DNA from: Flavobacteriaceae bacterium
Lineage (GTDB): Bacteria > Bacteroidota > Bacteroidia > Flavobacteriales > Flavobacteriaceae
Reading direction: 5' to 3'
Assembly (NCBI GenBank): GCA_965224465.1
Contig: OZ245049.1
Location: 270,001 to 302,000 of the forward strand
Length of the DNA stretch: 32,000 nt
Below the pieces are notes generated by a model. The model saw only the letters and a list, made by a program, of their open reading frames with translations, had not been told where the DNA came from and ran no database searches. The translations under genes and the position numbers were made by a program. Positions 1 to 32,000 of this stretch are shown here, one piece after another (within the stretch, counting starts at the first letter, position 1; every line of letters begins with the position of its first letter).

Positions 1-1
1 A

Positions 2-100
2 CTCATCAATGGTCTAGAAAGTGGAACTAGTAATAAATCATTACCAGATATAATGAAAGAAGTCGAAGCACGTATGCAAGAAGATGGGCGTTTGATATAA
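2..100 (+). CDS. 3' end of an unidentified CDS entering from upstream of the window
   Basis: Frame open from position 2 to TAA at 98-100 (...KEVEARMQEDGRLI*). No start in window and no recognisable motif. Confidence 0.3.
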   Translation, partial: LINGLESGTSNKSLPDIMKEVEARMQEDGRLI

Positions 101-326
101 GCCAACGTATAGATTATAAAAGTAATCTATTAACATAATAAATTAGTATAGAAAACTGTTAATAATTATTTGATTTAGAGATGTTAAAGTAATTGGAATT
201 AATTCCTAATGATTTAACTCAGAGACAGAAAGAATATTTTAATATTGATCTTCCAATAAAAAAGATATAATCTATTTTTTAAATTAAATAGAAATGGAGT
301 AATTATAAAAACATAACACTATAATT

Positions 327-1058
327 ATGAGTGTATCTGATGATATAAAAAGAATTTTATGGCACGAAATGGGACATTTATGTGTCGATACTATAAAGAT
401 AGAAACACATAATAATCTAAAAGTTAACTTATTAAATTTAACTGTTGCTAATGACGGTTTATTTAAATGGAGTGGTTTCGTAGAAATGCTTCCGAGTTTA
501 CCTTTTAAAGATATCCCTATAAATCACTCAATATTAGCATATTCGCTAATTAGTTTACAGGCTGGTTGTGTATTTGAGACTATCTATTTTCAAATTATAA
601 AAGAAAATTCATCAATAAATTTTGGAGATTGTTTTTCTTTTAATAGAGAATGCATTGGGAATGGAGATTGGACAAATTATCATGAAATTTTATCAAAAAT
701 ACGCGAGATCCATCCTGAATTTCGTGGTAAACTTGATTTGAATGGCTATTTGGAAATTGATTTTTCTAGATTAGTAAATATTGCACTTTTCAAGTTGTCA
801 GAATTCATTACAAAAATGAATGAAATAATTGATAATGAAGTTATTAAAATAGAGAAAGACTTTACAGGAAGAGATGGGGCTCATGGAATATATAGCTATA
901 ATTATAGTGGAGATGAGTTAACTGAGTTGATTAATAGAATAATACCATTAATGAATGAATTAGGGTTTAGAGATACTCTAATGGAACTTCATGAGTCATT
1001 TATTAAAAAATTCAGTGATTACATAGACAAATATGACGTAAGGTATAATATTATGTAA
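327..1058 (+). CDS. hypothetical protein with N-terminal HExxH (zinc-metallopeptidase-like) motif
   Basis: 243-aa ORF. HEMGH at residues 13-17 (LWHEMGHLCV). No signal peptide or TM segment. Very AT-rich coding sequence. I recognise no other family signature. Confidence 0.6.
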   Translation: MSVSDDIKRILWHEMGHLCVDTIKIETHNNLKVNLLNLTVANDGLFKWSGFVEMLPSLPFKDIPINHSILAYSLISLQAGCVFETIYFQIIKENSSINFGDCFSFNRECIGNGDWTNYHEILSKIREIHPEFRGKLDLNGYLEIDFSRLVNIALFKLSEFITKMNEIIDNEVIKIEKDFTGRDGAHGIYSYNYSGDELTELINRIIPLMNELGFRDTLMELHESFIKKFSDYIDKYDVRYNIM

Positions 1059-1246
1059 AATAGAATCCCGAGGCTAAACTTAGTCTCATTTAATTTTAGA
1101 TAAAACAATAGGAGAAATAAAAATGCGCACTTCAAATAGTTAGTAATTCGATTCGTTAAGAGTTTCAATTATACAGAGTATTTTCAAAGAATTGATTGAG
1201 AATCACTTCTTTGAAATACCAATAATAAAAAAAGGAAAAAAGACGA

Positions 1247-1536
1247 GTTGAAAGACTAAAGTTAACAAGTGTATAGCACTTTTAAGCAAGGATTATGCAG
1301 TTGGGGAAATTTTATACTCTTGTGGTAATCCACGAGAATGGTGTGAATTTTTTTATAACGTACATTTTATCGAATACGCGATTTTTAATAAGAGCAAAAA
1401 GGTTAACTTTTATTTTGGCGTTGGCAAGCGGCTGGAAATTGTGGTTTAAAAATAATTGCATTAGCAATTTTGTTTTAAGCAAACAATCGAGTGTTTGGCA
1501 GCGGCTATTTTAAATACTATAGAATTATAACTATCA
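1247..1536 (+). repeat. paralogous ~290-bp noncoding element, copy 1 (candidate structured RNA or element 'head')
   Basis: Co-linear nucleotide similarity to 7407-7697 (blocks TTGAAAGAC, CAAGTGTATAG, AAATTTTATACT, TTGGCGTTGGCAAGCG, CAATCGAG, GAATTATAnCTA). The ORF called here (1295-1513) is not conserved in the paralog. Confidence 0.6.
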
Positions 1537-1556
1537 AATACTGATACAAGTTCATA

Positions 1557-2028
1557 AGCCGTAATTTAGTTCACGCTATTCTTGTTTTTTTAAGACGTTC
1601 ATGAATCTCCTAAAGCCGTAATTCTTTTAACATAATATCTGACGATATAAGTCTAAAGACGTTATATCTGATATTATGTGTAAATAGCCTGATAAACGGC
1701 TATACAGAAATTAATGAGCCGTAATTTAGCTCACGCGTTTATATTTTATTGGAATTCATGAATCTCCTAAAGCCGTAATTTCTTTTAACATAATATCTGA
1801 CGATATAAGTCTAAAGACGTTATATCTGATATTATGTGTAAATAGCCTAAAAAACGGCTATACAGAAATTAATAAGCCGTAATTTAGTTCACGCTATTTT
1901 TTTTAAAAAGGAGTTCATAAATCTCCTAAAGTCGATTTCTTTTAACATAATATCTGACGATATAAGTCTAAAGACATTATATCTGATATTATGTAAAATA
2001 GCCGTGAAAAACGGCTATACAGAAATTA
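1557..2028 (+). repeat. tandem array of three ~158-bp units (160/158/154 bp), each with a long imperfect hairpin
   Basis: Units start at AGCCGTAATTTAG (1557, 1717, 1875). They are near-identical except for a ~20-nt T-rich segment after CACGC. Each has the hairpin ACATAATATC..GATATAA..GTC/GAC..TTATATC..GATATTATGT (unit 1: 1630-1679) and a TAGCC-N8-GGCTA stem. No conserved ORF. Confidence 0.85.
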
Positions 2029-2061
2029 CTTTAAATGTACTATAATGTTCTGCGTTATGTT

Positions 2062-2090
2062 ACTTTGCTTGGGTAAAGCAAAGTTTATTT
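2062..2090 (+). terminator. intrinsic terminator downstream of the tandem array
   Basis: ACTTTGCTT (2062-2070) pairs with AAGCAAAGT (2076-2084), a 9-bp stem with a 5-nt loop, followed by TTATTTAT. The minus-strand reading lacks a T-run. Confidence 0.55.
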
Positions 2091-2218
2091 ATCATAATTT
2101 TCTTCAAAAAAATATTTACCAAAAGTTTCTTCTACAATGTTAATGGAACACTTTTTACACGACGACGTAGGAGGGAAGTGTAAAGTGTGTGAAATGGAAA
2201 CAATAGACAATATATTAT

Positions 2219-2890
2219 TTATAAAAACAGCACTTTTTTTACAACATCAAAATAACGAGCGCTAACAGGAATTTTAATATCATTAATAGTTAAATCTTTA
2301 CCAACTAAAGAAGTGACAGCCTTTTTATTAATAATATAAGAACGATGTACTCTCATAAACAATGATTGTGGCAAACTTTCTTCTAAAGACTTTAAAGTTT
2401 GATAACTCATTATTTTTTTACCTTTCATATAAAAAACCACATATTCACTATCGCTTTGTATATATAAAATATCAGTAAATTTTATCTTATGTAAATCATA
2501 ACCAGATTTAATAGTAATGAATTCATTATCGCCAACTTTGATTTTTGATTCTATTTTATTAACTGCTTGTAAAAAACGTTCAAAAGTAATGGGCTTTAAA
2601 AGATAGTCTAACGCATTCAGTTCAAAACCATCTAACGCATATTCAGAATAGGCAGTTGTAAAAATAATTTTAGTACTTGAGGGAATCATTTTAGCAAAGT
2701 CCGTACCTTTTAAATCAGGCATTTGTATGTCTAAAAGAACCACATCAACAACTTCACTATTGAGGATTTCCATTGCATTAATTGGGCTTTCAAATGAACC
2801 AACCAACTCTAAAAAACCAGTTTTATCTACATACATTTTTAGCAATGTTCTTGCTAATTCTTCATCGTCTATAATTACACATTTAAGCAT
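2219..2890 (-). CDS. LytTR/AlgR-family response regulator
   Basis: Receiver domain (IIDDE..., VVLLDIQMPDLKG) plus C-terminal LytTR-type DNA-binding region (FMRVHRSYIINKK). Overlaps the upstream kinase gene by 8 nt. Confidence 0.9.
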   Translation of the reverse strand: MLKCVIIDDEELARTLLKMYVDKTGFLELVGSFESPINAMEILNSEVVDVVLLDIQMPDLKGTDFAKMIPSSTKIIFTTAYSEYALDGFELNALDYLLKPITFERFLQAVNKIESKIKVGDNEFITIKSGYDLHKIKFTDILYIQSDSEYVVFYMKGKKIMSYQTLKSLEESLPQSLFMRVHRSYIINKKAVTSLVGKDLTINDIKIPVSARYFDVVKKVLFL

Positions 2891-3911
2891 CGTTATTAAG
2901 TTTTAATTGTAATCTCACATCAAACACCTCATTACTATCACTTATTTGCAACTGATGCTTTTCGGGATACAAAATACGCAATCTCTTTTTTACATTCTCT
3001 AATCCTATGCCACCAACAGCATCTTTTTCTTTCGGTGTTTTGGGAATGCTGTTTCTTACCGAAAAATTAATTGTGGAAGCATCTGCTTTTAAATCAATGG
3101 TTATAAAACTATCTTTTTGTTTTCCAATAGAACTGTGTTTAAAGGCATTTTCAATAAAAGGAATAAATAACATTGGAGCCAACTTAATAGCATTGTTTTC
3201 AACATTAAAATTAGTTGTAATATTAAAAGGTTTGCTGCTTTTTAAGTTAAACAATCTTATATAATTATTAATATAGTTCACTTCCTTATCTATAGCTACC
3301 AAATTTCGCACACAATCATATAAAACATAACGTAACATTTCTGATAAATAACTAATACTTTCTTGTGTTTTAGGTGAATTTATTACCGATAAACTATAAA
3401 TATTGTTGAGTGCATTAAACAGAAAATGTGGATTTATTTGCGACTTCAATAACTTTAACTCCGTTTGTAATTGTTCATTCTTATTTTGTATCGTTTCTTT
3501 CTCTTTTTCGATGGCATAATAGACACTTTCAATCACAGTTGCAAGAATAAAGGAAAACCCTAGCATTAAGGTGTGATTTATAAAACGTGAAGGTTTATGT
3601 GGTGGCGGAAGTGGCACTGCATTTTCAACAACTAAAATTGGTACTTCTGGTAACGGAAAAATAACTGTAATCAAGAAGGCACAACTTATAGTTAAAATAA
3701 TTCCTAATAGGATGAATTGTAAATGTTTCTTCTTAAACAGCAACTTTGGGGCTAAATACCATATAATTAAAATGATAAAGACGCATTGAACTATAAAAAG
3801 ACAAATAGTTTCTAGTATAAATATAGTTTTTCCTACTTGTGAATTTGCAATAAATATTGCAAAAATTAACCAAAGAACTACTTGAAATAAAATGCGTTTT
3901 TGTCTGTTCAT
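2883..3911 (-). CDS. LytS/His_kinase-type sensor histidine kinase
   Basis: Several N-terminal TM segments, the NPHFLFNALNNI H-box typical of LytS-like kinases, and a C-terminal ATPase region (GGIGLENVKKRL). The ORF track starts at 3938. The ATG at 3909-3911 (MNRQKR...) looks the more plausible start. Confidence 0.85.
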   Translation of the reverse strand: MNRQKRILFQVVLWLIFAIFIANSQVGKTIFILETICLFIVQCVFIILIIWYLAPKLLFKKKHLQFILLGIILTISCAFLITVIFPLPEVPILVVENAVPLPPPHKPSRFINHTLMLGFSFILATVIESVYYAIEKEKETIQNKNEQLQTELKLLKSQINPHFLFNALNNIYSLSVINSPKTQESISYLSEMLRYVLYDCVRNLVAIDKEVNYINNYIRLFNLKSSKPFNITTNFNVENNAIKLAPMLFIPFIENAFKHSSIGKQKDSFITIDLKADASTINFSVRNSIPKTPKEKDAVGGIGLENVKKRLRILYPEKHQLQISDSNEVFDVRLQLKLNNDA

Positions 3912-4101
3912 AGTACAAATAAAGTTAAAAAAAATCAAATGGAATCAAAAATCAGCGATTCAAACAATAGTAATATCTACCCTCAACCGAATATAAAACG
4001 GTATTCACTTAAAAGTTCTTTTCGTTTACTGAAAACCCAAAATAGGCATTAATCTATTGCTCATCTTTGAGGTCATAAACACGAAACAAAATTCTTTTAT
4101 T

Positions 4102-4380
4102 ATGAGACAAAACAGATTTAAAACAGGAATGATTGTAGTGATTTTCTTTTTCTTCGGAATTACAATTTCGCAAGCACAATCTAGCAGACAGAAACCACAA
4201 AAGCCACCAAGGTTTAGCGAACTATTAAAACAAATGGATGCTAACGAAGACAACAAACTTTCAAAAAAAGAAATAAAAGGTTCTTTAAAAAATAATTTTT
4301 CTAAAATTGACTCCAATGAAGATGGGTTTATTACTAAAAAGGAATTTCAAAAAGCCCCAAAACCTAAAAGAACAAGATAG
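4102..4380 (+). CDS. secreted EF-hand calcium-binding protein
   Basis: Signal peptide (MRQNRFKTGMIVVIFFFFGITISQAQ) and two canonical EF-hand loops, DANEDNKLSKKE and DSNEDGFITKKE. The track start at 4057 lies upstream of the signal peptide, so I prefer the internal ATG at 4102. Confidence 0.8.
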   Translation: MRQNRFKTGMIVVIFFFFGITISQAQSSRQKPQKPPRFSELLKQMDANEDNKLSKKEIKGSLKNNFSKIDSNEDGFITKKEFQKAPKPKRTR

Positions 4381-4410
4381 TTTACATAAACAATAAACAA
4401 ATACTTAATT

Positions 4411-5421
4411 ATGAAAAAATCAATTTTAAAAACAACAATAGGTACATTAGTTTTATTAATGGGTCTATTAGTTATATCGTGTTCAAGCGATGATGAAACT
4501 TCTCCAGAAGAAGTAGATACCTCAAGTCATATTTTTAAAGCCGAATTATTAAATTCCGCAAATCTGTTAAGTTCAGTAACATTGGTAGATGCTACTTTAA
4601 CAGACGGAACAACTGCTCAATGCTACAAATTAGTATTCAAAAGTAATCCAGTAGAAGATGGTCCATATTGTCCAGAAACTATTAATGATATTGGTGGAAT
4701 TGGTATTTATGATGGAGCAACAAATCCAGGACTACAAGTTTTAAAGGCAACCTTATGGAATGCTATGGAAGCCGATGGTTATGATATTGTAGATACTAAT
4801 GGTAATATTAATTATAATGACCCAGGAAGTGGAGTTATGCCATCTGGACCAAGTTGTTTAGGGGCAACTCCAAATAATAATTTAGAATTGACGTATTTGA
4901 TTCCTGCTATACCAAAAACAGGTACTTCTGTTGATCAAATTAACGTTGTAGAAAATGTAGGTGTCTCATATAATGGTATTCCTTTGACAGGAAATCCACC
5001 ATCAGTTGTAAATGGCCCTCCAGGAATGGGAGGACCTCCAGGAATGTCGGGAGGTAACATTCCATCTATTGATCCTTGTGGTGGACATATAGACCCATTT
5101 GGCTATTATCATTTGCATTTTGCTCCATCTGAAATGAATAATGTATTAGAAGCACACGATATTAGTGATGTAAGTTGTACAAATTTTACACAAAGTGAAA
5201 TAGCATTTGTTGGTTTTGCAAAGGACGGATATCCTATGTATGCTTCTAAGGACGAAAACGGAACATTACCATCAGATTTAGATGAGTGTCAAGGACATAC
5301 TGCACCTACGGCAGATTATCCTGAAGGAGTATATCATTATCATGCCTCTAATTCATCGGCTCCTAATTTCCCAACTTGTTTAAAAGGAGTATCGGCAGAA
5401 GATTCTTTAACGTATCAATAA
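4411..5421 (+). CDS. YHYH-motif domain lipoprotein
   Basis: Lipobox (LLVISC). Conserved blocks GYYHLHF, AKDGYPMY, LDECQGH and YHYHA match the uncharacterised YHYH protein family. Paralog of 6170-7072. Confidence 0.8.
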   Translation: MKKSILKTTIGTLVLLMGLLVISCSSDDETSPEEVDTSSHIFKAELLNSANLLSSVTLVDATLTDGTTAQCYKLVFKSNPVEDGPYCPETINDIGGIGIYDGATNPGLQVLKATLWNAMEADGYDIVDTNGNINYNDPGSGVMPSGPSCLGATPNNNLELTYLIPAIPKTGTSVDQINVVENVGVSYNGIPLTGNPPSVVNGPPGMGGPPGMSGGNIPSIDPCGGHIDPFGYYHLHFAPSEMNNVLEAHDISDVSCTNFTQSEIAFVGFAKDGYPMYASKDENGTLPSDLDECQGHTAPTADYPEGVYHYHASNSSAPNFPTCLKGVSAEDSLTYQ

Positions 5422-5427
5422 AAAAAG

Positions 5428-6066
5428 ATGAAAAAATTAATTTTAATAGTAGCATTGGTATTTGCAGTTTGCAATGCCAATGCTCATAATCCAGAAACAG
5501 CATCAGTTTATGTAAAGCCAATTAACGGAATTTGGGTAATGCAATTGTCGTTTTCGCAAACAGGTGTACATAATGCACTCACTAAATCTTATACAGATAT
5601 TGATTGGAATACGATATCAACTAATGAATACAAAACAAAATTTATTAGTTATTTAAAGGAGCATCTCGATTTAGATGTCGATGGTCAACATATTGCAATA
5701 ACTTCAGGAGGTATTAAACTAGGAAGTCATCAAACAGATGTAAAACTTTTGTTGCCTGATTTTCCAAATGAATTTAAAAGCGTAACAGCAAATTTTGATA
5801 TTCTTAATGAAAACTCAAATCAAAATACAGTGGTTAGTTTTCAGAATGGTGAAAAATCAGTTAGAAAAATATTGAATAATAAAAACGGCTTTTTAATTAG
5901 TTTTGATAATAGCGTTCAAGGTTTCAACTTGATTGATAATAAAACAAAAAGCAAATTTAATTATTTGTATGTGATTTTTATAGTAGGTGTTATTTGTTTA
6001 GGAGTCTATTCGCTTTTTATTTATAGAAAAAGAAAAGAGTCGACACCAAATTTGGTAATACAATAA
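5428..6066 (+). CDS. hypothetical secreted protein with C-terminal membrane anchor
   Basis: Signal peptide ending ANA|H, so the predicted mature N-terminus is His. Single C-terminal TM (YLYVIFIVGVICLGVYSLFIY) followed by RKRK. The gene starts 7 nt after the upstream stop, so it is probably operonic. Confidence 0.7.
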   Translation: MKKLILIVALVFAVCNANAHNPETASVYVKPINGIWVMQLSFSQTGVHNALTKSYTDIDWNTISTNEYKTKFISYLKEHLDLDVDGQHIAITSGGIKLGSHQTDVKLLLPDFPNEFKSVTANFDILNENSNQNTVVSFQNGEKSVRKILNNKNGFLISFDNSVQGFNLIDNKTKSKFNYLYVIFIVGVICLGVYSLFIYRKRKESTPNLVIQ

Positions 6067-6169
6067 TTAATGATGAGATAAAACGAGAAAATAATTTTCA
6101 GTAACTTTATGATTATGAATGTGTGCAATTATGAAAACATCTGAAAATGTTAACTTTTAAAACAAAAAA

Positions 6170-7072
6170 ATGAAAAATTATCTATATTTAGCAATAACCA
6201 TAGTGATAGTAGGTTGTAATTCTCATACGAGTAAGAAAAGTTCAAAAACTGAATTAAAAACAACTAATCTCGCAGAATTAAATTTCACTAAAAATTACGA
6301 AATCATTAGTAAAGAATTTAAAACTGAAACGTATGTTACAGTTAATGCTACTAATAGAATTATGAAAACCAATGGTTTGCCAAATCATAAAACTGGAATT
6401 TTCCCTAATGAAGGAAATCCTAATACTATTTCGGCTCAAAATTTAACGTATAAATTTCCTGTGAATCCTAAATTTAGTAAAGAATCTAAATGGGCAAGAG
6501 AACCAGGTGTTGCGCTAAATGGTATTAAATTTGAACCAGAAACTGCTGAAAGATTTGTTTGTGAAACAGGAGAAGTATACAAAATTGAAGCTTTTCAAGA
6601 ATTAGTAGATATTGGACTTGATTTTAATCGTGCACACGTTCAACCAACAGGAGCTTATCATTATCACGGAGTTCCTACTGAATTAATAAAAGTACTAGAT
6701 AAAGGAAAAGATATTATTTTGATTGGATATGCAAAAGATGGCTTTCCAATTTATCATTCTAAAAGCGGAAAATATAAACCAAGCTATCAATTGGTTAAAG
6801 ATTTAAGAACTGGAGATATATGTTCTTACAAAAACCCTAAATTAACCCTAAATGAAAGTTTAAAAGACACCAAACCAGATGGAACTTTTGTTTCAGATTG
6901 GGAATACGTAAACGGATTAGGCGATTTGGATGAATGCAATGGAATAGAATTGAACGGAGAATACTCTTATTTTGTCACGAATGAATATCCATATATGAGT
7001 AGGTGTTTAAAAGGTGAATTTATTGAAGAAGCTCCAAAAGGACCACCTCCAGGTCAACATCCTCATAAATAA
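6170..7072 (+). CDS. YHYH-motif domain lipoprotein (paralog)
   Basis: Lipobox (IVIVGC). Blocks GAYHYHG, AKDGFPIY and LDECNG shared with 4411-5421. Pro/Gly/His-rich C-terminus (PKGPPPGQHPHK). Confidence 0.8.
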   Translation: MKNYLYLAITIVIVGCNSHTSKKSSKTELKTTNLAELNFTKNYEIISKEFKTETYVTVNATNRIMKTNGLPNHKTGIFPNEGNPNTISAQNLTYKFPVNPKFSKESKWAREPGVALNGIKFEPETAERFVCETGEVYKIEAFQELVDIGLDFNRAHVQPTGAYHYHGVPTELIKVLDKGKDIILIGYAKDGFPIYHSKSGKYKPSYQLVKDLRTGDICSYKNPKLTLNESLKDTKPDGTFVSDWEYVNGLGDLDECNGIELNGEYSYFVTNEYPYMSRCLKGEFIEEAPKGPPPGQHPHK

Positions 7073-7406
7073 GATATAAATTAAAAATTCTTAGGTAGTT
7101 TTTTAAAACGACCTCATAAAACTTTGGTTAAACAATAGGAGAGTGGAGCGTCTATATTTTAGGGATTTAGTAACTAATATTTTTGGTTTTTCTAAATATG
7201 AAAGCAAGTTATTTATAGTATTGGTTTGTTACAATGTTTCCTGAAATATAGCGTAACGAACCGTAATTGTTTCCAAAGTTTTTGTGCAGTCTTGATTTTT
7301 TTATTTCTTTTTTTATTAAGAAAAAAAGATAAGAATGAAAAGATTGAGAGTTCAAAAGTTGAATTTCTATTTTACATAATATTAATAGTTACAATTTAAA
7401 AAAGTT

Positions 7407-7697
7407 CAATTGAAAGACGAAACGAGCAAGTGTATAGAAATTTTAAAGCGTAGATAATGCGGTTGAAAATTTTATACTGTTGCGTAAAGTTTACTAAATG
7501 TTAATGAGATTTTTTTACAACGAGAAGATCAATGCAATTCCTGAATTTAATTAGAAGCTAAAAGGTTTTGCTTTTTTTGGCGTTGGCAAGCGATGGATAA
7601 TTGTGTTTAAAAAAATTACTGCGACAGCATAATTATTTTTAAAAAGCAATCGAGCGTTTGCGAGCGGCAATTTTACATAATGACGAATTATAGCTAC
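7407..7697 (+). repeat. paralogous ~290-bp noncoding element, copy 2
   Basis: Same ordered sequence blocks and nearly the same length as 1247-1536. No ORF of 60 aa or more is called here. Confidence 0.6.
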
Positions 7698-7849
7698 AAA
7701 TGTATAAACGGAAAGTTTCTGAGAATCGCGTATTTAAAAATACTTAAAACCATTGTACAGAATATTAGATTTAAACGTACTATTAAAACACTAATATTTG
7801 ATGACCCAAGTAATACGGTTTATTATGTGTACAGAACATTCTGGGATAT

Positions 7850-7922
7850 TTAACATAATATAGAATTATAGCTATCTAATTTTAATGAAATGGATTTGTA
7901 CTATAATTTACATTATGTTAAA
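7850..7922 (+). repeat. long hairpin homologous to the hairpin of the 1557-2028 tandem units
   Basis: TTAACATAAT (7850-7859) pairs with ATTATGTTAA (7913-7922). AATTATAG (7864-7871) pairs with CTATAATT (7901-7908). The flanks TTAACATAATAT...ATTATGT(G)TAAATAG match the tandem-unit hairpin, but the interior differs. Confidence 0.5.
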
Positions 7923-8451
7923 TAGAAATAGTTACATAACATATGCTATCCTTTTGTTCGAAATCTTAAACGTTTGAAAACGGATACTGTGTTTTTGAGA
8001 ATCAGATATTATGGACCACACTGCGTATTTATTAATCTATAAGATTCTCAGATCGATAGTTATTCAATATATAAAATCCTGTCTACGTTTACATAGTTAC
8101 AACGAATAGATAATCCCTACGGATTACAACATCTTAGAATTATATTAACTATAAAGAAAGCAATTAAGTTCATAGATGTATAATACAAACTAAAATGATC
8201 AGTATAAATTATTTTTGTACGTTCTAGTGTTGGTGAAAAATAATTCTAGTACTAAGCACTAAACCGTCTCAGTTGGAAATTTATTTGGGATTAATACAAC
8301 AATCGCCAATGTCTATATCAATTGATAACTTATTAGTTATTGACTATGTGGATCAAAAATGCACAAGAATTTAGCCATTATCTGCATTTCTTCTATTGGA
8401 TGTCAATTAACAAAATTAAAACCCGCATACTAACAGTTTAGTGAGTGGCAG

Positions 8452-8634
8452 TTATTGCTCAATACTTTCTACTTGAAAACAGGTACATTCACCTTCTTGG
8501 TAGTGCACAGAAACCTGGATTGGATTACAGCAAACCTCACAGTCCTCTATATAAACCTGTTCCCTTATAGAAGGATCTAAAAGCATACTTATTTGTTCGT
8601 TACAATAAGGGCAAAAAAAGGGATGTTCTTCCAT
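8452..8634 (-). CDS. CPXCG-motif cysteine-rich (zinc-ribbon-like) small protein
   Basis: CPYC ... CEVCC cysteine pairs in a protein of about 60 aa, as in the CPXCG family. The start at MEEHPFF (8634) is preferred over the track start at 8655. Confidence 0.65.
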   Translation of the reverse strand: MEEHPFFCPYCNEQISMLLDPSIREQVYIEDCEVCCNPIQVSVHYQEGECTCFQVESIEQ

Positions 8635-8911
8635 AATAAATGATAATCTAACCATAAAGATACATTATTTTAAAGAAGCCTCTATACGAATCAACTATAT
8701 TATACAGCTGATCAAGTAATTAAAAAAAACACAATCAAATCAATGTTCAATAAATGTAACTACTACAACTGTAAAACCTTTATATAAGCATCTTGAACAC
8801 GCATGATTTTGGTTTAAAATTGGTATACCTAGGTGCTTTCTGACAGTATAACAATAAGAATCATTCAAAAAAAACTAACTTAGGAACAAAACCATTATTT
8901 AATTTACAAGT

Positions 8912-9475
8912 ATGAGATATTTAGGTCGTTTTTTTATAGCAATTGATCAATTGGGAAATGTATTAGCAGGAGGAAATCCCGACAATACAATCTCCTCACG
9001 TGTTGGCTATTACAACAGTCGGAATTATACCGAATCTCAGGTGGCTTGGCAATGGCGTTTTTTTGAACAAATTATTGATGTTACCTTCTACCCTATTGAC
9101 GGCCCTAATCATTGCCACGAAGCGTATTACAGCGATTCAGGTGAAGTATTTGATGAAAACACAAAAAACGAATTACTTGTGTTTTTATCCGCCATAATCA
9201 TTATTCCTAGCTGTATAATTATTGGGTTTTTTTTATATAGTTTGTATGTGTTTGGTGTGGTTTCCCCAAAACAAATCAACAGAAATAGCGAAGTGAAAAA
9301 TCGCTTAAAAACAGTCAAATCCAAATTAGATGGTACTTTACACGAATTGAATGACCACATAGTGAAGGTAGATGTAGAAATGTTAGAAAAGGCATTAGCT
9401 ACACAGCAATCATGCAAACAATTACTCGTAAAAATTAAAGAAATGTTGGATTTAAAAGCGCACTCAAAACAGTAA
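8912..9475 (+). CDS. hypothetical membrane protein
   Basis: 187-aa ORF. N-terminal soluble region, one central TM (LLVFLSAIIIIPSCIIIGFFLYSLYVFGVV) and a C-terminal coiled-coil-like Lys/Glu-rich tail. No family recognised. Confidence 0.6.
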   Translation: MRYLGRFFIAIDQLGNVLAGGNPDNTISSRVGYYNSRNYTESQVAWQWRFFEQIIDVTFYPIDGPNHCHEAYYSDSGEVFDENTKNELLVFLSAIIIIPSCIIIGFFLYSLYVFGVVSPKQINRNSEVKNRLKTVKSKLDGTLHELNDHIVKVDVEMLEKALATQQSCKQLLVKIKEMLDLKAHSKQ

Positions 9476-9489
9476 AAACAAGCGTGATT

Positions 9490-10689
9490 CTATTTAAAAA
9501 CCCGATACCATAGATATATTAATAAAGACAGTCCTCCACATATAGAAAACCCAACAAACATGGGCAATGCAGTCGTATGGATAAAACTTCCTATAAGTAT
9601 GCTAATTGGTACAGCGAGCATTGTAGCAATAAAACCGGTAACCGCCGCCCCTATTCCAGCAATATGTCCTATGGGTTCCATCATTAGAGCACGTGTATTT
9701 CCAAAAATAAATCCTAGCATAAAAAATTGAAGTCCAAAAAAAACGATAAGAATCACCACAGGTGGATTTTCTGATTGATAAAACAAAATGATATAGAGAA
9801 CAGAAATTAGAAAAAAACCAAGCAATGCAGTTCTCAAAAGTTTTTCCATTCCTAATTTTACAACAAGTTTTCCGTTGATAAATGTGGCACTTCCTACGGT
9901 CATAGCAAGACATGCAAATATAAAAGGAAAGGCATCTACCAATCCGTATTGTTGTTGAAAAACCTGCTGTGAGGCACTTAAATAGACCATAAATGCCCCC
10001 GTTATTAATGCTGATACAAAGGTAAATGCGACTGTTTGTCTGTGTTTAAAAACTTCACGAGTTCCTTGTAGAATAACTCCTAGAGTAAACGGAACTCTGT
10101 TTGCTGCCAAAAGGGTTTCTGGTTGTCGCTTTGAAAACCAAAAAGCAATGATTACTGCAGCAATACATTGTATATAAAAAATGGCTTGCCAGGAAAAGGC
10201 ATCTAAAATAAATTTCCCTAATGCGGGTGCTATGGTAGGAATTATTAAAAAAACAACGGTTACAAAAGACATTATTTTAGCCATATAATTCCCTTTATAA
10301 GTATCTCTAATAATAGAAATACTTACGGTTCTAGAAGCCGAAAGCCCGATTCCTTGTAGGATACGACCCGCAATCATTATTTCTAGATTCTTAGAAAAGA
10401 TACATATTAAACTAGCTATTATGTATACCAAAATCCCTATGTAAACAACCTTTTTACGTCCAATCGTATCCGATAACGGCCCAAAAAACAATTGTCCAAC
10501 TCCTAAGCCAAAAAAAATCATTGTAATTAGTAATTGTCCATCATTAACATGGCGAATGCCAATGTCGGCACCTATTTCTTGGAGTCCGGGTAACAATGCA
10601 TCTATTGATAAGGCAACCATTGCCATTAAGGATGCCATTAATGCGATAAATTCTAATTGGGATATTTTTTTCGTATTCATTGACTGCAA
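9490..10689 (-). CDS. MFS transporter, Bcr/CflA-like drug efflux family
   Basis: About 12 predicted TM helices and an MFS motif-A-like GPLSDTIGRKK between TM2 and TM3. Size and pattern are typical of Bcr/CflA exporters. Confidence 0.85.
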   Translation of the reverse strand: MQSMNTKKISQLEFIALMASLMAMVALSIDALLPGLQEIGADIGIRHVNDGQLLITMIFFGLGVGQLFFGPLSDTIGRKKVVYIGILVYIIASLICIFSKNLEIMIAGRILQGIGLSASRTVSISIIRDTYKGNYMAKIMSFVTVVFLIIPTIAPALGKFILDAFSWQAIFYIQCIAAVIIAFWFSKRQPETLLAANRVPFTLGVILQGTREVFKHRQTVAFTFVSALITGAFMVYLSASQQVFQQQYGLVDAFPFIFACLAMTVGSATFINGKLVVKLGMEKLLRTALLGFFLISVLYIILFYQSENPPVVILIVFFGLQFFMLGFIFGNTRALMMEPIGHIAGIGAAVTGFIATMLAVPISILIGSFIHTTALPMFVGFSICGGLSLLIYLWYRVFK

Positions 10690-10710
10690 AAATAAGTCTA
10701 TTTATTTTAG

Positions 10711-10741
10711 TTTGCCTTGTAGAATTATCTTAATATATTTG
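10711..10741 (+). promoter_or_regulatory. Bacteroidota sigma-A type promoter (-33 TTTG / -7 TAnnTTTG) for the YitT-family gene
   Basis: TTTG at 10711-10714 and TATATTTG at 10734-10741, 19 nt apart. The -7 box ends 11 nt before the ATG at 10753. Confidence 0.45.
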
Positions 10742-10752
10742 TCCTTAAAAAA

Positions 10753-11598
10753 ATGAAAAAAGAAGCCCTTAATTATTTGTTTATTAGCCTTGGTTGTGGT
10801 TTAATGGCGCTAGGTATCGTTGGTTTTTTAAGTCCTAATAATATCGCCACTGGTGGTATTGCGGGTTTATCAATTATATTGCATTCTATATTCAATATTC
10901 CAATGGGACTTCTTTTTGGCTTGATGAATGTCCCCTTATTATTAGTGAGTATTAAATATTTAGGAAAATATTTTGCTCTTAAATCCGGTATTGCGATTGT
11001 ATTGATTGGTTTTTTTATAGATGTATTGTCCAAAATTATTCATTTAGAAGCGTTGAGTACAGATCCTTTACTCGCTACTTTGTATGGAGGTGTCGTAATT
11101 GGTGCAGGGCTTGGGTTTATTTTTAAAGGTGGTGGATCTGCTGGTGGAGGAACAATTATTGCGCGTATTGTTACGTCAAAAACAAGTCTAAAAACAAGCA
11201 CTGTTATCTTGTTTTTAGATATTATTGTTGTACTAATTGCCGGAATAGTATTTAATAGTATAGAATTGGCATTATGGAGCATGATAAGTATTTTTACAGC
11301 TGCCAAAATGATCGACACAATACTTACAGGACGACCAAACGAAATTATTGTTCATATTTCTTCTTATAAGAAATTGGCTCCATTGGGCAGCTTGATTCAA
11401 CAAAAAATTGGGGTTTCTGGTACTACTGTCCGCGGAAAAGATATGGCTCAAAAAGAGGTTAAGGACATTATTTTTGTAGTAGTTCCAAAAAACAGACTGA
11501 ATTCTCTAGAAAATTTAGTCTCCAATTACGATGCCAATGCAAAAATGATTGTGATGGAAGCCTCTCAGATGGTTGGTGCACTTAATAGTTTGAAATAA
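10753..11598 (+). CDS. YitT-family membrane protein
   Basis: Gly-rich multi-TM N-terminal region plus a soluble C-terminal domain (IIVHISS...VVVPKNRL), as in YitT/DUF2179 proteins. Confidence 0.75.
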   Translation: MKKEALNYLFISLGCGLMALGIVGFLSPNNIATGGIAGLSIILHSIFNIPMGLLFGLMNVPLLLVSIKYLGKYFALKSGIAIVLIGFFIDVLSKIIHLEALSTDPLLATLYGGVVIGAGLGFIFKGGGSAGGGTIIARIVTSKTSLKTSTVILFLDIIVVLIAGIVFNSIELALWSMISIFTAAKMIDTILTGRPNEIIVHISSYKKLAPLGSLIQQKIGVSGTTVRGKDMAQKEVKDIIFVVVPKNRLNSLENLVSNYDANAKMIVMEASQMVGALNSLK

Positions 11599-12027
11599 CA
11601 CCTATTTTTATGTGATGTAAAATTCCAACGCAGTTATTTGCTTTAAAATGGGTGCTTTTATTGATAAGGATAGGGAACTTTAAGAGCTTAAGGAGGTCTT
11701 TTTTTCCTTGGATTGTCCTCAAAGTAGAGAATAACCTCTCGGAAGCATCTCTCATATCCTTGTATCAAGTGTATTGATTTTAACAAAACTTAATGCAATC
11801 CAATAATGCTGTAATCGCTGTAATTCTCCTTCCTCCGAAGGTGTTTTCTTGTTTTATTTTACTCGCTACAAACTCTATATTACAGTCTATAAACCTTATA
11901 GTTAGAGCGAAAACGTTATCGTAACTAGTAAAAAATAGTGATAAATATCAGTTTATGAGTCAGGCGAAAAAGTGAACTTTACAATAGTAAATTATAGACA
12001 ATCATATAGTAAAAAAGACAGGAAGAC

Positions 12028-13128
12028 ATGAAGAAAAAAGCACTTATATTAACAGGTGGTGGGGATTGCCCAGGGCTAAATGCAGTAATTAGAGGAGTTG
12101 TAAAACGTGCAGAACAAACCGATGATTGGGAAGTAATAGGAAGTATCCAGTCTTTTGATGGTGTTTTACACGATCCACAAGAAATTGTAAAATTAGATCA
12201 TAATAATGTTGCTGGAATTCATTATCAAGGTGGAACTATCCTTGGAACTACAACCAAAGGAGGTCCATTTGCTTGGCCTGTTAAAGGTGAAGACGGTGTT
12301 TGGAATTTTGTTGACCGATCTGATGAAATGATTCAGACATTAAAGGATATGGGTGTAGAAGCTGTAATCAGTATTGGTGGTGATGGTTCACAACGTATTT
12401 CGAATCGTTTATATGAGCAAGGATTGAATATTATTGGTGTACCCAAAACGATAGACAACGATTTATTATCTACAGATTATACTTTTGGTTTTCAAACAGC
12501 TGTTCAAGTAGCAACAGAAGCCGTAGATAGATTGGTTACAACAGCAGCTTCACATAACCGTGTAATTATCTTGGAAGTTATGGGACGTGATGCTGGATGG
12601 ATTGCTTTAAGCTCTGCTATTGCTGGTGGTGCAGAAATCTGTCTGATTCCTGAGATTCCTTACAATCTAGATATCGTAATGCGAAAAATTAAAACAAGAT
12701 TTAAAAAAGGTCGTGGTCACGTAATTATAGTGGTTGCAGAAGGTGCTGTTGAACAAGGTGGTGGTGCTTTATCAGAAGTAAGTGATGAAATAGGAAATGA
12801 AAATCTTAAACTTGGTGGTGTAGCACATAAACTATTGCATGATTTAAAAGTTGCAGGTTGTGATGTAGACATGAGAGAAACTGTTCTTGGTCATTTACAA
12901 CGTGGTGGAATTCCTACCGCTTTTGACCGTATTCTAGCTACTCAGTTTGGTGTATCAGCTATGGAATTGGCAATTGAAGGTAATTTCGGAAAAATGGTTG
13001 CTTACCAACATCCAAATATTGTCCCTGTACCTTTCTTAGAAGCAGTAAAAGATCAAAATTTTGTAAAACCAGATTGTGCTTTAGTTGCTACTGCACGTGG
13101 TACTGGTATGAGTTTAGGTGATAAATAA
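12028..13128 (+). CDS. pfkA: ATP-dependent 6-phosphofructokinase (long form)
   Basis: Motifs TGGGDCPGLNA, IGGDGS (the GGDGS form is typical of ATP-dependent enzymes), PKTIDND and MGRDAG. Confidence 0.9.
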   Translation: MKKKALILTGGGDCPGLNAVIRGVVKRAEQTDDWEVIGSIQSFDGVLHDPQEIVKLDHNNVAGIHYQGGTILGTTTKGGPFAWPVKGEDGVWNFVDRSDEMIQTLKDMGVEAVISIGGDGSQRISNRLYEQGLNIIGVPKTIDNDLLSTDYTFGFQTAVQVATEAVDRLVTTAASHNRVIILEVMGRDAGWIALSSAIAGGAEICLIPEIPYNLDIVMRKIKTRFKKGRGHVIIVVAEGAVEQGGGALSEVSDEIGNENLKLGGVAHKLLHDLKVAGCDVDMRETVLGHLQRGGIPTAFDRILATQFGVSAMELAIEGNFGKMVAYQHPNIVPVPFLEAVKDQNFVKPDCALVATARGTGMSLGDK

Positions 13129-13255
13129 AATATAAACTTTTTGATTCAAAAGGTAATCGGTTTTTTAAAATAATTTTTTTGTTGAGTGTTATTTGATCCT
13201 ACTGATTGCCTTTTATTTATTTAAAATTAATTATTCCCCCTTAAAATTTTAGTGA

Positions 13256-13825
13256 ATGAGTACGATAAAATTAGCAAACCCCGCGGTTGTTGGACTGGCA
13301 GGTTTTGGATTGACAACGTTGTTATTGCAAGTACATAATTTAGGCTTTTTAGGCCTAGGTCCTGTTGTAGCAATGGCTTTTATATTTGGAGGTTTGGCAC
13401 AAATGATTGCTGGATTTATGGAACAAAAAATGGCTAATAATTTCGGCTTTGCTGTATTTGTAAGTTATGGCTCTTTTTGGGTTGGTCTTGGAATTATTTG
13501 GATATGTAACCATTTTGGTGTGTATACTTCTTCTGGAACAGATGTAGGTGTATATCTCGTAGTTTGGACCTTATTAACCTTGATATTTGGAGTAGCATCT
13601 TTGTATATTCACAAAGCAATGACCTTTACTTTTGCTTGGTTAATCATTGGGTTTGTCTTTTTAGATTTGGCTCATTTTGGATATCCAGAATTAAAATCTA
13701 TTGCTGCGTATGCTCTTATTATTTGCGCCTTAGGTGCTTGGTACATGATGGCATCAATCATTATAAATGATGTGGCTGGTAAAGAAATTCTAAAATCAGG
13801 AAAACCTTTCTTGAAAAAAGCATAA
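13256..13825 (+). CDS. satP: GPR1/FUN34/YaaH-family acetate/succinate channel
   Basis: N-terminal NPAVVGLAGFGLTT signature and six TM helices in about 190 aa. Confidence 0.85.
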   Translation: MSTIKLANPAVVGLAGFGLTTLLLQVHNLGFLGLGPVVAMAFIFGGLAQMIAGFMEQKMANNFGFAVFVSYGSFWVGLGIIWICNHFGVYTSSGTDVGVYLVVWTLLTLIFGVASLYIHKAMTFTFAWLIIGFVFLDLAHFGYPELKSIAAYALIICALGAWYMMASIIINDVAGKEILKSGKPFLKKA

Positions 13826-13831
13826 ATATAT

Positions 13832-13924
13832 AACCTCTGGGCAAGCCCCTGAGGCATCAAAAAGAAAAAAACCTTAATCATTTCGATGTAAGTATCAGGA
13901 ATTAAACCCACTGATGGGATTAAA
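13832..13924 (+). repeat. 93-bp REP/MITE-like element, copy 1
   Basis: CCTCTGGGCAAGCCCCTGAGG hairpin, then CATCAAAAAGAAAAAAACCTTAATCATTTCGATG, then GAATTAAACCCACTGATGGGATTAAA hairpin. Related to 14008-14096, 18378-18469 (reverse orientation) and 29545-29638. Confidence 0.85.
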
Positions 13925-13941
13925 TATACTGATTTTGTTAT

Positions 13942-13972
13942 AAGCGCTATCCATTTGGACAGCGCTTTTTTT
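13942..13972 (+). terminator. intrinsic terminator after satP
   Basis: AAGCGCT (13942-13948) pairs with AGCGCTT (13961-13967), followed by a T-run to 13972. Confidence 0.65.
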
Positions 13973-14007
13973 GTACTCCTACCCTACTCTTATTCTACAA
14001 AGTCAAT

Positions 14008-14096
14008 ATCCTCTGGGCAAGCCTCTGAGGCATCAAAAAGAAAAAAATCTTAATCATTTCGATGTAAGCATATGGGAATTAAACCTCCCTGTGAGT
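14008..14096 (+). repeat. REP/MITE-like element, copy 2
   Basis: Same element as 13832-13924. The 3' hairpin is degenerate (AAACCTCCCTGTGAG). Confidence 0.8.
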
Positions 14097-14548
14097 AGCG
14101 TCCTTATAAATGGCTTGATTTCCCAACTGAGCTGTCCCAAAAAAAATATGGAAGTAGCCGGCGCTATCTTGGGGCGAAGTACTTATAACCAATTAAAATC
14201 CTTATGTTTACATTTCGATATCAAATATATTCCCTAATGACTGTTTCTAAATAGATTGAATTCCCGTGTTTTTTAAGTGTAAGAAACAAGATACTAATAG
14301 GTATTGTGTTGTATATCAGCTTACAGAAAACACATTAGAAATGGTTGACAGTAGATGTTGGTATTAGTATTCATATTTAAATTTTAGTAATAAGGATTAT
14401 TGCAATCTTAGAAGGAACGTTTCTAAATGTTATGTAACAAAAAAACCAACATTAATTTTAGTTAATTTATTGTTATAATTTTAAATACAACGCGTTCGTT
14501 TTTCTATGTGATATCCGATAGAAAACCCCATAAATAAATATTAAAAAC

Positions 14549-16924
14549 ATGAAACATTTTTTTATATGCTGTGTATTCCTGAGCATACAAACACTATTTG
14601 CTCAAGAAGAATTCACAATTCACGGTACGATTACCGACGCTTCTAATGGCGAAGCTTTATTTGGTGCTACCGTTTATTTTCAAGGAAGTACTTCTGGTAC
14701 CACCACAAACGAATACGGTTTTTATTCTATCGCTGCCCCAGAAGGAAAATACACATTAATTGTCTCTTATATTGGATTTAAAGAATTGGAAAAAAAGATC
14801 CTACTAAATGCAAAACTACGGTTGGATTTGGAAATAAGCTCTGGCGAAAATCAATTGAACGAAGTTGTAATTACATCCGAAGGATCGGGGAAAATTAATA
14901 TAAGAAAACCACAAATGAGCGTGGTAAAGCTTCAAGCAGCAACCATCAAACGAATCCCCGCAGTTTTAGGAGAAATAGATGTGATTAAGACCATACAAAT
15001 GTTACCTGGCGTTACTAATAACGGAGAAGGAAGTTCGGGATTTAATGTGCGAGGAGGTGCGGTAGATCAGAATTTAGTTCTTTTAGACGAAGCTATTATT
15101 TACAATACATCACACTTTTTTGGTTTGTTTTCTGTCTTTAATAATGATGCTATCAAGGATGTAAAATTGTATAAAGGAGACATTCCTGCAAAATTTGGAG
15201 GAAGAATTTCGTCCGTATTGGATGTAAGACAAAAAGAAGGAAACAGAAAGAAGTTTTCTGTAAATGGAGGTGTTGGACTTATTTCTAGTAGGCTTAGTTT
15301 AGAAGGGCCTCTGTATAATGGGAAAGGTTCGTTCTTACTTGCTGGTAGAACTACGTATGCTCAGATTTTTATGAGAATGAATGATAAACTAAAGAATAAC
15401 ATTATTAGCTTTTATGATGTAAACCTTAAAACTAATTATCGTCTAAATGATCGCAATACATTCTTTCTTTCTGGCTATTTTGGGCGTGATGAATTTAATA
15501 TTAACAACACCTTAGAAAATAATTATGGAAATGTGTCCGCAAATTTAAGGTGGAACCATATTTTTAATGATAAGTTGTTTTCAAATTTATCTCTCGTTTA
15601 TAGTAAATATGATTACCAGTTTATTTTAGATTTTATAAAACTAGATTGGATTTCAAATATTAAGAACTACAATGCTAAATATGACCTACGCTATTATGCG
15701 AATGATCATTTTAAAATAGATGCTGGCGCAAGTATTATCAAATACAACTTGAATCCTGGTCAGATAAGTCCTACAGCTGCTGACTCCCCTATAAACCCTT
15801 TAAAATTAGACGAAAAAAGAGCTTTCGAAAGCGGTTTGTATCTTAGCGTAGCACATGAGATTAACAATAGATTAACCGCACAATACGGATTGAGATACAG
15901 TCATTTTAATCGCTTAGGTGGACAGGATGTTAAATTGTACGCATCAGATGCCCCTGTGGTATACAATACTCTTTTAGGTGTCTATGAAAAAGGAACCGTT
16001 GTAGGTAGGAAAAGCTATTCAAAGGGATCCTCAATTAAAAAATTCGGTAATTTTGAACCACGATTAGGGCTTTCTTATCAATTTAATGAAACAAGTTCTT
16101 TTAAAGGGAATTATACTCGTTCTGTCCAATATTTACATTTATTATCCAATACTTCTACCGTAACTCCTTTGGATGTTTGGACCACAAGTGGAAAGTATAT
16201 TAAACCTCAGAAATCAGATCAATTTGCTCTTGGTTATTATAAGACAATTTTAAATCAGAAATACACCTTTGAATTGGAAGGGTATTATAAAACAACGGAC
16301 AATAGAATTGATTATATAGATGGTTCAGATTTAATTGGAAATAATAGGATCGAAACCGAAATTTTAAATGGGGAAGCACGTGCCTATGGTATGGAACTAA
16401 TGTTACGTAAAAATACGGGAAATTTTAGGGGTTGGATTGCCTACACTTTATCAAAAGCATCACAACGTACACTTGGTGGAAAAGCCGGTGGACCAGGGAT
16501 AAATGAGGGGAAATGGTACCGTACCTCTTATGATAGAACACATGATATATCGATAACTGCGAGCTATAAAAAAAATGAGGTTTGGTCTTTTAGTGCCAAT
16601 GCTATTTATCAAACAGGAAGACCTGTAACGTATCCTAATGCTCAATACGATTACGAGGGGATTTCTATCACAAGTTATTCGGATAGGAATACAAACCGAT
16701 TGTCTGCATATCACCGCTTGGATATTTCTGCAACCTATATTGCCTCTAAAAATAAGCACAGAAATTGGAAGGGCGAATGGATTTTTGGAATCTATAACCT
16801 GTACAATCGAAAAAATGCGGCCTCTGTATCTTTTTCACAAAACCAGCAAACGGGAATCAATGAAGCTACTCGTACCTCTATTTTTGGAATCATTCCATCC
16901 ATTACTTATAACTTTAAATTTTAA
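14549..16924 (+). CDS. TonB-dependent receptor with N-terminal carboxypeptidase-regulatory-like domain
   Basis: Signal peptide, a CarboxypepD_reg-like start (TIHGTITDASNGEALFGATVY), a plug region and a long beta-barrel with alternating pattern ending in terminal Phe (ITYNFKF). Confidence 0.9.
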   Translation: MKHFFICCVFLSIQTLFAQEEFTIHGTITDASNGEALFGATVYFQGSTSGTTTNEYGFYSIAAPEGKYTLIVSYIGFKELEKKILLNAKLRLDLEISSGENQLNEVVITSEGSGKINIRKPQMSVVKLQAATIKRIPAVLGEIDVIKTIQMLPGVTNNGEGSSGFNVRGGAVDQNLVLLDEAIIYNTSHFFGLFSVFNNDAIKDVKLYKGDIPAKFGGRISSVLDVRQKEGNRKKFSVNGGVGLISSRLSLEGPLYNGKGSFLLAGRTTYAQIFMRMNDKLKNNIISFYDVNLKTNYRLNDRNTFFLSGYFGRDEFNINNTLENNYGNVSANLRWNHIFNDKLFSNLSLVYSKYDYQFILDFIKLDWISNIKNYNAKYDLRYYANDHFKIDAGASIIKYNLNPGQISPTAADSPINPLKLDEKRAFESGLYLSVAHEINNRLTAQYGLRYSHFNRLGGQDVKLYASDAPVVYNTLLGVYEKGTVVGRKSYSKGSSIKKFGNFEPRLGLSYQFNETSSFKGNYTRSVQYLHLLSNTSTVTPLDVWTTSGKYIKPQKSDQFALGYYKTILNQKYTFELEGYYKTTDNRIDYIDGSDLIGNNRIETEILNGEARAYGMELMLRKNTGNFRGWIAYTLSKASQRTLGGKAGGPGINEGKWYRTSYDRTHDISITASYKKNEVWSFSANAIYQTGRPVTYPNAQYDYEGISITSYSDRNTNRLSAYHRLDISATYIASKNKHRNWKGEWIFGIYNLYNRKNAASVSFSQNQQTGINEATRTSIFGIIPSITYNFKF

Positions 16925-16928
16925 AATC

Positions 16929-17777
16929 ATGCGTTTTCTAAAAATACAACTAATTGCAATTATCTTTTTGGGAAGTATCCTGAATTCTTGTACGGAAGTT
17001 ATAGATGTAGATTTAAAAGAGGCGACTCCTACATTGGTAATTGAAGCTTCTCTGGATTGGAAAAAAGGGACTTCAGGAAACCAACAAACAATAAAACTTA
17101 GTTGGTCTCGCCCTTATTTTGATACCAGTTCGTTTCCCGTAACTGGAGCGTCTGTAATCGTTACAAATACCAGTACCAATGCTGTTTATAATTTTATTGA
17201 TCAACAAAACGGACAGTACGCAGTGGCTGATTTTTTACCAGTAATAAACAATACATATCAATTAACAATTCTTGTAGATGGTATTAGTTATTCCGCAACG
17301 GAAACCTTGATTGCCGTGCCTGAATTTAGTCGAATTGAACAAACAATAGATGGTGGTTTTGATGATGAAGCCCTAGAAGTGACTTTCTATTTTAACGATC
17401 CTACAGATGTTTCTAACAATTATTTGTGTTCTTTTCAAGAAGAAAGTGATCTTTTCCCTGTATTTAGAGAGTTTTCTGATGAGTTTACAAGCGGAAACGA
17501 ACTATTTAACTTCTATGAAAAAATAGATGATGAAGAAGCAGATGTAGAAGCGTTTATCCCTGGAGATAAAGTACAAATTAAATTGTATGGTATTTCTGAA
17601 CAATACTATAATTACATGAAATTATTATTAGAACAATACAATAATGGTGGTGACCCGTATAGTGCAATTCCTGCGAAATTAAAAGGGAATTGTATCAATA
17701 AAACATCCCCTTCTAGCATTGTTTTTGGTTATTTTAGATTGACGGAGTATGTAGAAGAAACCTATGTTTTTGAATAA
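16929..17777 (+). CDS. DUF4249-like lipoprotein partner of the TonB-dependent receptor
   Basis: The ATG lies 4 nt after the receptor stop. Lipoprotein signal (MRFLKIQLIAIIFLGSILNSC). The size and position match the DUF4249 partner usually found after this receptor type. The track ORF start at 16638 lies inside the receptor gene and is rejected. Confidence 0.65.
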   Translation: MRFLKIQLIAIIFLGSILNSCTEVIDVDLKEATPTLVIEASLDWKKGTSGNQQTIKLSWSRPYFDTSSFPVTGASVIVTNTSTNAVYNFIDQQNGQYAVADFLPVINNTYQLTILVDGISYSATETLIAVPEFSRIEQTIDGGFDDEALEVTFYFNDPTDVSNNYLCSFQEESDLFPVFREFSDEFTSGNELFNFYEKIDDEEADVEAFIPGDKVQIKLYGISEQYYNYMKLLLEQYNNGGDPYSAIPAKLKGNCINKTSPSSIVFGYFRLTEYVEETYVFE

Positions 17778-17901
17778 AAGCAACGGCAATAAAGAATGCC
17801 ATGATTATTTTATAGAGGAATCATACATTCAAGTAAAAATTAAGAGGACGATACATTTAGAAATCTGTTTCGTATTAGTTCATTAATTCGAGAATTCATT
17901 T

Positions 17902-17909
17902 TATATTTG
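17902..17909 (+). promoter_or_regulatory. -7 box (TAnnTTTG) upstream of the S4-domain gene
   Basis: TATATTTG lies 19 nt upstream of the ATG at 17929. No clear -33 TTTG was seen. Confidence 0.3.
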
Positions 17910-17928
17910 CATTCTTAAAATTAAATGT

Positions 17929-18147
17929 ATGAAAGAGCAAACATTCGAATTAAAAAGCGGCAAGGAATATATTCAATTGAATAATTTGTTACAGTATTTA
18001 TCACTTGCTCAGACGGGTGGTCATGCAAAAATATTGATTCAGAATCAAGAAGTGTTATTAAATGAAACCATAGAAACACGTATTCGTAAAAAGGTGTTTA
18101 CTGGCGATGTAGTACAGTTAAATGATATCCTGATTCACATAAAATAA
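17929..18147 (+). CDS. YbcJ-like S4-domain RNA-binding protein
   Basis: 72 aa. The pattern LLQYLSLAQTGGHAKILIQNQEVLLNETIETRIRKKVFTGDVV resembles the YbcJ/S4 alpha-L motif. Confidence 0.75.
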   Translation: MKEQTFELKSGKEYIQLNNLLQYLSLAQTGGHAKILIQNQEVLLNETIETRIRKKVFTGDVVQLNDILIHIK

Positions 18148-18377
18148 GTTGTAAAAAAGGTTTTGGAATCAATTAGGGGATAATTTTCATGAAAAACAAG
18201 AGAAGTATCCCTTATTGTTCCGCTTTCTAATGGTGTTTTTTTAGTTTTAAAAAATGTCTCCTCATAGATCTAAGTAGCTTATATTGCATTTCTAGGAGCG
18301 CTAAAACGGGAGTTATAATTGGAATAAGAAATAGTATTCTCATCCATGTCCATGTCACTTTTGAATATAAAAAGGCA

Positions 18378-18469
18378 TTTAATCCCACCAGTGGGTTTAA
18401 TTCCCAGATGTTTGCTTCGAAATGATTAAGGTTTTTTCTTTTTCAGGCCTCGTGGGCTTGCCCCGAGCT
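18378..18469 (-). repeat. REP/MITE-like element, copy 3 (reverse orientation)
   Basis: Its reverse complement matches 29545-29638, including the CTCGGGGCAAGCCCACGAG and AAACCCACTGGTGGGATTAAA hairpins. Confidence 0.85.
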
Positions 18470-18660
18470 TATTGGCTATGGTCATTAAAATAGAGTGCAA
18501 TAAGTATAGCAAGACCATAAAAAAAGGGAAGCCCTTTTGCGATCGGTTTTCCAGTAACATCACTGCCAGAGAAATTTTGTTTCTTAAAAAAAAGGAGCAT
18601 CCATGTAAGAATACTTAGATATACAATAATACGTAAGCGTACGGTAAAGTACACCCTTGA

Positions 18661-20163
18661 TTATTTATCAACAGGCTTCCAATTTTGAGGCAGTAACTCC
18701 GAAAGTTTATTAGCCTTATGTTCTGGTAATCTATTAAGGACATCACATAGCCACGTATGTGGGTTTACGTTATTCTTTTTGCAAGTAGCAAAAAAGCTAT
18801 AAAATAGAGCTATGTTTTGTGCGGACTCATGACTGCCAGCAAAGAGATAATTTTTTCTGCCAATAGCTAAAGGTCTTATGGCATTTTCTATATTATTGTT
18901 GTCTATTTCAAACCTGCCATCATCGATGTATAGTTTTAGGTTTTGCCATATTTTAAGAGTATAAGCAATTGCTTTTCCTATGGCACTTTTAGGCAGTACG
19001 TTTTTTCGCTCTTTTGTAAGATAAATTTCTATTCCGTCTAAAACAGGTGATGCATGTTTTTCTCTATATGCTTTAGTTTGCTCAATAGTTAATTCTTGTT
19101 CTTTTATTTTACGTTCTATCTTGTATAGCTTTTGAATTTCCAACAAAACAACATCCGCTCTTTTAGGATCATTATCCAGCGCCTTCTCAAAATACCGCCT
19201 AGCATGAGCCATGCAACCTAAAAGAGTAATTTCTCCTTTTGTTGTTAAGTTTTGGTATGCAGCATACCCATCGGACTGTAGTGTCCCATTGAAATCTTTA
19301 AAAAACTCTTCTGGAACAACTTTTCCTCTCCCTTTATTGTATTCAAAAAGAACTAAATTTTTAACAGGATTTCGATACACCCACATATACCCTCTGTGTG
19401 TTGATTTTTTCTTGTCTTTATCTAAAACCTTTATAGGAGATTCGTCTGCTTGAATATAATTGGCATTTTCTAAAAACTGAGCCTTAAATGTATCGTATAA
19501 AGGAGCGATAAGCTCCGAACTTTTAGATACCCATCCTCCAATTGTTGATTTACTTACTTTTAAATCTTGTCGTTTAAAAATTTGAATTAATCTGTAAAGT
19601 GGTAAATGGTCTACAAATTTTGAAATAAGTATAAAGGCCAATAAACTTGCTGATGCATTTCCTTTAGGTATCGGTAAGCTTGGTAATTCTGCTATAACAA
19701 CGCCTTTTTCTTCCGGAAGTGCATATTTAGGTCTTACAATTCGTCTTACAAAAACGGAAAGAGGCGTTATTTCTAAAAGTTCTGTAACTTCTTCTCCTAT
19801 TTTTACAGCTCCTTCTTCTATGTGCTTAGGCTCTATAATCTCTTCTACTCGCGGAAAATGCGCAGGTATAGAAGAGCGAACAGGTTTTTTCTTTCCTTTC
19901 TTCTTTTGTTTTCTTTCGTAGATTACAATATGTTTTTTGTATGCCTCTTCTTTCTCAGCTATTATTTTTCCGAAAAGCGACAATTGATTTGTGTCAACAG
20001 GGATAAAACGTTCGCTTTTAGACCCGAAAACCATTCTTTTAAGCTGCTCGTATTGCTGCTTAATTTCAGCTAGTTCTTGAGCTGTTTTTTCAAGTTCAAT
20101 CTTTAAAATTACCAGCTCTTTTTGTATGTCTATTGTATTGTTTTCCACACTATAAATATACAA
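18661..20163 (-). CDS. tnpC: IS66-family transposase TnpC
   Basis: 500 aa. N-terminal coiled-coil/leucine-zipper-like region, a DDE-region pattern (IQADESPIKVLD) and a C-terminal region typical of IS66 transposases. Confidence 0.9.
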   Translation of the reverse strand: MYIYSVENNTIDIQKELVILKIELEKTAQELAEIKQQYEQLKRMVFGSKSERFIPVDTNQLSLFGKIIAEKEEAYKKHIVIYERKQKKKGKKKPVRSSIPAHFPRVEEIIEPKHIEEGAVKIGEEVTELLEITPLSVFVRRIVRPKYALPEEKGVVIAELPSLPIPKGNASASLLAFILISKFVDHLPLYRLIQIFKRQDLKVSKSTIGGWVSKSSELIAPLYDTFKAQFLENANYIQADESPIKVLDKDKKKSTHRGYMWVYRNPVKNLVLFEYNKGRGKVVPEEFFKDFNGTLQSDGYAAYQNLTTKGEITLLGCMAHARRYFEKALDNDPKRADVVLLEIQKLYKIERKIKEQELTIEQTKAYREKHASPVLDGIEIYLTKERKNVLPKSAIGKAIAYTLKIWQNLKLYIDDGRFEIDNNNIENAIRPLAIGRKNYLFAGSHESAQNIALFYSFFATCKKNNVNPHTWLCDVLNRLPEHKANKLSELLPQNWKPVDK

Positions 20164-20206
20164 AAAACAAGACTAAATAGCAGGTAAAACCTACAGTTTT
20201 ATTGAA

Positions 20207-20560
20207 TTATTTAGCCTCTAAATAACGTTCGTTTTTCTGAGTATTTATAATACTAATTCCGTCTAAAACCATAACCATTTGGGTATAACTCAAAACTACT
20301 AATCCATCTTCAATGTCGTATTTTGGAAGCTCAAAAATACCTCGTTCCAATCGTTTATAATACAGTACAAATCCTCCAGGTCGCCAATGAAGAAGTTTTA
20401 GTTTATTTTTTTGCTTATTGATAAATGCATAAACACTATTTCTATCTCGCTCTTGTTCCATGTGCTCACTAACTAATCCACTTAATCCATTAAATCCTTT
20501 TCGCATATCAACTGCAGATAAGTGATAATAATACGTGTGTTCTGTACCTAATCCTAACAT
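20207..20560 (-). CDS. tnpB: IS66 Orf2-like accessory protein TnpB
   Basis: 117 aa. MRKGFNGLSGLV...KLKLLHWRPGGFVLYYKRLERGIFELP matches the IS66 Orf2 family pattern. Confidence 0.9.
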   Translation of the reverse strand: MLGLGTEHTYYYHLSAVDMRKGFNGLSGLVSEHMEQERDRNSVYAFINKQKNKLKLLHWRPGGFVLYYKRLERGIFELPKYDIEDGLVVLSYTQMVMVLDGISIINTQKNERYLEAK

Positions 20561-20913
20561 TTATATTTTCGTTTTTGTTTAGATGCAAAAATTAGATTAT
20601 TTTTAACTTCTTACAAGATGTAGTTCTCCGTACGCTTACAATAATACTACTTCCTATAATAATGGTTACTGTCCTATTTATTTTTGAATTACAGGAACTA
20701 ATTTATAGTTTTAAAAACGAGTTTATATTTATTTTTACACTCATTTTATGAATTTGCAAATAAGGGGCTTATTCACCAATGTACTGTTAGTAATATAAAA
20801 AACAGTATTAAAGCATTACTTCTTAGTCTTTACTGTAAGTTATTGTTATACAGTAGATAACGACTTGTTTTGTTAGTTCGTGGCTAAAAAGTAAAAACAG
20901 TATAGGTGGATAC

Positions 20914-20952
20914 AAAACAATCCTCTAAAGGTAATTTTTAGAGGATTGTTTT
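20914..20952 (-). terminator. intrinsic terminator after the SDR gene
   Basis: 16-bp perfect stem (20914-20929 with 20937-20952) and a 7-nt loop. The outermost A/T pairs give a U-tract on either strand. Confidence 0.7.
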
Positions 20953-20968
20953 TAATCGTTATGTCTGT

Positions 20969-21685
20969 TTATGGATTGGTAGACCAGATGCTTGAATTTA
21001 CCACCATTACCCTTCTAGGTAATTTTAATTGGCTAATTAGTAATTCGGCAATATCTTCTGCTTGCATTACTTTTTCTGGATTTCCATCAGTTAATTTTAA
21101 ATCCAAAGCCATGTCTGTAGCCACAGTACTTGGCACCAATACATTTACACGAATATTATGTTTGCGAACTTCTGCCATTAAAGATTCTGTCAATCCAATT
21201 ACGGCAAATTTAGAAGCACTATAAGCACTTGTCATGGCATTTCCTTTGAGTCCAGCAGTCGAAGATATATTGATAATATCACCGCTTTTTTGAGCAATCA
21301 TACTAGGTAAAAATGCACGTGTAACAAAGTAAGTTCCCATTAAATTAATTTGAATTACTTCGCTCCAAGATTCCGAAGTCAAATCCATAAAGTTACCAAA
21401 ACGTCCAATACCTGCATTATTGATAAGAATATCAATATTTCCAAAAGAAGCTAATACTTCTTGAGCAGCTTTATTTACGGACGCTTCTGAAGATACATCC
21501 GCAGCTACTACCATCGCCTTTACTCCCATCGCTCTTACTTCTTGAGCTACTTTTTCTAAATCGCTTGTTGTACGCGATACTAATGCTACAGCGATCCCTT
21601 CCTTGGCGAATGCCAAAGCCAATGCCTTACCTATTCCTTTTCCAGCACCTGTAATCAATGCTTTTTTTCCTTGTAATGATTCCAT
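20969..21685 (-). CDS. SDR-family oxidoreductase (FabG-like)
   Basis: TGAGKGIG cofactor motif, NNAG, and the catalytic S...YSASK arrangement. Confidence 0.9.
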
Positions 21686-21830
21686 TAAATTTTTATTTTA
21701 TACCATTGCTGGTCGATTTATAACAATTACAGTGAAAATAAAGCACTGCCAATCGCCCCTAAAATTACTATAAATATGATAGAAATTGTGTATGAACTCG
21801 TTAAATTAACATGAAATTATTGGCAGTACT

Positions 21831-22277
21831 TTAAGATAGATTATTCGACAAGTTTGTATTTATTTTCTGAATGATAGAATACATCATAGCCGTAGACCAG
21901 CCGATAAGCATAATCCCATTGATTGCCTCAATACCAGAGAGTAAACGCCAAGGACTACTCAATGTAATATCTCCATAACCTAAGGTAGTAAAAGTAACCA
22001 ACGAAAAATACAATGCTTCTGAAAAAAACTCAAAATCACCTCTTGTAGCAGGGTTCATATAATAGCACATTGCCCACATAATAGTCTGAAGAAAATGTAG
22101 CATGGTAATAAATAAAAAGGAAAGCGTTAATATTCTCGCAATATTTTTATTTGAAAGAGATTGTTTTTTAAAATTAAAATGATGGTTGGTTCTACGCACT
22201 AACAAAACAACACCAAGTGCTTGTATAATTACGTTAATGGTAATGATGCAACCTCCAACTGCTAAAATCTTGATCAT
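21831..22277 (-). CDS. small potassium channel family protein
   Basis: K+ selectivity filter TTLGYGD between hydrophobic helices. 148 aa. Confidence 0.8.
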   Translation of the reverse strand: MIKILAVGGCIITINVIIQALGVVLLVRRTNHHFNFKKQSLSNKNIARILTLSFLFITMLHFLQTIMWAMCYYMNPATRGDFEFFSEALYFSLVTFTTLGYGDITLSSPWRLLSGIEAINGIMLIGWSTAMMYSIIQKINTNLSNNLS

Positions 22278-22296
22278 TTCTTTTTTCAGAAAGTTA

Positions 22297-22337
22297 CAAA
22301 AAAAAAGCTATAAAAACACATGCGTATTTTTATAGCT
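22297..22337 (-). terminator. intrinsic terminator after the cold-shock-domain gene
   Basis: AGCTATAAAAA (22306-22316) pairs with TTTTTATAGCT (22327-22337). On the minus strand the hairpin is followed by a 9-nt T-run (plus-strand A-run 22297-22305). Confidence 0.7.
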
Positions 22338-22380
22338 TTTAATTCAGTACATACATCATAAAACTACAATGCGGCTGTAC

Positions 22381-22833
22381 TTATATTTTTTTTACACGAA
22401 CAGCGTTTAAACCTTTCATTCCTCTTTCTAACTCGTAAGAAACTTTATCGTTTTCGGCTATTTGATCTATCAAACCACTTACATGGCAGAAATATTTTTC
22501 GTTGTTTTCGGCATCAATAATAAATCCGAATCCTTTTGAAGTATCAAAGAAAGAAACTTTTCCTTTTCTGATTGGATCTTCCTCTTCCATATCTTCTTTC
22601 TTAGGAACTCCTATTTCAATACTTTCTATATCTACGGCAACTTTTAATGCAGGATCCGGAGGAGTATCGGTTAGATTCCCTAAATGATCTACATAAGCGA
22701 ACTGAATCCCTGCGGTTCCATTTTCTTTCACGTCCATTCTACGAGCTTCTTTCTTTTTAAGTTTCTCCTCGCGTTTTTTCTTGCGTTTTTTTTCTTTTTC
22801 TGCTTTATTAAAAGTTTGTTGCGATTTTGCCAT
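22381..22833 (-). CDS. cold-shock-domain protein with Lys-rich N-terminal extension
   Basis: The C-terminal CSD has an RNP1-like KGFGFI (GKVSFFDTSKGFGFIID). The N-terminal part of about 75 aa is highly basic (KEKKRKKKREEKLKKKEARR). Confidence 0.8.
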   Translation of the reverse strand: MAKSQQTFNKAEKEKKRKKKREEKLKKKEARRMDVKENGTAGIQFAYVDHLGNLTDTPPDPALKVAVDIESIEIGVPKKEDMEEEDPIRKGKVSFFDTSKGFGFIIDAENNEKYFCHVSGLIDQIAENDKVSYELERGMKGLNAVRVKKI

Positions 22834-23047
22834 TTATAGTTTATATGATTTATATTTTGCTTAAAGAAGACCTAAATTGGAAGTGTTTTCCACTTAAAAA
22901 CCTCGGTCAGCGCGGCAAAGATACTGTTTGTATTTCAATTATCTTGCCTTCAGCCTTATTAATATTGATAAAGATCCTTTTTTTTATTTTAAAAACACAT
23001 CAAAATAAAGGTCTTATTTATGTCTTACGCGCTTAATAAATATTGCT

Positions 23048-24358
23048 TTACACAATAGATACGCGTACTTTCTTTTTCTTTAGTCGTGAATTGTTTAGAT
23101 TACTTACCAATTGATCTGCTATTTTTTTAGGAACGGCTACAAATGCACAATCCTGTTTCAGTTCTATCACTCCAAGTTGATCTTTAGTCAAGTTGCCTTG
23201 TTTAAAAAACAATCCAGCAATATCTCCTTTAGAAATTTTGTCTTTTCTACCACCAGAAATAAATAAAGTCACCCATTTTGGTGCTTTTCTTGTGCTTTTT
23301 TCCGATAATTTTATCACTTTAGAATTGTGTATAAAATCGGGTAAACGATCATCTTTGTGTTTTAAAACATAGGCTGTCCCAGACTCGTCTACACGTGCTG
23401 TACGCCCATTTCTATGGGTAAACTCTTCCTCTTTTAAAGGCAATTGATAATGTATAATAAACTTTAAAGCTGGAATGTCTATCCCACGTGCCGCTAAATC
23501 TGTAGCTACAATTATTTGATGCGTTCCATTTCTGAATTTTATCAAAGAACGTTCTCTGTCCTTTTGCTCCATTCCTCCGTAAAAACAACCGTGTTTGATG
23601 CCTTTCTCGTCTAAATAACGACTGACATCACTTATTGTGTCTTTTAGATTACAAAATACAATACCAGGCGTATTCCCAACATGATTTAAGACATCAACCA
23701 AAATCTGCATTTTATTTTTAGAGGGAGACATCACTGTTTGAAGAGTCAGGTTGGAACTGCGTTTCTTTAAGAAATTCACCACTGTATGCTTTCCTAATTT
23801 CGCAAATTCAGGAATTTCCAATTCTTGGGTAGCAGAGGTTAAAATCCGTTTGTCAATACTTGGTAATTCATGAATTATCCCACGCATTTCATATTCAAAA
23901 CCAACTTCTAAAGACTTGTCAAACTCGTCCAAAACCAATGTTTTAATAAAGTCCCTAGAAAAACGCTCACGACTAAAATGATCCGCAATACGTCCAGGTG
24001 TTCCTATTAAAATTGCGGGCGTGTGTTTCAATTCTATTTTGTCCTTAGACATGGCTCTTCCTCCATATACCGCATTTACTTTATACCCAGAGCCAAGTTC
24101 TCTAACTACTTGCTCTATTTGAATAGCCAACTCTCTAGAAGGTACTAAAATTAATGCCTGCACCTCTTTACTTGCTGGATCTAATCGATCGATTAGCGGG
24201 AGTAAAAACGCCAAGGTTTTTCCTGTTCCAGTAGGCGATAAAATAACGACATTACTATGTGATTCTATGGCTTCCAGTGCTTTATTCTGCATTGGATTCA
24301 ACTCCTTGATATTTAATTTATCAAGCATTTCTTGCTGATGTTTTATTGTATTTGCCAT
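23048..24358 (-). CDS. DEAD-box-family RNA helicase with DbpA-like C-terminal domain; motif II is DEFD
   Basis: Motif I SPTGTGKT, motif II VLDEFD, SAT, and motif VI HRNGRTAR. The C-terminus (WVTLFISGGRKDKISKGDIAGL...) resembles the DbpA RNA-binding domain. The start at MANTIK (24358) is preferred over the track start at 24394, which overlaps the upstream gene. Confidence 0.85.
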   Translation of the reverse strand: MANTIKHQQEMLDKLNIKELNPMQNKALEAIESHSNVVILSPTGTGKTLAFLLPLIDRLDPASKEVQALILVPSRELAIQIEQVVRELGSGYKVNAVYGGRAMSKDKIELKHTPAILIGTPGRIADHFSRERFSRDFIKTLVLDEFDKSLEVGFEYEMRGIIHELPSIDKRILTSATQELEIPEFAKLGKHTVVNFLKKRSSNLTLQTVMSPSKNKMQILVDVLNHVGNTPGIVFCNLKDTISDVSRYLDEKGIKHGCFYGGMEQKDRERSLIKFRNGTHQIIVATDLAARGIDIPALKFIIHYQLPLKEEEFTHRNGRTARVDESGTAYVLKHKDDRLPDFIHNSKVIKLSEKSTRKAPKWVTLFISGGRKDKISKGDIAGLFFKQGNLTKDQLGVIELKQDCAFVAVPKKIADQLVSNLNNSRLKKKKVRVSIV

Positions 24359-24359
24359 C

Positions 24360-25706
24360 TTATTTTTTCTTCTTTTTCTTTGTTGATTTATCACTGACCA
24401 CAGCGCTAGTACCTGTTTGATTTACCAGGTAATGTGCCAGTACTTTTTCTACCAATTCCTCTTTTGTTAAATGATGAAATATCGTGTGTATTTGTTTTTT
24501 AAACTGAGCTGTTACCTCTCTATTGGGCTTAATTTTAAAAATTTTCTTAGCCCATAACAAACCGTTATTTTCTTCAATACTTTGAGCATCGGCTTTTTTA
24601 AATTTAGAAAATTTAATGCCCAATGCTTTTTCAAAATCATTAATATCTTCTTCCTCTTCCTTTTGCAATACAGTCAGAGAGAAACCTTTGGCTCCTGCCC
24701 TAGCCGTTCTTCCACTTCTGTGAACATAAGTTTCGTAAACTTCTGGTAAATGGTAATTCACAACATAGGAAATTTCCTTTATATCAATACCACGAGCAGC
24801 TAAATCTGTAGCGACCAATATGTTTATTTGTCCCATTCTAAACTGCCCCATAATACGATCTCTAATCCCTTGGCTTAGACTTCCATGTAAAGCGCCAGAA
24901 GAGAATTTATTAATCGCTAAATTCTTTGCCAATTTATTCACTGCAGCTTTGGTTTTGCAAAAGATAATTCCGCGTTCACCTTCCCTCGAAGTTAAGAAAT
25001 GCATCAATACATCCAATTTTTCTATAGGTGCTACAACTACATATTGATGGTCTATTCCTTGATGACCAACAGTTTCCATATCTGCACTTACTTGCGTAAC
25101 ATGCTTGGACATGTAATTTTGAATTAATTGCTTGATATTTCCTGGCATGGTAGCCGTAAACAGTAGCGTACGGTATTTTTCTGGCAATACCGCTACAATT
25201 TTATCCAAGCCATCTTTTAAAGAAGTAACCATTTCATCAGCCTCGTCCAAAACCAAATAATTGGTGTTTTTAAGATTGACGTTATTTCGTTGAATTAAAT
25301 CTATTAAGCGCCCTGGAGTGGCTACAATTATATGTGTGGCTTCTTTAAGACGTTCAATTTGAGGCTTGATAGGAACCCCTCCACAAATGGATGCGATAGA
25401 TACTGCTGGAAGCTGACTCGCAAAAGAAACTAAATTTGTATATATCTGTTGTCCCAACTCGCGTGTTGGAGCAAGAATCACTGCTTGTATTTTTGGGTTT
25501 TCTGGATCAATTAATTGCAGTAAAGGCACACCAAAAGCAGCTGTTTTCCCCGTTCCTGTTTTTGCCAATCCAACAAAATCATCTTCTTGATTTAATAAAA
25601 CGGGAATTGATTTTTCCTGAATGCTTGTAGGTATGGTAATCTTAAGTTTGGCTAAGCCTAAAACTAAAGAAGAGGAAACTCCTAAAGCGGCAAATTGTTG
25701 TGACAT
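24360..25706 (-). CDS. DEAD-box ATP-dependent RNA helicase
   Basis: Motif I AKTGTGKT, DEAD (VLDEADEM), TAT and HRSGRTARAG. Lys-rich C-terminal tail (KSTKKKKKK). Confidence 0.9.
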   Translation of the reverse strand: MSQQFAALGVSSSLVLGLAKLKITIPTSIQEKSIPVLLNQEDDFVGLAKTGTGKTAAFGVPLLQLIDPENPKIQAVILAPTRELGQQIYTNLVSFASQLPAVSIASICGGVPIKPQIERLKEATHIIVATPGRLIDLIQRNNVNLKNTNYLVLDEADEMVTSLKDGLDKIVAVLPEKYRTLLFTATMPGNIKQLIQNYMSKHVTQVSADMETVGHQGIDHQYVVVAPIEKLDVLMHFLTSREGERGIIFCKTKAAVNKLAKNLAINKFSSGALHGSLSQGIRDRIMGQFRMGQINILVATDLAARGIDIKEISYVVNYHLPEVYETYVHRSGRTARAGAKGFSLTVLQKEEEEDINDFEKALGIKFSKFKKADAQSIEENNGLLWAKKIFKIKPNREVTAQFKKQIHTIFHHLTKEELVEKVLAHYLVNQTGTSAVVSDKSTKKKKKK

Positions 25707-25910
25707 ATATATTATTTTTCTGCAAAGATAAGGGTTCTTTGGGAACTTGTATGAATTTGTTTTTATTGTTAAATGATGTATGATTGGAACTATTAAATTA
25801 TATTGAACCTAGCTAAATCATCTTTTTGTTTTAATAGTTGTAAGTGTGTCATTATAAGCCGATTGGCTTTGTTCATCTTTTCTGAGAATGGTACTTGAAA
25901 ACATACACAA

Positions 25911-26093
25911 TCAATTCACGAATGCTGTCATACCAAATACATTTCCAAGTGACGGTTTAGAAATGGAATTATTTTTTGTTATAGCTAGGCGGAAAACTTG
26001 AGGATAGCCTTTGCTATCGTTCCTTTTTTCAACAATGCTAGTACGTAGTACAAACAATTTATATCGGTCATTTTGAATTGTAGTTGGTGGCAC
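25911..26093 (-). pseudogene. possible N-terminal (Arm-type DNA-binding) fragment of a tyrosine integrase
   Basis: YKLFVLRTSIVEKRNDSKGYPQVFRLAITKNN loosely resembles the N-terminal beta-rich Arm domain of Bacteroidota integrases. The ORF stops after 60 aa and there is no room for a catalytic domain before the helicase gene. The DNA at 25979-26088 is repeated at 27974-28108. Confidence 0.25.
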
Positions 26094-26334
26094 AAATAGA
26101 ACCGTGGTAGCCAGGAGTTAAACCTGCTTTTCCAAAAACCACAAAGATTTACACCAAGACCATCGAAATAAATAATAAAAAAATAGTTGGACCGCTTGAA
26201 AATTTAAAAAATTTGAATACTTTTAACAAAAAACTCACATAACCCGAGACTATTATAATATAACGGAAATAACGTTACGTTTTGGAAGTTTATTGATGAT
26301 ATATGGGTGTTGGCCACAACCCAAACAATAATCA

Positions 26335-26571
26335 ATGAGCCAAACAAAAAGAAGAATAAATACGCATAGAAAAGCTAAAGAGATAATAAATAGTTTTTAT
26401 GATAATAATTCTCATACGCTATTAATTCATTATTCATGTGAAAGTTTTTATGATATTAAAGATGGACGAACACCTAGAATAACATCTATTGCTATAAGGT
26501 ATTTAGATTCTTCTCAGACAAAATCATTTTCTATCTTAAATTCAACTAATAAACGCAACTTTTCGATTTGA
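26335..26571 (+). pseudogene. hypothetical ORF whose 3' end runs into the IS30 left end
   Basis: Only the last 11 codons and the stop (NSTNKRNFSI*) are IS30 inverted-repeat sequence. The native part ends at about 26538. No family recognised. Confidence 0.4.
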
Positions 26572-27655
26572 TTCTATGATGGTTATATTTTCAAAACAGA
26601 AAAGTAGGAAAACCTACCTTTCTTGTCTTGATGGATATGTATCTTACGGTCTCAAATCTCGAAAAAAGAAGTTGTATGAAACACATCACCCAAGCGCAAA
26701 GATACACAATTTGTTGCATGTTAAAACAAGGTTATAAACAGGTTGAGATAGCAGCTGCTATAGGAAAAGACAAGTCTGTTATTAGCAAAGAGATTAAGCG
26801 TAATTCAGACAAAAGAAATGGAGTTTACAAGCATGAATTAGCCCAAAAAAAGTATGCTAAACGTCATAAAGAAAAGCCTAAAAGAAAACGCTTTACAGAA
26901 GATATTCAACAAGCAATAGAGTTGTTATTGCGAGACGATTATAGTCCTGAGCAAGTAGTTGGTGTCCTAAAAAAACAAGGTAAAGAAACGGTGTCTATTG
27001 AGCGTATATATCAGCATATTAGGGAAGACAAGAGGAATGATGGTGATTTACATACACACCTTCGCAGACAGGGAAGGAGATATAGAAAACGTGGCTCATC
27101 AAAGGATTCTAGAGGGGTTATAAAGAATCGTATTAGTATAGAACAACGCCCTGAAGTTGTTGAACAAAGAAATCGATTTGGAGATTTAGAGGTCGATTTA
27201 ATCATAGGTAAAAACCATAATCAAGCCATACTTACCGTAAATGATAGAGCTTTTGGAATGCTTAAAATGAAAAAAGTAAGCTCTAAAGAAGCAGTTGTTG
27301 TCACTAAAGCTATCAATGAAATATTAGAAGACTGGAAGCCTTATCTACATACTATAACAGCTGATAATGGAAAAGAATTTGCAGGCCATGAGCAGGTTGC
27401 AGAAAATTTATGTATTGATTACTTTTTTGCGCATCCATATCACTCTTGGGAAAGAGGATCTAACGAAAATTTAAATGGTTTGATTAGACAATATTTTGCC
27501 AAAGGAAGTGACTTTACAAACCTAACAGATCAAAGAATCAAAGAGGTAGAAACAAAATTAAATAACAGACCTAGGAAGAGACATAAATATCAAAACCCTA
27601 TATTTGTAATGGAACAATTATTATTTAACTAAAAGTTGCGTTTGTGACTTGAATT
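26539..27655 (+). mobile_element. IS30-family insertion sequence
   Basis: Terminal inverted repeats AATTCAACTAATAAACGCAACTTTT (left, from 26539) and the reverse complement of the right end AATTCAAGTCACAAACGCAACTTTT (ending 27655). The outer AATT could instead be a 4-bp target duplication, giving an element of 26543-27651. Single transposase gene. Confidence 0.85.
26676..27632 (+). CDS. IS30-family DDE transposase
   Basis: N-terminal HTH (MKHITQAQRYTI...EIAAAIGKDKSVISKEIKRN) and DDE blocks DLEVDLI, ITADNGKEF and SWERGSNENLNGLIRQY. The track start at 26628 is probably too far upstream. Confidence 0.9.
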   Translation: MKHITQAQRYTICCMLKQGYKQVEIAAAIGKDKSVISKEIKRNSDKRNGVYKHELAQKKYAKRHKEKPKRKRFTEDIQQAIELLLRDDYSPEQVVGVLKKQGKETVSIERIYQHIREDKRNDGDLHTHLRRQGRRYRKRGSSKDSRGVIKNRISIEQRPEVVEQRNRFGDLEVDLIIGKNHNQAILTVNDRAFGMLKMKKVSSKEAVVVTKAINEILEDWKPYLHTITADNGKEFAGHEQVAENLCIDYFFAHPYHSWERGSNENLNGLIRQYFAKGSDFTNLTDQRIKEVETKLNNRPRKRHKYQNPIFVMEQLLFN

Positions 27656-27913
27656 CAGCTATGAGGAAGTAGCTACTAGTCTAAACAATATCAAAGAAAT
27701 TGATAATTCTCACGAAGACTGGGAAGATTATTCCAACGAGGAAAAATCTAAAGAAAAAGAAGAGCTAACTGAAAAGGTAAAAGTATACAGAAGTTTATAT
27801 ACTGATTTAGAATCAAAACCAGAGATAAATATAAGTGAATATATATGGGCAGAACAACCTGGATGTCTTTTATTTGACTGTGAATTACATAATAACCTAC
27901 TAGATGATAAATA
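27653..27913 (+). pseudogene. start-less open frame immediately right of IS30 (gene fragment)
   Basis: Frame FSYEEVATSLNNIKEID...CELHNNLLDDK* is open for about 86 codons with no Met, and begins in the last 3 nt of IS30. Confidence 0.35.
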
Positions 27914-27973
27914 ACAGCACCTAATCGAGTAGATGGCTCCAAGTGGACATAAAATAAACTATTTATATTGGTA

Positions 27974-28108
27974 TTATAGCTAGGTGAAAAATGGAAGGAT
28001 AGCCATTAATTTGCTTACTGAGCCTTTGCTGAAGTATCATTCTGTTTTTTAACAACGCCAGCACATAAAACAAACTATTTATATCGATCATTTTGGATTG
28101 TAGTTGGT
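27974..28108. repeat. diverged copy of the 25979-26088 segment
   Basis: Shared blocks TTATAGCTAGG, GGATAGCC, CCTTTGCT and ATTTATATCG(G/A)TCATTTTG(A/G)ATTGTAGTTGGT. The minus-strand frame reads IPTTIQNDRYK*, compared with PPTTIQNDRYKLF in copy A. Confidence 0.7.
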
Positions 28109-28386
28109 ATAAGCAACACCGAAGATATTTAGCACAACACCTAGCGGTTAAAATAACGTTTCCCCGAGGAATCCCACTAATTTTATCGTCTTGTTGCACT
28201 GAACGCTGGGTAAAGATGGAATATACTATAATTATGTTTGGAGTGAAGACAAAGGAAAAACATGGTAAACAGAAAAATTAAGAGATTTTTTTGTAGCTCA
28301 TATACCTATTGAATATTATGCAAAGGTTATGTTTATGTAACTTACTTTAAAGGAGAACAGTCTGATATACCACCAATTTGATAGCT

Positions 28387-28519
28387 CGGATTTGAAATCC
28401 GTGCCCACAAAGTGCATCACATAAGGCTGCTCATGCAAAGCTTAAAAAACACATTAGATATTTGTGTATTATTTATGGGTTAGTTGTTGTGTATGAGGGA
28501 TGCACGGATTTCAAATCCG
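28387..28519. repeat. inverted pair of perfect 15-nt palindromes (CGGATTTGAAATCCG / CGGATTTCAAATCCG)
   Basis: CGGATTTGAAATCCGTGC at 28387-28404, and its reverse complement GCACGGATTTCAAATCCG at 28502-28519, bracket about 97 bp. Confidence 0.75.
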
Positions 28520-28524
28520 CGCGA

Positions 28525-29073
28525 TCGGGAAATAAAGAGGATAATGGAATTATATTAGATTTAAGAAATTACCCTAGAAACCTTGGTTTGAAAGATTTTT
28601 CTAAGTTTTTGTATCCTGAAAAAAAAGAATTTATTAAAGTACTACTCCCTTTAAAAGGAAATCCTTCCTTTGGGGAATATAATGCAGAGGCTCCTTTAAA
28701 AATTATCTCCAACCCATTTAAAGTTGGAAAGAAAAATTCTAATTATTATAAAGGAAAAATAGTCTTATTAGTAAATAGACGCACTGGGAGTATGTCTGAA
28801 TATTATGGAATGGCAATACAACAATCGCCAAATTGTATTACTATAGGAGAGCAAACAATGGGTGCCGTAATGAATATTCACTCGGTAATATTACCTGACA
28901 AACAAGCGTTTTATTTTACAGGTATGGGAGCTTTTTATCCAAATGGAGAAGGTGTGCAAAGGAAAGGTCTACGTATAGATCATAACATAATAGAAAGTGC
29001 AACTAATTATAATCCTAAATTATATATTGAGAAAGCAGTAGCCATTATTCAAAATGATATTGCTAATAACTAA
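28525..29073 (+). pseudogene. 5'-truncated S41-family (C-terminal processing) peptidase
   Basis: GIILDLRNYPRN, VNRRTGSMSEYY (Ser-nucleophile region) and IGEQTMG match the C-terminal half of S41 peptidases. No PDZ or N-terminal part is present. The called N-terminus (from 28462) is translated from the palindromic repeat. Confidence 0.6.
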
Positions 29074-29323
29074 GATGCTGTGTACGATGCGTAATGTTAA
29101 GCATGTGCCTAGTGTTTTTATCGTCTTGTCGCACTGAACGATAGGAGATTACAACCAAGAGCTACTAAAATAGCGGCTTCTGTCTTTTTAATAACTTGGA
29201 GACTGTTATTTTGGGTTTCATTACAGTCATTTAGTTGTTTTAAGACCTTGGTTTCTCTTGTATTTGATAGGTGTGATCCTACTTTTTCTGATTTAATAAT
29301 AAGGAGGATGTTTACATAGAGAA

Positions 29324-29476
29324 GCATGGTATGTCAAAAACACCTTAGGACATGCCTCTACTCAGACAACAGCCATTTACACTAAAACTATCGAAATAAA
29401 TACGGGACCTCTTAAAATTTTAAAAAAATTAGATATCTTTAACAAAAATACCAATTTACCCCCATCCAATTTATAG
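29324..29476 (+). pseudogene. C-terminal remnant of a tyrosine recombinase/integrase
   Basis: AWYVKNTLGHASTQTTAIYTKT matches the box II end (LGH-x-s-x-x-TT-x-IYt) that contains the catalytic Tyr. The frame is closed by TAA at 29300-29302, so upstream catalytic residues are absent. Confidence 0.55.
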
Positions 29477-29544
29477 GTATAACGGATATACCCTCAACTT
29501 TAAGGTTGTTATTTTGGATATAAGGATGTTGGCTTATAAATAAT

Positions 29545-29638
29545 AACCTCGGGGAAAGCCCACGAGGTATCAAAAAGAAAAAAATCTTAATCATTTCGAT
29601 GCAAGCATCGGAGAATTAAACCCACTGGTGGGATTAAA
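29545..29638 (+). repeat. REP/MITE-like element, copy 4
   Basis: CCTCGGGGAAAGCCCACGAGG hairpin, a conserved A-rich core, and the AAACCCACTGGTGGGATTAAA hairpin. Confidence 0.85.
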
Positions 29639-29654
29639 AATAACATATCTTAAA

Positions 29655-31688
29655 ATGAAACACATAGCAATTTGTTTTTTCCTGACTTTTTTTATTCATC
29701 AGACAATGAAGTCTCAAAATGATACCATTTTTTATAATCAGAAATGGAAAGAAACTTCAAAATCTAAAGCTACTTTTTACAGGCCTTTACCATTGAAACA
29801 ATTTGGAGAGAAATCTTTTATTAAAGATTATTACATAGATGGAACCCTCCAGTTTAAAGGCTGGTCAAAAACTACTGATTTAGACAATTTTTATATAGGG
29901 AAAGTAGTTTGGTTTTACGCAAATAGCAATAGGAAAACAGAAATTACCTATGTGAATGGTATAATGAACGGAGCAGAAATCAACTATTATGAAAATGGAG
30001 AAATTAAAAAAGAAAGAAAAATTGTAAACAATGAAATAGAGAATTCAAAATCATATAACAAAAAAGGAGAATTACTAAATACAATTCGTTATAAGAATGG
30101 ATCTCCATTTGAAGGAGTAAGTGATTGTTTTATCAACTATAAAAATGGAAAGAGAATTGGAAAAACTCTTTACTATGAAAATACGAATATACCTGCGTAC
30201 ATTAGTAAATGTACAAAAGAAGTTTGTTACAATTGGAATACAGAAACCTACTATAATAGAGATGGATCTATTCTACAAGAAAACAAGAAACAAGAATTAA
30301 AAGAAGGTAAGGAAATCGAATATTATAAAACAGATATTTGTGGTTATGTTAAATCCATAAAATCTTTTAAAACTTTTAAGAATGGGCACTTAAACGGACC
30401 ATTTGTTAGGTATGATTTAAATAAGAATGTATTATATAAAGGTAACTATAAAGATTCACAGCCTCAGAATGGAACTTTTGAGCTGTCAAAATTAAGTTTA
30501 ACTTTTATTTCAGAATATAAAAATGGAAGAAAAAATGGACTGGAATTTGTTATAAATAAGGGAAAGAAAATAGCAGAAGGCGTTTATCTAAATGGAAAAA
30601 GACAAACGGGTACTTTTGTTGAAGAAAGACGATTCACTAATCAGTTTAAAATACCAATTATAATAAACCTAATAAACGGGGTTGAAGAAGGCAAACAAAA
30701 ATACTACAATGCGGCAAGAGATATGACGATGGGTTATTATCATGCTAAAAAAGGTAAAAAAAACGGTGCTTACGCTGTTTTTGATTACAATAAAAATTTG
30801 ATAGCCGAAGCCACGTATAAAAACGGAAAACCTTATGATGGTACTGTTATGAATAATAGGAAGCAACGTTTATATAAAAACGGAGAACGGTTAAGAGAAA
30901 ATACGCATATAGATTTAGTAGAAATAGATAGAATGCACGCTTTTACTAAAGGTTCTGATAAAATTGAAGGATCTTATAATATGGGAGGTTTTGAAATGGC
31001 AGGTGCGATTGTTTTTTTAGATACCTACCAATTTTTATATTCTTTAAGTGTTGGAAGCTTAGATCTAGTTGCTTATGGTGCATACCATATAAAAAATGGA
31101 AAACTAACATTAAAAGTTCCTGAAGAACAGAAGCAAGCATATGTAGTTTATGGAAGAAAGGATCCAAATTTAAAAGATTCTATCCAAATTAGTTACTATA
31201 ATTATAATGCTAGAAGCAAACCATTAATTCAATTAAATAAGCAGTGGTACGCTATTGGTGACCCAAAACAACAGCAAGGAAGGATAAGAGAAAGGCGAGG
31301 TGCTGATAGTTTTAAAATAGGTATTAAAAAACTGTCATCTATGAATATAGGACTTAAAAAAGAGCGTCATAATAAATCTGACATAGTTTTAAAAAGTGTA
31401 CTAAAAACGGAAACGGTAAAAGATTATAATAATTTTATTATAGCTTATCATACAACAAATAGAGAAATTACGGAATTGGAGAAAAGTACCTTCTCTATTA
31501 AAGAAGGAAATATAATTAATGGTAAAAAGAAAAGAACAATCACCGAAGAAGAAAAGGAAAATGTCTTAGACTATATTATAGAAAACAAATCTTTTCCATA
31601 CAATATTAAGAGTAATACATTTCAAAAAATAAAGCTTTATTCGAGACAAAGTAATAAAAAAATCAAGAAGTATCTCCAACTAAATTAA
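29655..31688 (+). CDS. secreted YwqK/MORN-variant repeat protein with uncharacterised C-terminal half
   Basis: Signal peptide MKHIAICFFLTFFIHQTMKSQ. Repeated Y-x-N-G modules (YYENGEIKKE, YKNGSPFEG, YKNGKRIG, YKNGRKNG, YKNGKPYDG) as in YwqK-family proteins. I recognise no motif in the last ~270 aa. The track start at 29628 lies inside the REP element, so I prefer the ATG at 29655. Confidence 0.75.
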   Translation: MKHIAICFFLTFFIHQTMKSQNDTIFYNQKWKETSKSKATFYRPLPLKQFGEKSFIKDYYIDGTLQFKGWSKTTDLDNFYIGKVVWFYANSNRKTEITYVNGIMNGAEINYYENGEIKKERKIVNNEIENSKSYNKKGELLNTIRYKNGSPFEGVSDCFINYKNGKRIGKTLYYENTNIPAYISKCTKEVCYNWNTETYYNRDGSILQENKKQELKEGKEIEYYKTDICGYVKSIKSFKTFKNGHLNGPFVRYDLNKNVLYKGNYKDSQPQNGTFELSKLSLTFISEYKNGRKNGLEFVINKGKKIAEGVYLNGKRQTGTFVEERRFTNQFKIPIIINLINGVEEGKQKYYNAARDMTMGYYHAKKGKKNGAYAVFDYNKNLIAEATYKNGKPYDGTVMNNRKQRLYKNGERLRENTHIDLVEIDRMHAFTKGSDKIEGSYNMGGFEMAGAIVFLDTYQFLYSLSVGSLDLVAYGAYHIKNGKLTLKVPEEQKQAYVVYGRKDPNLKDSIQISYYNYNARSKPLIQLNKQWYAIGDPKQQQGRIRERRGADSFKIGIKKLSSMNIGLKKERHNKSDIVLKSVLKTETVKDYNNFIIAYHTTNREITELEKSTFSIKEGNIINGKKKRTITEEEKENVLDYIIENKSFPYNIKSNTFQKIKLYSRQSNKKIKKYLQLN

Positions 31689-31690
31689 AG

Positions 31691-31714
31691 CGTAGGTTTA
31701 AGTAACCTACGTTT
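31691..31714 (+). terminator. probable intrinsic terminator
   Basis: CGTAGGTT (31691-31698) pairs with AACCTACG (31704-31711), 5-nt loop, then TTT. It begins 3 nt after the stop codon. Confidence 0.5.
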
Positions 31715-32000
31715 AAAATGGTTACACATTTTAATTGAATACCATATCTGAAATTTAGAGACTTCTCAAATCAACTATTTTTGAAACCTAATTAACAGAA
31801 GTATTATAACCTAAGAACTGCAACATCAAAACCTGAAAATAATTCTTAAAAAGCAAAAAAAGTAAAGGACTGCCATACCAAGTTTTTATGCAGTACATAG
31901 CAGCACGCATAAATATGCTGTTTCCGATGCCAACTAAAAGAGAATACTATGGGATTGCATGTAATTTAGAGGCTGTCGACAATTGACCTTGGCAGCTTCC

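Follow-up and report, generated by a model that had tools for sequence, protein, structure and literature searches.

The two look-alike non-coding segments at 1247-1536 and 7407-7697 of a 32,000-nt stretch of Flavobacteriaceae DNA (contig OZ245049.1; the whole stretch is referred to as the window) are copies of a conserved, folded, gene-free module that sits beside the chromosome dimer-resolution site (dif) in marine Flavobacteriaceae. The module appears to bracket foreign gene blocks, some of which carry anti-phage defence genes, and we infer that these were inserted there by the XerC/XerD recombinases of the cell itself. We found no prior description of this module.

Two paralogous cores within larger units

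The first-pass annotation had described the two segments as colinear non-coding paralogs conserved at the nucleotide level, and this observation was confirmed. The listed blocks align in the same order, and over 1247-1536 and 7407-7697 identity is 192/296 (64.9%), against a mean of 34% and a maximum of 42.6% for 30 shuffles. A profile built from homologs hits the window only at 1234-1533 (E=1e-63) and 7395-7705 (E=2e-57). The 72-aa ORF at 1295-1513 exists and the matching ATG at 7457 stops after 15 codons, as had been noted, while across 111 homologous cores the median longest ATG-ORF is 18 aa on either strand, so the region is non-coding and a hidden small protein in the core was rejected. 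No tRNA or tmRNA was found, and there were no Rfam hits in the window at gathering thresholds (tmRNA, RNase P, SRP, 6S, riboswitches, HEARO, group II introns and others), while searches of the two intergenic gaps at E<=10 gave only chance-level hits at E>=0.35.

The interpretation offered with that observation was only partly supported. The segments are indeed under selection at the nucleic-acid level, match no described RNA family or IS end, carry a structure supported by covariation, and are conserved outside this strain, the last being a point that had been set as a test beforehand. In contrast, the suggested recent duplication is not supported, as the two copies are only 65-67% identical and each is closer to copies in other genera (copy 2 is 95% identical to a Bizionia copy), and a free-standing ncRNA gene is not the best description, although the fold could still act as RNA. 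It had also been missed that the 290 bp is the core of a unit of 0.8-1.1 kb built around Xer recombination sites (about 1051-2065 and 7078-7923; by blastn depth, conservation covers about 1040-2200 and 7100-7930). The window contains the following features:

1051..1061 (+), left boundary of unit 1: XerD-arm half-site TTATGTAAAAT followed by AGAAT, overlapping the stop codon of ORF 327-1058
1062..1233 (+), non-coding upstream module of unit 1, homologous to 7096-7340
1234..1533 (+), core copy 1, with hairpin H1 at 1260-1329 and a small hairpin plus the long hairpin H3 at 1393-1511
1507..1535 (-), reverse-oriented dif-like site after core 1, ATTTTAAATAC-TATAGAA-TTATAACTATC, with a degenerate XerD arm
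1548..2061 (+), three tandem repeats of about 158 nt, each with an inverted pair of XerD-arm-like motifs (for example 1625-1642 / 1667-1684) and a small GC hairpin
2035..2065 (+), variant Xer site (attL-like): dif-type XerC arm ATGTACTATAA, 9-nt spacer TGTTCTGCG, divergent XerD-side arm TTATGTTACTT
2066..2200 (+), conserved non-coding head following the variant site, with a terminator-like hairpin at 2062-2084
2219..7072, cargo: LytTR response regulator (2219-2890, -), histidine kinase (2883-3938, -), YHYH protein (4411-5421), 212-aa ORF (5428-6066), YHYH protein (6170-7072)
7078..7088 (+), left boundary of unit 2: degenerate remnant of the XerD half-site (AAATTAAAAAT, 7/11 matches)
7096..7340 (+), non-coding upstream module of unit 2
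7369..7379 (-), site A: extra reverse-oriented XerD arm (ATTTTACATAA on the + strand)
7395..7705 (+), core copy 2, with H1 at 7421-7489 and the small hairpin plus H3 at 7556-7674
7670..7698 (-), site B: reverse-oriented dif-like site with a 7-nt spacer (TGTAGCTATAA-TTCGTCA-TTATGTAAAAT on the - strand), forming the 3' end of the core, its T-rich arm directly following H3
7848..7876 (-), site C: second reverse-oriented dif-like site with a 7-nt spacer (GATAGCTATAA-TTCTATA-TTATGTTAAAT on the - strand)
7896..7923 (+), canonical dif: XerC arm TTGTACTATAA, 6-nt spacer TTTACA, XerD arm TTATGTTAAAT

The dif site was a zero-mismatch pattern hit and the only canonical site in the window, and it matches the published predicted dif sites of Gramella forsetii (XerC arm) and Cytophaga hutchinsonii (spacer and XerD arm). 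The consensus right end of the unit equals the Gramella forsetii site, for which the predicted position coincides with the GC-skew shift point (Kono 2011), whereas in the 32-kb window GC skew was uninformative, as it follows gene strand only. The left boundary of unit 1 is an exact XerD arm, but that of unit 2 is weak and was inferred from colinearity in the unit alignment only. The upstream modules align with each other and are covered by 30-47 loci (unit 1) and 66-84 loci (unit 2) in blastn comparisons, and the head by about 40 loci. In the head conservation at the nucleotide level dominates, although one unresolved micro-ORF frame recurs. The site after core 1 has a spacer and XerC arm of the site C type (1503-1539 is 84% identical to 7844-7880 at site C, but only 70% to 7666-7702 at site B), and thus looks like a site B x site C deletion product. 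Segments related to the 158-nt repeats, the origin of which is not resolved, occur in two other loci of our collection (L008 and L107). Site A is present in only some relatives, and with its flanks forms a 24-nt inverted repeat with the dif region (7363-7386 / 7906-7929, 88% complementary).

Conservation, architecture and folding in other genomes

The core occurs in over 119 loci from about 45 genera, and is present once in most genomes, with 1-3 copies per genome overall. Complete genomes that carry the unit include NZ_CP138991.1, NZ_CP183215.1, NZ_CP187138.1, NZ_CP151839.1, NZ_CP138989.1, NZ_CP170198.1 and NZ_CP074074.1. Homologs were collected with an exact 22-nt pattern, which biases the sample towards conserved copies, an effect partly offset by 16 pattern-free hits. 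A few pattern hits in non-Flavobacteriaceae records (L001, L015, L021, L062, L089, L099, L111) were set aside as chance matches or misbinned contigs, although L021, labelled Pseudomonadota, does carry a true copy that is 92.7% identical to copy 1 and is probably a misbinned Flavobacteriaceae contig. Conserved synteny does not explain the distribution, as the largest cluster of neighbouring genes covers 14 of 119 loci. The flanking genes are most often convergent, which, like the position of the identical Gramella 28-mer at the skew shift point, gives indirect support for a location at the replication terminus.

The order of elements is fixed: half-site, upstream module, core, site B, site C, and then either dif or the variant site. 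Of 102 cores, 87 have site B, 84 have site C, and 65-69 have a canonical dif at +220 to +580, always in the same orientation, with the core on the XerC-arm side (69 homologous sites were listed). In 34 loci conservation begins exactly at the XerD half-site and the sequence to its left is unrelated, while conservation ends about 10 nt after dif, and the endpoints of 836 homology blocks pile up at these two sites. XerD arms inside the unit are constant, whereas the XerD arm of dif varies A/T/C, which fits a boundary between element and host inside dif. In every two-copy genome, and in every multi-copy array, only the downstream copy has a canonical dif. In many genera, 19 upstream-type cores end in the same variant site plus head, and none of these has a canonical dif. 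The variant site and dif are both in + orientation in the window, and this pairing is seen across genera.

Cargo between paired units is unrelated between genomes, and Pfam searches of the window cargo and of cargo from other arrays found no recombinase, replicase or relaxase. The cargo includes AbiLi+AbiLii and Upx defence genes. Partner copies in one genome are 57-79% identical, against 90-100% to copies in other genera, and 39 cores from 26 or more genera are linked at >=92% identity. The whole unit is 85-100% identical between distant genera and drops to background outside, with the neighbouring MFS gene being only 66-69% identical. Loci L004 and L033, from two species, share 3,580 bp at 99.7% identity, ending 2 nt after dif, but this was the only near-identical cross-species pair found, and no excised circle, empty site or strain polymorphism was observed for the cassette of the window itself.

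RNAalifold on raw MAFFT alignments of the whole core or the 5' domain gave no structure, because indel-rich variable parts were misaligned, and this was solved with gap-free seeds and covariance models. Model R1 (small hairpin plus H3) hits 1393-1511 and 7556-7674, and model R2 (H1) hits 1260-1329 and 7421-7489. The H3 domain is 97.7% paired (31-53% in slid controls), with double-sided changes in 21 of 38 pairs and 201 cells, which was reached in 0 of 500 shuffles, and H1 is 98.7% paired (35-55% in slid controls), with 124 compensatory cells. Conserved G.U pairs make the fold plus-strand specific. A sigma-70 scan and a scan of 87 cores for the Bacteroidota promoter motif TAnnTTTG gave no conserved promoter.

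Interpretation of the array at dif

In our preferred reading, which we hold with moderate confidence, the window contains an array of Xer-exploiting (IMEX-like) cassettes: unit 1, without a functional dif and ending in the variant site, then about 5 kb of cargo, then unit 2, then the canonical dif, each unit being a copy of a gene-free backbone of about 0.75-1.1 kb. The analysis itself establishes the identity of dif and of the other Xer-type sites, the fixed order of elements, the restriction of canonical dif to the downstream copy, the variable cargo without recombinase, the greater distance between copies within a genome than to copies in other genera, and the two hairpins; what follows is inference, including the activity of Xer recombinases on any of these sites. 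The segment from the spacer of the variant site to the XerC arm of dif (about 2046-7906: head, cargo and unit 2) would have entered as a circle through host XerC/XerD recombination at dif, a circle carrying the junction XerC arm-TGTTCTGCG-TTATGTAAC joined to the cargo end. Exchange on the XerC side would recreate a canonical dif on the right, and leave on the left an attL with a non-homologous 9-nt spacer and divergent XerD arm, which FtsK/XerD-driven dimer resolution could not recombine with dif, so that the insert would be stable. The non-coding unit would be the shared backbone of these cassettes and move horizontally between genera.

Mobility is thus inferred from comparative patterns, and several points speak against it. 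The left boundary of each unit lacks the intact chromosomal XerC arm that simple integration at dif predicts, as it is a XerD arm with, at best, a TATAA remnant and a 2-3-nt spacer, which is unexplained. A 9-nt spacer lies outside the usual 6-8 bp range for XerCD sites (PMC5357621), so activity of the variant site is putative. The element is absent from 2.9 million viral contigs, 50,697 phage records and 72,556 plasmids, searched with BLAST and three independent patterns (hits L120-L130 are chance hits), so no extrachromosomal form is documented, and high cross-genus identity could in principle reflect extreme constraint.

The core (H1, a variable middle, a small hairpin, and the 87-nt H3 abutting site B) is inferred to act in cis as a folded single strand. 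We slightly favour RNA, because conserved G.U pairs and near-neutral GC/GU alternation are RNA-like, and it could be a host-enzyme-dependent primer or regulatory RNA of the excised circle, comparable to ColE1 RNA II/I next to cer. Folded ssDNA (an sso-like or attP-like element) is the less likely option. The reverse-oriented sites B and C would serve as extra XerCD-binding, accessory sites. A more far-reaching version, which is possible but which we consider less likely than not, is that of a protein-free mobile platform: a structured unit of about 750 nt, bounded by Xer sites, that uses only host enzymes (XerC/XerD, and possibly RNA polymerase or primase acting on its folded core) to excise, persist transiently and re-insert at dif, carrying promoter-less gene cassettes, including anti-phage systems such as AbiL and Upx, between genera of Flavobacteriaceae, in effect an integron-like cassette system run by the dimer-resolution machinery.

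If the preferred reading is right, this is the first IMEX-type system in Flavobacteriaceae that is not a phage, and the first in which unrelated cargos share a conserved, structured, gene-free backbone. It would give a precise, searchable signature (half-site, core, site B, site C, then dif or the 9-nt-spacer variant) for the dif region and for a hotspot of accessory and defence genes in an ecologically important marine family, provide two hairpins with strong covariation support that are missing from Rfam, and raise the question of how a folded RNA or ssDNA element cooperates with Xer recombination. It should also improve annotation of replication termini and genomic islands in these genomes, and may offer a natural landing pad for genetic tools in Flavobacteriaceae.

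Alternative readings and related systems

The most serious alternative, although unlikely, is that the unit is a vertically inherited, extremely constrained cis-acting accessory region of dif, working like the ~180-bp accessory sequences of cer and psi or as a device presenting XerD to FtsK arriving from the XerC side, with the extra copies being local by-products of rearrangements at the terminus and not the backbone of a mobile element. Its constant position on the XerC-arm side, as for cer accessory sequences (PMC5357621), the two conserved extra XerCD-type sites, its single occurrence in most genomes and its absence from phage, plasmid and viral collections would fit, but double-stranded protein-binding DNA does not explain strand-specific compensatory changes with conserved G.U pairs (covariation implies a single-stranded fold, which cer/psi-type sequences do not require), distinct types that are 57-79% identical within a genome are each 90-95% identical across genera, the whole unit, spacers included, is 87-100% identical between distant genera, and the 99.7% block ending at dif and the variable cargo indicate exchange. 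That the core is a free-standing structured ncRNA gene family with incidental synteny to dif, as the first-pass annotation suggested, is improbable: covariation and G.U usage are RNA-like, the GC-rich base of H3 followed by UAUUUUA resembles an intrinsic terminator, and the usually co-oriented upstream gene makes read-through transcription possible, but there is no conserved promoter and no Rfam family, the 3' end of the core is itself a Xer-type site, conservation runs far beyond the core from the XerD half-site to dif, and most cores without a canonical dif end in the variant Xer site.

We consider it very doubtful that the unit is a relic or satellite of ssDNA phages integrating at dif (CTXphi-like, PhiCjT23-like or microvirus-like), with the hairpins as a folded attP or a replication or packaging origin. 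Such phages do integrate at dif in Flavobacterium and Bacteroidales (PMC9719478, PMC3091885), the fold is strand specific, and site C is a near-perfect inverted copy of dif 20-45 nt away, as in CTXphi attP (PMC5357621). However, no Rep or capsid gene occurs in any cargo examined, the viral collections searched lack the unit, and near-neutral GC/GU alternation fits RNA better than DNA hairpins; the XerD arms of site C and dif were identical in 25 of 45 cases against 24.3 expected, which in this test of low power gives no support to pairing. A MITE, REPIN or IS end is effectively refuted: the 24-nt inverted repeat around copy 2 and the hairpin pairs of a short motif in the 158-nt repeats first suggested it, but these repeats are Xer arms, copies are few and linked, no target-site duplications or associated transposase were found in the neighbourhoods, and the element is always tied to dif. 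A DnaA-box-like string in copy 1, which raised the idea of an oriC, is not conserved in the family consensus, and a hammerhead-like CUGACGAG and possible K-turn in H3, considered by eye, were not supported by Rfam or by the sequence pattern.

Of the described systems, the IMEXs CTXphi, VGJphi, TLCphi, the gonococcal genetic island (GGI) and EludIMEX-1 have no recombinase of their own, are inserted at dif between directly repeated dif-type sites and can form arrays, and in CTXphi, VGJphi, TLCphi and GGI the attP-derived junction keeps the XerC arm but has a non-homologous spacer or XerD side, preventing FtsK-driven loss (PMC5357621). Known IMEXs are phages, satellites or islands with their own genes and share no common backbone, whereas here, in a Bacteroidota host and on sequence evidence alone, unrelated cargos share one structured backbone of about 0.75 kb that also occurs alone next to dif in most genomes, with a 9-nt spacer and two extra reverse-oriented sites with 7-nt spacers. 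The pdif (XerC/D-XerD/C) modules of Acinetobacter plasmids are likewise small accessory-gene modules without recombinases, bounded by Xer-type sites and spread between replicons, but are plasmid-borne, bounded by inverted 28-bp sites only, and lack a long conserved structured non-coding region, while the present units are chromosomal, at dif, and arrayed in direct orientation. The cer/psi sites share a Xer core site with a long non-coding region on the XerC-arm side, and ColE1-type replicons show that a purely non-coding structured-RNA region can act using host enzymes alone, but these are plasmid settings, no PepA, ArgR or ArcA sites or sequence similarity were examined or found, and a role in replication or recombination control is conjecture. 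The dif-integrating ssDNA prophages of Bacteroidota (PhiCjT23-like; Alpavirinae BMV1-7) share the phylum, the integration site, the use of host XerC/D and dif-like direct repeats at both ends, but carry Rep and capsid genes and are 4.5-8 kb long (PMC9719478, PMC3091885), whereas the present unit has no genes. Finally, integron gene cassettes are also promoter-less, with unrelated, mostly co-oriented cargo separated by a recurring structured, strand-specific recombination element (attC), but here the recombinase would be host XerCD instead of an integron integrase, the recurring element is 750 nt instead of 60-140 nt, and the array sits at dif.

Extent and distribution of the non-coding paralogs

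We first compared the two segments which the first-pass annotation had named as co-linear non-coding paralogs of about 290 bp (1247-1536 and 7407-7697), and this observation was confirmed. The segments align colinearly with the listed blocks, and over these coordinates they are 64.9% identical, against a mean of 34% and a maximum of 42.6% for shuffled controls. A profile built from homologs hits the window only at 1234-1533 (E=1e-63) and 7395-7705 (E=2e-57). The 72-aa ORF described for copy 1 is present, and the matching ATG in copy 2 stops after 15 codons as had been stated, while across 111 homologous cores the median longest ORF is 18 aa on either strand, so the sequence is non-coding. No tRNA or tmRNA was found, no Rfam family reached its gathering score, and only chance-level Rfam hits appeared at E<=10. 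The annotation had also counted the space downstream of copy 2 as ORF-free, whereas 8452-8655 on the minus strand encodes a 67-aa Cys-rich CPXCG zinc-ribbon protein (Pfam PF14255, E=1.6e-15).

We expanded this search to species-representative genomes using a two-block pattern taken from the core (22 specified bases), which matched over 119 stretches. Nearly all of these are from Flavobacteriaceae, and they represent about 45 genera. One contig labelled as a Pseudomonadota MAG (locus L021, 1777-2333) carries a true copy of the unit, 92.7% identical to window copy 1, next to an MFS gene like those of Flavobacteriaceae, and is probably misbinned. As the pattern biases the sample, nhmmer and covariance models were also used, and recovered 16 further full or partial copies which lack the pattern. 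When conservation was mapped back on the window, the 290 bp proved to be only the best-conserved part of a longer ORF-poor unit, and the interpretation given in the first-pass annotation is supported in part. The neighbouring genes are not conserved, with the largest neighbour cluster covering 14 of 119 loci, and the element is therefore not a leader or trailer of a particular gene. The MFS transporter-YitT gene pair next to the dif unit (window 9490-11598) is conserved in Polaribacter, Tenacibaculum and Cochleicola (compared in loci L068, L090, L057, L027, L106 and L119), but relative to the unit it is inverted compared with the window, which suggests an inversion with one end at or near dif. 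The features of the two units are as follows:

about 1040-2200: unit of copy 1
1234-1533: core of copy 1
1548-2061: three tandem repeats of about 158 nt, between core 1 and the variant Xer site
2035-2065: variant Xer site of copy 1, followed by the non-coding 'head' to about 2200
2137-2265 (+): recurring micro-ORF frame in the head region
about 7100-7930: unit of copy 2
7395-7705: core of copy 2
7896-7923 (forward): canonical dif

Xer sites and the organisation of the units

A 16-nt motif recurs in both orientations throughout both units, and is the XerD arm of dif. Six of the seven exact XerD-arm matches in the 32-kb window lie inside the two units. The units are built around Xer sites, and the sequence identifies the dif at which copy 2 ends as the chromosomal one. 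Positions 7896-7923 read TTGTACTATAA-TTTACA-TTATGTTAAAT, while the supplement of Kono et al. 2011 (PMC3025954) predicts TTGTACTATAATTTATATTATGTAAAAT for Gramella forsetii, which is exactly the consensus right end of the unit, and TTGTTATATAATTTACATTATGTTAAAT for Cytophaga hutchinsonii. Of 102 cores with enough downstream sequence, 87 have a reverse-oriented dif-like site with a 7-nt spacer that forms the 3' end of the core itself (site B), 84 have a second such site 100-170 nt further on (site C), and 65-69 have a canonical forward dif with a 6-nt spacer at +220 to +580. An additional reverse-oriented XerD arm (site A) and an upstream module were also recognised. Conservation begins at a XerD half-site, TTATGTAAAAT-AGAATCTCGATG..., with unrelated sequence to its left in 34 loci, and ends about 10 nt after dif, and the endpoints of 836 cross-locus homology blocks pile up at these two positions. 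Sharp boundaries are expected for any constrained element at this divergence, and hence the sharpness itself was not counted as evidence of mobility.

Several genomes have two units and one has three, lying 4-8 kb apart, and in every such case only the downstream unit is followed by a canonical dif. Nineteen cores, including window copy 1, instead end in a conserved variant site, TTTGTACTATAA-TGTTCTGCG-TTATGTAAC, consisting of a dif XerC arm, a 9-nt spacer and a divergent XerD-side arm, followed by a conserved non-coding head of about 150 nt; none of these 19 has a canonical dif. In the head of the window and the equivalent regions of about 12 loci (L008, L013, L078, L096, L109, L112 and others) a micro-ORF frame, M(L)MEHFL.DDVGGK..VC.M, recurs, which could be a tiny peptide or simply nucleotide-level conservation. 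Each of the three 158-nt repeats of unit 1 carries an inverted pair of XerD-arm-like motifs and a hairpin (TAGCC-N-GGCTA) which reads as a terminator on the minus strand, and related segments lie just upstream of dif in L010, L076, L107 and L114.

The genes between units differ from genome to genome. In this window they encode a LytTR two-component system plus YHYH proteins, whereas the cargo contains a complete AbiLi/AbiLii system in a Maribacter MAG (E=3e-86 and 4e-28), a Upx-like protein in Lacinutrix (E=5e-45), an HD-CE/HATPase protein in Thalassobellus, and DUF3800 and a weak HEPN/AbiV-like match in Bizionia. With the AbiLi+AbiLii abortive-infection pair and the Upx-like defence protein as cargo between dif units (L061 4196-6155, from the Maribacter MAG array; L078 558-4352, minus strand), the dif-proximal array is a defence-gene hotspot in some genomes. 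None of the cargo encodes a recombinase, replicase or relaxase. This is the layout expected after a circle carrying a dif-like attP integrates at dif by exchange on the XerC side: the right junction would again be a canonical dif, while the left junction (attL) would carry the non-homologous spacer and XerD side of the element, so that FtsK-activated dimer resolution could not recombine it with dif. Known IMEXs use the same logic (PMC5357621), and dif-integrating ssDNA prophages are already known in Flavobacterium and Bacteroidales (PMC9719478, PMC3091885). However, the left half-site lacks the intact XerC arm that simple integration predicts, a 9-nt spacer is unusual for XerCD, and no extrachromosomal copy was found in phage, plasmid or viral collections. 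While the identification of the paralogs as parts of dif-flanking units is very secure, the cassette-insertion mechanism is well supported but inferred, any recombination activity of the sites is inferred from sequence alone, and the function of the folded core is a hypothesis.

Signs of horizontal movement and the predicted fold of the core

The two copies in one genome are never each other's nearest relatives, with partner identity being 57-79%, against 90-100% to copies in other genera. Window copy 2 is 95% identical to a Bizionia copy and 90% to a Polaribacter copy, but only 67% to window copy 1, and one cluster linked at >=92% identity contains 39 cores from 26 or more genera. Between distant genera the whole unit, including spacers in several pairs, is 85-100% identical, with identity falling to background at the boundaries, whereas the neighbouring MFS gene is only 66-69% identical between the window and Polaribacter or Tenacibaculum. 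Croceitalea rosinachiae (L004 1-3580) and a MAG array (L033 1217-4795), representatives of two species, share 3,580 bp of several cargo genes plus the unit at 99.7% identity, with the homology ending 2 nt after dif and unrelated flanks beyond. The XerD arms inside the unit are almost invariably TTATGTAAAAT, while the XerD arm of dif varies (A/T/C at position 7), and the element/host boundary therefore falls inside dif, as an attR junction predicts. Local Xer-type events are also visible: in L061 homology breaks exactly at the XerD-arm/spacer junction of site B, and window copy 1 carries a hybrid of site B and site C, as if the B-C interval had been deleted.

Next we built covariance models from gap-free seeds and used these to realign all copies. 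The 3' domain, consisting of a small hairpin plus an 87-nt hairpin (H3), is 97.7% paired over 3,913 cells, against 31-53% when the partners are slid, and 21 of 38 pairs and 201 cells show double-sided compensatory changes, which is reached by 0 of 500 shuffles. The 5' hairpin H1 is 98.7% paired, against 35-55% slid, with 124 compensatory cells, and its loop accepts insertions of up to about 65 nt. Partial copies of the 5' module (H1 region) lie in tandem directly before full cores (L061 6485-6595, L020 6592-6699, L060 7348-7460 and L035 1905-2016), and correspond to long insertions in the H1 loop. An invariant U.G, a conserved G.U and roughly 50:50 GC/GU alternations would be A.C mismatches on the other strand, and the fold therefore belongs to the plus strand as a single strand. 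While this excludes a purely double-stranded protein-binding role for the core, it does not decide between RNA and ssDNA: RNA is favoured by the near-neutral G.U usage and by the GC-rich base of H3 followed by UAUUUUA, which is terminator-like, whereas the absence of a conserved Bacteroidota promoter in 87 cores speaks against it. A CTX-like folded attP made of site C and dif gets no support from covariation.

Comparison with known systems and other repeats in the window

Judged by sequence alone, the system works most like an IMEX array, and it passes the sequence-level tests for one, with no recombinase, insertion at dif, and direct dif-type repeats of which one is degenerate. It differs from every described IMEX and from pdif modules in having a shared, gene-free, structured backbone of about 750 nt, in having two extra reverse-oriented Xer-type sites, and in that its host is in a different phylum, and we found no description of it in the searchable literature.

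Two further sets of non-coding repeats were present in the window. Members of a second family of about 80-110 nt lie at 13830-13928, 14006-14085 and 29543-29642 (plus strand) and at 18378-18480 (inverted), each with a GC-rich hairpin (CCTCTGGGCAAGCCCCTGAGG), an A-rich tract and TTAATCATTTCGATG. The copies are 83-93% identical and without an Rfam hit, and one lies directly upstream of the 686-aa ORF at 29628. The third set consists of colinear non-coding paralogs (25979-26245, 27974-28108 and 29350-29461; 74-82% identical), in the gaps upstream of ORFs 26628-27632, 28462-29073 and 29628-31688.

Follow-up and report, generated by a model that had tools for sequence, protein, structure and literature searches.

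A strand-specific stem-loop in a conserved non-coding block beside the dif site of Flavobacteriaceae

What is being maintained when a hairpin occurs twice in one genome with arms that differ in sequence and still pair? This question is raised by two copies of a stem-loop, hereafter H, in a 32,000-nt stretch of DNA from a Flavobacteriaceae bacterium, which we call the window. The initial annotation described H as a stem between direct repeats and proposed a recombinase-recognition module or a guide-RNA-like architecture. Its readings of the sequence were accurate in letters and positions, and folding of both copies confirmed a hairpin whose apical stems differ in sequence while pairing is kept. 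Neither copy stands alone. Both are embedded in conserved non-coding blocks of the + strand, delimited by BLAST against 48 Flavobacteriaceae loci: copy 1 in a block at 1043–2205 and copy 2 in a block at 7099–7940, the latter ending with a canonical dif, the site where the XerC and XerD recombinases untangle chromosomes. H is one module of this undescribed and unannotated non-coding region found in Flavobacteriaceae, and the hairpin region sits on the XerC-arm side of dif.

The stem-loop H is specific to one strand and conserved in structure. On the + strand, copy 1 spans 1417–1505 (covariance-model match at 1415–1507, 77.9 bits, with a predicted fold and covariation) and copy 2 spans 7579–7668 (match at 7577–7670, 81.5 bits, with a predicted fold). 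The inner hairpin occupies 1438–1488 in copy 1, where its flanks are GCGTTGGCAAGCGGC (1418–1432) and GTGTTTGGCAGCGGC (1491–1505), and 7599–7651 in copy 2, within the full element. GTTGGCA or GTTTGGCA is present on both arms, in direct orientation. These repeats do not bracket the stem, as had been proposed: they are the two strands of its basal helix, paired through G-U (in DNA, G-T) wobbles and itself covarying. In copy 1, GCGUUGGCAAGCG pairs with a complementary stretch inside 1490–1505 (AGUGUUUGGCAGCGGC). A middle helix follows above this base, then a variable apical helix, AAUUGC/GCAAUU. Copy 2 has the same architecture with AUUACUGC/GCAUAAU at the apex. On the + strand only, each copy forms one extended hairpin of about 30 bp, interrupted by internal loops.

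Folded as RNA, the + strands of copies 1 and 2 reach −33.6 and −33.4 kcal/mol (z −4.4 and −4.2), a stability attained by none of 200 shuffles, whereas their minus strands reach just −16.7 and −14.6 kcal/mol. The asymmetry is retained under DNA parameters, with −17.4 and −21.0 against −10.9 kcal/mol, and z of −2.9 and −3.8 on the + strand against −1.0 and −0.2 on the minus strand. Across loci the mean energy of H is −32.9 kcal/mol for the + strand and −16.4 for the minus strand; all 44 loci favor the + strand, by about 16 kcal/mol. Many G-C to G-U exchanges are seen in H, with the G staying on the 5′ arm. A U-rich stretch, UAUUUUAC, comes immediately after the GC-rich base, and the tail after the stem reads TATTTTAC, in which five of the eight bases are T.

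The fold is kept, with compensatory changes, in more than 110 homologues drawn from genomes and metagenomes of Flavobacteriaceae. In two alignments, both fitted to a covariance model, which favors pairing, paired cells amount to 97.5% among 56 genome homologues (89.8% in shuffles) and to 96.8% in an independent sample of 62 metagenome homologues collected without constraint on the 5′ arm (87.7% in shuffles). Fourteen pairs are altered on both sides in the genome sample, and 22 of 30 in the metagenome sample, including 10 of the 11 basal pairs. Neither result was reached in 500 shuffles, and in slid-partner controls the paired fraction drops to 28–52%. Basal examples of compensation are CTATGCG/CGCATAG and GGCCAAG/TTGGCC. 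The compensatory change suspected from two copies is confirmed, and the homologues collected, which could have revealed non-compensatory changes in the stem, do not refute the hairpin.

Natural variants separate the base of H, nearly invariant in sequence across genera, from its apex: in L141 the apex is swapped for an unrelated GC hairpin and in L207 it is deleted, the base being kept in both. H contains about four instances of the motif GCGNTGG(CA), namely GCGTTGGCAA, GCGATGGATAA, GCGTTTGGCA, and GCGGC. In hairpin-less relatives, three or four tandem GCGNTGG direct repeats occupy the position of H and abut the same XerD arm, and the motif recurs downstream on the same strand. The direct repeats pointed out at the outset have a counterpart in these relatives, and their presence at this position suggests that the motif sequence is read besides the pairing. 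Within the 32-kb window, GCGNTGG is found outside H at about chance frequency, with no enrichment. A KOPS-like polar motif was rejected on this ground and because, in relatives, the motif keeps to one strand on either side of the sites. A sigma-54 promoter (TGGCAC-N5-TTGC) considered in TTGGCAAGCG has, by eye, the wrong spacing and no −12 element.

The block measures about 0.5 kb in its core and 0.8–1.2 kb with its flanks. Upstream of H, a further hairpin that we named P1 is found at 1266–1322 in copy 1 (CAAGUGUAUAG...UAUACUCUUG) and at 7427–7482 in copy 2, both on the + strand. Compensatory changes affect four of the nine P1 pairs in an alignment of 38 loci, one pair being UA in 18 sequences and CG in 18. 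Downstream of H in copy 1, three tandem units of 157–158 nt (1554–2028, + strand) each contain a hairpin of inverted XerD-arm-like sequences (AACATAATATCTGACGATATAAGTC / GACGTTATATCTGATATTATGTG); homologues of these units were found in four other loci (L028, L064, L117, and L121). We considered these repeats as tandem small genes or a type III toxin–antitoxin RNA and rejected both readings, there being no downstream toxin ORF but the inverted XerD-arm-like sequences instead. A last conserved module, which we call the 3′ module, lies at 2061–2199 on the + strand, with a terminator-like hairpin at 2062–2084, and is also found alone in other loci. Coding does not account for H, as no ORF spans it consistently and a small protein encoded across it was rejected accordingly. 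An rRNA or tRNA leader was discarded too, neither RNA being present.

The canonical site at the end of copy 2 has the 11-6-11 layout TTGTACTATAA-TTTACA-TTATGTTAAAT (7896–7923, + strand). It is the sole perfect match in the 32-kb window, where 0.11 would be expected by chance, and shows the 28-bp length and palindromic inner arms (..ATAA-N6-TTAT..) of a chromosomal dif. It agrees at 26 of 28 positions with the predicted dif of Gramella forsetii and likewise with that of Cytophaga hutchinsonii, and the family consensus agrees with the G. forsetii site at 28 of 28. The predicted G. forsetii site is TTGTACTATAATTTATATTATGTAAAAT, and predictions also exist for F. johnsoniae and others (PMC3025954 supplement). 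Each locus has one perfect site with a 6-nt spacer, located after the last block. The dif of Tenacibaculum maritimum lies at 49.4% of its record, if the record starts at the origin; GC skew inside the window does not by itself place the terminus at 7.9 kb. There is no xerC or xerD gene in the window.

Between H and dif, two inverted dif-like sites are present on the minus strand, S1 (TGTAGCTATAA-TTCGTCA-TTATGTAAAAT, 7670–7698) and S2 (GATAGCTATAA-TTCTATA-TTATGTTAAAT, 7848–7876), both with a 7-nt spacer. The XerD-type arm of S1 begins 2 nt past H in copy 2, and in most loci H ends 1–2 nt before S1. The order H, S1, S2, dif is kept in about 40 loci from many genera, with S1 and S2 separated by about 90–150 nt and S2 and dif by about 20–130 nt, typically about 37. 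Across loci the spacers are of 7 nt in S1, 5 or 7 nt in S2, and 6 nt in dif. A short ORF (MTQV...) recurs between S1 and S2, which may reflect coding or plain nucleotide conservation. The S2/dif region (7840–7930) folds with paired arms and an unpaired, mismatched center (z −4.4 for the + strand, −5.2 for the minus strand), and a 551-nt global fold shows S1 paired with dif. The proposal of a recombinase-recognition module finds support in context only, in that H abuts three clustered XerC/XerD-type sites including dif; contact of a recombinase with H itself would be conjectural.

Copy 1 has related sites. An S1-like site (GATAGTTATAA-TTCTATA-GTATTTAAAAT, 1507–1535, minus strand) differs from the site consensus by three mismatches, two of which fall in its XerD-type arm. 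At the end of copy 1, a second class of site with a 9-nt spacer, ATGTACTATAA-TGTTCTGCG-TTATGTTACTT(TGCTTGGG), is read at 2035–2065 on the + strand, where the 3′ module follows it; the same class is found in L083, L180, L115, and other metagenome loci. At the 5′ edge of this block, a XerD-arm-like half-site, TTATGTAAAAT (1051–1061, + strand), overlaps the stop codon of the ORF at 327–1058, and in L004 the corresponding position is occupied by a full dif-like site. We consider it very probable that H is part of a non-coding module linked to dif.

The block is repeated in direct orientation, its copies separated by variable gene cassettes. Arrays on metagenome contigs comprise as many as three blocks, and in all seven informative multi-copy loci the canonical dif is found after the last copy only. 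Dif-like sites mark the ends of direct-orientation blocks in the window (1051–1061, 2035–2065, and 7896–7923) and in six other loci (L004, L025, L038, L083, L100, and L121). No recombinase gene was found among the window ORFs scanned or read or among the recurrent ORF families of the loci, nor was a tyrosine recombinase ORF, including IntI, seen in the window. The genes between the two blocks of the window (2219–7072) encode a LytTR response regulator, a histidine kinase, an EF-hand protein, and two YHYH proteins, and one ORF has a weak, below-cutoff match to DUF6702; in L025 a block is followed by the same LytTR cassette. According to Pfam and PADLOC, a library of anti-phage defense gene models, cassettes elsewhere carry PD-Lambda-2 A and B, PDC-M28B, a type II methyltransferase, MksE, and caspase/LRR-EAD11 proteins. 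In at least seven genera, a gene for an MFS transporter is located beyond dif. In L052, S1, S2, dif, and the MFS gene come immediately after an H of the copy 1 type (92.7% identical to that of the window), in what looks like an unoccupied arrangement; the MFS gene itself is just 66% identical in DNA to its counterpart in the window. Relative to L052, in a single, cross-species comparison bearing on module presence or absence, the window has an extra 5.9-kb module between the copy-1-type block and the dif/MFS gene. Among 379 flank ORFs, the sole recurrent protein partner is a hypothetical protein of 136–146 aa (8 loci, 329 database homologues), whose gene often lies immediately upstream in other genomes. 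This protein has no Pfam match, and the window lacks its gene. Its predicted fold is nearest to archaeal Hjc Holliday-junction resolvases, in a weak match (Foldseek probability 0.99–1.0, TM-score 0.5–0.6, E 6e-3).

Such a layout of direct blocks with dif-like ends and no visible integrase resembles that of element arrays integrated at dif by host Xer recombinases, and the arrays probably arose through Xer-mediated module insertion. The arrays of integrative mobile elements exploiting Xer (IMEX), also called dif modules, are known from CTX-phi, TLC-phi, and RS1 of Vibrio cholerae and from the gonococcal genetic island. They too consist of integrase-less direct modules stacked at dif, with just one terminal site remaining a canonical dif. 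The inverted dif-like sites of the Flavobacteriaceae can fold like CTX-phi attP(+), arms paired and center mismatched. Unlike IMEX, the module backbone here is non-coding, the cargo consists of ordinary accessory or defense genes, and mobility of the modules is suggested by their layout. Unlike CTX-phi, there are no phage, Rep, or Xaf (DUF3653) genes, and H lies outside the inverted-site pair, with no CTX-phi counterpart. Mobile elements likewise pile up at dif in other bacteria. The pdif modules of Acinetobacter plasmids are also gene modules bounded by XerC/XerD-like sites in both orientations; however, they carry resistance or toxin–antitoxin genes and reside on plasmids, with bare 28-bp sites in alternating orientation and no large structured non-coding region or hairpin.

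A non-coding region beside the XerC arm of a core site is a feature shared with cer of ColE1 and psi of pSC101. The cer core has an 8-bp spacer, and the accessory non-coding region on its XerC-arm side yields the Rcd RNA. In the Flavobacteriaceae, the block is always 5′ of the canonical site's XerC-type arm, the arm beside which cer/psi-type accessory sequences lie, and S1 and S2 likewise have non-6-bp spacers, of 7 or 5. Unlike cer and psi, whose regions measure about 180 bp, the region described here extends over 0.5–1.2 kb, is chromosomal, adjoins a true dif, and includes two extra inverted dif-like sites and long covarying hairpins; the RNA that we propose would run towards the core site, unlike Rcd. 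H also resembles integron attC sites, which are handled by a tyrosine recombinase related to Xer, in its length (within 60–140 nt), conserved base, bulges, variable paired apex, strand-specific folding, and repetition between cassettes. It is nevertheless not an attC: the inverted R″/R′ boxes (RYYYAAC...GTTRRRY) are lacking, the arms carrying GTTGG-type sequence in direct orientation, there is no IntI, and the recombination sites appear to be the separate dif-like sites and not the hairpin.

The explanation that we favor, and to which we give an even chance of being right as a whole, is that of a dif-linked module in Xer-stacked arrays, with H as a folded + strand, most likely RNA. Modules made up of cargo, block, and dif-like site would have been added successively at dif by the host XerC/XerD. 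Copy 1 would be the resident block, its sites decayed or of another class, and the genes at 2219–7072 together with copy 2 would be a later module, now carrying the active dif. H most likely acts in cis beside the Xer sites as a folded + strand, RNA or a single-stranded DNA element. In the RNA form, H would be the 3′-terminal stem-loop of a structured transcript running from P1 to H and ending where the XerD arm of S1 provides a U-rich stretch (GCGGC-UAUUUUACAUAA). Transcription of the + strand might then be halted at the edge of the Xer-site cluster, or a cis-acting RNA might be placed beside Xer sites, as Rcd RNA lies within the plasmid site cer. By eye, no convincing promoter of the Bacteroidetes type was found upstream of P1 or H.

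A role of H as an RNA terminator or insulator is a possibility that we regard as tentative. Like intrinsic (Rho-independent) terminators, it has a GC-rich helix base followed by a U-rich stretch and is specific to the + strand. Unlike them, it has a stem of about 30 bp with internal loops and a base conserved across genera; terminators are not usually sequence-conserved, whereas the base of H is nearly invariant. A simple terminator scan did not flag H, and five variants (L105, L114, L023, L083a, and L004) have no U-rich tail, because an insertion of 60–80 nt separates H from S1. A hairpin next to S1 as a constant feature of insertion variants was also considered, but was seen in just one of four.

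Rather than RNA, H might be folded single-stranded DNA or an extruded cruciform serving as an accessory structure for Xer recombination. The + strand would fold when exposed, during replication or in a single-stranded module, and position or regulate XerC/XerD on S1, while the inverted S1 and S2 would pair with dif to give a forked hairpin like CTX-phi attP(+). The closeness of H to the XerD arm of S1, the attC-like contrast of a conserved base with a variable, replaceable, and deletable apex, the persistence of the strand asymmetry under DNA parameters, and the pairing of S2 and S1 with dif all agree with such a structure. So does the predicted Hjc-like fold of the protein often encoded upstream, although this match is weak and the gene is absent from the window. 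Integration at dif via XerC/XerD has been reported for ssDNA phages of Flavobacterium and for microviruses of Bacteroidales (PMC9719478, PMC3091885). However, no recurrent rolling-circle Rep, relaxase, or phage gene family was found in the cassettes of the 48 loci, as a single-stranded replicative or transfer form of the CTX-phi type would call for. The element was absent by BLAST from phage and plasmid collections, and a pattern scan of viral contigs gave five matches, all high-GC chance ones. The basal helix leans on G-T pairs, which are weak in DNA, and no Xer system is known to have a separate hairpin beside the core site. We consider the DNA form doubtful. A broader proposal, which we hold to be unlikely, is that of an integron-like cassette-capture system at the chromosome terminus, in which a non-coding platform would control Xer recombination and stacked modules would be swapped between genera. 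The platform would comprise P1, H, and the two inverted pseudo-dif sites with their non-6-nt spacers, and would work as RNA or folded DNA to control the host XerC/XerD at dif. Modules would bring their own platform copy, many of them carrying anti-phage defense systems, and the Hjc-like protein (PD-(D/E)XK fold) might resolve Holliday-junction intermediates. This system would be that of the Flavobacteriaceae, with a hairpin-less form in other Bacteroidota.

In another alternative, GCGNTGG(CA) could be a double-stranded binding site for an accessory protein of the dif region, comparable with the ArgR, PepA, and ArcA sites in cer/psi accessory sequences, the pairing being secondary. Its four or so occurrences in H, the tandem repeats against the same XerD arm in hairpin-less relatives, the near invariance of the base, and the location on the XerC-arm side of dif, where cer accessory sequences lie, are in keeping with this role. 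A pure sequence motif does not require double compensatory changes in nearly all basal pairs, and neither the folding advantage of the + strand in all 44 loci nor the chance-level frequency of the motif elsewhere in the window is in its favor; we judge it quite improbable. Still less probable is a selfish or relic repeat, MITE-like or the decayed backbone of a mobile element, spread via horizontal transfer and gene conversion and bearing a hairpin functionless at present. Near-identity across genera, as in the comparison of the H region and MFS gene with L052, is compatible with such a repeat, as are the multiple copies, shuffled modules, and occasional insertions. Yet the compensatory substitutions in both H and P1 and the strict H–S1–S2–dif order and spacing in about 40 loci of many genera indicate selection on structure and arrangement. 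Finally, H might belong to a guide RNA that serves an RNA-guided nuclease or recombinase (omega RNA, bridge RNA, or CRISPR-like). It has the general look of a structured RNA with repeats, and Rfam gave a weak CRISPR-DR6 match at 7388–7416 (E 0.69; 19.7 bits, the gathering score being 39). There is, however, no Cas, TnpB, IscB, or IS110-type gene in the window and none recurrent across the 48 loci, and H has no hypervariable guide-like segment. At gathering thresholds, Rfam matched nothing in the window or in 18 related loci, be it HEARO, omega RNA, or any other family, and permissive scans of both intergenic regions (E up to 10) returned chance-level matches only. The guide-RNA reading is effectively refuted.

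In model organisms, 28 bp and FtsK suffice for Xer recombination at dif. If a large covarying structured element and two pseudo-dif sites are fixed at dif throughout the Flavobacteriaceae, the control of Xer in this family may be novel by comparison. The arrays would mark the terminus as a hotspot that gathers variable genes, including defense systems, without a dedicated integrase, which bears on the exchange of accessory genes among marine Flavobacteriaceae. The H–S1–S2–dif signature provides a simple marker for finding dif and the adjoining variable region in the genomes of this family, and H itself is a defined, testable RNA or DNA element.

The sequences quoted in the initial annotation, which described two hairpins bracketed by direct repeats, were found in the window at the positions it had assigned to them. 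Folded as RNA, the stretches 1410–1510 and 7572–7672 each form a single uninterrupted hairpin on the + strand (−33.6 and −33.4 kcal/mol; z −4.4 and −4.2); for neither copy was any of 200 shuffles as stable. The minus strand of the same stretches yields just −16.7 and −14.6 kcal/mol. With DNA parameters the fold and its strand asymmetry persist, but are weaker. The supposed direct repeats GCGUUGGCAAGCGGC and GUGUUUGGCAGCGGC are instead paired with each other via G-U wobbles and constitute the basal helix of this long hairpin, that we named H (copy 1, 1417–1505; copy 2, 7579–7668; both on the + strand). Across related loci, the + strand fold is more stable than that of the minus strand in 44 of 44 cases, with a mean difference of 16.5 kcal/mol. 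The fold of H is thus specific to the + strand.

Homologs of H were collected by scanning one genome per species with the pattern GGCGTTGGCAAGCG-N45-75-ATCGAG, which matched at least 120 stretches. Among the matches listed, 48 low-GC loci possess H (50 copies including the two of the window). Nearly all are labeled Flavobacteriaceae, and their genera include Aquimarina, Zobellia, Maribacter, Tenacibaculum, Lacinutrix, Algibacter, Flavivirga, Formosa, and Croceitalea, among others. The high-GC matches are chance occurrences, not homologs. A covariance model built from 14 sequences, run on these loci and on the window, identified 56 copies on the forward strand, with two-sided changes at 14 pairs. 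Because the scan pattern had fixed the 5′ arm of H in this sample by design, metagenomes were scanned using as anchor only the final six bases of H and the adjoining site (AGCGGCNATTTTACATAA). This gave 62 further copies, in which two-sided changes affect 22 of 30 pairs, among them 10 of the 11 at the base; GGCTATGCG...CGCATAGGC and GGCCAAG...TTGGCC exemplify compensation in the basal helix. The proportion of paired cells is 97.5% versus 89.8% in shuffles for the 56-copy alignment and 96.8% versus 87.7% for the metagenome copies, percentages biased towards pairing since both alignments are model-fitted. The conclusion is nevertheless safe given the effect size and the controls: none of 500 shuffles equals the metagenome value, and sliding the partners lowers pairing to 30–52%. 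Every helix of H covaries. The base is almost invariant and the apex free: in locus L141 the apex is swapped for an unrelated GC hairpin and in L207 it is deleted, the base being kept in both. A second hairpin upstream of H, P1 (1266–1322 and 7427–7482), likewise covaries. No Rfam family matched in the window or in 18 related loci.

Each copy of H lies in a conserved non-coding block (about 1043–2205 and 7099–7940). The two blocks are homologous, stand 3′ of + strand genes, and lie in long stretches that hold no convincing ORF. The flank consensus of the loci comprises three related sites, the last being TTGTACTATAATTTATATTATGTAAAAT. It matches exactly the prediction of dif, the chromosomal target of XerC/XerD, for Gramella forsetii and closely resembles the predictions for Flavobacterium johnsoniae, F. 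psychrophilum, and Cytophaga hutchinsonii (Kono et al. 2011; PMC3025954 supplement). The only perfect match in the 32 kb (chance expectation 0.11) is TTGTACTATAA-TTTACA-TTATGTTAAAT at 7896–7923, which conforms in sequence to the definition of dif. Two inverted dif-like sites with perfect arms and 7-nt spacers, S1 (7670–7698) and S2 (7848–7876), separate it from H. The order H, S1, S2, dif is constant in about 40 loci: S1, inverted and with a 7-nt spacer, begins 1–2 nt after H; S2, also inverted and with a 5- or 7-nt spacer, follows about 90–150 nt after S1; and dif, with its 6-nt spacer, comes about 20–130 nt after S2, typically about 37. H keeps a constant position against the XerD-type S1 arm. 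Beyond dif, synteny is shared by several genera, an MFS transporter gene coming next. In the window this gene (9490–10689) is inverted, whereas in at least six other genera it has the same direction after dif; the interval of about 1.6 kb between dif and the inverted gene contains a CPXCG zinc-ribbon-like ORF (8452–8655, minus strand) and an ORF of unknown function (8912–9475). For T. maritimum, dif maps to 49.4% of the chromosome record, which would place it across from the origin only if the record starts there. GC skew within the window is governed mainly by gene orientation and does not on its own place the terminus at 7.9 kb.

Several additional features were observed in and around the blocks. 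At the 5′ edge of block 1, the last codons and stop of an ORF lacking any Pfam match (327–1058, 243 aa) overlap an XerD-arm-like half-site (1051–1061). Between S1 and S2, a short ORF (7798–7863, MMTQVIRFIMCTEHSGIFNII) occupies an equivalent place in at least 15 loci, reading MTQVPIILMKTNASGIFYII elsewhere or, in a second form, MTLLVIRLKATNARDILHNRII; it may be a micro-protein gene or a by-product of nucleotide conservation or of an RNA helix (ACCCAAG...CUUCUGGG). Three tandem repeats of 157–158 nt (1554–2028, 88% matches) each contain, besides two smaller hairpins, a near-perfect hairpin of inverted XerD-arm-like sequences. These units have homologs in L028, L064, L117, and T. maritimum, and may be duplicated S2/dif-type site pairs.

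Elsewhere in the window, an 80-nt repeat family (13830–13909, 14006–14085, and 29543–29622; 83–88% identical), with a GC-rich hairpin (CCTCTGGGCAAGCCCCTGAGG) and after it an A-rich stretch, lies 5′ of a TonB-dependent receptor-like ORF (14549) and of ORF 29628, and may be a common regulatory leader or a small repeat element. Repeats of 34–74 nt (25979–26245, 27974–28108, and 29350–29461; 74–82% identical) on both sides of an IS30-like transposase ORF (26628–27632) may be duplicated flanks or remnants of the element ends. The minus strand encodes an IS66-family transposase and a small TnpB-like partner (18661–20163 and 20207–20560), both recognized from their translations. On the same strand are two adjacent, overlapping DEAD-box helicase paralogs of 448 aa each (23048–24394 and 24360–25706), whose internal similarity the repeat finder also detected.

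We favor the reading that H works as RNA, because its basal helix needs G-U pairs, the 250 nt 5′ of H fold better on the + strand (34 of 44 loci), P1 covaries, and UAUUUUAC, supplied by S1, comes after the stem. A structured transcript would have H as its terminal stem-loop and stop at the edge of the Xer-site cluster, where H would insulate this cluster or act in cis. For a cis RNA at an Xer site, the Rcd RNA of cer offers a loose precedent. No clear promoter was seen for the proposed transcript. Against a role as RNA terminator, sequence conservation is unusual in terminators, and in five variants 60–80 nt lie between H and S1, so that the U-rich tail is absent there. The guide-RNA-like architecture initially suggested for H found no support.

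The main rival is a folded-DNA role of H in Xer recombination. S1 or S2 can base-pair with dif to give a forked hairpin resembling that of CTX-phi attP, and H resembles integron attC sites in design, although it differs in their defining boxes. In other genomes a hypothetical protein of 136–146 aa is often encoded just 5′ of the H block near dif (L038, 6339–6779; L121 and L122, 10001–10411; others). It has no Pfam match and 329 database homologs, exclusively from Flavobacteriaceae among the matches listed. Its predicted fold comes nearest to archaeal Hjc Holliday-junction resolvases and PvuII, suggesting a PD-(D/E)XK fold, but the match is weak (mean pLDDT 78; Foldseek E 6e-3; TM-score 0.5–0.6) and the window lacks the gene. 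Furthermore, the modules in the loci surveyed carry no Rep or phage genes, and the element was not found in phage, plasmid, or viral collections. A third reading takes the GCGNTGG motif as a putative protein-binding site. It draws some support from hairpin-less relatives, metagenome contigs of GC 0.26–0.38 (L170, L150, L209, L129, L132, L246, L159, L180, and L241), where three to four tandem direct G-rich GCGNTGG(CA) repeats replace H before the same XerD-type arm; a tight inverted dif-like site pair ending in ...TAGCTTKGGG comes next, with further GCGNTGG motifs downstream on the same strand. This reading is weakened by compensation within the basal helix of H.

At least two blocks in direct orientation, with differing genes between them, are present in the window and in L025, L038, L064, L083, L100, L049, L062, L121, and L122, and metagenome contigs hold as many as three within 15 kb. 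The canonical dif with a 6-nt spacer occurs only after the last block in each of the seven multi-copy loci that are informative. The blocks before the last one terminate in decayed sites or in sites of another conserved class, which has a 9-nt spacer, as at 2035–2065 (...TTATGTTACTTTGCTTGGG). The intervening genes are unrelated between loci: a LytTR two-component system, an EF-hand protein, and YHYH proteins in the window; PD-Lambda-2 A and B with PDC-M28B in L064; a type II methyltransferase with HATPase and HEF_HK proteins in T. maritimum; MksE-like, caspase, and LRR-EAD11 proteins in Flavivirga eckloniae. No recurrent integrase was found across the loci surveyed. In L052, a copy-1-type H region 92.7% identical to that of the window directly precedes S1, S2, dif, and the MFS gene, the DNA of which is only 66% identical to its counterpart. 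L052 looks like the arrangement prior to the gain of the 5.9-kb module of the window (genes 2219–7072 and block 2).

Arrays of dif-integrated modules are known for Vibrio phages and Acinetobacter dif modules. Flavobacterium ssDNA phages and Bacteroidales microviruses have likewise been proposed to integrate at dif (PMC9719478, PMC3091885). The block arrays look like those of IMEX and dif modules, and the block stands at the same position as the accessory sequences of cer and psi. Unlike the H region, none of these families has, as a constant component of the locus, a conserved, covarying 90-nt hairpin together with two inverted pseudo-dif sites, and we found no published description of the H-S1-S2-dif region in the literature searched. 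We therefore consider it allied to the Xer-site-associated non-coding regions and to the dif-linked module arrays, and not a member of any one of the families compared. The arrays fit modules, probably mobile, that host Xer recombinases would have integrated at dif.

Follow-up and report, generated by a model that had tools for sequence, protein, structure and literature searches.

Near the start of the 32-kb stretch of Flavobacteriaceae DNA analysed here (called the window, 32,000 nucleotides in its full length), three long tandem repeats with strong hairpins follow one another, raising the question whether they act as RNA, as DNA, or not as an array at all. A reading made from the letters alone (the sequence-only reading) had suggested an array that is transcribed and processed to RNAs of about 160 nt. 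Its description of three ~158-bp tandem units with hairpins of 10 + 7 + 3 bp was confirmed by Tandem Repeats Finder, a pattern scan and folding. For positions 1554-2028, Tandem Repeats Finder gave 3.0 copies with a period of 157-158, 88% matches and a score of 713-753, and the unit alignment had a mean column identity of 90%. The differences cluster in a T-rich segment after CACGC. Outside of this core the units differ by ~3-7%, while the core is mostly different, so that near-identical parts of ~138 nt alternate with segments of 18-21 nt differing between the units. The following features were assigned:

1554-2030, plus strand: array of three tandem ~158-bp units (Tandem Repeats Finder, unit alignment, nhmmer placement)
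1557-1716, plus strand: unit 1
1717-1874, plus strand: unit 2
1875-2030, plus strand: unit 3
1629-1679, no strand assigned: hairpin of unit 1 (pattern scan and folding; covariation in 25 genome and 58 metagenome copies)
1787-1837, no strand assigned: hairpin of unit 2, same sequence as in unit 1
1944-1994, no strand assigned: hairpin of unit 3, with a 3′ arm ending in the exact XerD arm TTATGTAAAAT (1989-1999)
1685-1702, 1843-1860 and 1999-2017, no strand assigned: small stem TAGCC-N8-GGCTA in units 1, 2 and 3 (read from the sequence)

In agreement with the earlier statement that the units share no ORF, neither a conserved ORF nor a tRNA or an Rfam family was found in the array. Rfam 15 gave no hits at gathering score in the window and in 15 related loci, hits at E ≤ 10 were at chance level, and a tRNA/tmRNA scan found nothing. 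Each unit has a tiny minus-strand ORF behind AGGAGAT-N2-ATG (MNVLKKQE, MNSNKI and MNSFLKKIA); these were rejected as genes, as beta-type copies (described below) carry ACG instead of ATG. The motif AGCCGTAATT occurs five times in the array, and with up to one mismatch there are 8 matches in the whole window versus 2.4 expected in shuffles. The small stem, also noted before, was found in all units; other genomes have a small stem of other sequence in the equivalent position, for example CGC/GCG or CAGC/GCTG (by inspection).

The pattern AACATAATAT-N20-50-ATATTATGT, which covers the unit hairpin, occurs exactly three times in the window, whereas shuffles predict 0 occurrences. The folding energy of the hairpin as single-stranded DNA is −9.9 kcal/mol on the plus strand and −9.1 kcal/mol on the minus strand (z-scores −4.7 and −4.5), its 10 + 7 + 3 bp being interrupted by a 4×1 internal loop and one bulged G. 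In unit 1, the base is formed by inverted XerD-arm half-sites (ACATAAT / ATTATGT) and followed by the internal loop; above lie the conserved box GATATAA / TTATATC, the bulged G, 3 bp and a tetraloop. The XerC-side arm matches dif only in the TATA core, and unit 3 has 8 mismatches to the full 28-nt dif. The sequence-only reading had mentioned in an aside that the arms could be sites for a dimeric protein, and this came closest to the outcome, given that two inverted half-sites of dif, both of XerD type, make up the stem base.

Comparison with other copies indicated at which level the hairpin is maintained. Pairing in the inner hairpin reaches 92%, against 23-48% for slid partners, and both partners have changed in 8 pairs. 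At the 7 positions unconstrained by the search pattern, the 58 metagenome copies have 86% Watson-Crick pairs versus 48% when shuffled. The boxes CATAAT/ATTATG and GATAT/ATATC are invariant, and the variable pairs between them covary (columns 11-13 with 48-50, and 23-28 with 35-41). This covariation runs almost only from Watson-Crick to Watson-Crick: G.T was found in 4 of 532 cells of the genome set and in 5 of 406 cells of the metagenome set, which has 33 A.C mismatches on the plus strand. Few G.T but many A.C on the plus strand is the opposite of what is expected for a plus-strand RNA. These counts bear on the proposal of a structured non-coding RNA array, in which a plus-strand transcript would extend to the terminator at 2062-2090 and be processed into ~160-nt hairpin RNAs. 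The strong folding of each unit would fit, but the pairing changes, the A.C excess, the stem base formed by the XerD arm of dif and the lack of an Rfam match do not.

The occurrence of the unit in other DNA argues in the same direction. A pattern search in metagenomes returned at least 120 contigs, and among the 120 listed the inner module is single in 118; the other two have tandem copies, with a different period of ~245. The module lies 35-61 nt (usually 41-46 nt) upstream of dif in 71 contigs and upstream of a junction termed J2 in 24, the remaining contigs of the 120 being unclassified or cut. The array is thus not the functional form of the module, which speaks against processed array RNAs. 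In sequence, structure and position, the single module is kept across many genera and metagenomes, with compensatory changes.

In many genomes, one inner module (the hairpin, then the small stem) is held in the loop at the end of a larger element, E. This conserved, ORF-free element of ~750 nt was detected in over 100 Flavobacteriaceae, each genome having it at a single locus. An nhmmer profile built from 84 copies of other genomes detected two copies in the window, together with the dif-related sites at their borders:

1043-1516, plus strand: element A, the internal (older) copy of E (nhmmer E = 6.5e-15 and 1.1e-74)
1051-1061, plus strand: XerD-arm remnant TTATGTAAAAT at the left border of element A (exact 11-mer scan)
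1503-1539, plus strand: degenerate inverted dif-like site, the 5′ arm of the terminal forked hairpin of element A (repeat family D6)
7079-7895, plus strand: element B, full-length E (nhmmer E = 5.2e-139, model positions 35-781)
7844-7880, minus strand: inverted dif-like site of element B with XerD arm TTATGTTAAAT (dif-site scan)
7896-7923, plus strand: chromosomal dif, TTGTACTATAA TTTACA TTATGTTAAAT (scan with the published G. forsetii dif)

Element A matches the model at positions 20-170 and 279-568, the parts 170-279 and 568-680 being absent. A left border with a XerD arm was also seen in many of 56 left borders listed from other loci. The site at 1503-1539 is 84% identical to 7844-7880 and was compared with the terminal hairpins of other genomes. 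A 72-aa ORF at 1295-1513 was rejected because copy B has no counterpart. E as a dispersed repeat or MITE family was rejected as well, since all copies are found in one locus per genome; in the genome scan, E hits on the same contig always lay in adjacent 8-kb tiles.

The link between E and dif is direct. The last 28 nt of the E consensus are exactly the published dif of Gramella forsetii, a predicted site located 0.003% from the GC-skew shift point (Kono et al. 2011; PMC3025954 supplement). The site at 7896-7923 is the sole 28-mer in the window within 2 mismatches of this dif. It has 2 mismatches to it and shares its centre and XerD arm exactly with the dif of C. hutchinsonii. Its 28 bp divide into a XerC arm (11 bp), a centre (6 bp) and a XerD arm (11 bp) that carries the conserved TTATGTnAAAT. 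GC skew over the 32-kb window tracks gene orientation only and is uninformative on the terminus position. Among the 106 loci with E, exactly one dif was found in 75 and two in none; in all 75, dif stands at the 3′ end of an E, as it does in the window, with no E or J2 beyond it. Support for one dif per chromosome comes from the window and related loci.

The end of E consists of an inverted dif-like site, a loop and dif. At 7844-7925, the inverted site pairs with dif in an outer forked hairpin with a mismatched central region (−11.5 and −12.5 kcal/mol). The sequence-only reading had connected the units with 7850-7922, and this segment is indeed the terminal hairpin of the second, complete E copy and contains dif. 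Across 29 genomes, 94% of the outer hairpin is paired, both partners have changed in 5 pairs, and compensatory changes extend into the XerC arm of dif. This complicates a further explanation, by which Xer or an architectural protein would bind half-sites and boxes in the duplex and control dif recombination, with no extrusion of hairpins. Accessory sequences control recombination at the plasmid sites cer and psi, and a palindromic duplex site would likewise give Watson-Crick-only covariation. Also, the invariant boxes and the near-fixed distance of the module on the XerC side of dif would be understandable. However, the covariation of the variable pairs between the boxes would not be needed if separate half-sites were read, the asymmetry of 33 A.C versus 5 G.T is unexpected for a duplex site, and the complementarity of the outer arms reaches well past the 28-bp site. 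We therefore regard duplex accessory sites as unlikely.

The array at 1554-2030 occupies the loop of the terminal hairpin of element A. The triplication is therefore a rare local amplification, located in a copy of E that is older and partly degraded. Since the outer arms of element A (1503-1539 and 2037-2063) no longer pair well, it is most likely without function as an array. At this point, neutral debris has to be considered, that is, a minisatellite formed of decayed mobile-element ends and a MITE-like insert, the module elsewhere being an integration relic. The rarity of tandem copies, the internal position of the host E copy with its two deletions and poorly pairing arms, and a different type of mini-module in unit 2, suggesting recombination among repeats, all agree with it. 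Yet the unit hairpin is constrained: the single module is conserved with compensatory changes well beyond this locus, and the non-core parts of the units differ just slightly compared with the T-rich core. As a whole this explanation appears unlikely; it may be right for the triplication, not for the module.

The T-rich segments were traced to an insertion that is also found elsewhere. That they differ between the units, as noted earlier, is correct, but they are not unit-specific: these "variable" segments of ~20 nt form the core of a 57-nt mini-insertion that other loci carry in two types, alpha and beta.

1568-1623, plus strand: mini-module of unit 1, alpha type (best match alpha, 83-84%, against 26 other copies), in the order AGTTCACGC, T-rich core, TTCATGAATCTCCTAAAG, CCGTAATT
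1728-1780, plus strand: mini-module of unit 2, beta type (89% to the beta copies of loci L227 and L025, 80% to unit 1)
1886-1939, plus strand: mini-module of unit 3, again alpha type (86% identity with alpha copies)

The mini-module occurs at several positions, always in loops and always in the orientation of E; elsewhere, the beta type usually sits in the loop of the 5′ hairpin of E. It may be called MITE-like (miniature-transposon-like) by analogy. Like MITEs and REP-like insertions, it is short, non-coding, present at several positions and accompanied by an apparent 3-4-nt ATTT duplication, but clear terminal inverted repeats and an identified transposase are lacking. This comparison applies to the 57-nt mini-module only.

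The alternation of near-identical and differing parts is reminiscent of a CRISPR-like or omega-RNA-like guide array, with a long scaffold followed by a variable guide of 18-21 nt. The variable segments are, however, low-complexity T-runs matching alpha and beta cores in other genomes, by which a spacer-like reading was rejected. Pfam scans of neighbouring ORFs found no cas, tnpB or iscB domains, a recurrent family of these types was lacking in related loci, and the unit is single nearly everywhere. We give a guide array practically no credence. CRISPR repeats of 23-50 bp with unique spacers and cas genes contrast with the 158-bp unit, its shared T-runs and the absence of cas domains here, and the earlier exclusion of CRISPR, toxI-like repeats and iterons holds. 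Group II intron, omega-RNA (TnpB/IscB), retron and bridge RNA were dismissed too, as no associated protein, Rfam hit or domain-V-like motif (by inspection) was found, and a Sigma-TnpB lead (PMC10691335) did not fit.

Downstream of the array, the border to the next cassette and a second conserved module were identified:

2037-2063, plus strand: junction J2, where element A borders on the next cassette (in the first locus set, 42 copies), composed of the dif XerC arm GTACTATAA, the 9 nt TGTTCTGCG and the XerD-like arm TTATGTTAC
2062-2197, plus strand: module M2, with a terminator-like hairpin (2062-2084), a conserved stretch and the end GTGTGTGAAATGG

In multi-copy loci, J2 is found after internal, non-terminal E copies. 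The hairpin at 2062-2084 has a T-rich tail and was flagged as terminator-like on the plus strand only. The terminator-like hairpin noted earlier is real and conserved, which is a point in favour of a non-coding RNA array ending there. It belongs to M2 and not to the repeat, however, and M2 follows every internal junction, with or without an inner module. The consensus fold of M2 exists on the plus strand only (228 G.U versus 2 A.C), and the core of E also folds on the plus strand only, with many G.U pairs. Consensus structures came from block 440-585 and M2 only; RNAalifold on a MAFFT alignment of the whole element gave little. These G.U-rich structures make plus-strand transcription plausible, and transcription of the plus strand across the region is possible. 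For the array itself, processing into ~160-nt RNAs is not supported, given the single modules, mostly beside dif or J2, and the covariation, and we judge it distinctly unlikely.

The loci share a common grammar in which E, J2, M2 (~135 nt) and variable cargo recur in this order up to a last E with one intact dif at its end. Multi-copy loci obey E-J2-M2-cargo-E, with a few incomplete or truncated copies. In the window, cargo was assigned on both sides of element A:

327-1058, plus strand: 243-aa ORF containing a HEMGH motif, assigned as cargo to the preceding cassette (ORF list)
2219-7072, no strand assigned: cargo belonging to the dif-proximal cassette, flanked by M2 and element B (Pfam)

The stop codon of the first ORF falls inside the XerD-arm remnant. 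The ORF has no Pfam or PADLOC match; its homologues occur in Gabija, type I restriction-modification and Mrr islands, and those of loci L002 and L003 precede the 5′ module of E. The second cargo comprises genes for a LytTR response regulator, a histidine kinase, an EF-hand protein, two YHYH proteins and a DUF6702-like protein. Binding sites of the adjoining LytTR regulator were rejected as an explanation of the module, which lies beside unrelated genes in other genomes. In 29 delimited cassettes, cargo of 1.4-7.2 kb was found with 117 ORFs in 106 clusters, 80% of the cargo ORFs being co-oriented with E. Across loci, the cargo includes a CBASS cyclase with 2TM effector, Mrr, HD-CE/HATPase, an IrrE-type peptidase, Gabija and type I restriction-modification. 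ORF clustering and Pfam revealed no recurrent recombinase-like family in the window or the 106 loci. Two scans of viral contigs contained no free circular or phage-borne form of the backbone, and a phage origin was rejected on these empty scans.

From all these data, we consider it probable that the array arose when the loop module of a dif-linked mobile-cassette backbone was amplified locally to three copies. Cassettes of M2, cargo and E would enter at dif via the XerC and XerD recombinases of the host, without a recombinase of their own, and probably as folded single-stranded DNA in the manner of phage CTXphi and integron attC sites. Each integration would leave the inactive hybrid junction J2 and regenerate dif at the end of the array. 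The hairpins would act at the DNA level, either as Xer substrates or as fold-stabilising elements, and slippage or unequal exchange may have produced the triplication. By itself the array is of modest interest; the dif-linked cassette system is of high interest. In the literature covered, which is incomplete, no description of dif-linked cassette arrays in Flavobacteriaceae was found, nor was the site sequence mentioned in the main texts of the papers.

By analogy, the cassette arrays resemble a Xer-dependent CTXphi- or integron-like system and apparently use the host Xer proteins. As CTXphi-type integrative mobile elements exploiting Xer (IMEX), they are integrated at the chromosomal dif and have no integrase of their own (PMC3091885, PMC3442271). 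In CTXphi-like phages, two inverted dif-like sites enable the single-stranded form to recombine (PMC3091885). The corresponding parts here are dif-bounded cassettes with one functional dif restored (E-J2-M2-cargo-E-dif, left borders with a XerD arm), the lack of an element-encoded recombinase among the clustered cargo ORFs, and two inverted dif-like sites that, like attP(+) of CTXphi, can pair by predicted fold as a forked hairpin with unpaired centre; the inner hairpin is alike in layout. Tandem arrays with one functional dif regenerated at the array end are a further common trait. In contrast to IMEX, the E loci lack phage genes, no copy is present in viral contigs, and there are ~900 nt of conserved non-coding DNA, arbitrary cargo and a presence across a whole bacterial family.

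With integrons and CALINs, the loci share an ordered array of diverse, promoter-poor cassettes including anti-phage genes, and cassettes would likewise be inserted at one array end. The hairpins recall attC sites as imperfect palindromes with structural conservation, an internal unpaired spacer and an extrahelical base, and the layout of the unit hairpin (10 bp, 4×1 loop, 7 bp, bulged G, 3 bp) is attC-like. The attC core motifs R″/R′ are RYYYAAC/GTTRRRY, and they fit only the dif-side hairpin at 7850/7916 (ATTTAAC ... GTTAAAT), not the array units. Differences are that IntI, attI and Pc were not seen beside the array in the window or the 106 loci, that dif and not attI is the anchor, and that each cassette has a backbone of ~900 nt instead of an attC of 60-140 nt. 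Acinetobacter pdif modules are similarly bordered by XerC/XerD-type sites, some inverted, and have no dedicated recombinase; they are plasmid-borne, with alternating site orientation and no long conserved backbone, whereas the elements here are chromosomal, polar and anchored at a single dif. Within the same phylum, Bacteroidetes microvirus proviruses lack an integrase and have dif-like flanks (PMC3091885). BMV1-7 share the dif-like direct repeats, some with an extra inverted dif-like site (PMC3091885), but are Bacteroidales proviruses of 4.6-6.3 kb with capsid and Rep genes, in contrast to the Flavobacteriaceae loci without viral genes.

Several observations do not fit easily with the cassette model. 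A 28-bp site is enough for Xer integration, which leaves ~900 nt of conserved backbone unexplained. J2 has a 9-nt spacer, and in many left borders only ~2 nt precede the XerD arm. Also, the plus-strand-only, G.U-rich folds of the E core and M2 fit a role as RNA, and the asymmetry of the hairpins (33 A.C versus 5 G.T) is opposite to theirs. Xer recombination is unstudied in Bacteroidetes (PMC3091885). Tentatively, and as a serious possibility that falls short of being likely, a wider interpretation can be offered: Flavobacteriaceae would have a recombinase-less, integron-like capture platform at dif, into which host XerCD insert cassettes serially via a folded single-stranded attP. The arbitrary, often anti-phage cargo would travel with the backbone of ~900 nt (E + M2), which would also encode a strand-specific structured RNA or a single-strand origin-like element for the life cycle, and the 158-bp units would be spare foldable Xer sites.

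For annotation, long ORF-free and highly structured stretches such as these count neither as RNA genes of a known kind nor as CRISPR-like arrays. If the dif-linked cassette model is true, strand choice could be studied on the loci as a natural collection of foldable Xer sites. It would also raise the question of the role of a highly conserved, strand-specific non-coding backbone. Xer-exploiting elements, so far a few phages and plasmid modules, would come to include a chromosomal platform spanning a whole family, and accessory and defence genes of Flavobacteriaceae could be found by a simple rule, namely next to dif on its XerC side. In a major group of marine bacteria, the replication terminus would then be a site of gene capture, working like an integron with the borrowed housekeeping Xer system and accumulating defence functions (CBASS, Gabija, restriction enzymes) and regulators.

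A tandem array with a period of 157-158 bp and 3.0 copies occupies 1554-2028 (88% matches; Tandem Repeats Finder), its units starting at 1557, 1717 and 1875. In a unit-to-unit alignment 90% of the columns are in common, and a T-rich stretch after CACGC holds almost every difference. Each unit carries one hairpin, AACATAATATCTGACGATATAAGTC-TAAA-GACGTTATATCTGATATTATGT, for which shuffled sequences expect 0 matches and whose folding energy as single-stranded DNA is about -9 to -10 kcal/mol for each strand (z near -4.6).

1629-1679, 1787-1837, 1944-1994: unit hairpins, located by pattern search

The sequence-only reading had described repeat and hairpin accurately, and its doubled AGCCGTAATT motif, TAGCC-N8-GGCTA stems and terminator-like hairpin on the plus strand (2062-2084) were confirmed. 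No ORF, tRNA or Rfam family explains the region. The array very probably belongs to a family of elements linked to dif, the XerC/XerD chromosomal dimer-resolution site. Our overall reading, which we favor with less assurance, is that the array is a dif-like, foldable loop module in triplicate, which belongs to a cassette backbone linked to Xer/dif and acts at the DNA level.

Of the 290 nt that precede the array (1221-1516), a diverged second copy lies at about 7400-7700, with the identity concentrated in islands. Searched with a pattern built from two of these islands, the genome collection gave at least 119 matching stretches, which, among the matches listed, came nearly all from Flavobacteriaceae of many genera. 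Alignment of 84 copies with their flanks delimited a conserved, roughly 750-nt block, named E, which contains no conserved ORF and has no model in Rfam. The E profile located two copies in the window:

7079-7931 as profile match, 7079-7895 up to dif: element B, a full-length copy
1043-1191 and 1221-1516, or 1043-2063 including the array: element A, the internal copy of the locus, without two internal segments

Several contigs of the genome scan held more than one match, among the matches listed always in adjacent 8-kb tiles. Therefore, there is one E locus per genome, and E as a dispersed repeat was ruled out. An ORF family of about 140 aa with the motifs REGVDFLI and SNWEIK, without Pfam or PADLOC match, was seen in ten loci (L009, L010, L016, L019, L026, L044, L051, L070, L121, L122); among the proteins of the system it alone is semi-recurrent. 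These ORFs end about 200-470 nt upstream of the GGCGTTGGCAAGCG anchor (920-1555 nt in two loci), in several of the genomes within E between its 5' and middle modules. Also, GC-rich small hairpins (TCCCGAAGCTTCGGGA and similar) stand at varying places in otherwise AT-rich E copies and resemble tiny mobile hairpins of a second kind:

L098, about 847-933, minus strand: GC-rich small hairpin
L122, about 650-723: GC-rich small hairpin
L037, about 1281-1355: GC-rich small hairpin

The consensus of E ends with TTGTACTATAA-TTTATA-TTATGTAAAAT, identical in every letter to the dif site that Kono et al. 2011 predicted for Gramella forsetii KT0803. According to their supplement (PMC3025954), this site lies 0.003% of the chromosome away from the point where the GC skew shifts, and the sites predicted for F. 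johnsoniae, Robiginitalea and Cytophaga show differences of a few bases. The window contains exactly one near-perfect dif, TTGTACTATAA TTTACA TTATGTTAAAT, which ends element B. One dif with up to three mismatches was present in 75 of the 106 E-bearing loci and two in none; in all 75 it closed an E on the 3' side, and in none of these was a further E or junction found past it.

Mapped loci with several copies follow a largely uniform order: E, a hybrid junction (J2) composed of the XerC arm of dif, 9 nt and TTATGTAAC, M2, a conserved module some 135 nt long with a terminator-like hairpin at its start and GTGTGTGGAATGG at its end, cargo genes, again E, and so on to a last E with intact dif. In some of these loci E copies are truncated or the end of M2 is unrecognisable. 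The window fits this order, with element A and the array following the first ORF and element B preceding dif:

327-1058: cargo ORF, 243 aa
2037-2063: J2
up to 2197: M2, its terminator-like hairpin at 2062-2084 on the plus strand
2219-7072: dif-proximal cargo (LytTR regulator, histidine kinase, EF-hand protein, YHYH proteins)
7896-7923: dif

Altogether 29 cassettes with 1.4-7.2 kb of cargo were delimited, whose 117 ORFs fell into 106 similarity clusters and had the orientation of E in 80% of cases. Sampled cargo included a CBASS cyclase with a 2TM effector, Mrr-type endonucleases, an HD-CE/HATPase protein, an IrrE-type peptidase and DUF488. The neighboring and cargo ORFs of the related loci yielded no recurrent recombinase. 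Homologues of the 243-aa protein (43-61% identity) adjoin, in the contigs examined, Gabija, type I restriction-modification, Mrr and AAA_15/21 genes; after two of them (L002, L003) comes the 5' part of E, as in the window. The protein, with a HEMGH motif, has a family in neither Pfam nor PADLOC; its stop codon falls within a remnant of the XerD arm, and the protein may represent an uncharacterised defence-island gene.

Judged from this anatomy, the layout is that expected of IMEXs, elements integrating at dif through the host XerC/XerD; every insertion would leave a hybrid junction and restore dif at the end of the array of cassettes. By this model, element A would be the older copy. Many left borders show a short 'centre', and scans of viral contigs gave no free or viral form of the element. 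The literature searched, of incomplete coverage, yielded no description of dif-linked cassette arrays in Flavobacteriaceae; for dif it provided site predictions and microvirus proviruses of Bacteroidales at dif (PMC3025954 supplement; PMC3091885).

E terminates in a long hairpin formed by an inverted dif-like site, a loop and dif (7844-7925 in the window). In 29 distinct copies its arms pair in 94% of cells versus 29-45% with slid partners, five pairs show two-sided changes, some of them inside the XerC arm of dif, and the central region keeps mismatches. CTXphi-like phages likewise possess two inverted dif-like sites, by which the single-stranded genome recombines with dif (PMC3091885; PMC3442271). 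In many genomes the loop of the terminal hairpin holds a single inner module that corresponds exactly to the core of the unit in the window. The kinship proposed between the array and 7850-7922 was correct. The stem base of this inner hairpin is ACATAAT/ATTATGT, its 3' arm extending into a XerD arm, for which unit 3 has exactly TTATGTAAAAT and a sister subfamily TTATGTCAAAT; this bears out the earlier aside on protein sites. Beyond the base, an internal loop is followed by a second box that does not vary, GATAT(A)/(T)ATATC, and a bulged base and a short stem at the apex complete the hairpin; downstream lie a small stem, about 12 nt and then dif. As a putative foldable dif-like site the hairpin is well founded on the XerD side and weaker on the XerC side, since only the TATA core resembles dif there.

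The inner hairpin pairs in 92% of cells in 25 genome copies (23-48% when slid), with both-sided changes in 8 pairs. In 58 distinct metagenome copies, obtained with a pattern leaving 7 base pairs unconstrained, these were Watson-Crick in 86% versus 48% after shuffling. Changes hardly ever passed through G.T, which occurred in 4 of 532 cells of the genome set and 5 of 406 of the metagenome set; the mismatches present were mostly A.C on the E strand (33 vs 5 G.T in the metagenome set), corresponding to G.T on the opposite strand. This argues against a hairpin of plus-strand RNA, and the proposal of a transcribed and processed RNA array found no support; the pattern fits a putative DNA-level structure. 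With RNA parameters, crediting G.U, the opposite strand was more stable for 53 of the 77 inner hairpins and 26 of the 36 outer ones, and DNA parameters gave no clear difference; there are hints that the bottom strand would be the folding one. Among the matches listed, the inner hairpin lies 35-61 nt (usually 41-46) upstream of dif in 71 of 120 metagenome contigs and upstream of J2 in 24, the others being unclassified or cut at the contig end. That the hairpins are true Xer substrates when single-stranded is a tentative suggestion.

The differences between the units also have counterparts elsewhere. Their T-rich stretch (18-21 nt) is the core of a 57-nt mini-module consisting of AGTTCACGC, the core, GGAG-TTCATGAAT-CTCC and TAAAGTCGATTT, always in the orientation of E and with an apparent ATTT duplication. 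In other genomes it occupies four different insertion places in E, which from their flanking sequences all appear to be hairpin loops. Type alpha, usually directly before the inner hairpin, is present in units 1 and 3, and type beta, usually in the 5' hairpin loop of E, in unit 2, whose mini-module has 89% identity to beta copies versus 80% to unit 1. Since the stretches are cores of a two-type mini-module known in other genomes, variable segments serving as spacers or guides were ruled out. The mixture of types points to probable recombination among copies. In L227 (about 2230), a beta mini-module with the E 5'-loop flank on its left and the inner-hairpin flank on its right suggests that recombination between two mini-modules deleted most of E.

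Element A encloses the units in its terminal hairpin, as its 3' arm reappears only past the array (about 2036-2062). Among the matches listed, the inner hairpin was single in 118 of 120 metagenome contigs and its module tandemly duplicated in two, with a different period of about 245 bp, and the genome loci examined held no comparable array; amplification to three copies is therefore rare and specific to the lineage. Because element A is internal, has lost two segments and has a degenerate inverted site at 1503-1539, whose pairing with its partner at 2037-2063 is poor by inspection, we regard the triplication as structural drift of an end out of use, via slippage or unequal exchange, and not as a functional array. 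Other tandem repeats at dif loci were found in L052 (298-630), L111 (6633-6847), L145 (2583-3033) and L222 (5778-6336); units of 82 bp (x4.1) and 98 bp (x2.2) immediately past dif have a XerD arm in each, and duplications of about 245 bp take in the inner hairpin. Short tandem amplification beside dif seems recurrent, with unrelated unit sequences.

Xer integration would need no more than a 28-bp site; about 900 nt of backbone are kept, almost to the base, across genera. The E core around GGCGTTGGCAAGCG ... CGAGCGTTTGGTAGC and M2 have consensus structures on the plus strand only (226 G.U vs 14 A.C and 228 G.U vs 2 A.C, respectively), and in many other copies this strand of the M2 hairpin contains a T.G pair. 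The strand asymmetry of this backbone is opposite to that of the hairpins. From these structures, E core and M2 may act as RNA or, like a single-strand origin, as plus-strand single-stranded DNA, and transcription of the plus strand into the M2 terminator, as proposed earlier, is possible. M2 (2062-2197 and 42 copies from genome-scan loci) has a conserved loop GACGACGTAGGAGGGAAG, and some copies contain a short ORF from ATGTTAATGGAACAC in a frame that is not conserved.

Further features of the window include an IS66-family element (18377-20900, minus strand). About 100 nt beside its genes (18377-18480) with a GC hairpin CCTCTGGGCAAGCCCCTGAGG, taken to be the end of the element, recur as three separate copies, two just upstream of a TonB-dependent receptor gene at 14549 and one upstream of an ORF at 29628. 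Non-coding segments of 35-75 nt in two to three copies (74-82% identical) lie near genes at 26628 and 29628. Two neighboring DEAD-box helicase genes (23048-25706, minus strand) are paralogues encoding 448 aa each, and one of them has a DbpA RNA-binding domain.

18661-20163, minus strand: DDE_Tnp_IS66 transposase
20207-20560, minus strand: TnpB_IS66
13830-13928, 14006-14085, 29543-29642, plus strand: copies of the 18377-18480 sequence
25979-26245, 27974-28108, 29350-29461: non-coding 35-75-nt segments

Taken alone, the array is of modest interest, and the larger weight lies on the dif-linked system it revealed, which is a variant, undescribed in the literature searched, of known kinds, namely IMEX and integron-like arrays.

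Follow-up and report, generated by a model that had tools for sequence, protein, structure and literature searches.

To judge from its sequence, locus II, the stretch at 7073-8451 of the window (the whole 32-kb length of DNA that was analysed), holds the dif of this chromosome, the 28-bp XerC/XerD dimer-resolution site, at 7896-7923. With a rough probability of 0.6, locus II and the related locus I (1059-2218) are IMEX-like cassettes that integrate at dif in tandem by way of Xer and have a structured non-coding backbone in common. Site identities, breakpoints, conservation, strand-specific structure, optional presence and, where it could be checked, clustering at one locus were computed directly. 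Feature coordinates are given in Table 1.

Table 1. Features of locus I, the cargo of the second unit, locus II and its downstream flank (window coordinates).
Feature	Positions	Strand	Description
Left junction J1, locus I	1047-1066	+	AATATTATGTAAAATAGAAT; XerD arm (1051-1061) overlaps stop of ORF 327-1058
Element, locus I	1085-1535	+	Partial 5' module 1085-1189, core 1222-1507, degenerate DR1 1508-1535
TGACGATAT hairpin module	1554-2028	+	Three tandem 157-nt copies (TRF: period 157-158, 3.0 copies, 88% matches)
XerC-arm junction and 3' module	2035-2215	+	Arm ATGTACTATAA (2035-2045), then TGTTCTGCG-TTATGTTACTT, then 150-170-nt 3' module
Cargo of second unit	2219-7072		About 5 kb of genes
YHYH gene	6170-7072	+	Stop codon adjoins decayed J1
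Decayed left junction J1, locus II	7073-7112	+	Remnant of XerD-arm half-site directly after YHYH gene stop
ORF-free element, locus II	7113-7923	+	About 0.8 kb; contains three reversed sites and dif
5' module	7113-7345	+	77% identity to family consensus positions 1-217
Reversed dif-like site	7369-7396	-	ATTTTACATAA-TATTAA-TAGTTACAATT
Structured core	7421-7669	+	Helix H1, conserved block, central hairpin
Helix H1	7426-7444 with 7466-7483	+	Covariation
Conserved block TTGGCGTTGGCAAGCG	7577-7592	+	G-U-rich pairing with 7646-7669
Central hairpin of core	about 7606-7645	+	Kept despite stem differences
DR1, reversed dif-like site	7670-7697	-	ATTTTACATAA-TGACGA-ATTATAGCTAC; first motif copy of the preliminary description
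Spacer	7698-7847	+	Hairpin AATATTAG/CTAATATT (7761-7768 / 7791-7798); conserved TGACCCAAG ... CTTCTGGGAT
DR2, reversed dif-like site	7848-7875	-	ATTTAACATAA-TATAGA-ATTATAGCTAT; 5' arm of terminal hairpin; second motif copy
Terminal hairpin loop	7876-7895	+	Between DR2 and dif
Chromosomal dif	7896-7923	+	XerC arm TTGTACTATAA, centre TTTACA, XerD arm TTATGTTAAAT
Lineage-specific spacer	7924-8451		Non-conserved, between dif and CPXCG gene; outside element
CPXCG gene	8452-8655	-	Downstream of dif spacer

The dif site and the terminal hairpin

Chromosome dimers are resolved by XerC/XerD at dif. The site at 7896-7923 had the 28-bp length, the 11-6-11 geometry and the conserved inner palindrome (CATAA / TTATG type) of such sites. 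It was identical at 26 of 28 positions to the predicted dif of Gramella forsetii, and was the only match to that site in the 32-kb window (2 mismatches, 0 expected by chance); with E. coli dif it shared an identical XerD arm and 4 of 6 positions of the centre. The sites compared are the published predictions for Gramella (TTGTACTATAATTTATATTATGTAAAAT, located at the GC-skew shift point with a delta of 0.003) and Robiginitalea (TTGTCCTATAATTTATATTATGTTAAAT), and E. coli dif (GGTGCGCATAATGTATATTATGTTAAAT). Across the window, GC skew changed sign near 8 kb with a noisy signal, and no XerC/XerD gene was present among the ORFs. Motifs of dif are reported to flank Bacteroidetes ssDNA prophages (PMC3091885, PMC9719478), and a marine microvirus carried a 26/28 copy of the 28-mer inside a non-coding region. 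The 525-nt tail after dif matched none of some 240 related loci by blastn or tblastx, and its ORFs (7924-8451) were all of 33 aa or less. A looser motif (GAATTATATTAACTA, 8137-8151) and several dyads, which had been counted with the locus, were found at the places described, but that motif and the dyads past 7925 lie in this non-conserved tail and not in the element.

The motif on which the preliminary description was built (GAATTATAGCTA at 7685-7696 and 7863-7874, GAATTATAACTA at 1522-1533 in locus I) was present at all three places, as was the ACATAAT / ATTATGT pair at 7675-7681 and 7822-7828. These motifs fell in conserved columns of an element alignment of 85 sequences (about 80 relatives and the two copies of the window), and all nine exact matches to TTTWACATAAT in the window lay within the two loci. 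The motif had been read as the repeat unit of an array; it is instead, by its sequence, a recombinase site. DR1 was kept in nearly all relatives, directly 3' of AGCGGCWA. The box at the position of 7369-7396 occurred in either orientation in other subfamilies, and 7369-7396 itself was complementary to 7906-7929 (24 nt, 88%).

The hairpin proposed at 7850-7922 was confirmed as non-random, 7840-7930 folding on both strands (z = -4.4 and -5.2) better than any of 200 shuffles. As far as its sequence can tell, this hairpin is made of DR2 and dif, which are Xer sites in inverted orientation and resemble the attP of CTXphi, where two such sites form a forked hairpin on one strand; DR2 with 7896-7923 gave a hairpin (z = -4.4) in which the two centres differed in length. 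When a folded single strand integrates in the CTXphi manner, the sites would be left in exactly this arrangement. At the variable XerD-arm base, DR2 and dif showed no covariation (of 60 non-consensus cases, 6 were complementary), so perfect pairing of the hairpin is under no visible selection. In some relatives the TGACGATAT hairpin module lay inside the terminal hairpin loop.

The conserved non-coding element and its two copies

About 100 species of Flavobacteriaceae had the element, and in each genome that could be checked it was confined to one locus. Cultured genera that carry it include Zobellia, Maribacter, Tenacibaculum and Lacinutrix. At least 119 related stretches were found, about 110 of those listed being from Flavobacteriaceae or related Bacteroidota. 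All matches were adjacent in the six records with multiple matches, and no organism appeared under two contig records among the matches listed. In every case the element followed a same-strand gene; in relatives it began with ATATTATGTAAAATAGAAT-CTCGATGTTAAACTTGGCCTCATAAAA, 0-50 nt past the stop of a variable gene, where J1 kept the XerD arm alone. Locus II had only a degenerate version of J1, followed by CGACCTCATAAAAC. A MITE or transposon with terminal inverted repeats was rejected, the ends being direct (ATATTATGTAAAATAGAAT) and the copies of a genome all lying at one locus. Nucleotide identity of the element was 77-94%, versus 55-81% amino acid identity for the adjacent MFS protein (r = 0.27). 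Strong purifying selection on a resident RNA could also give such conservation, which is a point against the IMEX-like reading. The flank of an rRNA operon, suggested by the extreme conservation and by MAG contig ends, was also rejected, 144 kb of related loci containing no rRNA or tRNA.

Folding was stronger on the + strand than on the - strand in the 5' module (-65.1 kcal/mol, z -4.8, versus -38.3), the core (MFE -67.3, z -4.0, versus -31.8, z +0.55) and locus I (-67.6, z -4.45, versus -40.9). Both sides of helix H1 were altered in 8 of 16 pairs, its cells were paired in 98.5% of cases versus 37-45% with the partners slid, and its covariation score was 0.223 versus 0.100 (0 of 500 shuffles). 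The central hairpin was retained in 58 of 60 sequence variants, with differing stems. Conserved helices, compensatory changes and restriction to one strand are those of a structured RNA in general. The asymmetry between strands persisted with DNA parameters, so it does not separate an RNA from an ssDNA role; RNA is slightly favoured. Neither the window nor 18 related loci had an Rfam match at the gathering score, and with E up to 10 all matches were at chance level; a known RNA family was rejected on this basis. A promoter scan found no Bacteroidetes-type TTG...TAnnTTTG upstream of the core and none that was convincingly conserved.

Locus I was confirmed as a homologue of locus II with the same kind of hairpin unit (1210-1539 with 7370-7701, E = 7e-44; tail motif 1503-1539 with 7844-7880, E = 5e-6). 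By its sequence, the rearranged copy is locus I and not locus II. Its 5' module had an internal deletion of about 130 nt relative to the family consensus, and it had no dif, an alternative XerC-arm junction (2035-2065) taking the place of dif. The 3' module consensus was 82% identical to 2046-2197 (E = 3e-36). The TGACGATAT module, triplicated in locus I, was single-copy between DR2 and dif in relatives (96% identity in the related locus L096). A small-protein gene at 1295-1513 (72-aa ORF) was rejected, being not kept in locus II.

Two accounts of locus II are weighed here. The preliminary description took it for a tandem array of the locus I hairpin unit that is older and has decayed or diversified, and the motif and hairpin flanks are indeed common to both loci; locus II nevertheless contained no tandem repeat, matched the family consensus across three blocks (consensus 552-699 mapping to 7797-7926) with every conserved site and module kept, and had an intact dif as the 3' arm of its one hairpin. 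Since position and orientation of the motif copies were constant over about 100 genomes and the triplicated unit is single-copy in relatives, a decayed array is very improbable. Even less credit can be given to chance similarity in AT-rich intergenic DNA, or to a degraded protein gene, a reading which is contradicted for 7113-7923. The window has about 30% GC, and coincidence could account for the dyads in 7925-8451 and for the loose copy of the motif at 8137-8151; against this stand the E-values of the paralogy, which answer the objection that 1059-2218 and 7073-8451 are alike only as AT-rich sequence, the 28-mer of dif with 0 matches expected, and the related stretches in other genomes. The claim that the locus is free of ORFs held for 7113-7923, where the ORFs did not exceed 57 aa and no reading frame was conserved, and covariation fitted helices, not codons.

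Junctions, cargo and proposed integration

Two continuations followed TTTGTACTATAA, namely TTTATA-TTATGTAAAAT (71 places) and TGTTCTGCG-TTATGTAACTT with the conserved module (38 places, the junction pattern, spread over loci of many genera), and the breakpoint between them is therefore the XerC cleavage position. Locus I joined the 3' module exactly at the boundary of XerC arm and centre. The layout of element, 3' module, 2.5-8 kb of cargo, J1, element and dif recurred in more than 25 relatives; in the window, unit 2046-7906 has the XerC-arm junction (2035-2065) at one end and dif (7896-7923) at the other. Its cargo comprised, by Pfam, a LytTR response regulator and a histidine kinase (- strand), and two YHYH proteins and a 212-aa protein (+ strand). 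Pfam found no recombinase among all ORFs of this unit. Genes at the dif loci of relatives included restriction-modification, Upx, IetS-like and Dpd/Mko-like systems; no recurrent neighbouring protein family was evident among the 119 listed loci, a minority of whose protein clusters was typed. Binding sites for the adjacent LytTR regulator were rejected as an explanation of the element, the LytTR-histidine kinase pair being one cargo among many.

As proposed, an integrated unit would have its conserved non-coding backbone on the XerC side of dif. It would read, from its 5' end, XerC arm, exchange point, 150-170-nt 3' module, cargo, XerD half-site J1 and 5' module, and then structured core, DR1, spacer, DR2, loop and the next XerC arm up to its exchange point. 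Exchange at precisely the boundary of XerC arm and centre would link successive units head to tail, and the last of them would run into the centre and XerD arm that belong to the true dif. Two such units would lie in the window, unit 1 running from outside the window (with ORF 327-1058) to 2045 and unit 2 being 2046-7906, with the cargo 2219-7072. Integration would be carried out by the host XerC/XerD, and the units would travel between genomes. The functional single-stranded form is predicted to be the + strand of the backbone, either as a transcript (ncRNA or UTR) or as transferred ssDNA with origin-like or packaging-like signals. The circular junction of an excised unit would read, across the cargo, DR2, loop, TTGTACTATAA, exchange point, TGTTCTGCGTTATGTAAC and 3' module. 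Xer recombination between just two sites would not suffice without further steps, because the sites flanking the cargo (J3 at 2035-2065, and J1) are in direct orientation and the XerC arm of J1 is not conserved.

A broader proposal is put forward tentatively, its two parts taken jointly: that this is a new mobile cassette system in which host XerC/XerD bring gene cassettes, often for anti-phage defence, into chromosomal dif, and that nothing is shared as a backbone except some 1 kb of structured, non-coding nucleic acid, the element itself encoding no protein. The folded + strand of the backbone (RNA or ssDNA) would be the recombination substrate, and might also serve in transfer, replication or the activation of Xer. 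A non-coding element would then be running a system akin to an integron or an IMEX.

The main competitor of the IMEX-like reading is one or more resident, vertically inherited ncRNA genes flanking dif (up to about 1 kb with the 3' module), with Xer-like sequences by happenstance, extra copies by segmental duplication and a plastic terminus region that gathers variable neighbour genes. Strong + strand-specific structure, covariation and conserved G-U pairs agree with it, as do the much lower conservation of the neighbouring gene, a dif-MFS/CPXCG neighbourhood conserved across genera and a side of dif that never changes. It is judged unlikely, however, on several grounds. The element was missing from about 85% of metagenomic dif sites (core upstream of 15 of 89 exact sites, about 15%; plain sites 71 of 98) and also from dif loci adjoining an MFS-like gene (L229, L223). 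Subtypes A-D were patchy across genera, co-occurred in one genome, and differed between near-identical chromosomal flanks (L287 and L250: flanks 95.8% identical, elements only 82%, subtypes different); presence at dif is thus polymorphic. Breakpoints lay exactly at Xer cleavage positions. Less probable again is a dead scar of Xer-integrated ssDNA phages (microviruses, PhiCjT23/FLiP-like or filamentous) in which a non-coding att site and origin have decayed. Bacteroidetes ssDNA phages do integrate at dif, a marine microvirus has a dif-like site (26/28) in an intergenic region, and the geometry of inverted sites is CTX-like; but core and modules had no similarity to any phage or IMG/VR contig, no recurring phage genes adjoined the element, and 77-94% identity with compensatory changes across genera is unexpected for scars.

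Extrachromosomal forms of such a unit would be poorly sampled in collections of the kind searched. The core was absent from IMG/VR, phage and plasmid collections, with no circular or viral contig carrying it, and hence no free form, ssDNA or replicative, is known. A plasmid or phage origin was rejected: the sole blastn match was a 31-nt dif-like site of one microvirus, and all IMG/VR 16-mer matches were chance.

With these results the probable dimer-resolution site of this genome is pinpointed, and dif in many marine Flavobacteriaceae appears as a hotspot collecting cassettes. Its widespread non-coding element is absent from Rfam, more conserved than the adjoining MFS gene and structured on one strand; in annotation, long stretches of this kind that lack ORFs are not to be taken for junk or for decayed repeats. 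If the units are Xer-mobilised, IMEX and dif-module biology would extend to Bacteroidota, this would be the first such element whose conserved part is purely non-coding, and the question of Xer recruitment without FtsK or a protein activator would be raised.

Comparison with known systems

Most metagenomic dif sites are plain; here, in contrast, three reversed dif-like sites and a 0.8-kb structured element precede dif. Rcd RNA is transcribed from plasmid cer sites, and the intergenic region of f1/M13, like miniphages, is cis-sufficient for replication and packaging of ORF-less ssDNA. Rcd is, as here, a non-coding, hairpin-rich, strand-specific element adjoining a Xer site; both Rcd and f1/M13 differ from the element in size and architecture, and the element matched no Rfam family.

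The CTXphi-type IMEX mechanism, with an ssDNA hairpin as attP, is reported to have been described by Val and co-workers in 2005 (cited in PMC3091885). The unit of the window resembles it in having no recombinase of its own, in its position at dif in tandem arrays, in a regenerated dif adjoined by an inverted dif-like pair with a non-matching centre (7 nt versus 6 or 9 nt), and in joining at the point of XerC cleavage; conserved secondary structure also lies on the + strand, the one that is predicted to integrate. It differs in having no phage genes or any conserved protein, in conserving a non-coding part of about 1 kb and in carrying cellular or defence genes as cargo. Bacteroidetes ssDNA prophages at dif (Alpavirinae BMV1-7, PMC3091885; PhiCjT23-like, PMC9719478) share phylum, target and lack of an integrase, and some have an extra inverted dif-like site; they are of 4.6-8.4 kb with Rep and capsid genes, however, neither of which the element has, and the sequence in common is limited to the att site.

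The pdif/dif modules of Acinetobacter are small gene modules between XerC/D sites which shuffle between replicons (PMC6449649, PMC12907356). Accessory-gene cargo is bounded by XerC/D sites in both systems, but the Acinetobacter sites are inverted (C/D - D/C), mostly on plasmids and with no shared non-coding backbone, whereas here 2035-2065 and J1 have the same orientation, the array is at chromosomal dif and a structured 1-kb element lies between cassettes.

From integrons the present system is set apart by its sites, which match dif and not the attC consensus (R''/L''-L'/R'), attC being rejected for this reason, and by an inter-cassette element of about 1 kb versus 60-140 bp; no IntI integrase or attI, nor any integrase, was found in the window. 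The likeness to integron cassettes lies in promoter-less or short cassettes and in structured, strand-specific sites that abut the upstream stop codon.

Predicted Xer sites in locus II

All features listed for locus II in the preliminary description were located in the window at the positions given there. The paralogy between the two ORF-free loci extended over 330 nt (1210-1539 against 7370-7701; E = 7e-44), its tail recurred at 7844-7880 (E = 5e-6), and the 9 exact TTTWACATAAT occurrences of the 32-kb window all fell inside these loci, which contradicted chance as the explanation of the similarities. A long hairpin was formed by 7840-7930 on both strands (z = -4.4 and -5.2). Locus II contained no ORF longer than 57 aa and no tandem repeats, the sole array of the window being the 3 x 157-nt array of locus I.

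The recurring unit was bipartite (11-6-11; ATTT(T/A)ACATAA, 6 nt, ATTATAGCTA(C/T)), and the last 11 nt of its reverse complement (ATAGCTATAAT-TCTATA-TTATGTTAAAT) were the XerD arm of E. coli dif (GGTGCGCATAA-TGTATA-TTATGTTAAAT). In the terminal hairpin, the 3' arm (7896-7923; TTGTACTATAA-TTTACA-TTATGTTAAAT) had 2 mismatches to the predicted dif of Gramella forsetii (TTGTACTATAATTTATATTATGTAAAAT), placed at the GC-skew shift point of that genome (delta 0.003; Kono et al. 2011, PMC3025954 supplement). Sites predicted in the same study for Robiginitalea, Flavobacterium johnsoniae and F. psychrophilum were also similar to it, and it was the sole site of this type in the window (chance expectation 0). 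Judged by these matches, locus II therefore holds the predicted chromosomal dif. Three further dif-like sites were predicted in reversed orientation, and the hairpin noticed earlier would be an inverted pair of Xer sites.

Right of dif, the ORF-free tail (7925-8451; 525 nt) had no similarity to the related loci and was lineage-specific; it held the dyads TGAGAATC/GATTCTCA and TAATCC-CTAC-GGATTA and an XerD-arm-like GATATTATGG stretch. A 26/28 dif copy was present in the Rep-proximal intergenic region of a marine microvirus (MH572525.1, Microviridae, Ciona gut; 4492-4522, after the Rep gene), reading ATTTTACATAC-TATAAA-TTATAGAACAA and matching the Flavobacteriaceae dif in reverse complement; it probably serves as the attP for lysogenizing a flavobacterial host via Xer. 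Bacteroidetes ssDNA prophages are reported to carry dif motifs at their flanks and no integrases (PMC3091885, PMC9719478).

Features of the window, with putative Xer sites
Feature	Position	Strand	Remark
Locus I left half-site	1047-1066		Overlaps stop of ORF 327-1058
Locus I DR1	1508-1535		Degenerate
Locus I right end	2035-2215		Second continuation; 82% to 3' module consensus, E = 3e-36
Unit 2	2046-7906		Cargo LytTR/histidine kinase and YHYH genes; followed, outside the unit, by dif centre and XerD arm
Locus II left half-site	7073-7112		Decayed
Dif-like site	7369-7396		Predicted, reversed
DR1	7670-7697		Predicted dif-like site, reversed
DR2	7848-7875		Predicted dif-like site, reversed
dif	7896-7923		Predicted
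TonB-dependent receptor ORF	14549-16924	+	~290-nt overlap with DUF4249 ORF
DUF4249 ORF	16638-17777	+	Start probably mis-called by mechanical ORF list
IS66-family transposase	18661-20163	-	DDE_Tnp_IS66, E = 1e-93; insertion sequence, unrelated
Small ORF	20207-20560	-	Upstream of IS66 transposase
DEAD-box helicase gene	23048-24394	-	Adjacent to next, 35-nt overlap; one of the two with DbpA RNA-binding domain
DEAD-box helicase gene	24360-25706	-	

Conservation, junctions and optional presence of the element

One genome per species was scanned with the 16-nt core TTGGCGTTGGCAAGCG of the 18-nt block common to both paralogs, followed by ATCGAG 40-70 nt on. At least 119 stretches matched; among the matches listed, about 110 were from Flavobacteriaceae or related Bacteroidota (Aquimarina, Maribacter, Zobellia, Tenacibaculum, Polaribacter, Lacinutrix, Algibacter and others) and the remainder were chance matches in GC-rich genomes. 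Also among the matches listed, no hit organism occurred under two contig records, and the six multi-match records had their matches always in adjacent 8-kb bins. In the alignment around the block (-450 to +650; 85 sequences), 7113-7925 corresponded to a single copy of a ~0.8-kb element whose conservation extended to individual columns, many of them above 90%. Neither the window nor 144 kb of related loci contained an Rfam family, rRNA or tRNA; the element had no match to plasmids and a single match, of 31 nt, to phages.

The two motif copies (7685-7696, 7863-7874) and the hairpin (7850-7922) were constant components of the element in about 100 genomes. The proposal that locus II is a decayed array did not hold, the locus having no tandem repeat and keeping its full set of sites with dif intact. 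By sequence, locus I is the rearranged copy, with ~130 nt of the 5' module lost and the TGACGATAT hairpin module three times in tandem. This module was single-copy between DR2 and dif in four relatives (L096, at 96% identity, L184, L294 and L295). Four metagenomic dif sites (L184, L230, L294, L295) had no core but carried the module directly upstream, with or without DR2; element modules therefore occur independently.

At the left end in relatives, ATATTATGTAAAATAGAAT comprised the XerD arm and its flank, the XerC-arm positions showing no conservation, and this half-site lay 0-50 nt downstream of the stop codon of a variable gene on the same strand. The XerC arm TTTGTACTATAA continued in two ways: at 71 places the canonical centre came next, with the XerD arm behind it, and at 38 places, counted by junction pattern and in many genera, TGTTCTGCG-TTATGTAACTT and a conserved 150-170-nt 3' module did. 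This puts the breakpoint at the XerC-arm/centre boundary. This boundary is the XerC cleavage position. The order in more than 25 genomes was element, XerC arm/3' module, cargo (2.5-8 kb, mostly + strand), half-site, next element and dif; the window had the same order, unit 1 ending at 2045, and no recombinase was found among the unit 2 genes.

Cargo in relatives included a beta-lactamase-family protein, type II methyltransferase, Upx, IetS-like protease, DpdJ/Mko-like helicase and DUF2130. Genes ending at the XerD half-site were often of the last five, anti-phage defence types (type II MTase/RM in the first case; six loci), so that dif in these genomes resembles a hotspot for defence islands. 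The 3' module (window 2046-2215 and several relatives) formed a hairpin with covarying stems (CACTTTTTATGC...GCATAATGTGTG vs CACTTTTTACAC...GTGTAAAGTGTG), whose loop GACGACGTAGGAGGGAAG contained a perfect Shine-Dalgarno-like AGGAGG ~9 nt upstream of a conserved ATG/GTG. The start of the first cargo gene was usually 10-300 nt beyond it, and the region may act as a cargo leader or promoter.

Of 120 metagenomic sites matching the exact 23-nt dif core, 89 had 600 nt or more of upstream sequence, and 15 of these carried the element core; 98 had 400 nt or more, and dif was plain at 71 of them. Plain dif adjoined an MFS-like gene in two loci, as occupied loci do. Between loci with the downstream MFS gene in common, element identity was 77-94% (nt) vs 55-81% (aa) for the MFS protein (r = 0.27). 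Two metagenomic contigs were 95.8% identical downstream of dif, and their elements 82% identical and of different subtypes.

Strand-specific structure of the core

The core (7421-7669) behaved as a structured single strand. In its helix H1 (7426-7444 with 7466-7483), 8 of 16 pairs varied on both sides (e.g. AU:33/GC:21, UA:32/CG:22) and one G-U was invariant; 98.5% of cells were paired, vs 37-45% with slid partners, and the covariation score was 0.223 vs 0.100 shuffled (0/500 shuffles). Of 60 sequence variants, 58 retained the central hairpin despite differing stems (TTGC/GCAA, ATGC/GCAT, TGTT/AACA, ACGC/GCGT). Folding energy (kcal/mol) favored the + over the - strand for the core (-67.3, z -4.0, vs -31.8, z +0.55), the 5' module (7113-7345; -65.1 vs -38.3) and the locus I core (-67.6 vs -40.9), also under DNA parameters. 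The modelled folded strand is the +, as either RNA or ssDNA; it would also be the strand inserted in CTX-type single-strand integration. The Bacteroidetes promoter consensus was not found upstream of the core.

One ~16-nt hairpin-forming sequence was inserted at two core places, after GGCAAGCG in L080 (TCCCGAAGCTTCGGGA, a perfect palindrome) and after AATCGAG in L097 (TCCCGAAACTTCGGGA). The H1 loop had four interchangeable versions in otherwise near-identical elements (mosaicism), and in five loci a ~80-nt insert with GTTCGTGAATCTCCTAAAAAGTCGATTTC, similar to GTTCATGAATCTCCTAAAGCCGTAATTC of the locus I tandem unit (1590-1625). Right after AGCGGCWA, seven copies switched, at DR1 or inside it, to different conserved sequence (...CTACGAAGTAATCACGAGG... 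or ...CCGCC..GGCGGACAGGCGTCACGAC), which may be another element that inserted at this reversed Xer site.

Interpretation

The model with the best support places at dif a tandem array of Xer-dependent integrative units (cassettes like IMEXs, integrative mobile elements exploiting Xer). The sole conserved part of the units would be ~1 kb of structured non-coding sequence, and the hairpin would serve as a CTXphi-like inverted att pair, regenerating dif. The model draws on the observed site identities, breakpoints, architecture, optional presence and strand-specific structure; from these we infer catalysis of integration by host XerC/XerD, horizontal movement of the units and a role of the folded + strand. 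A resident dif-flanking ncRNA would account for structure and conservation but leaves breakpoints, patchy subtypes and empty sites without explanation, and is unlikely. Less probable still is a prophage scar, which would stand without any phage similarity.

The literature searched covers IMEXs of Vibrio and others, dif modules of Acinetobacter and ssDNA prophages at dif in Bacteroidetes, and nothing in it resembles the non-coding backbone.
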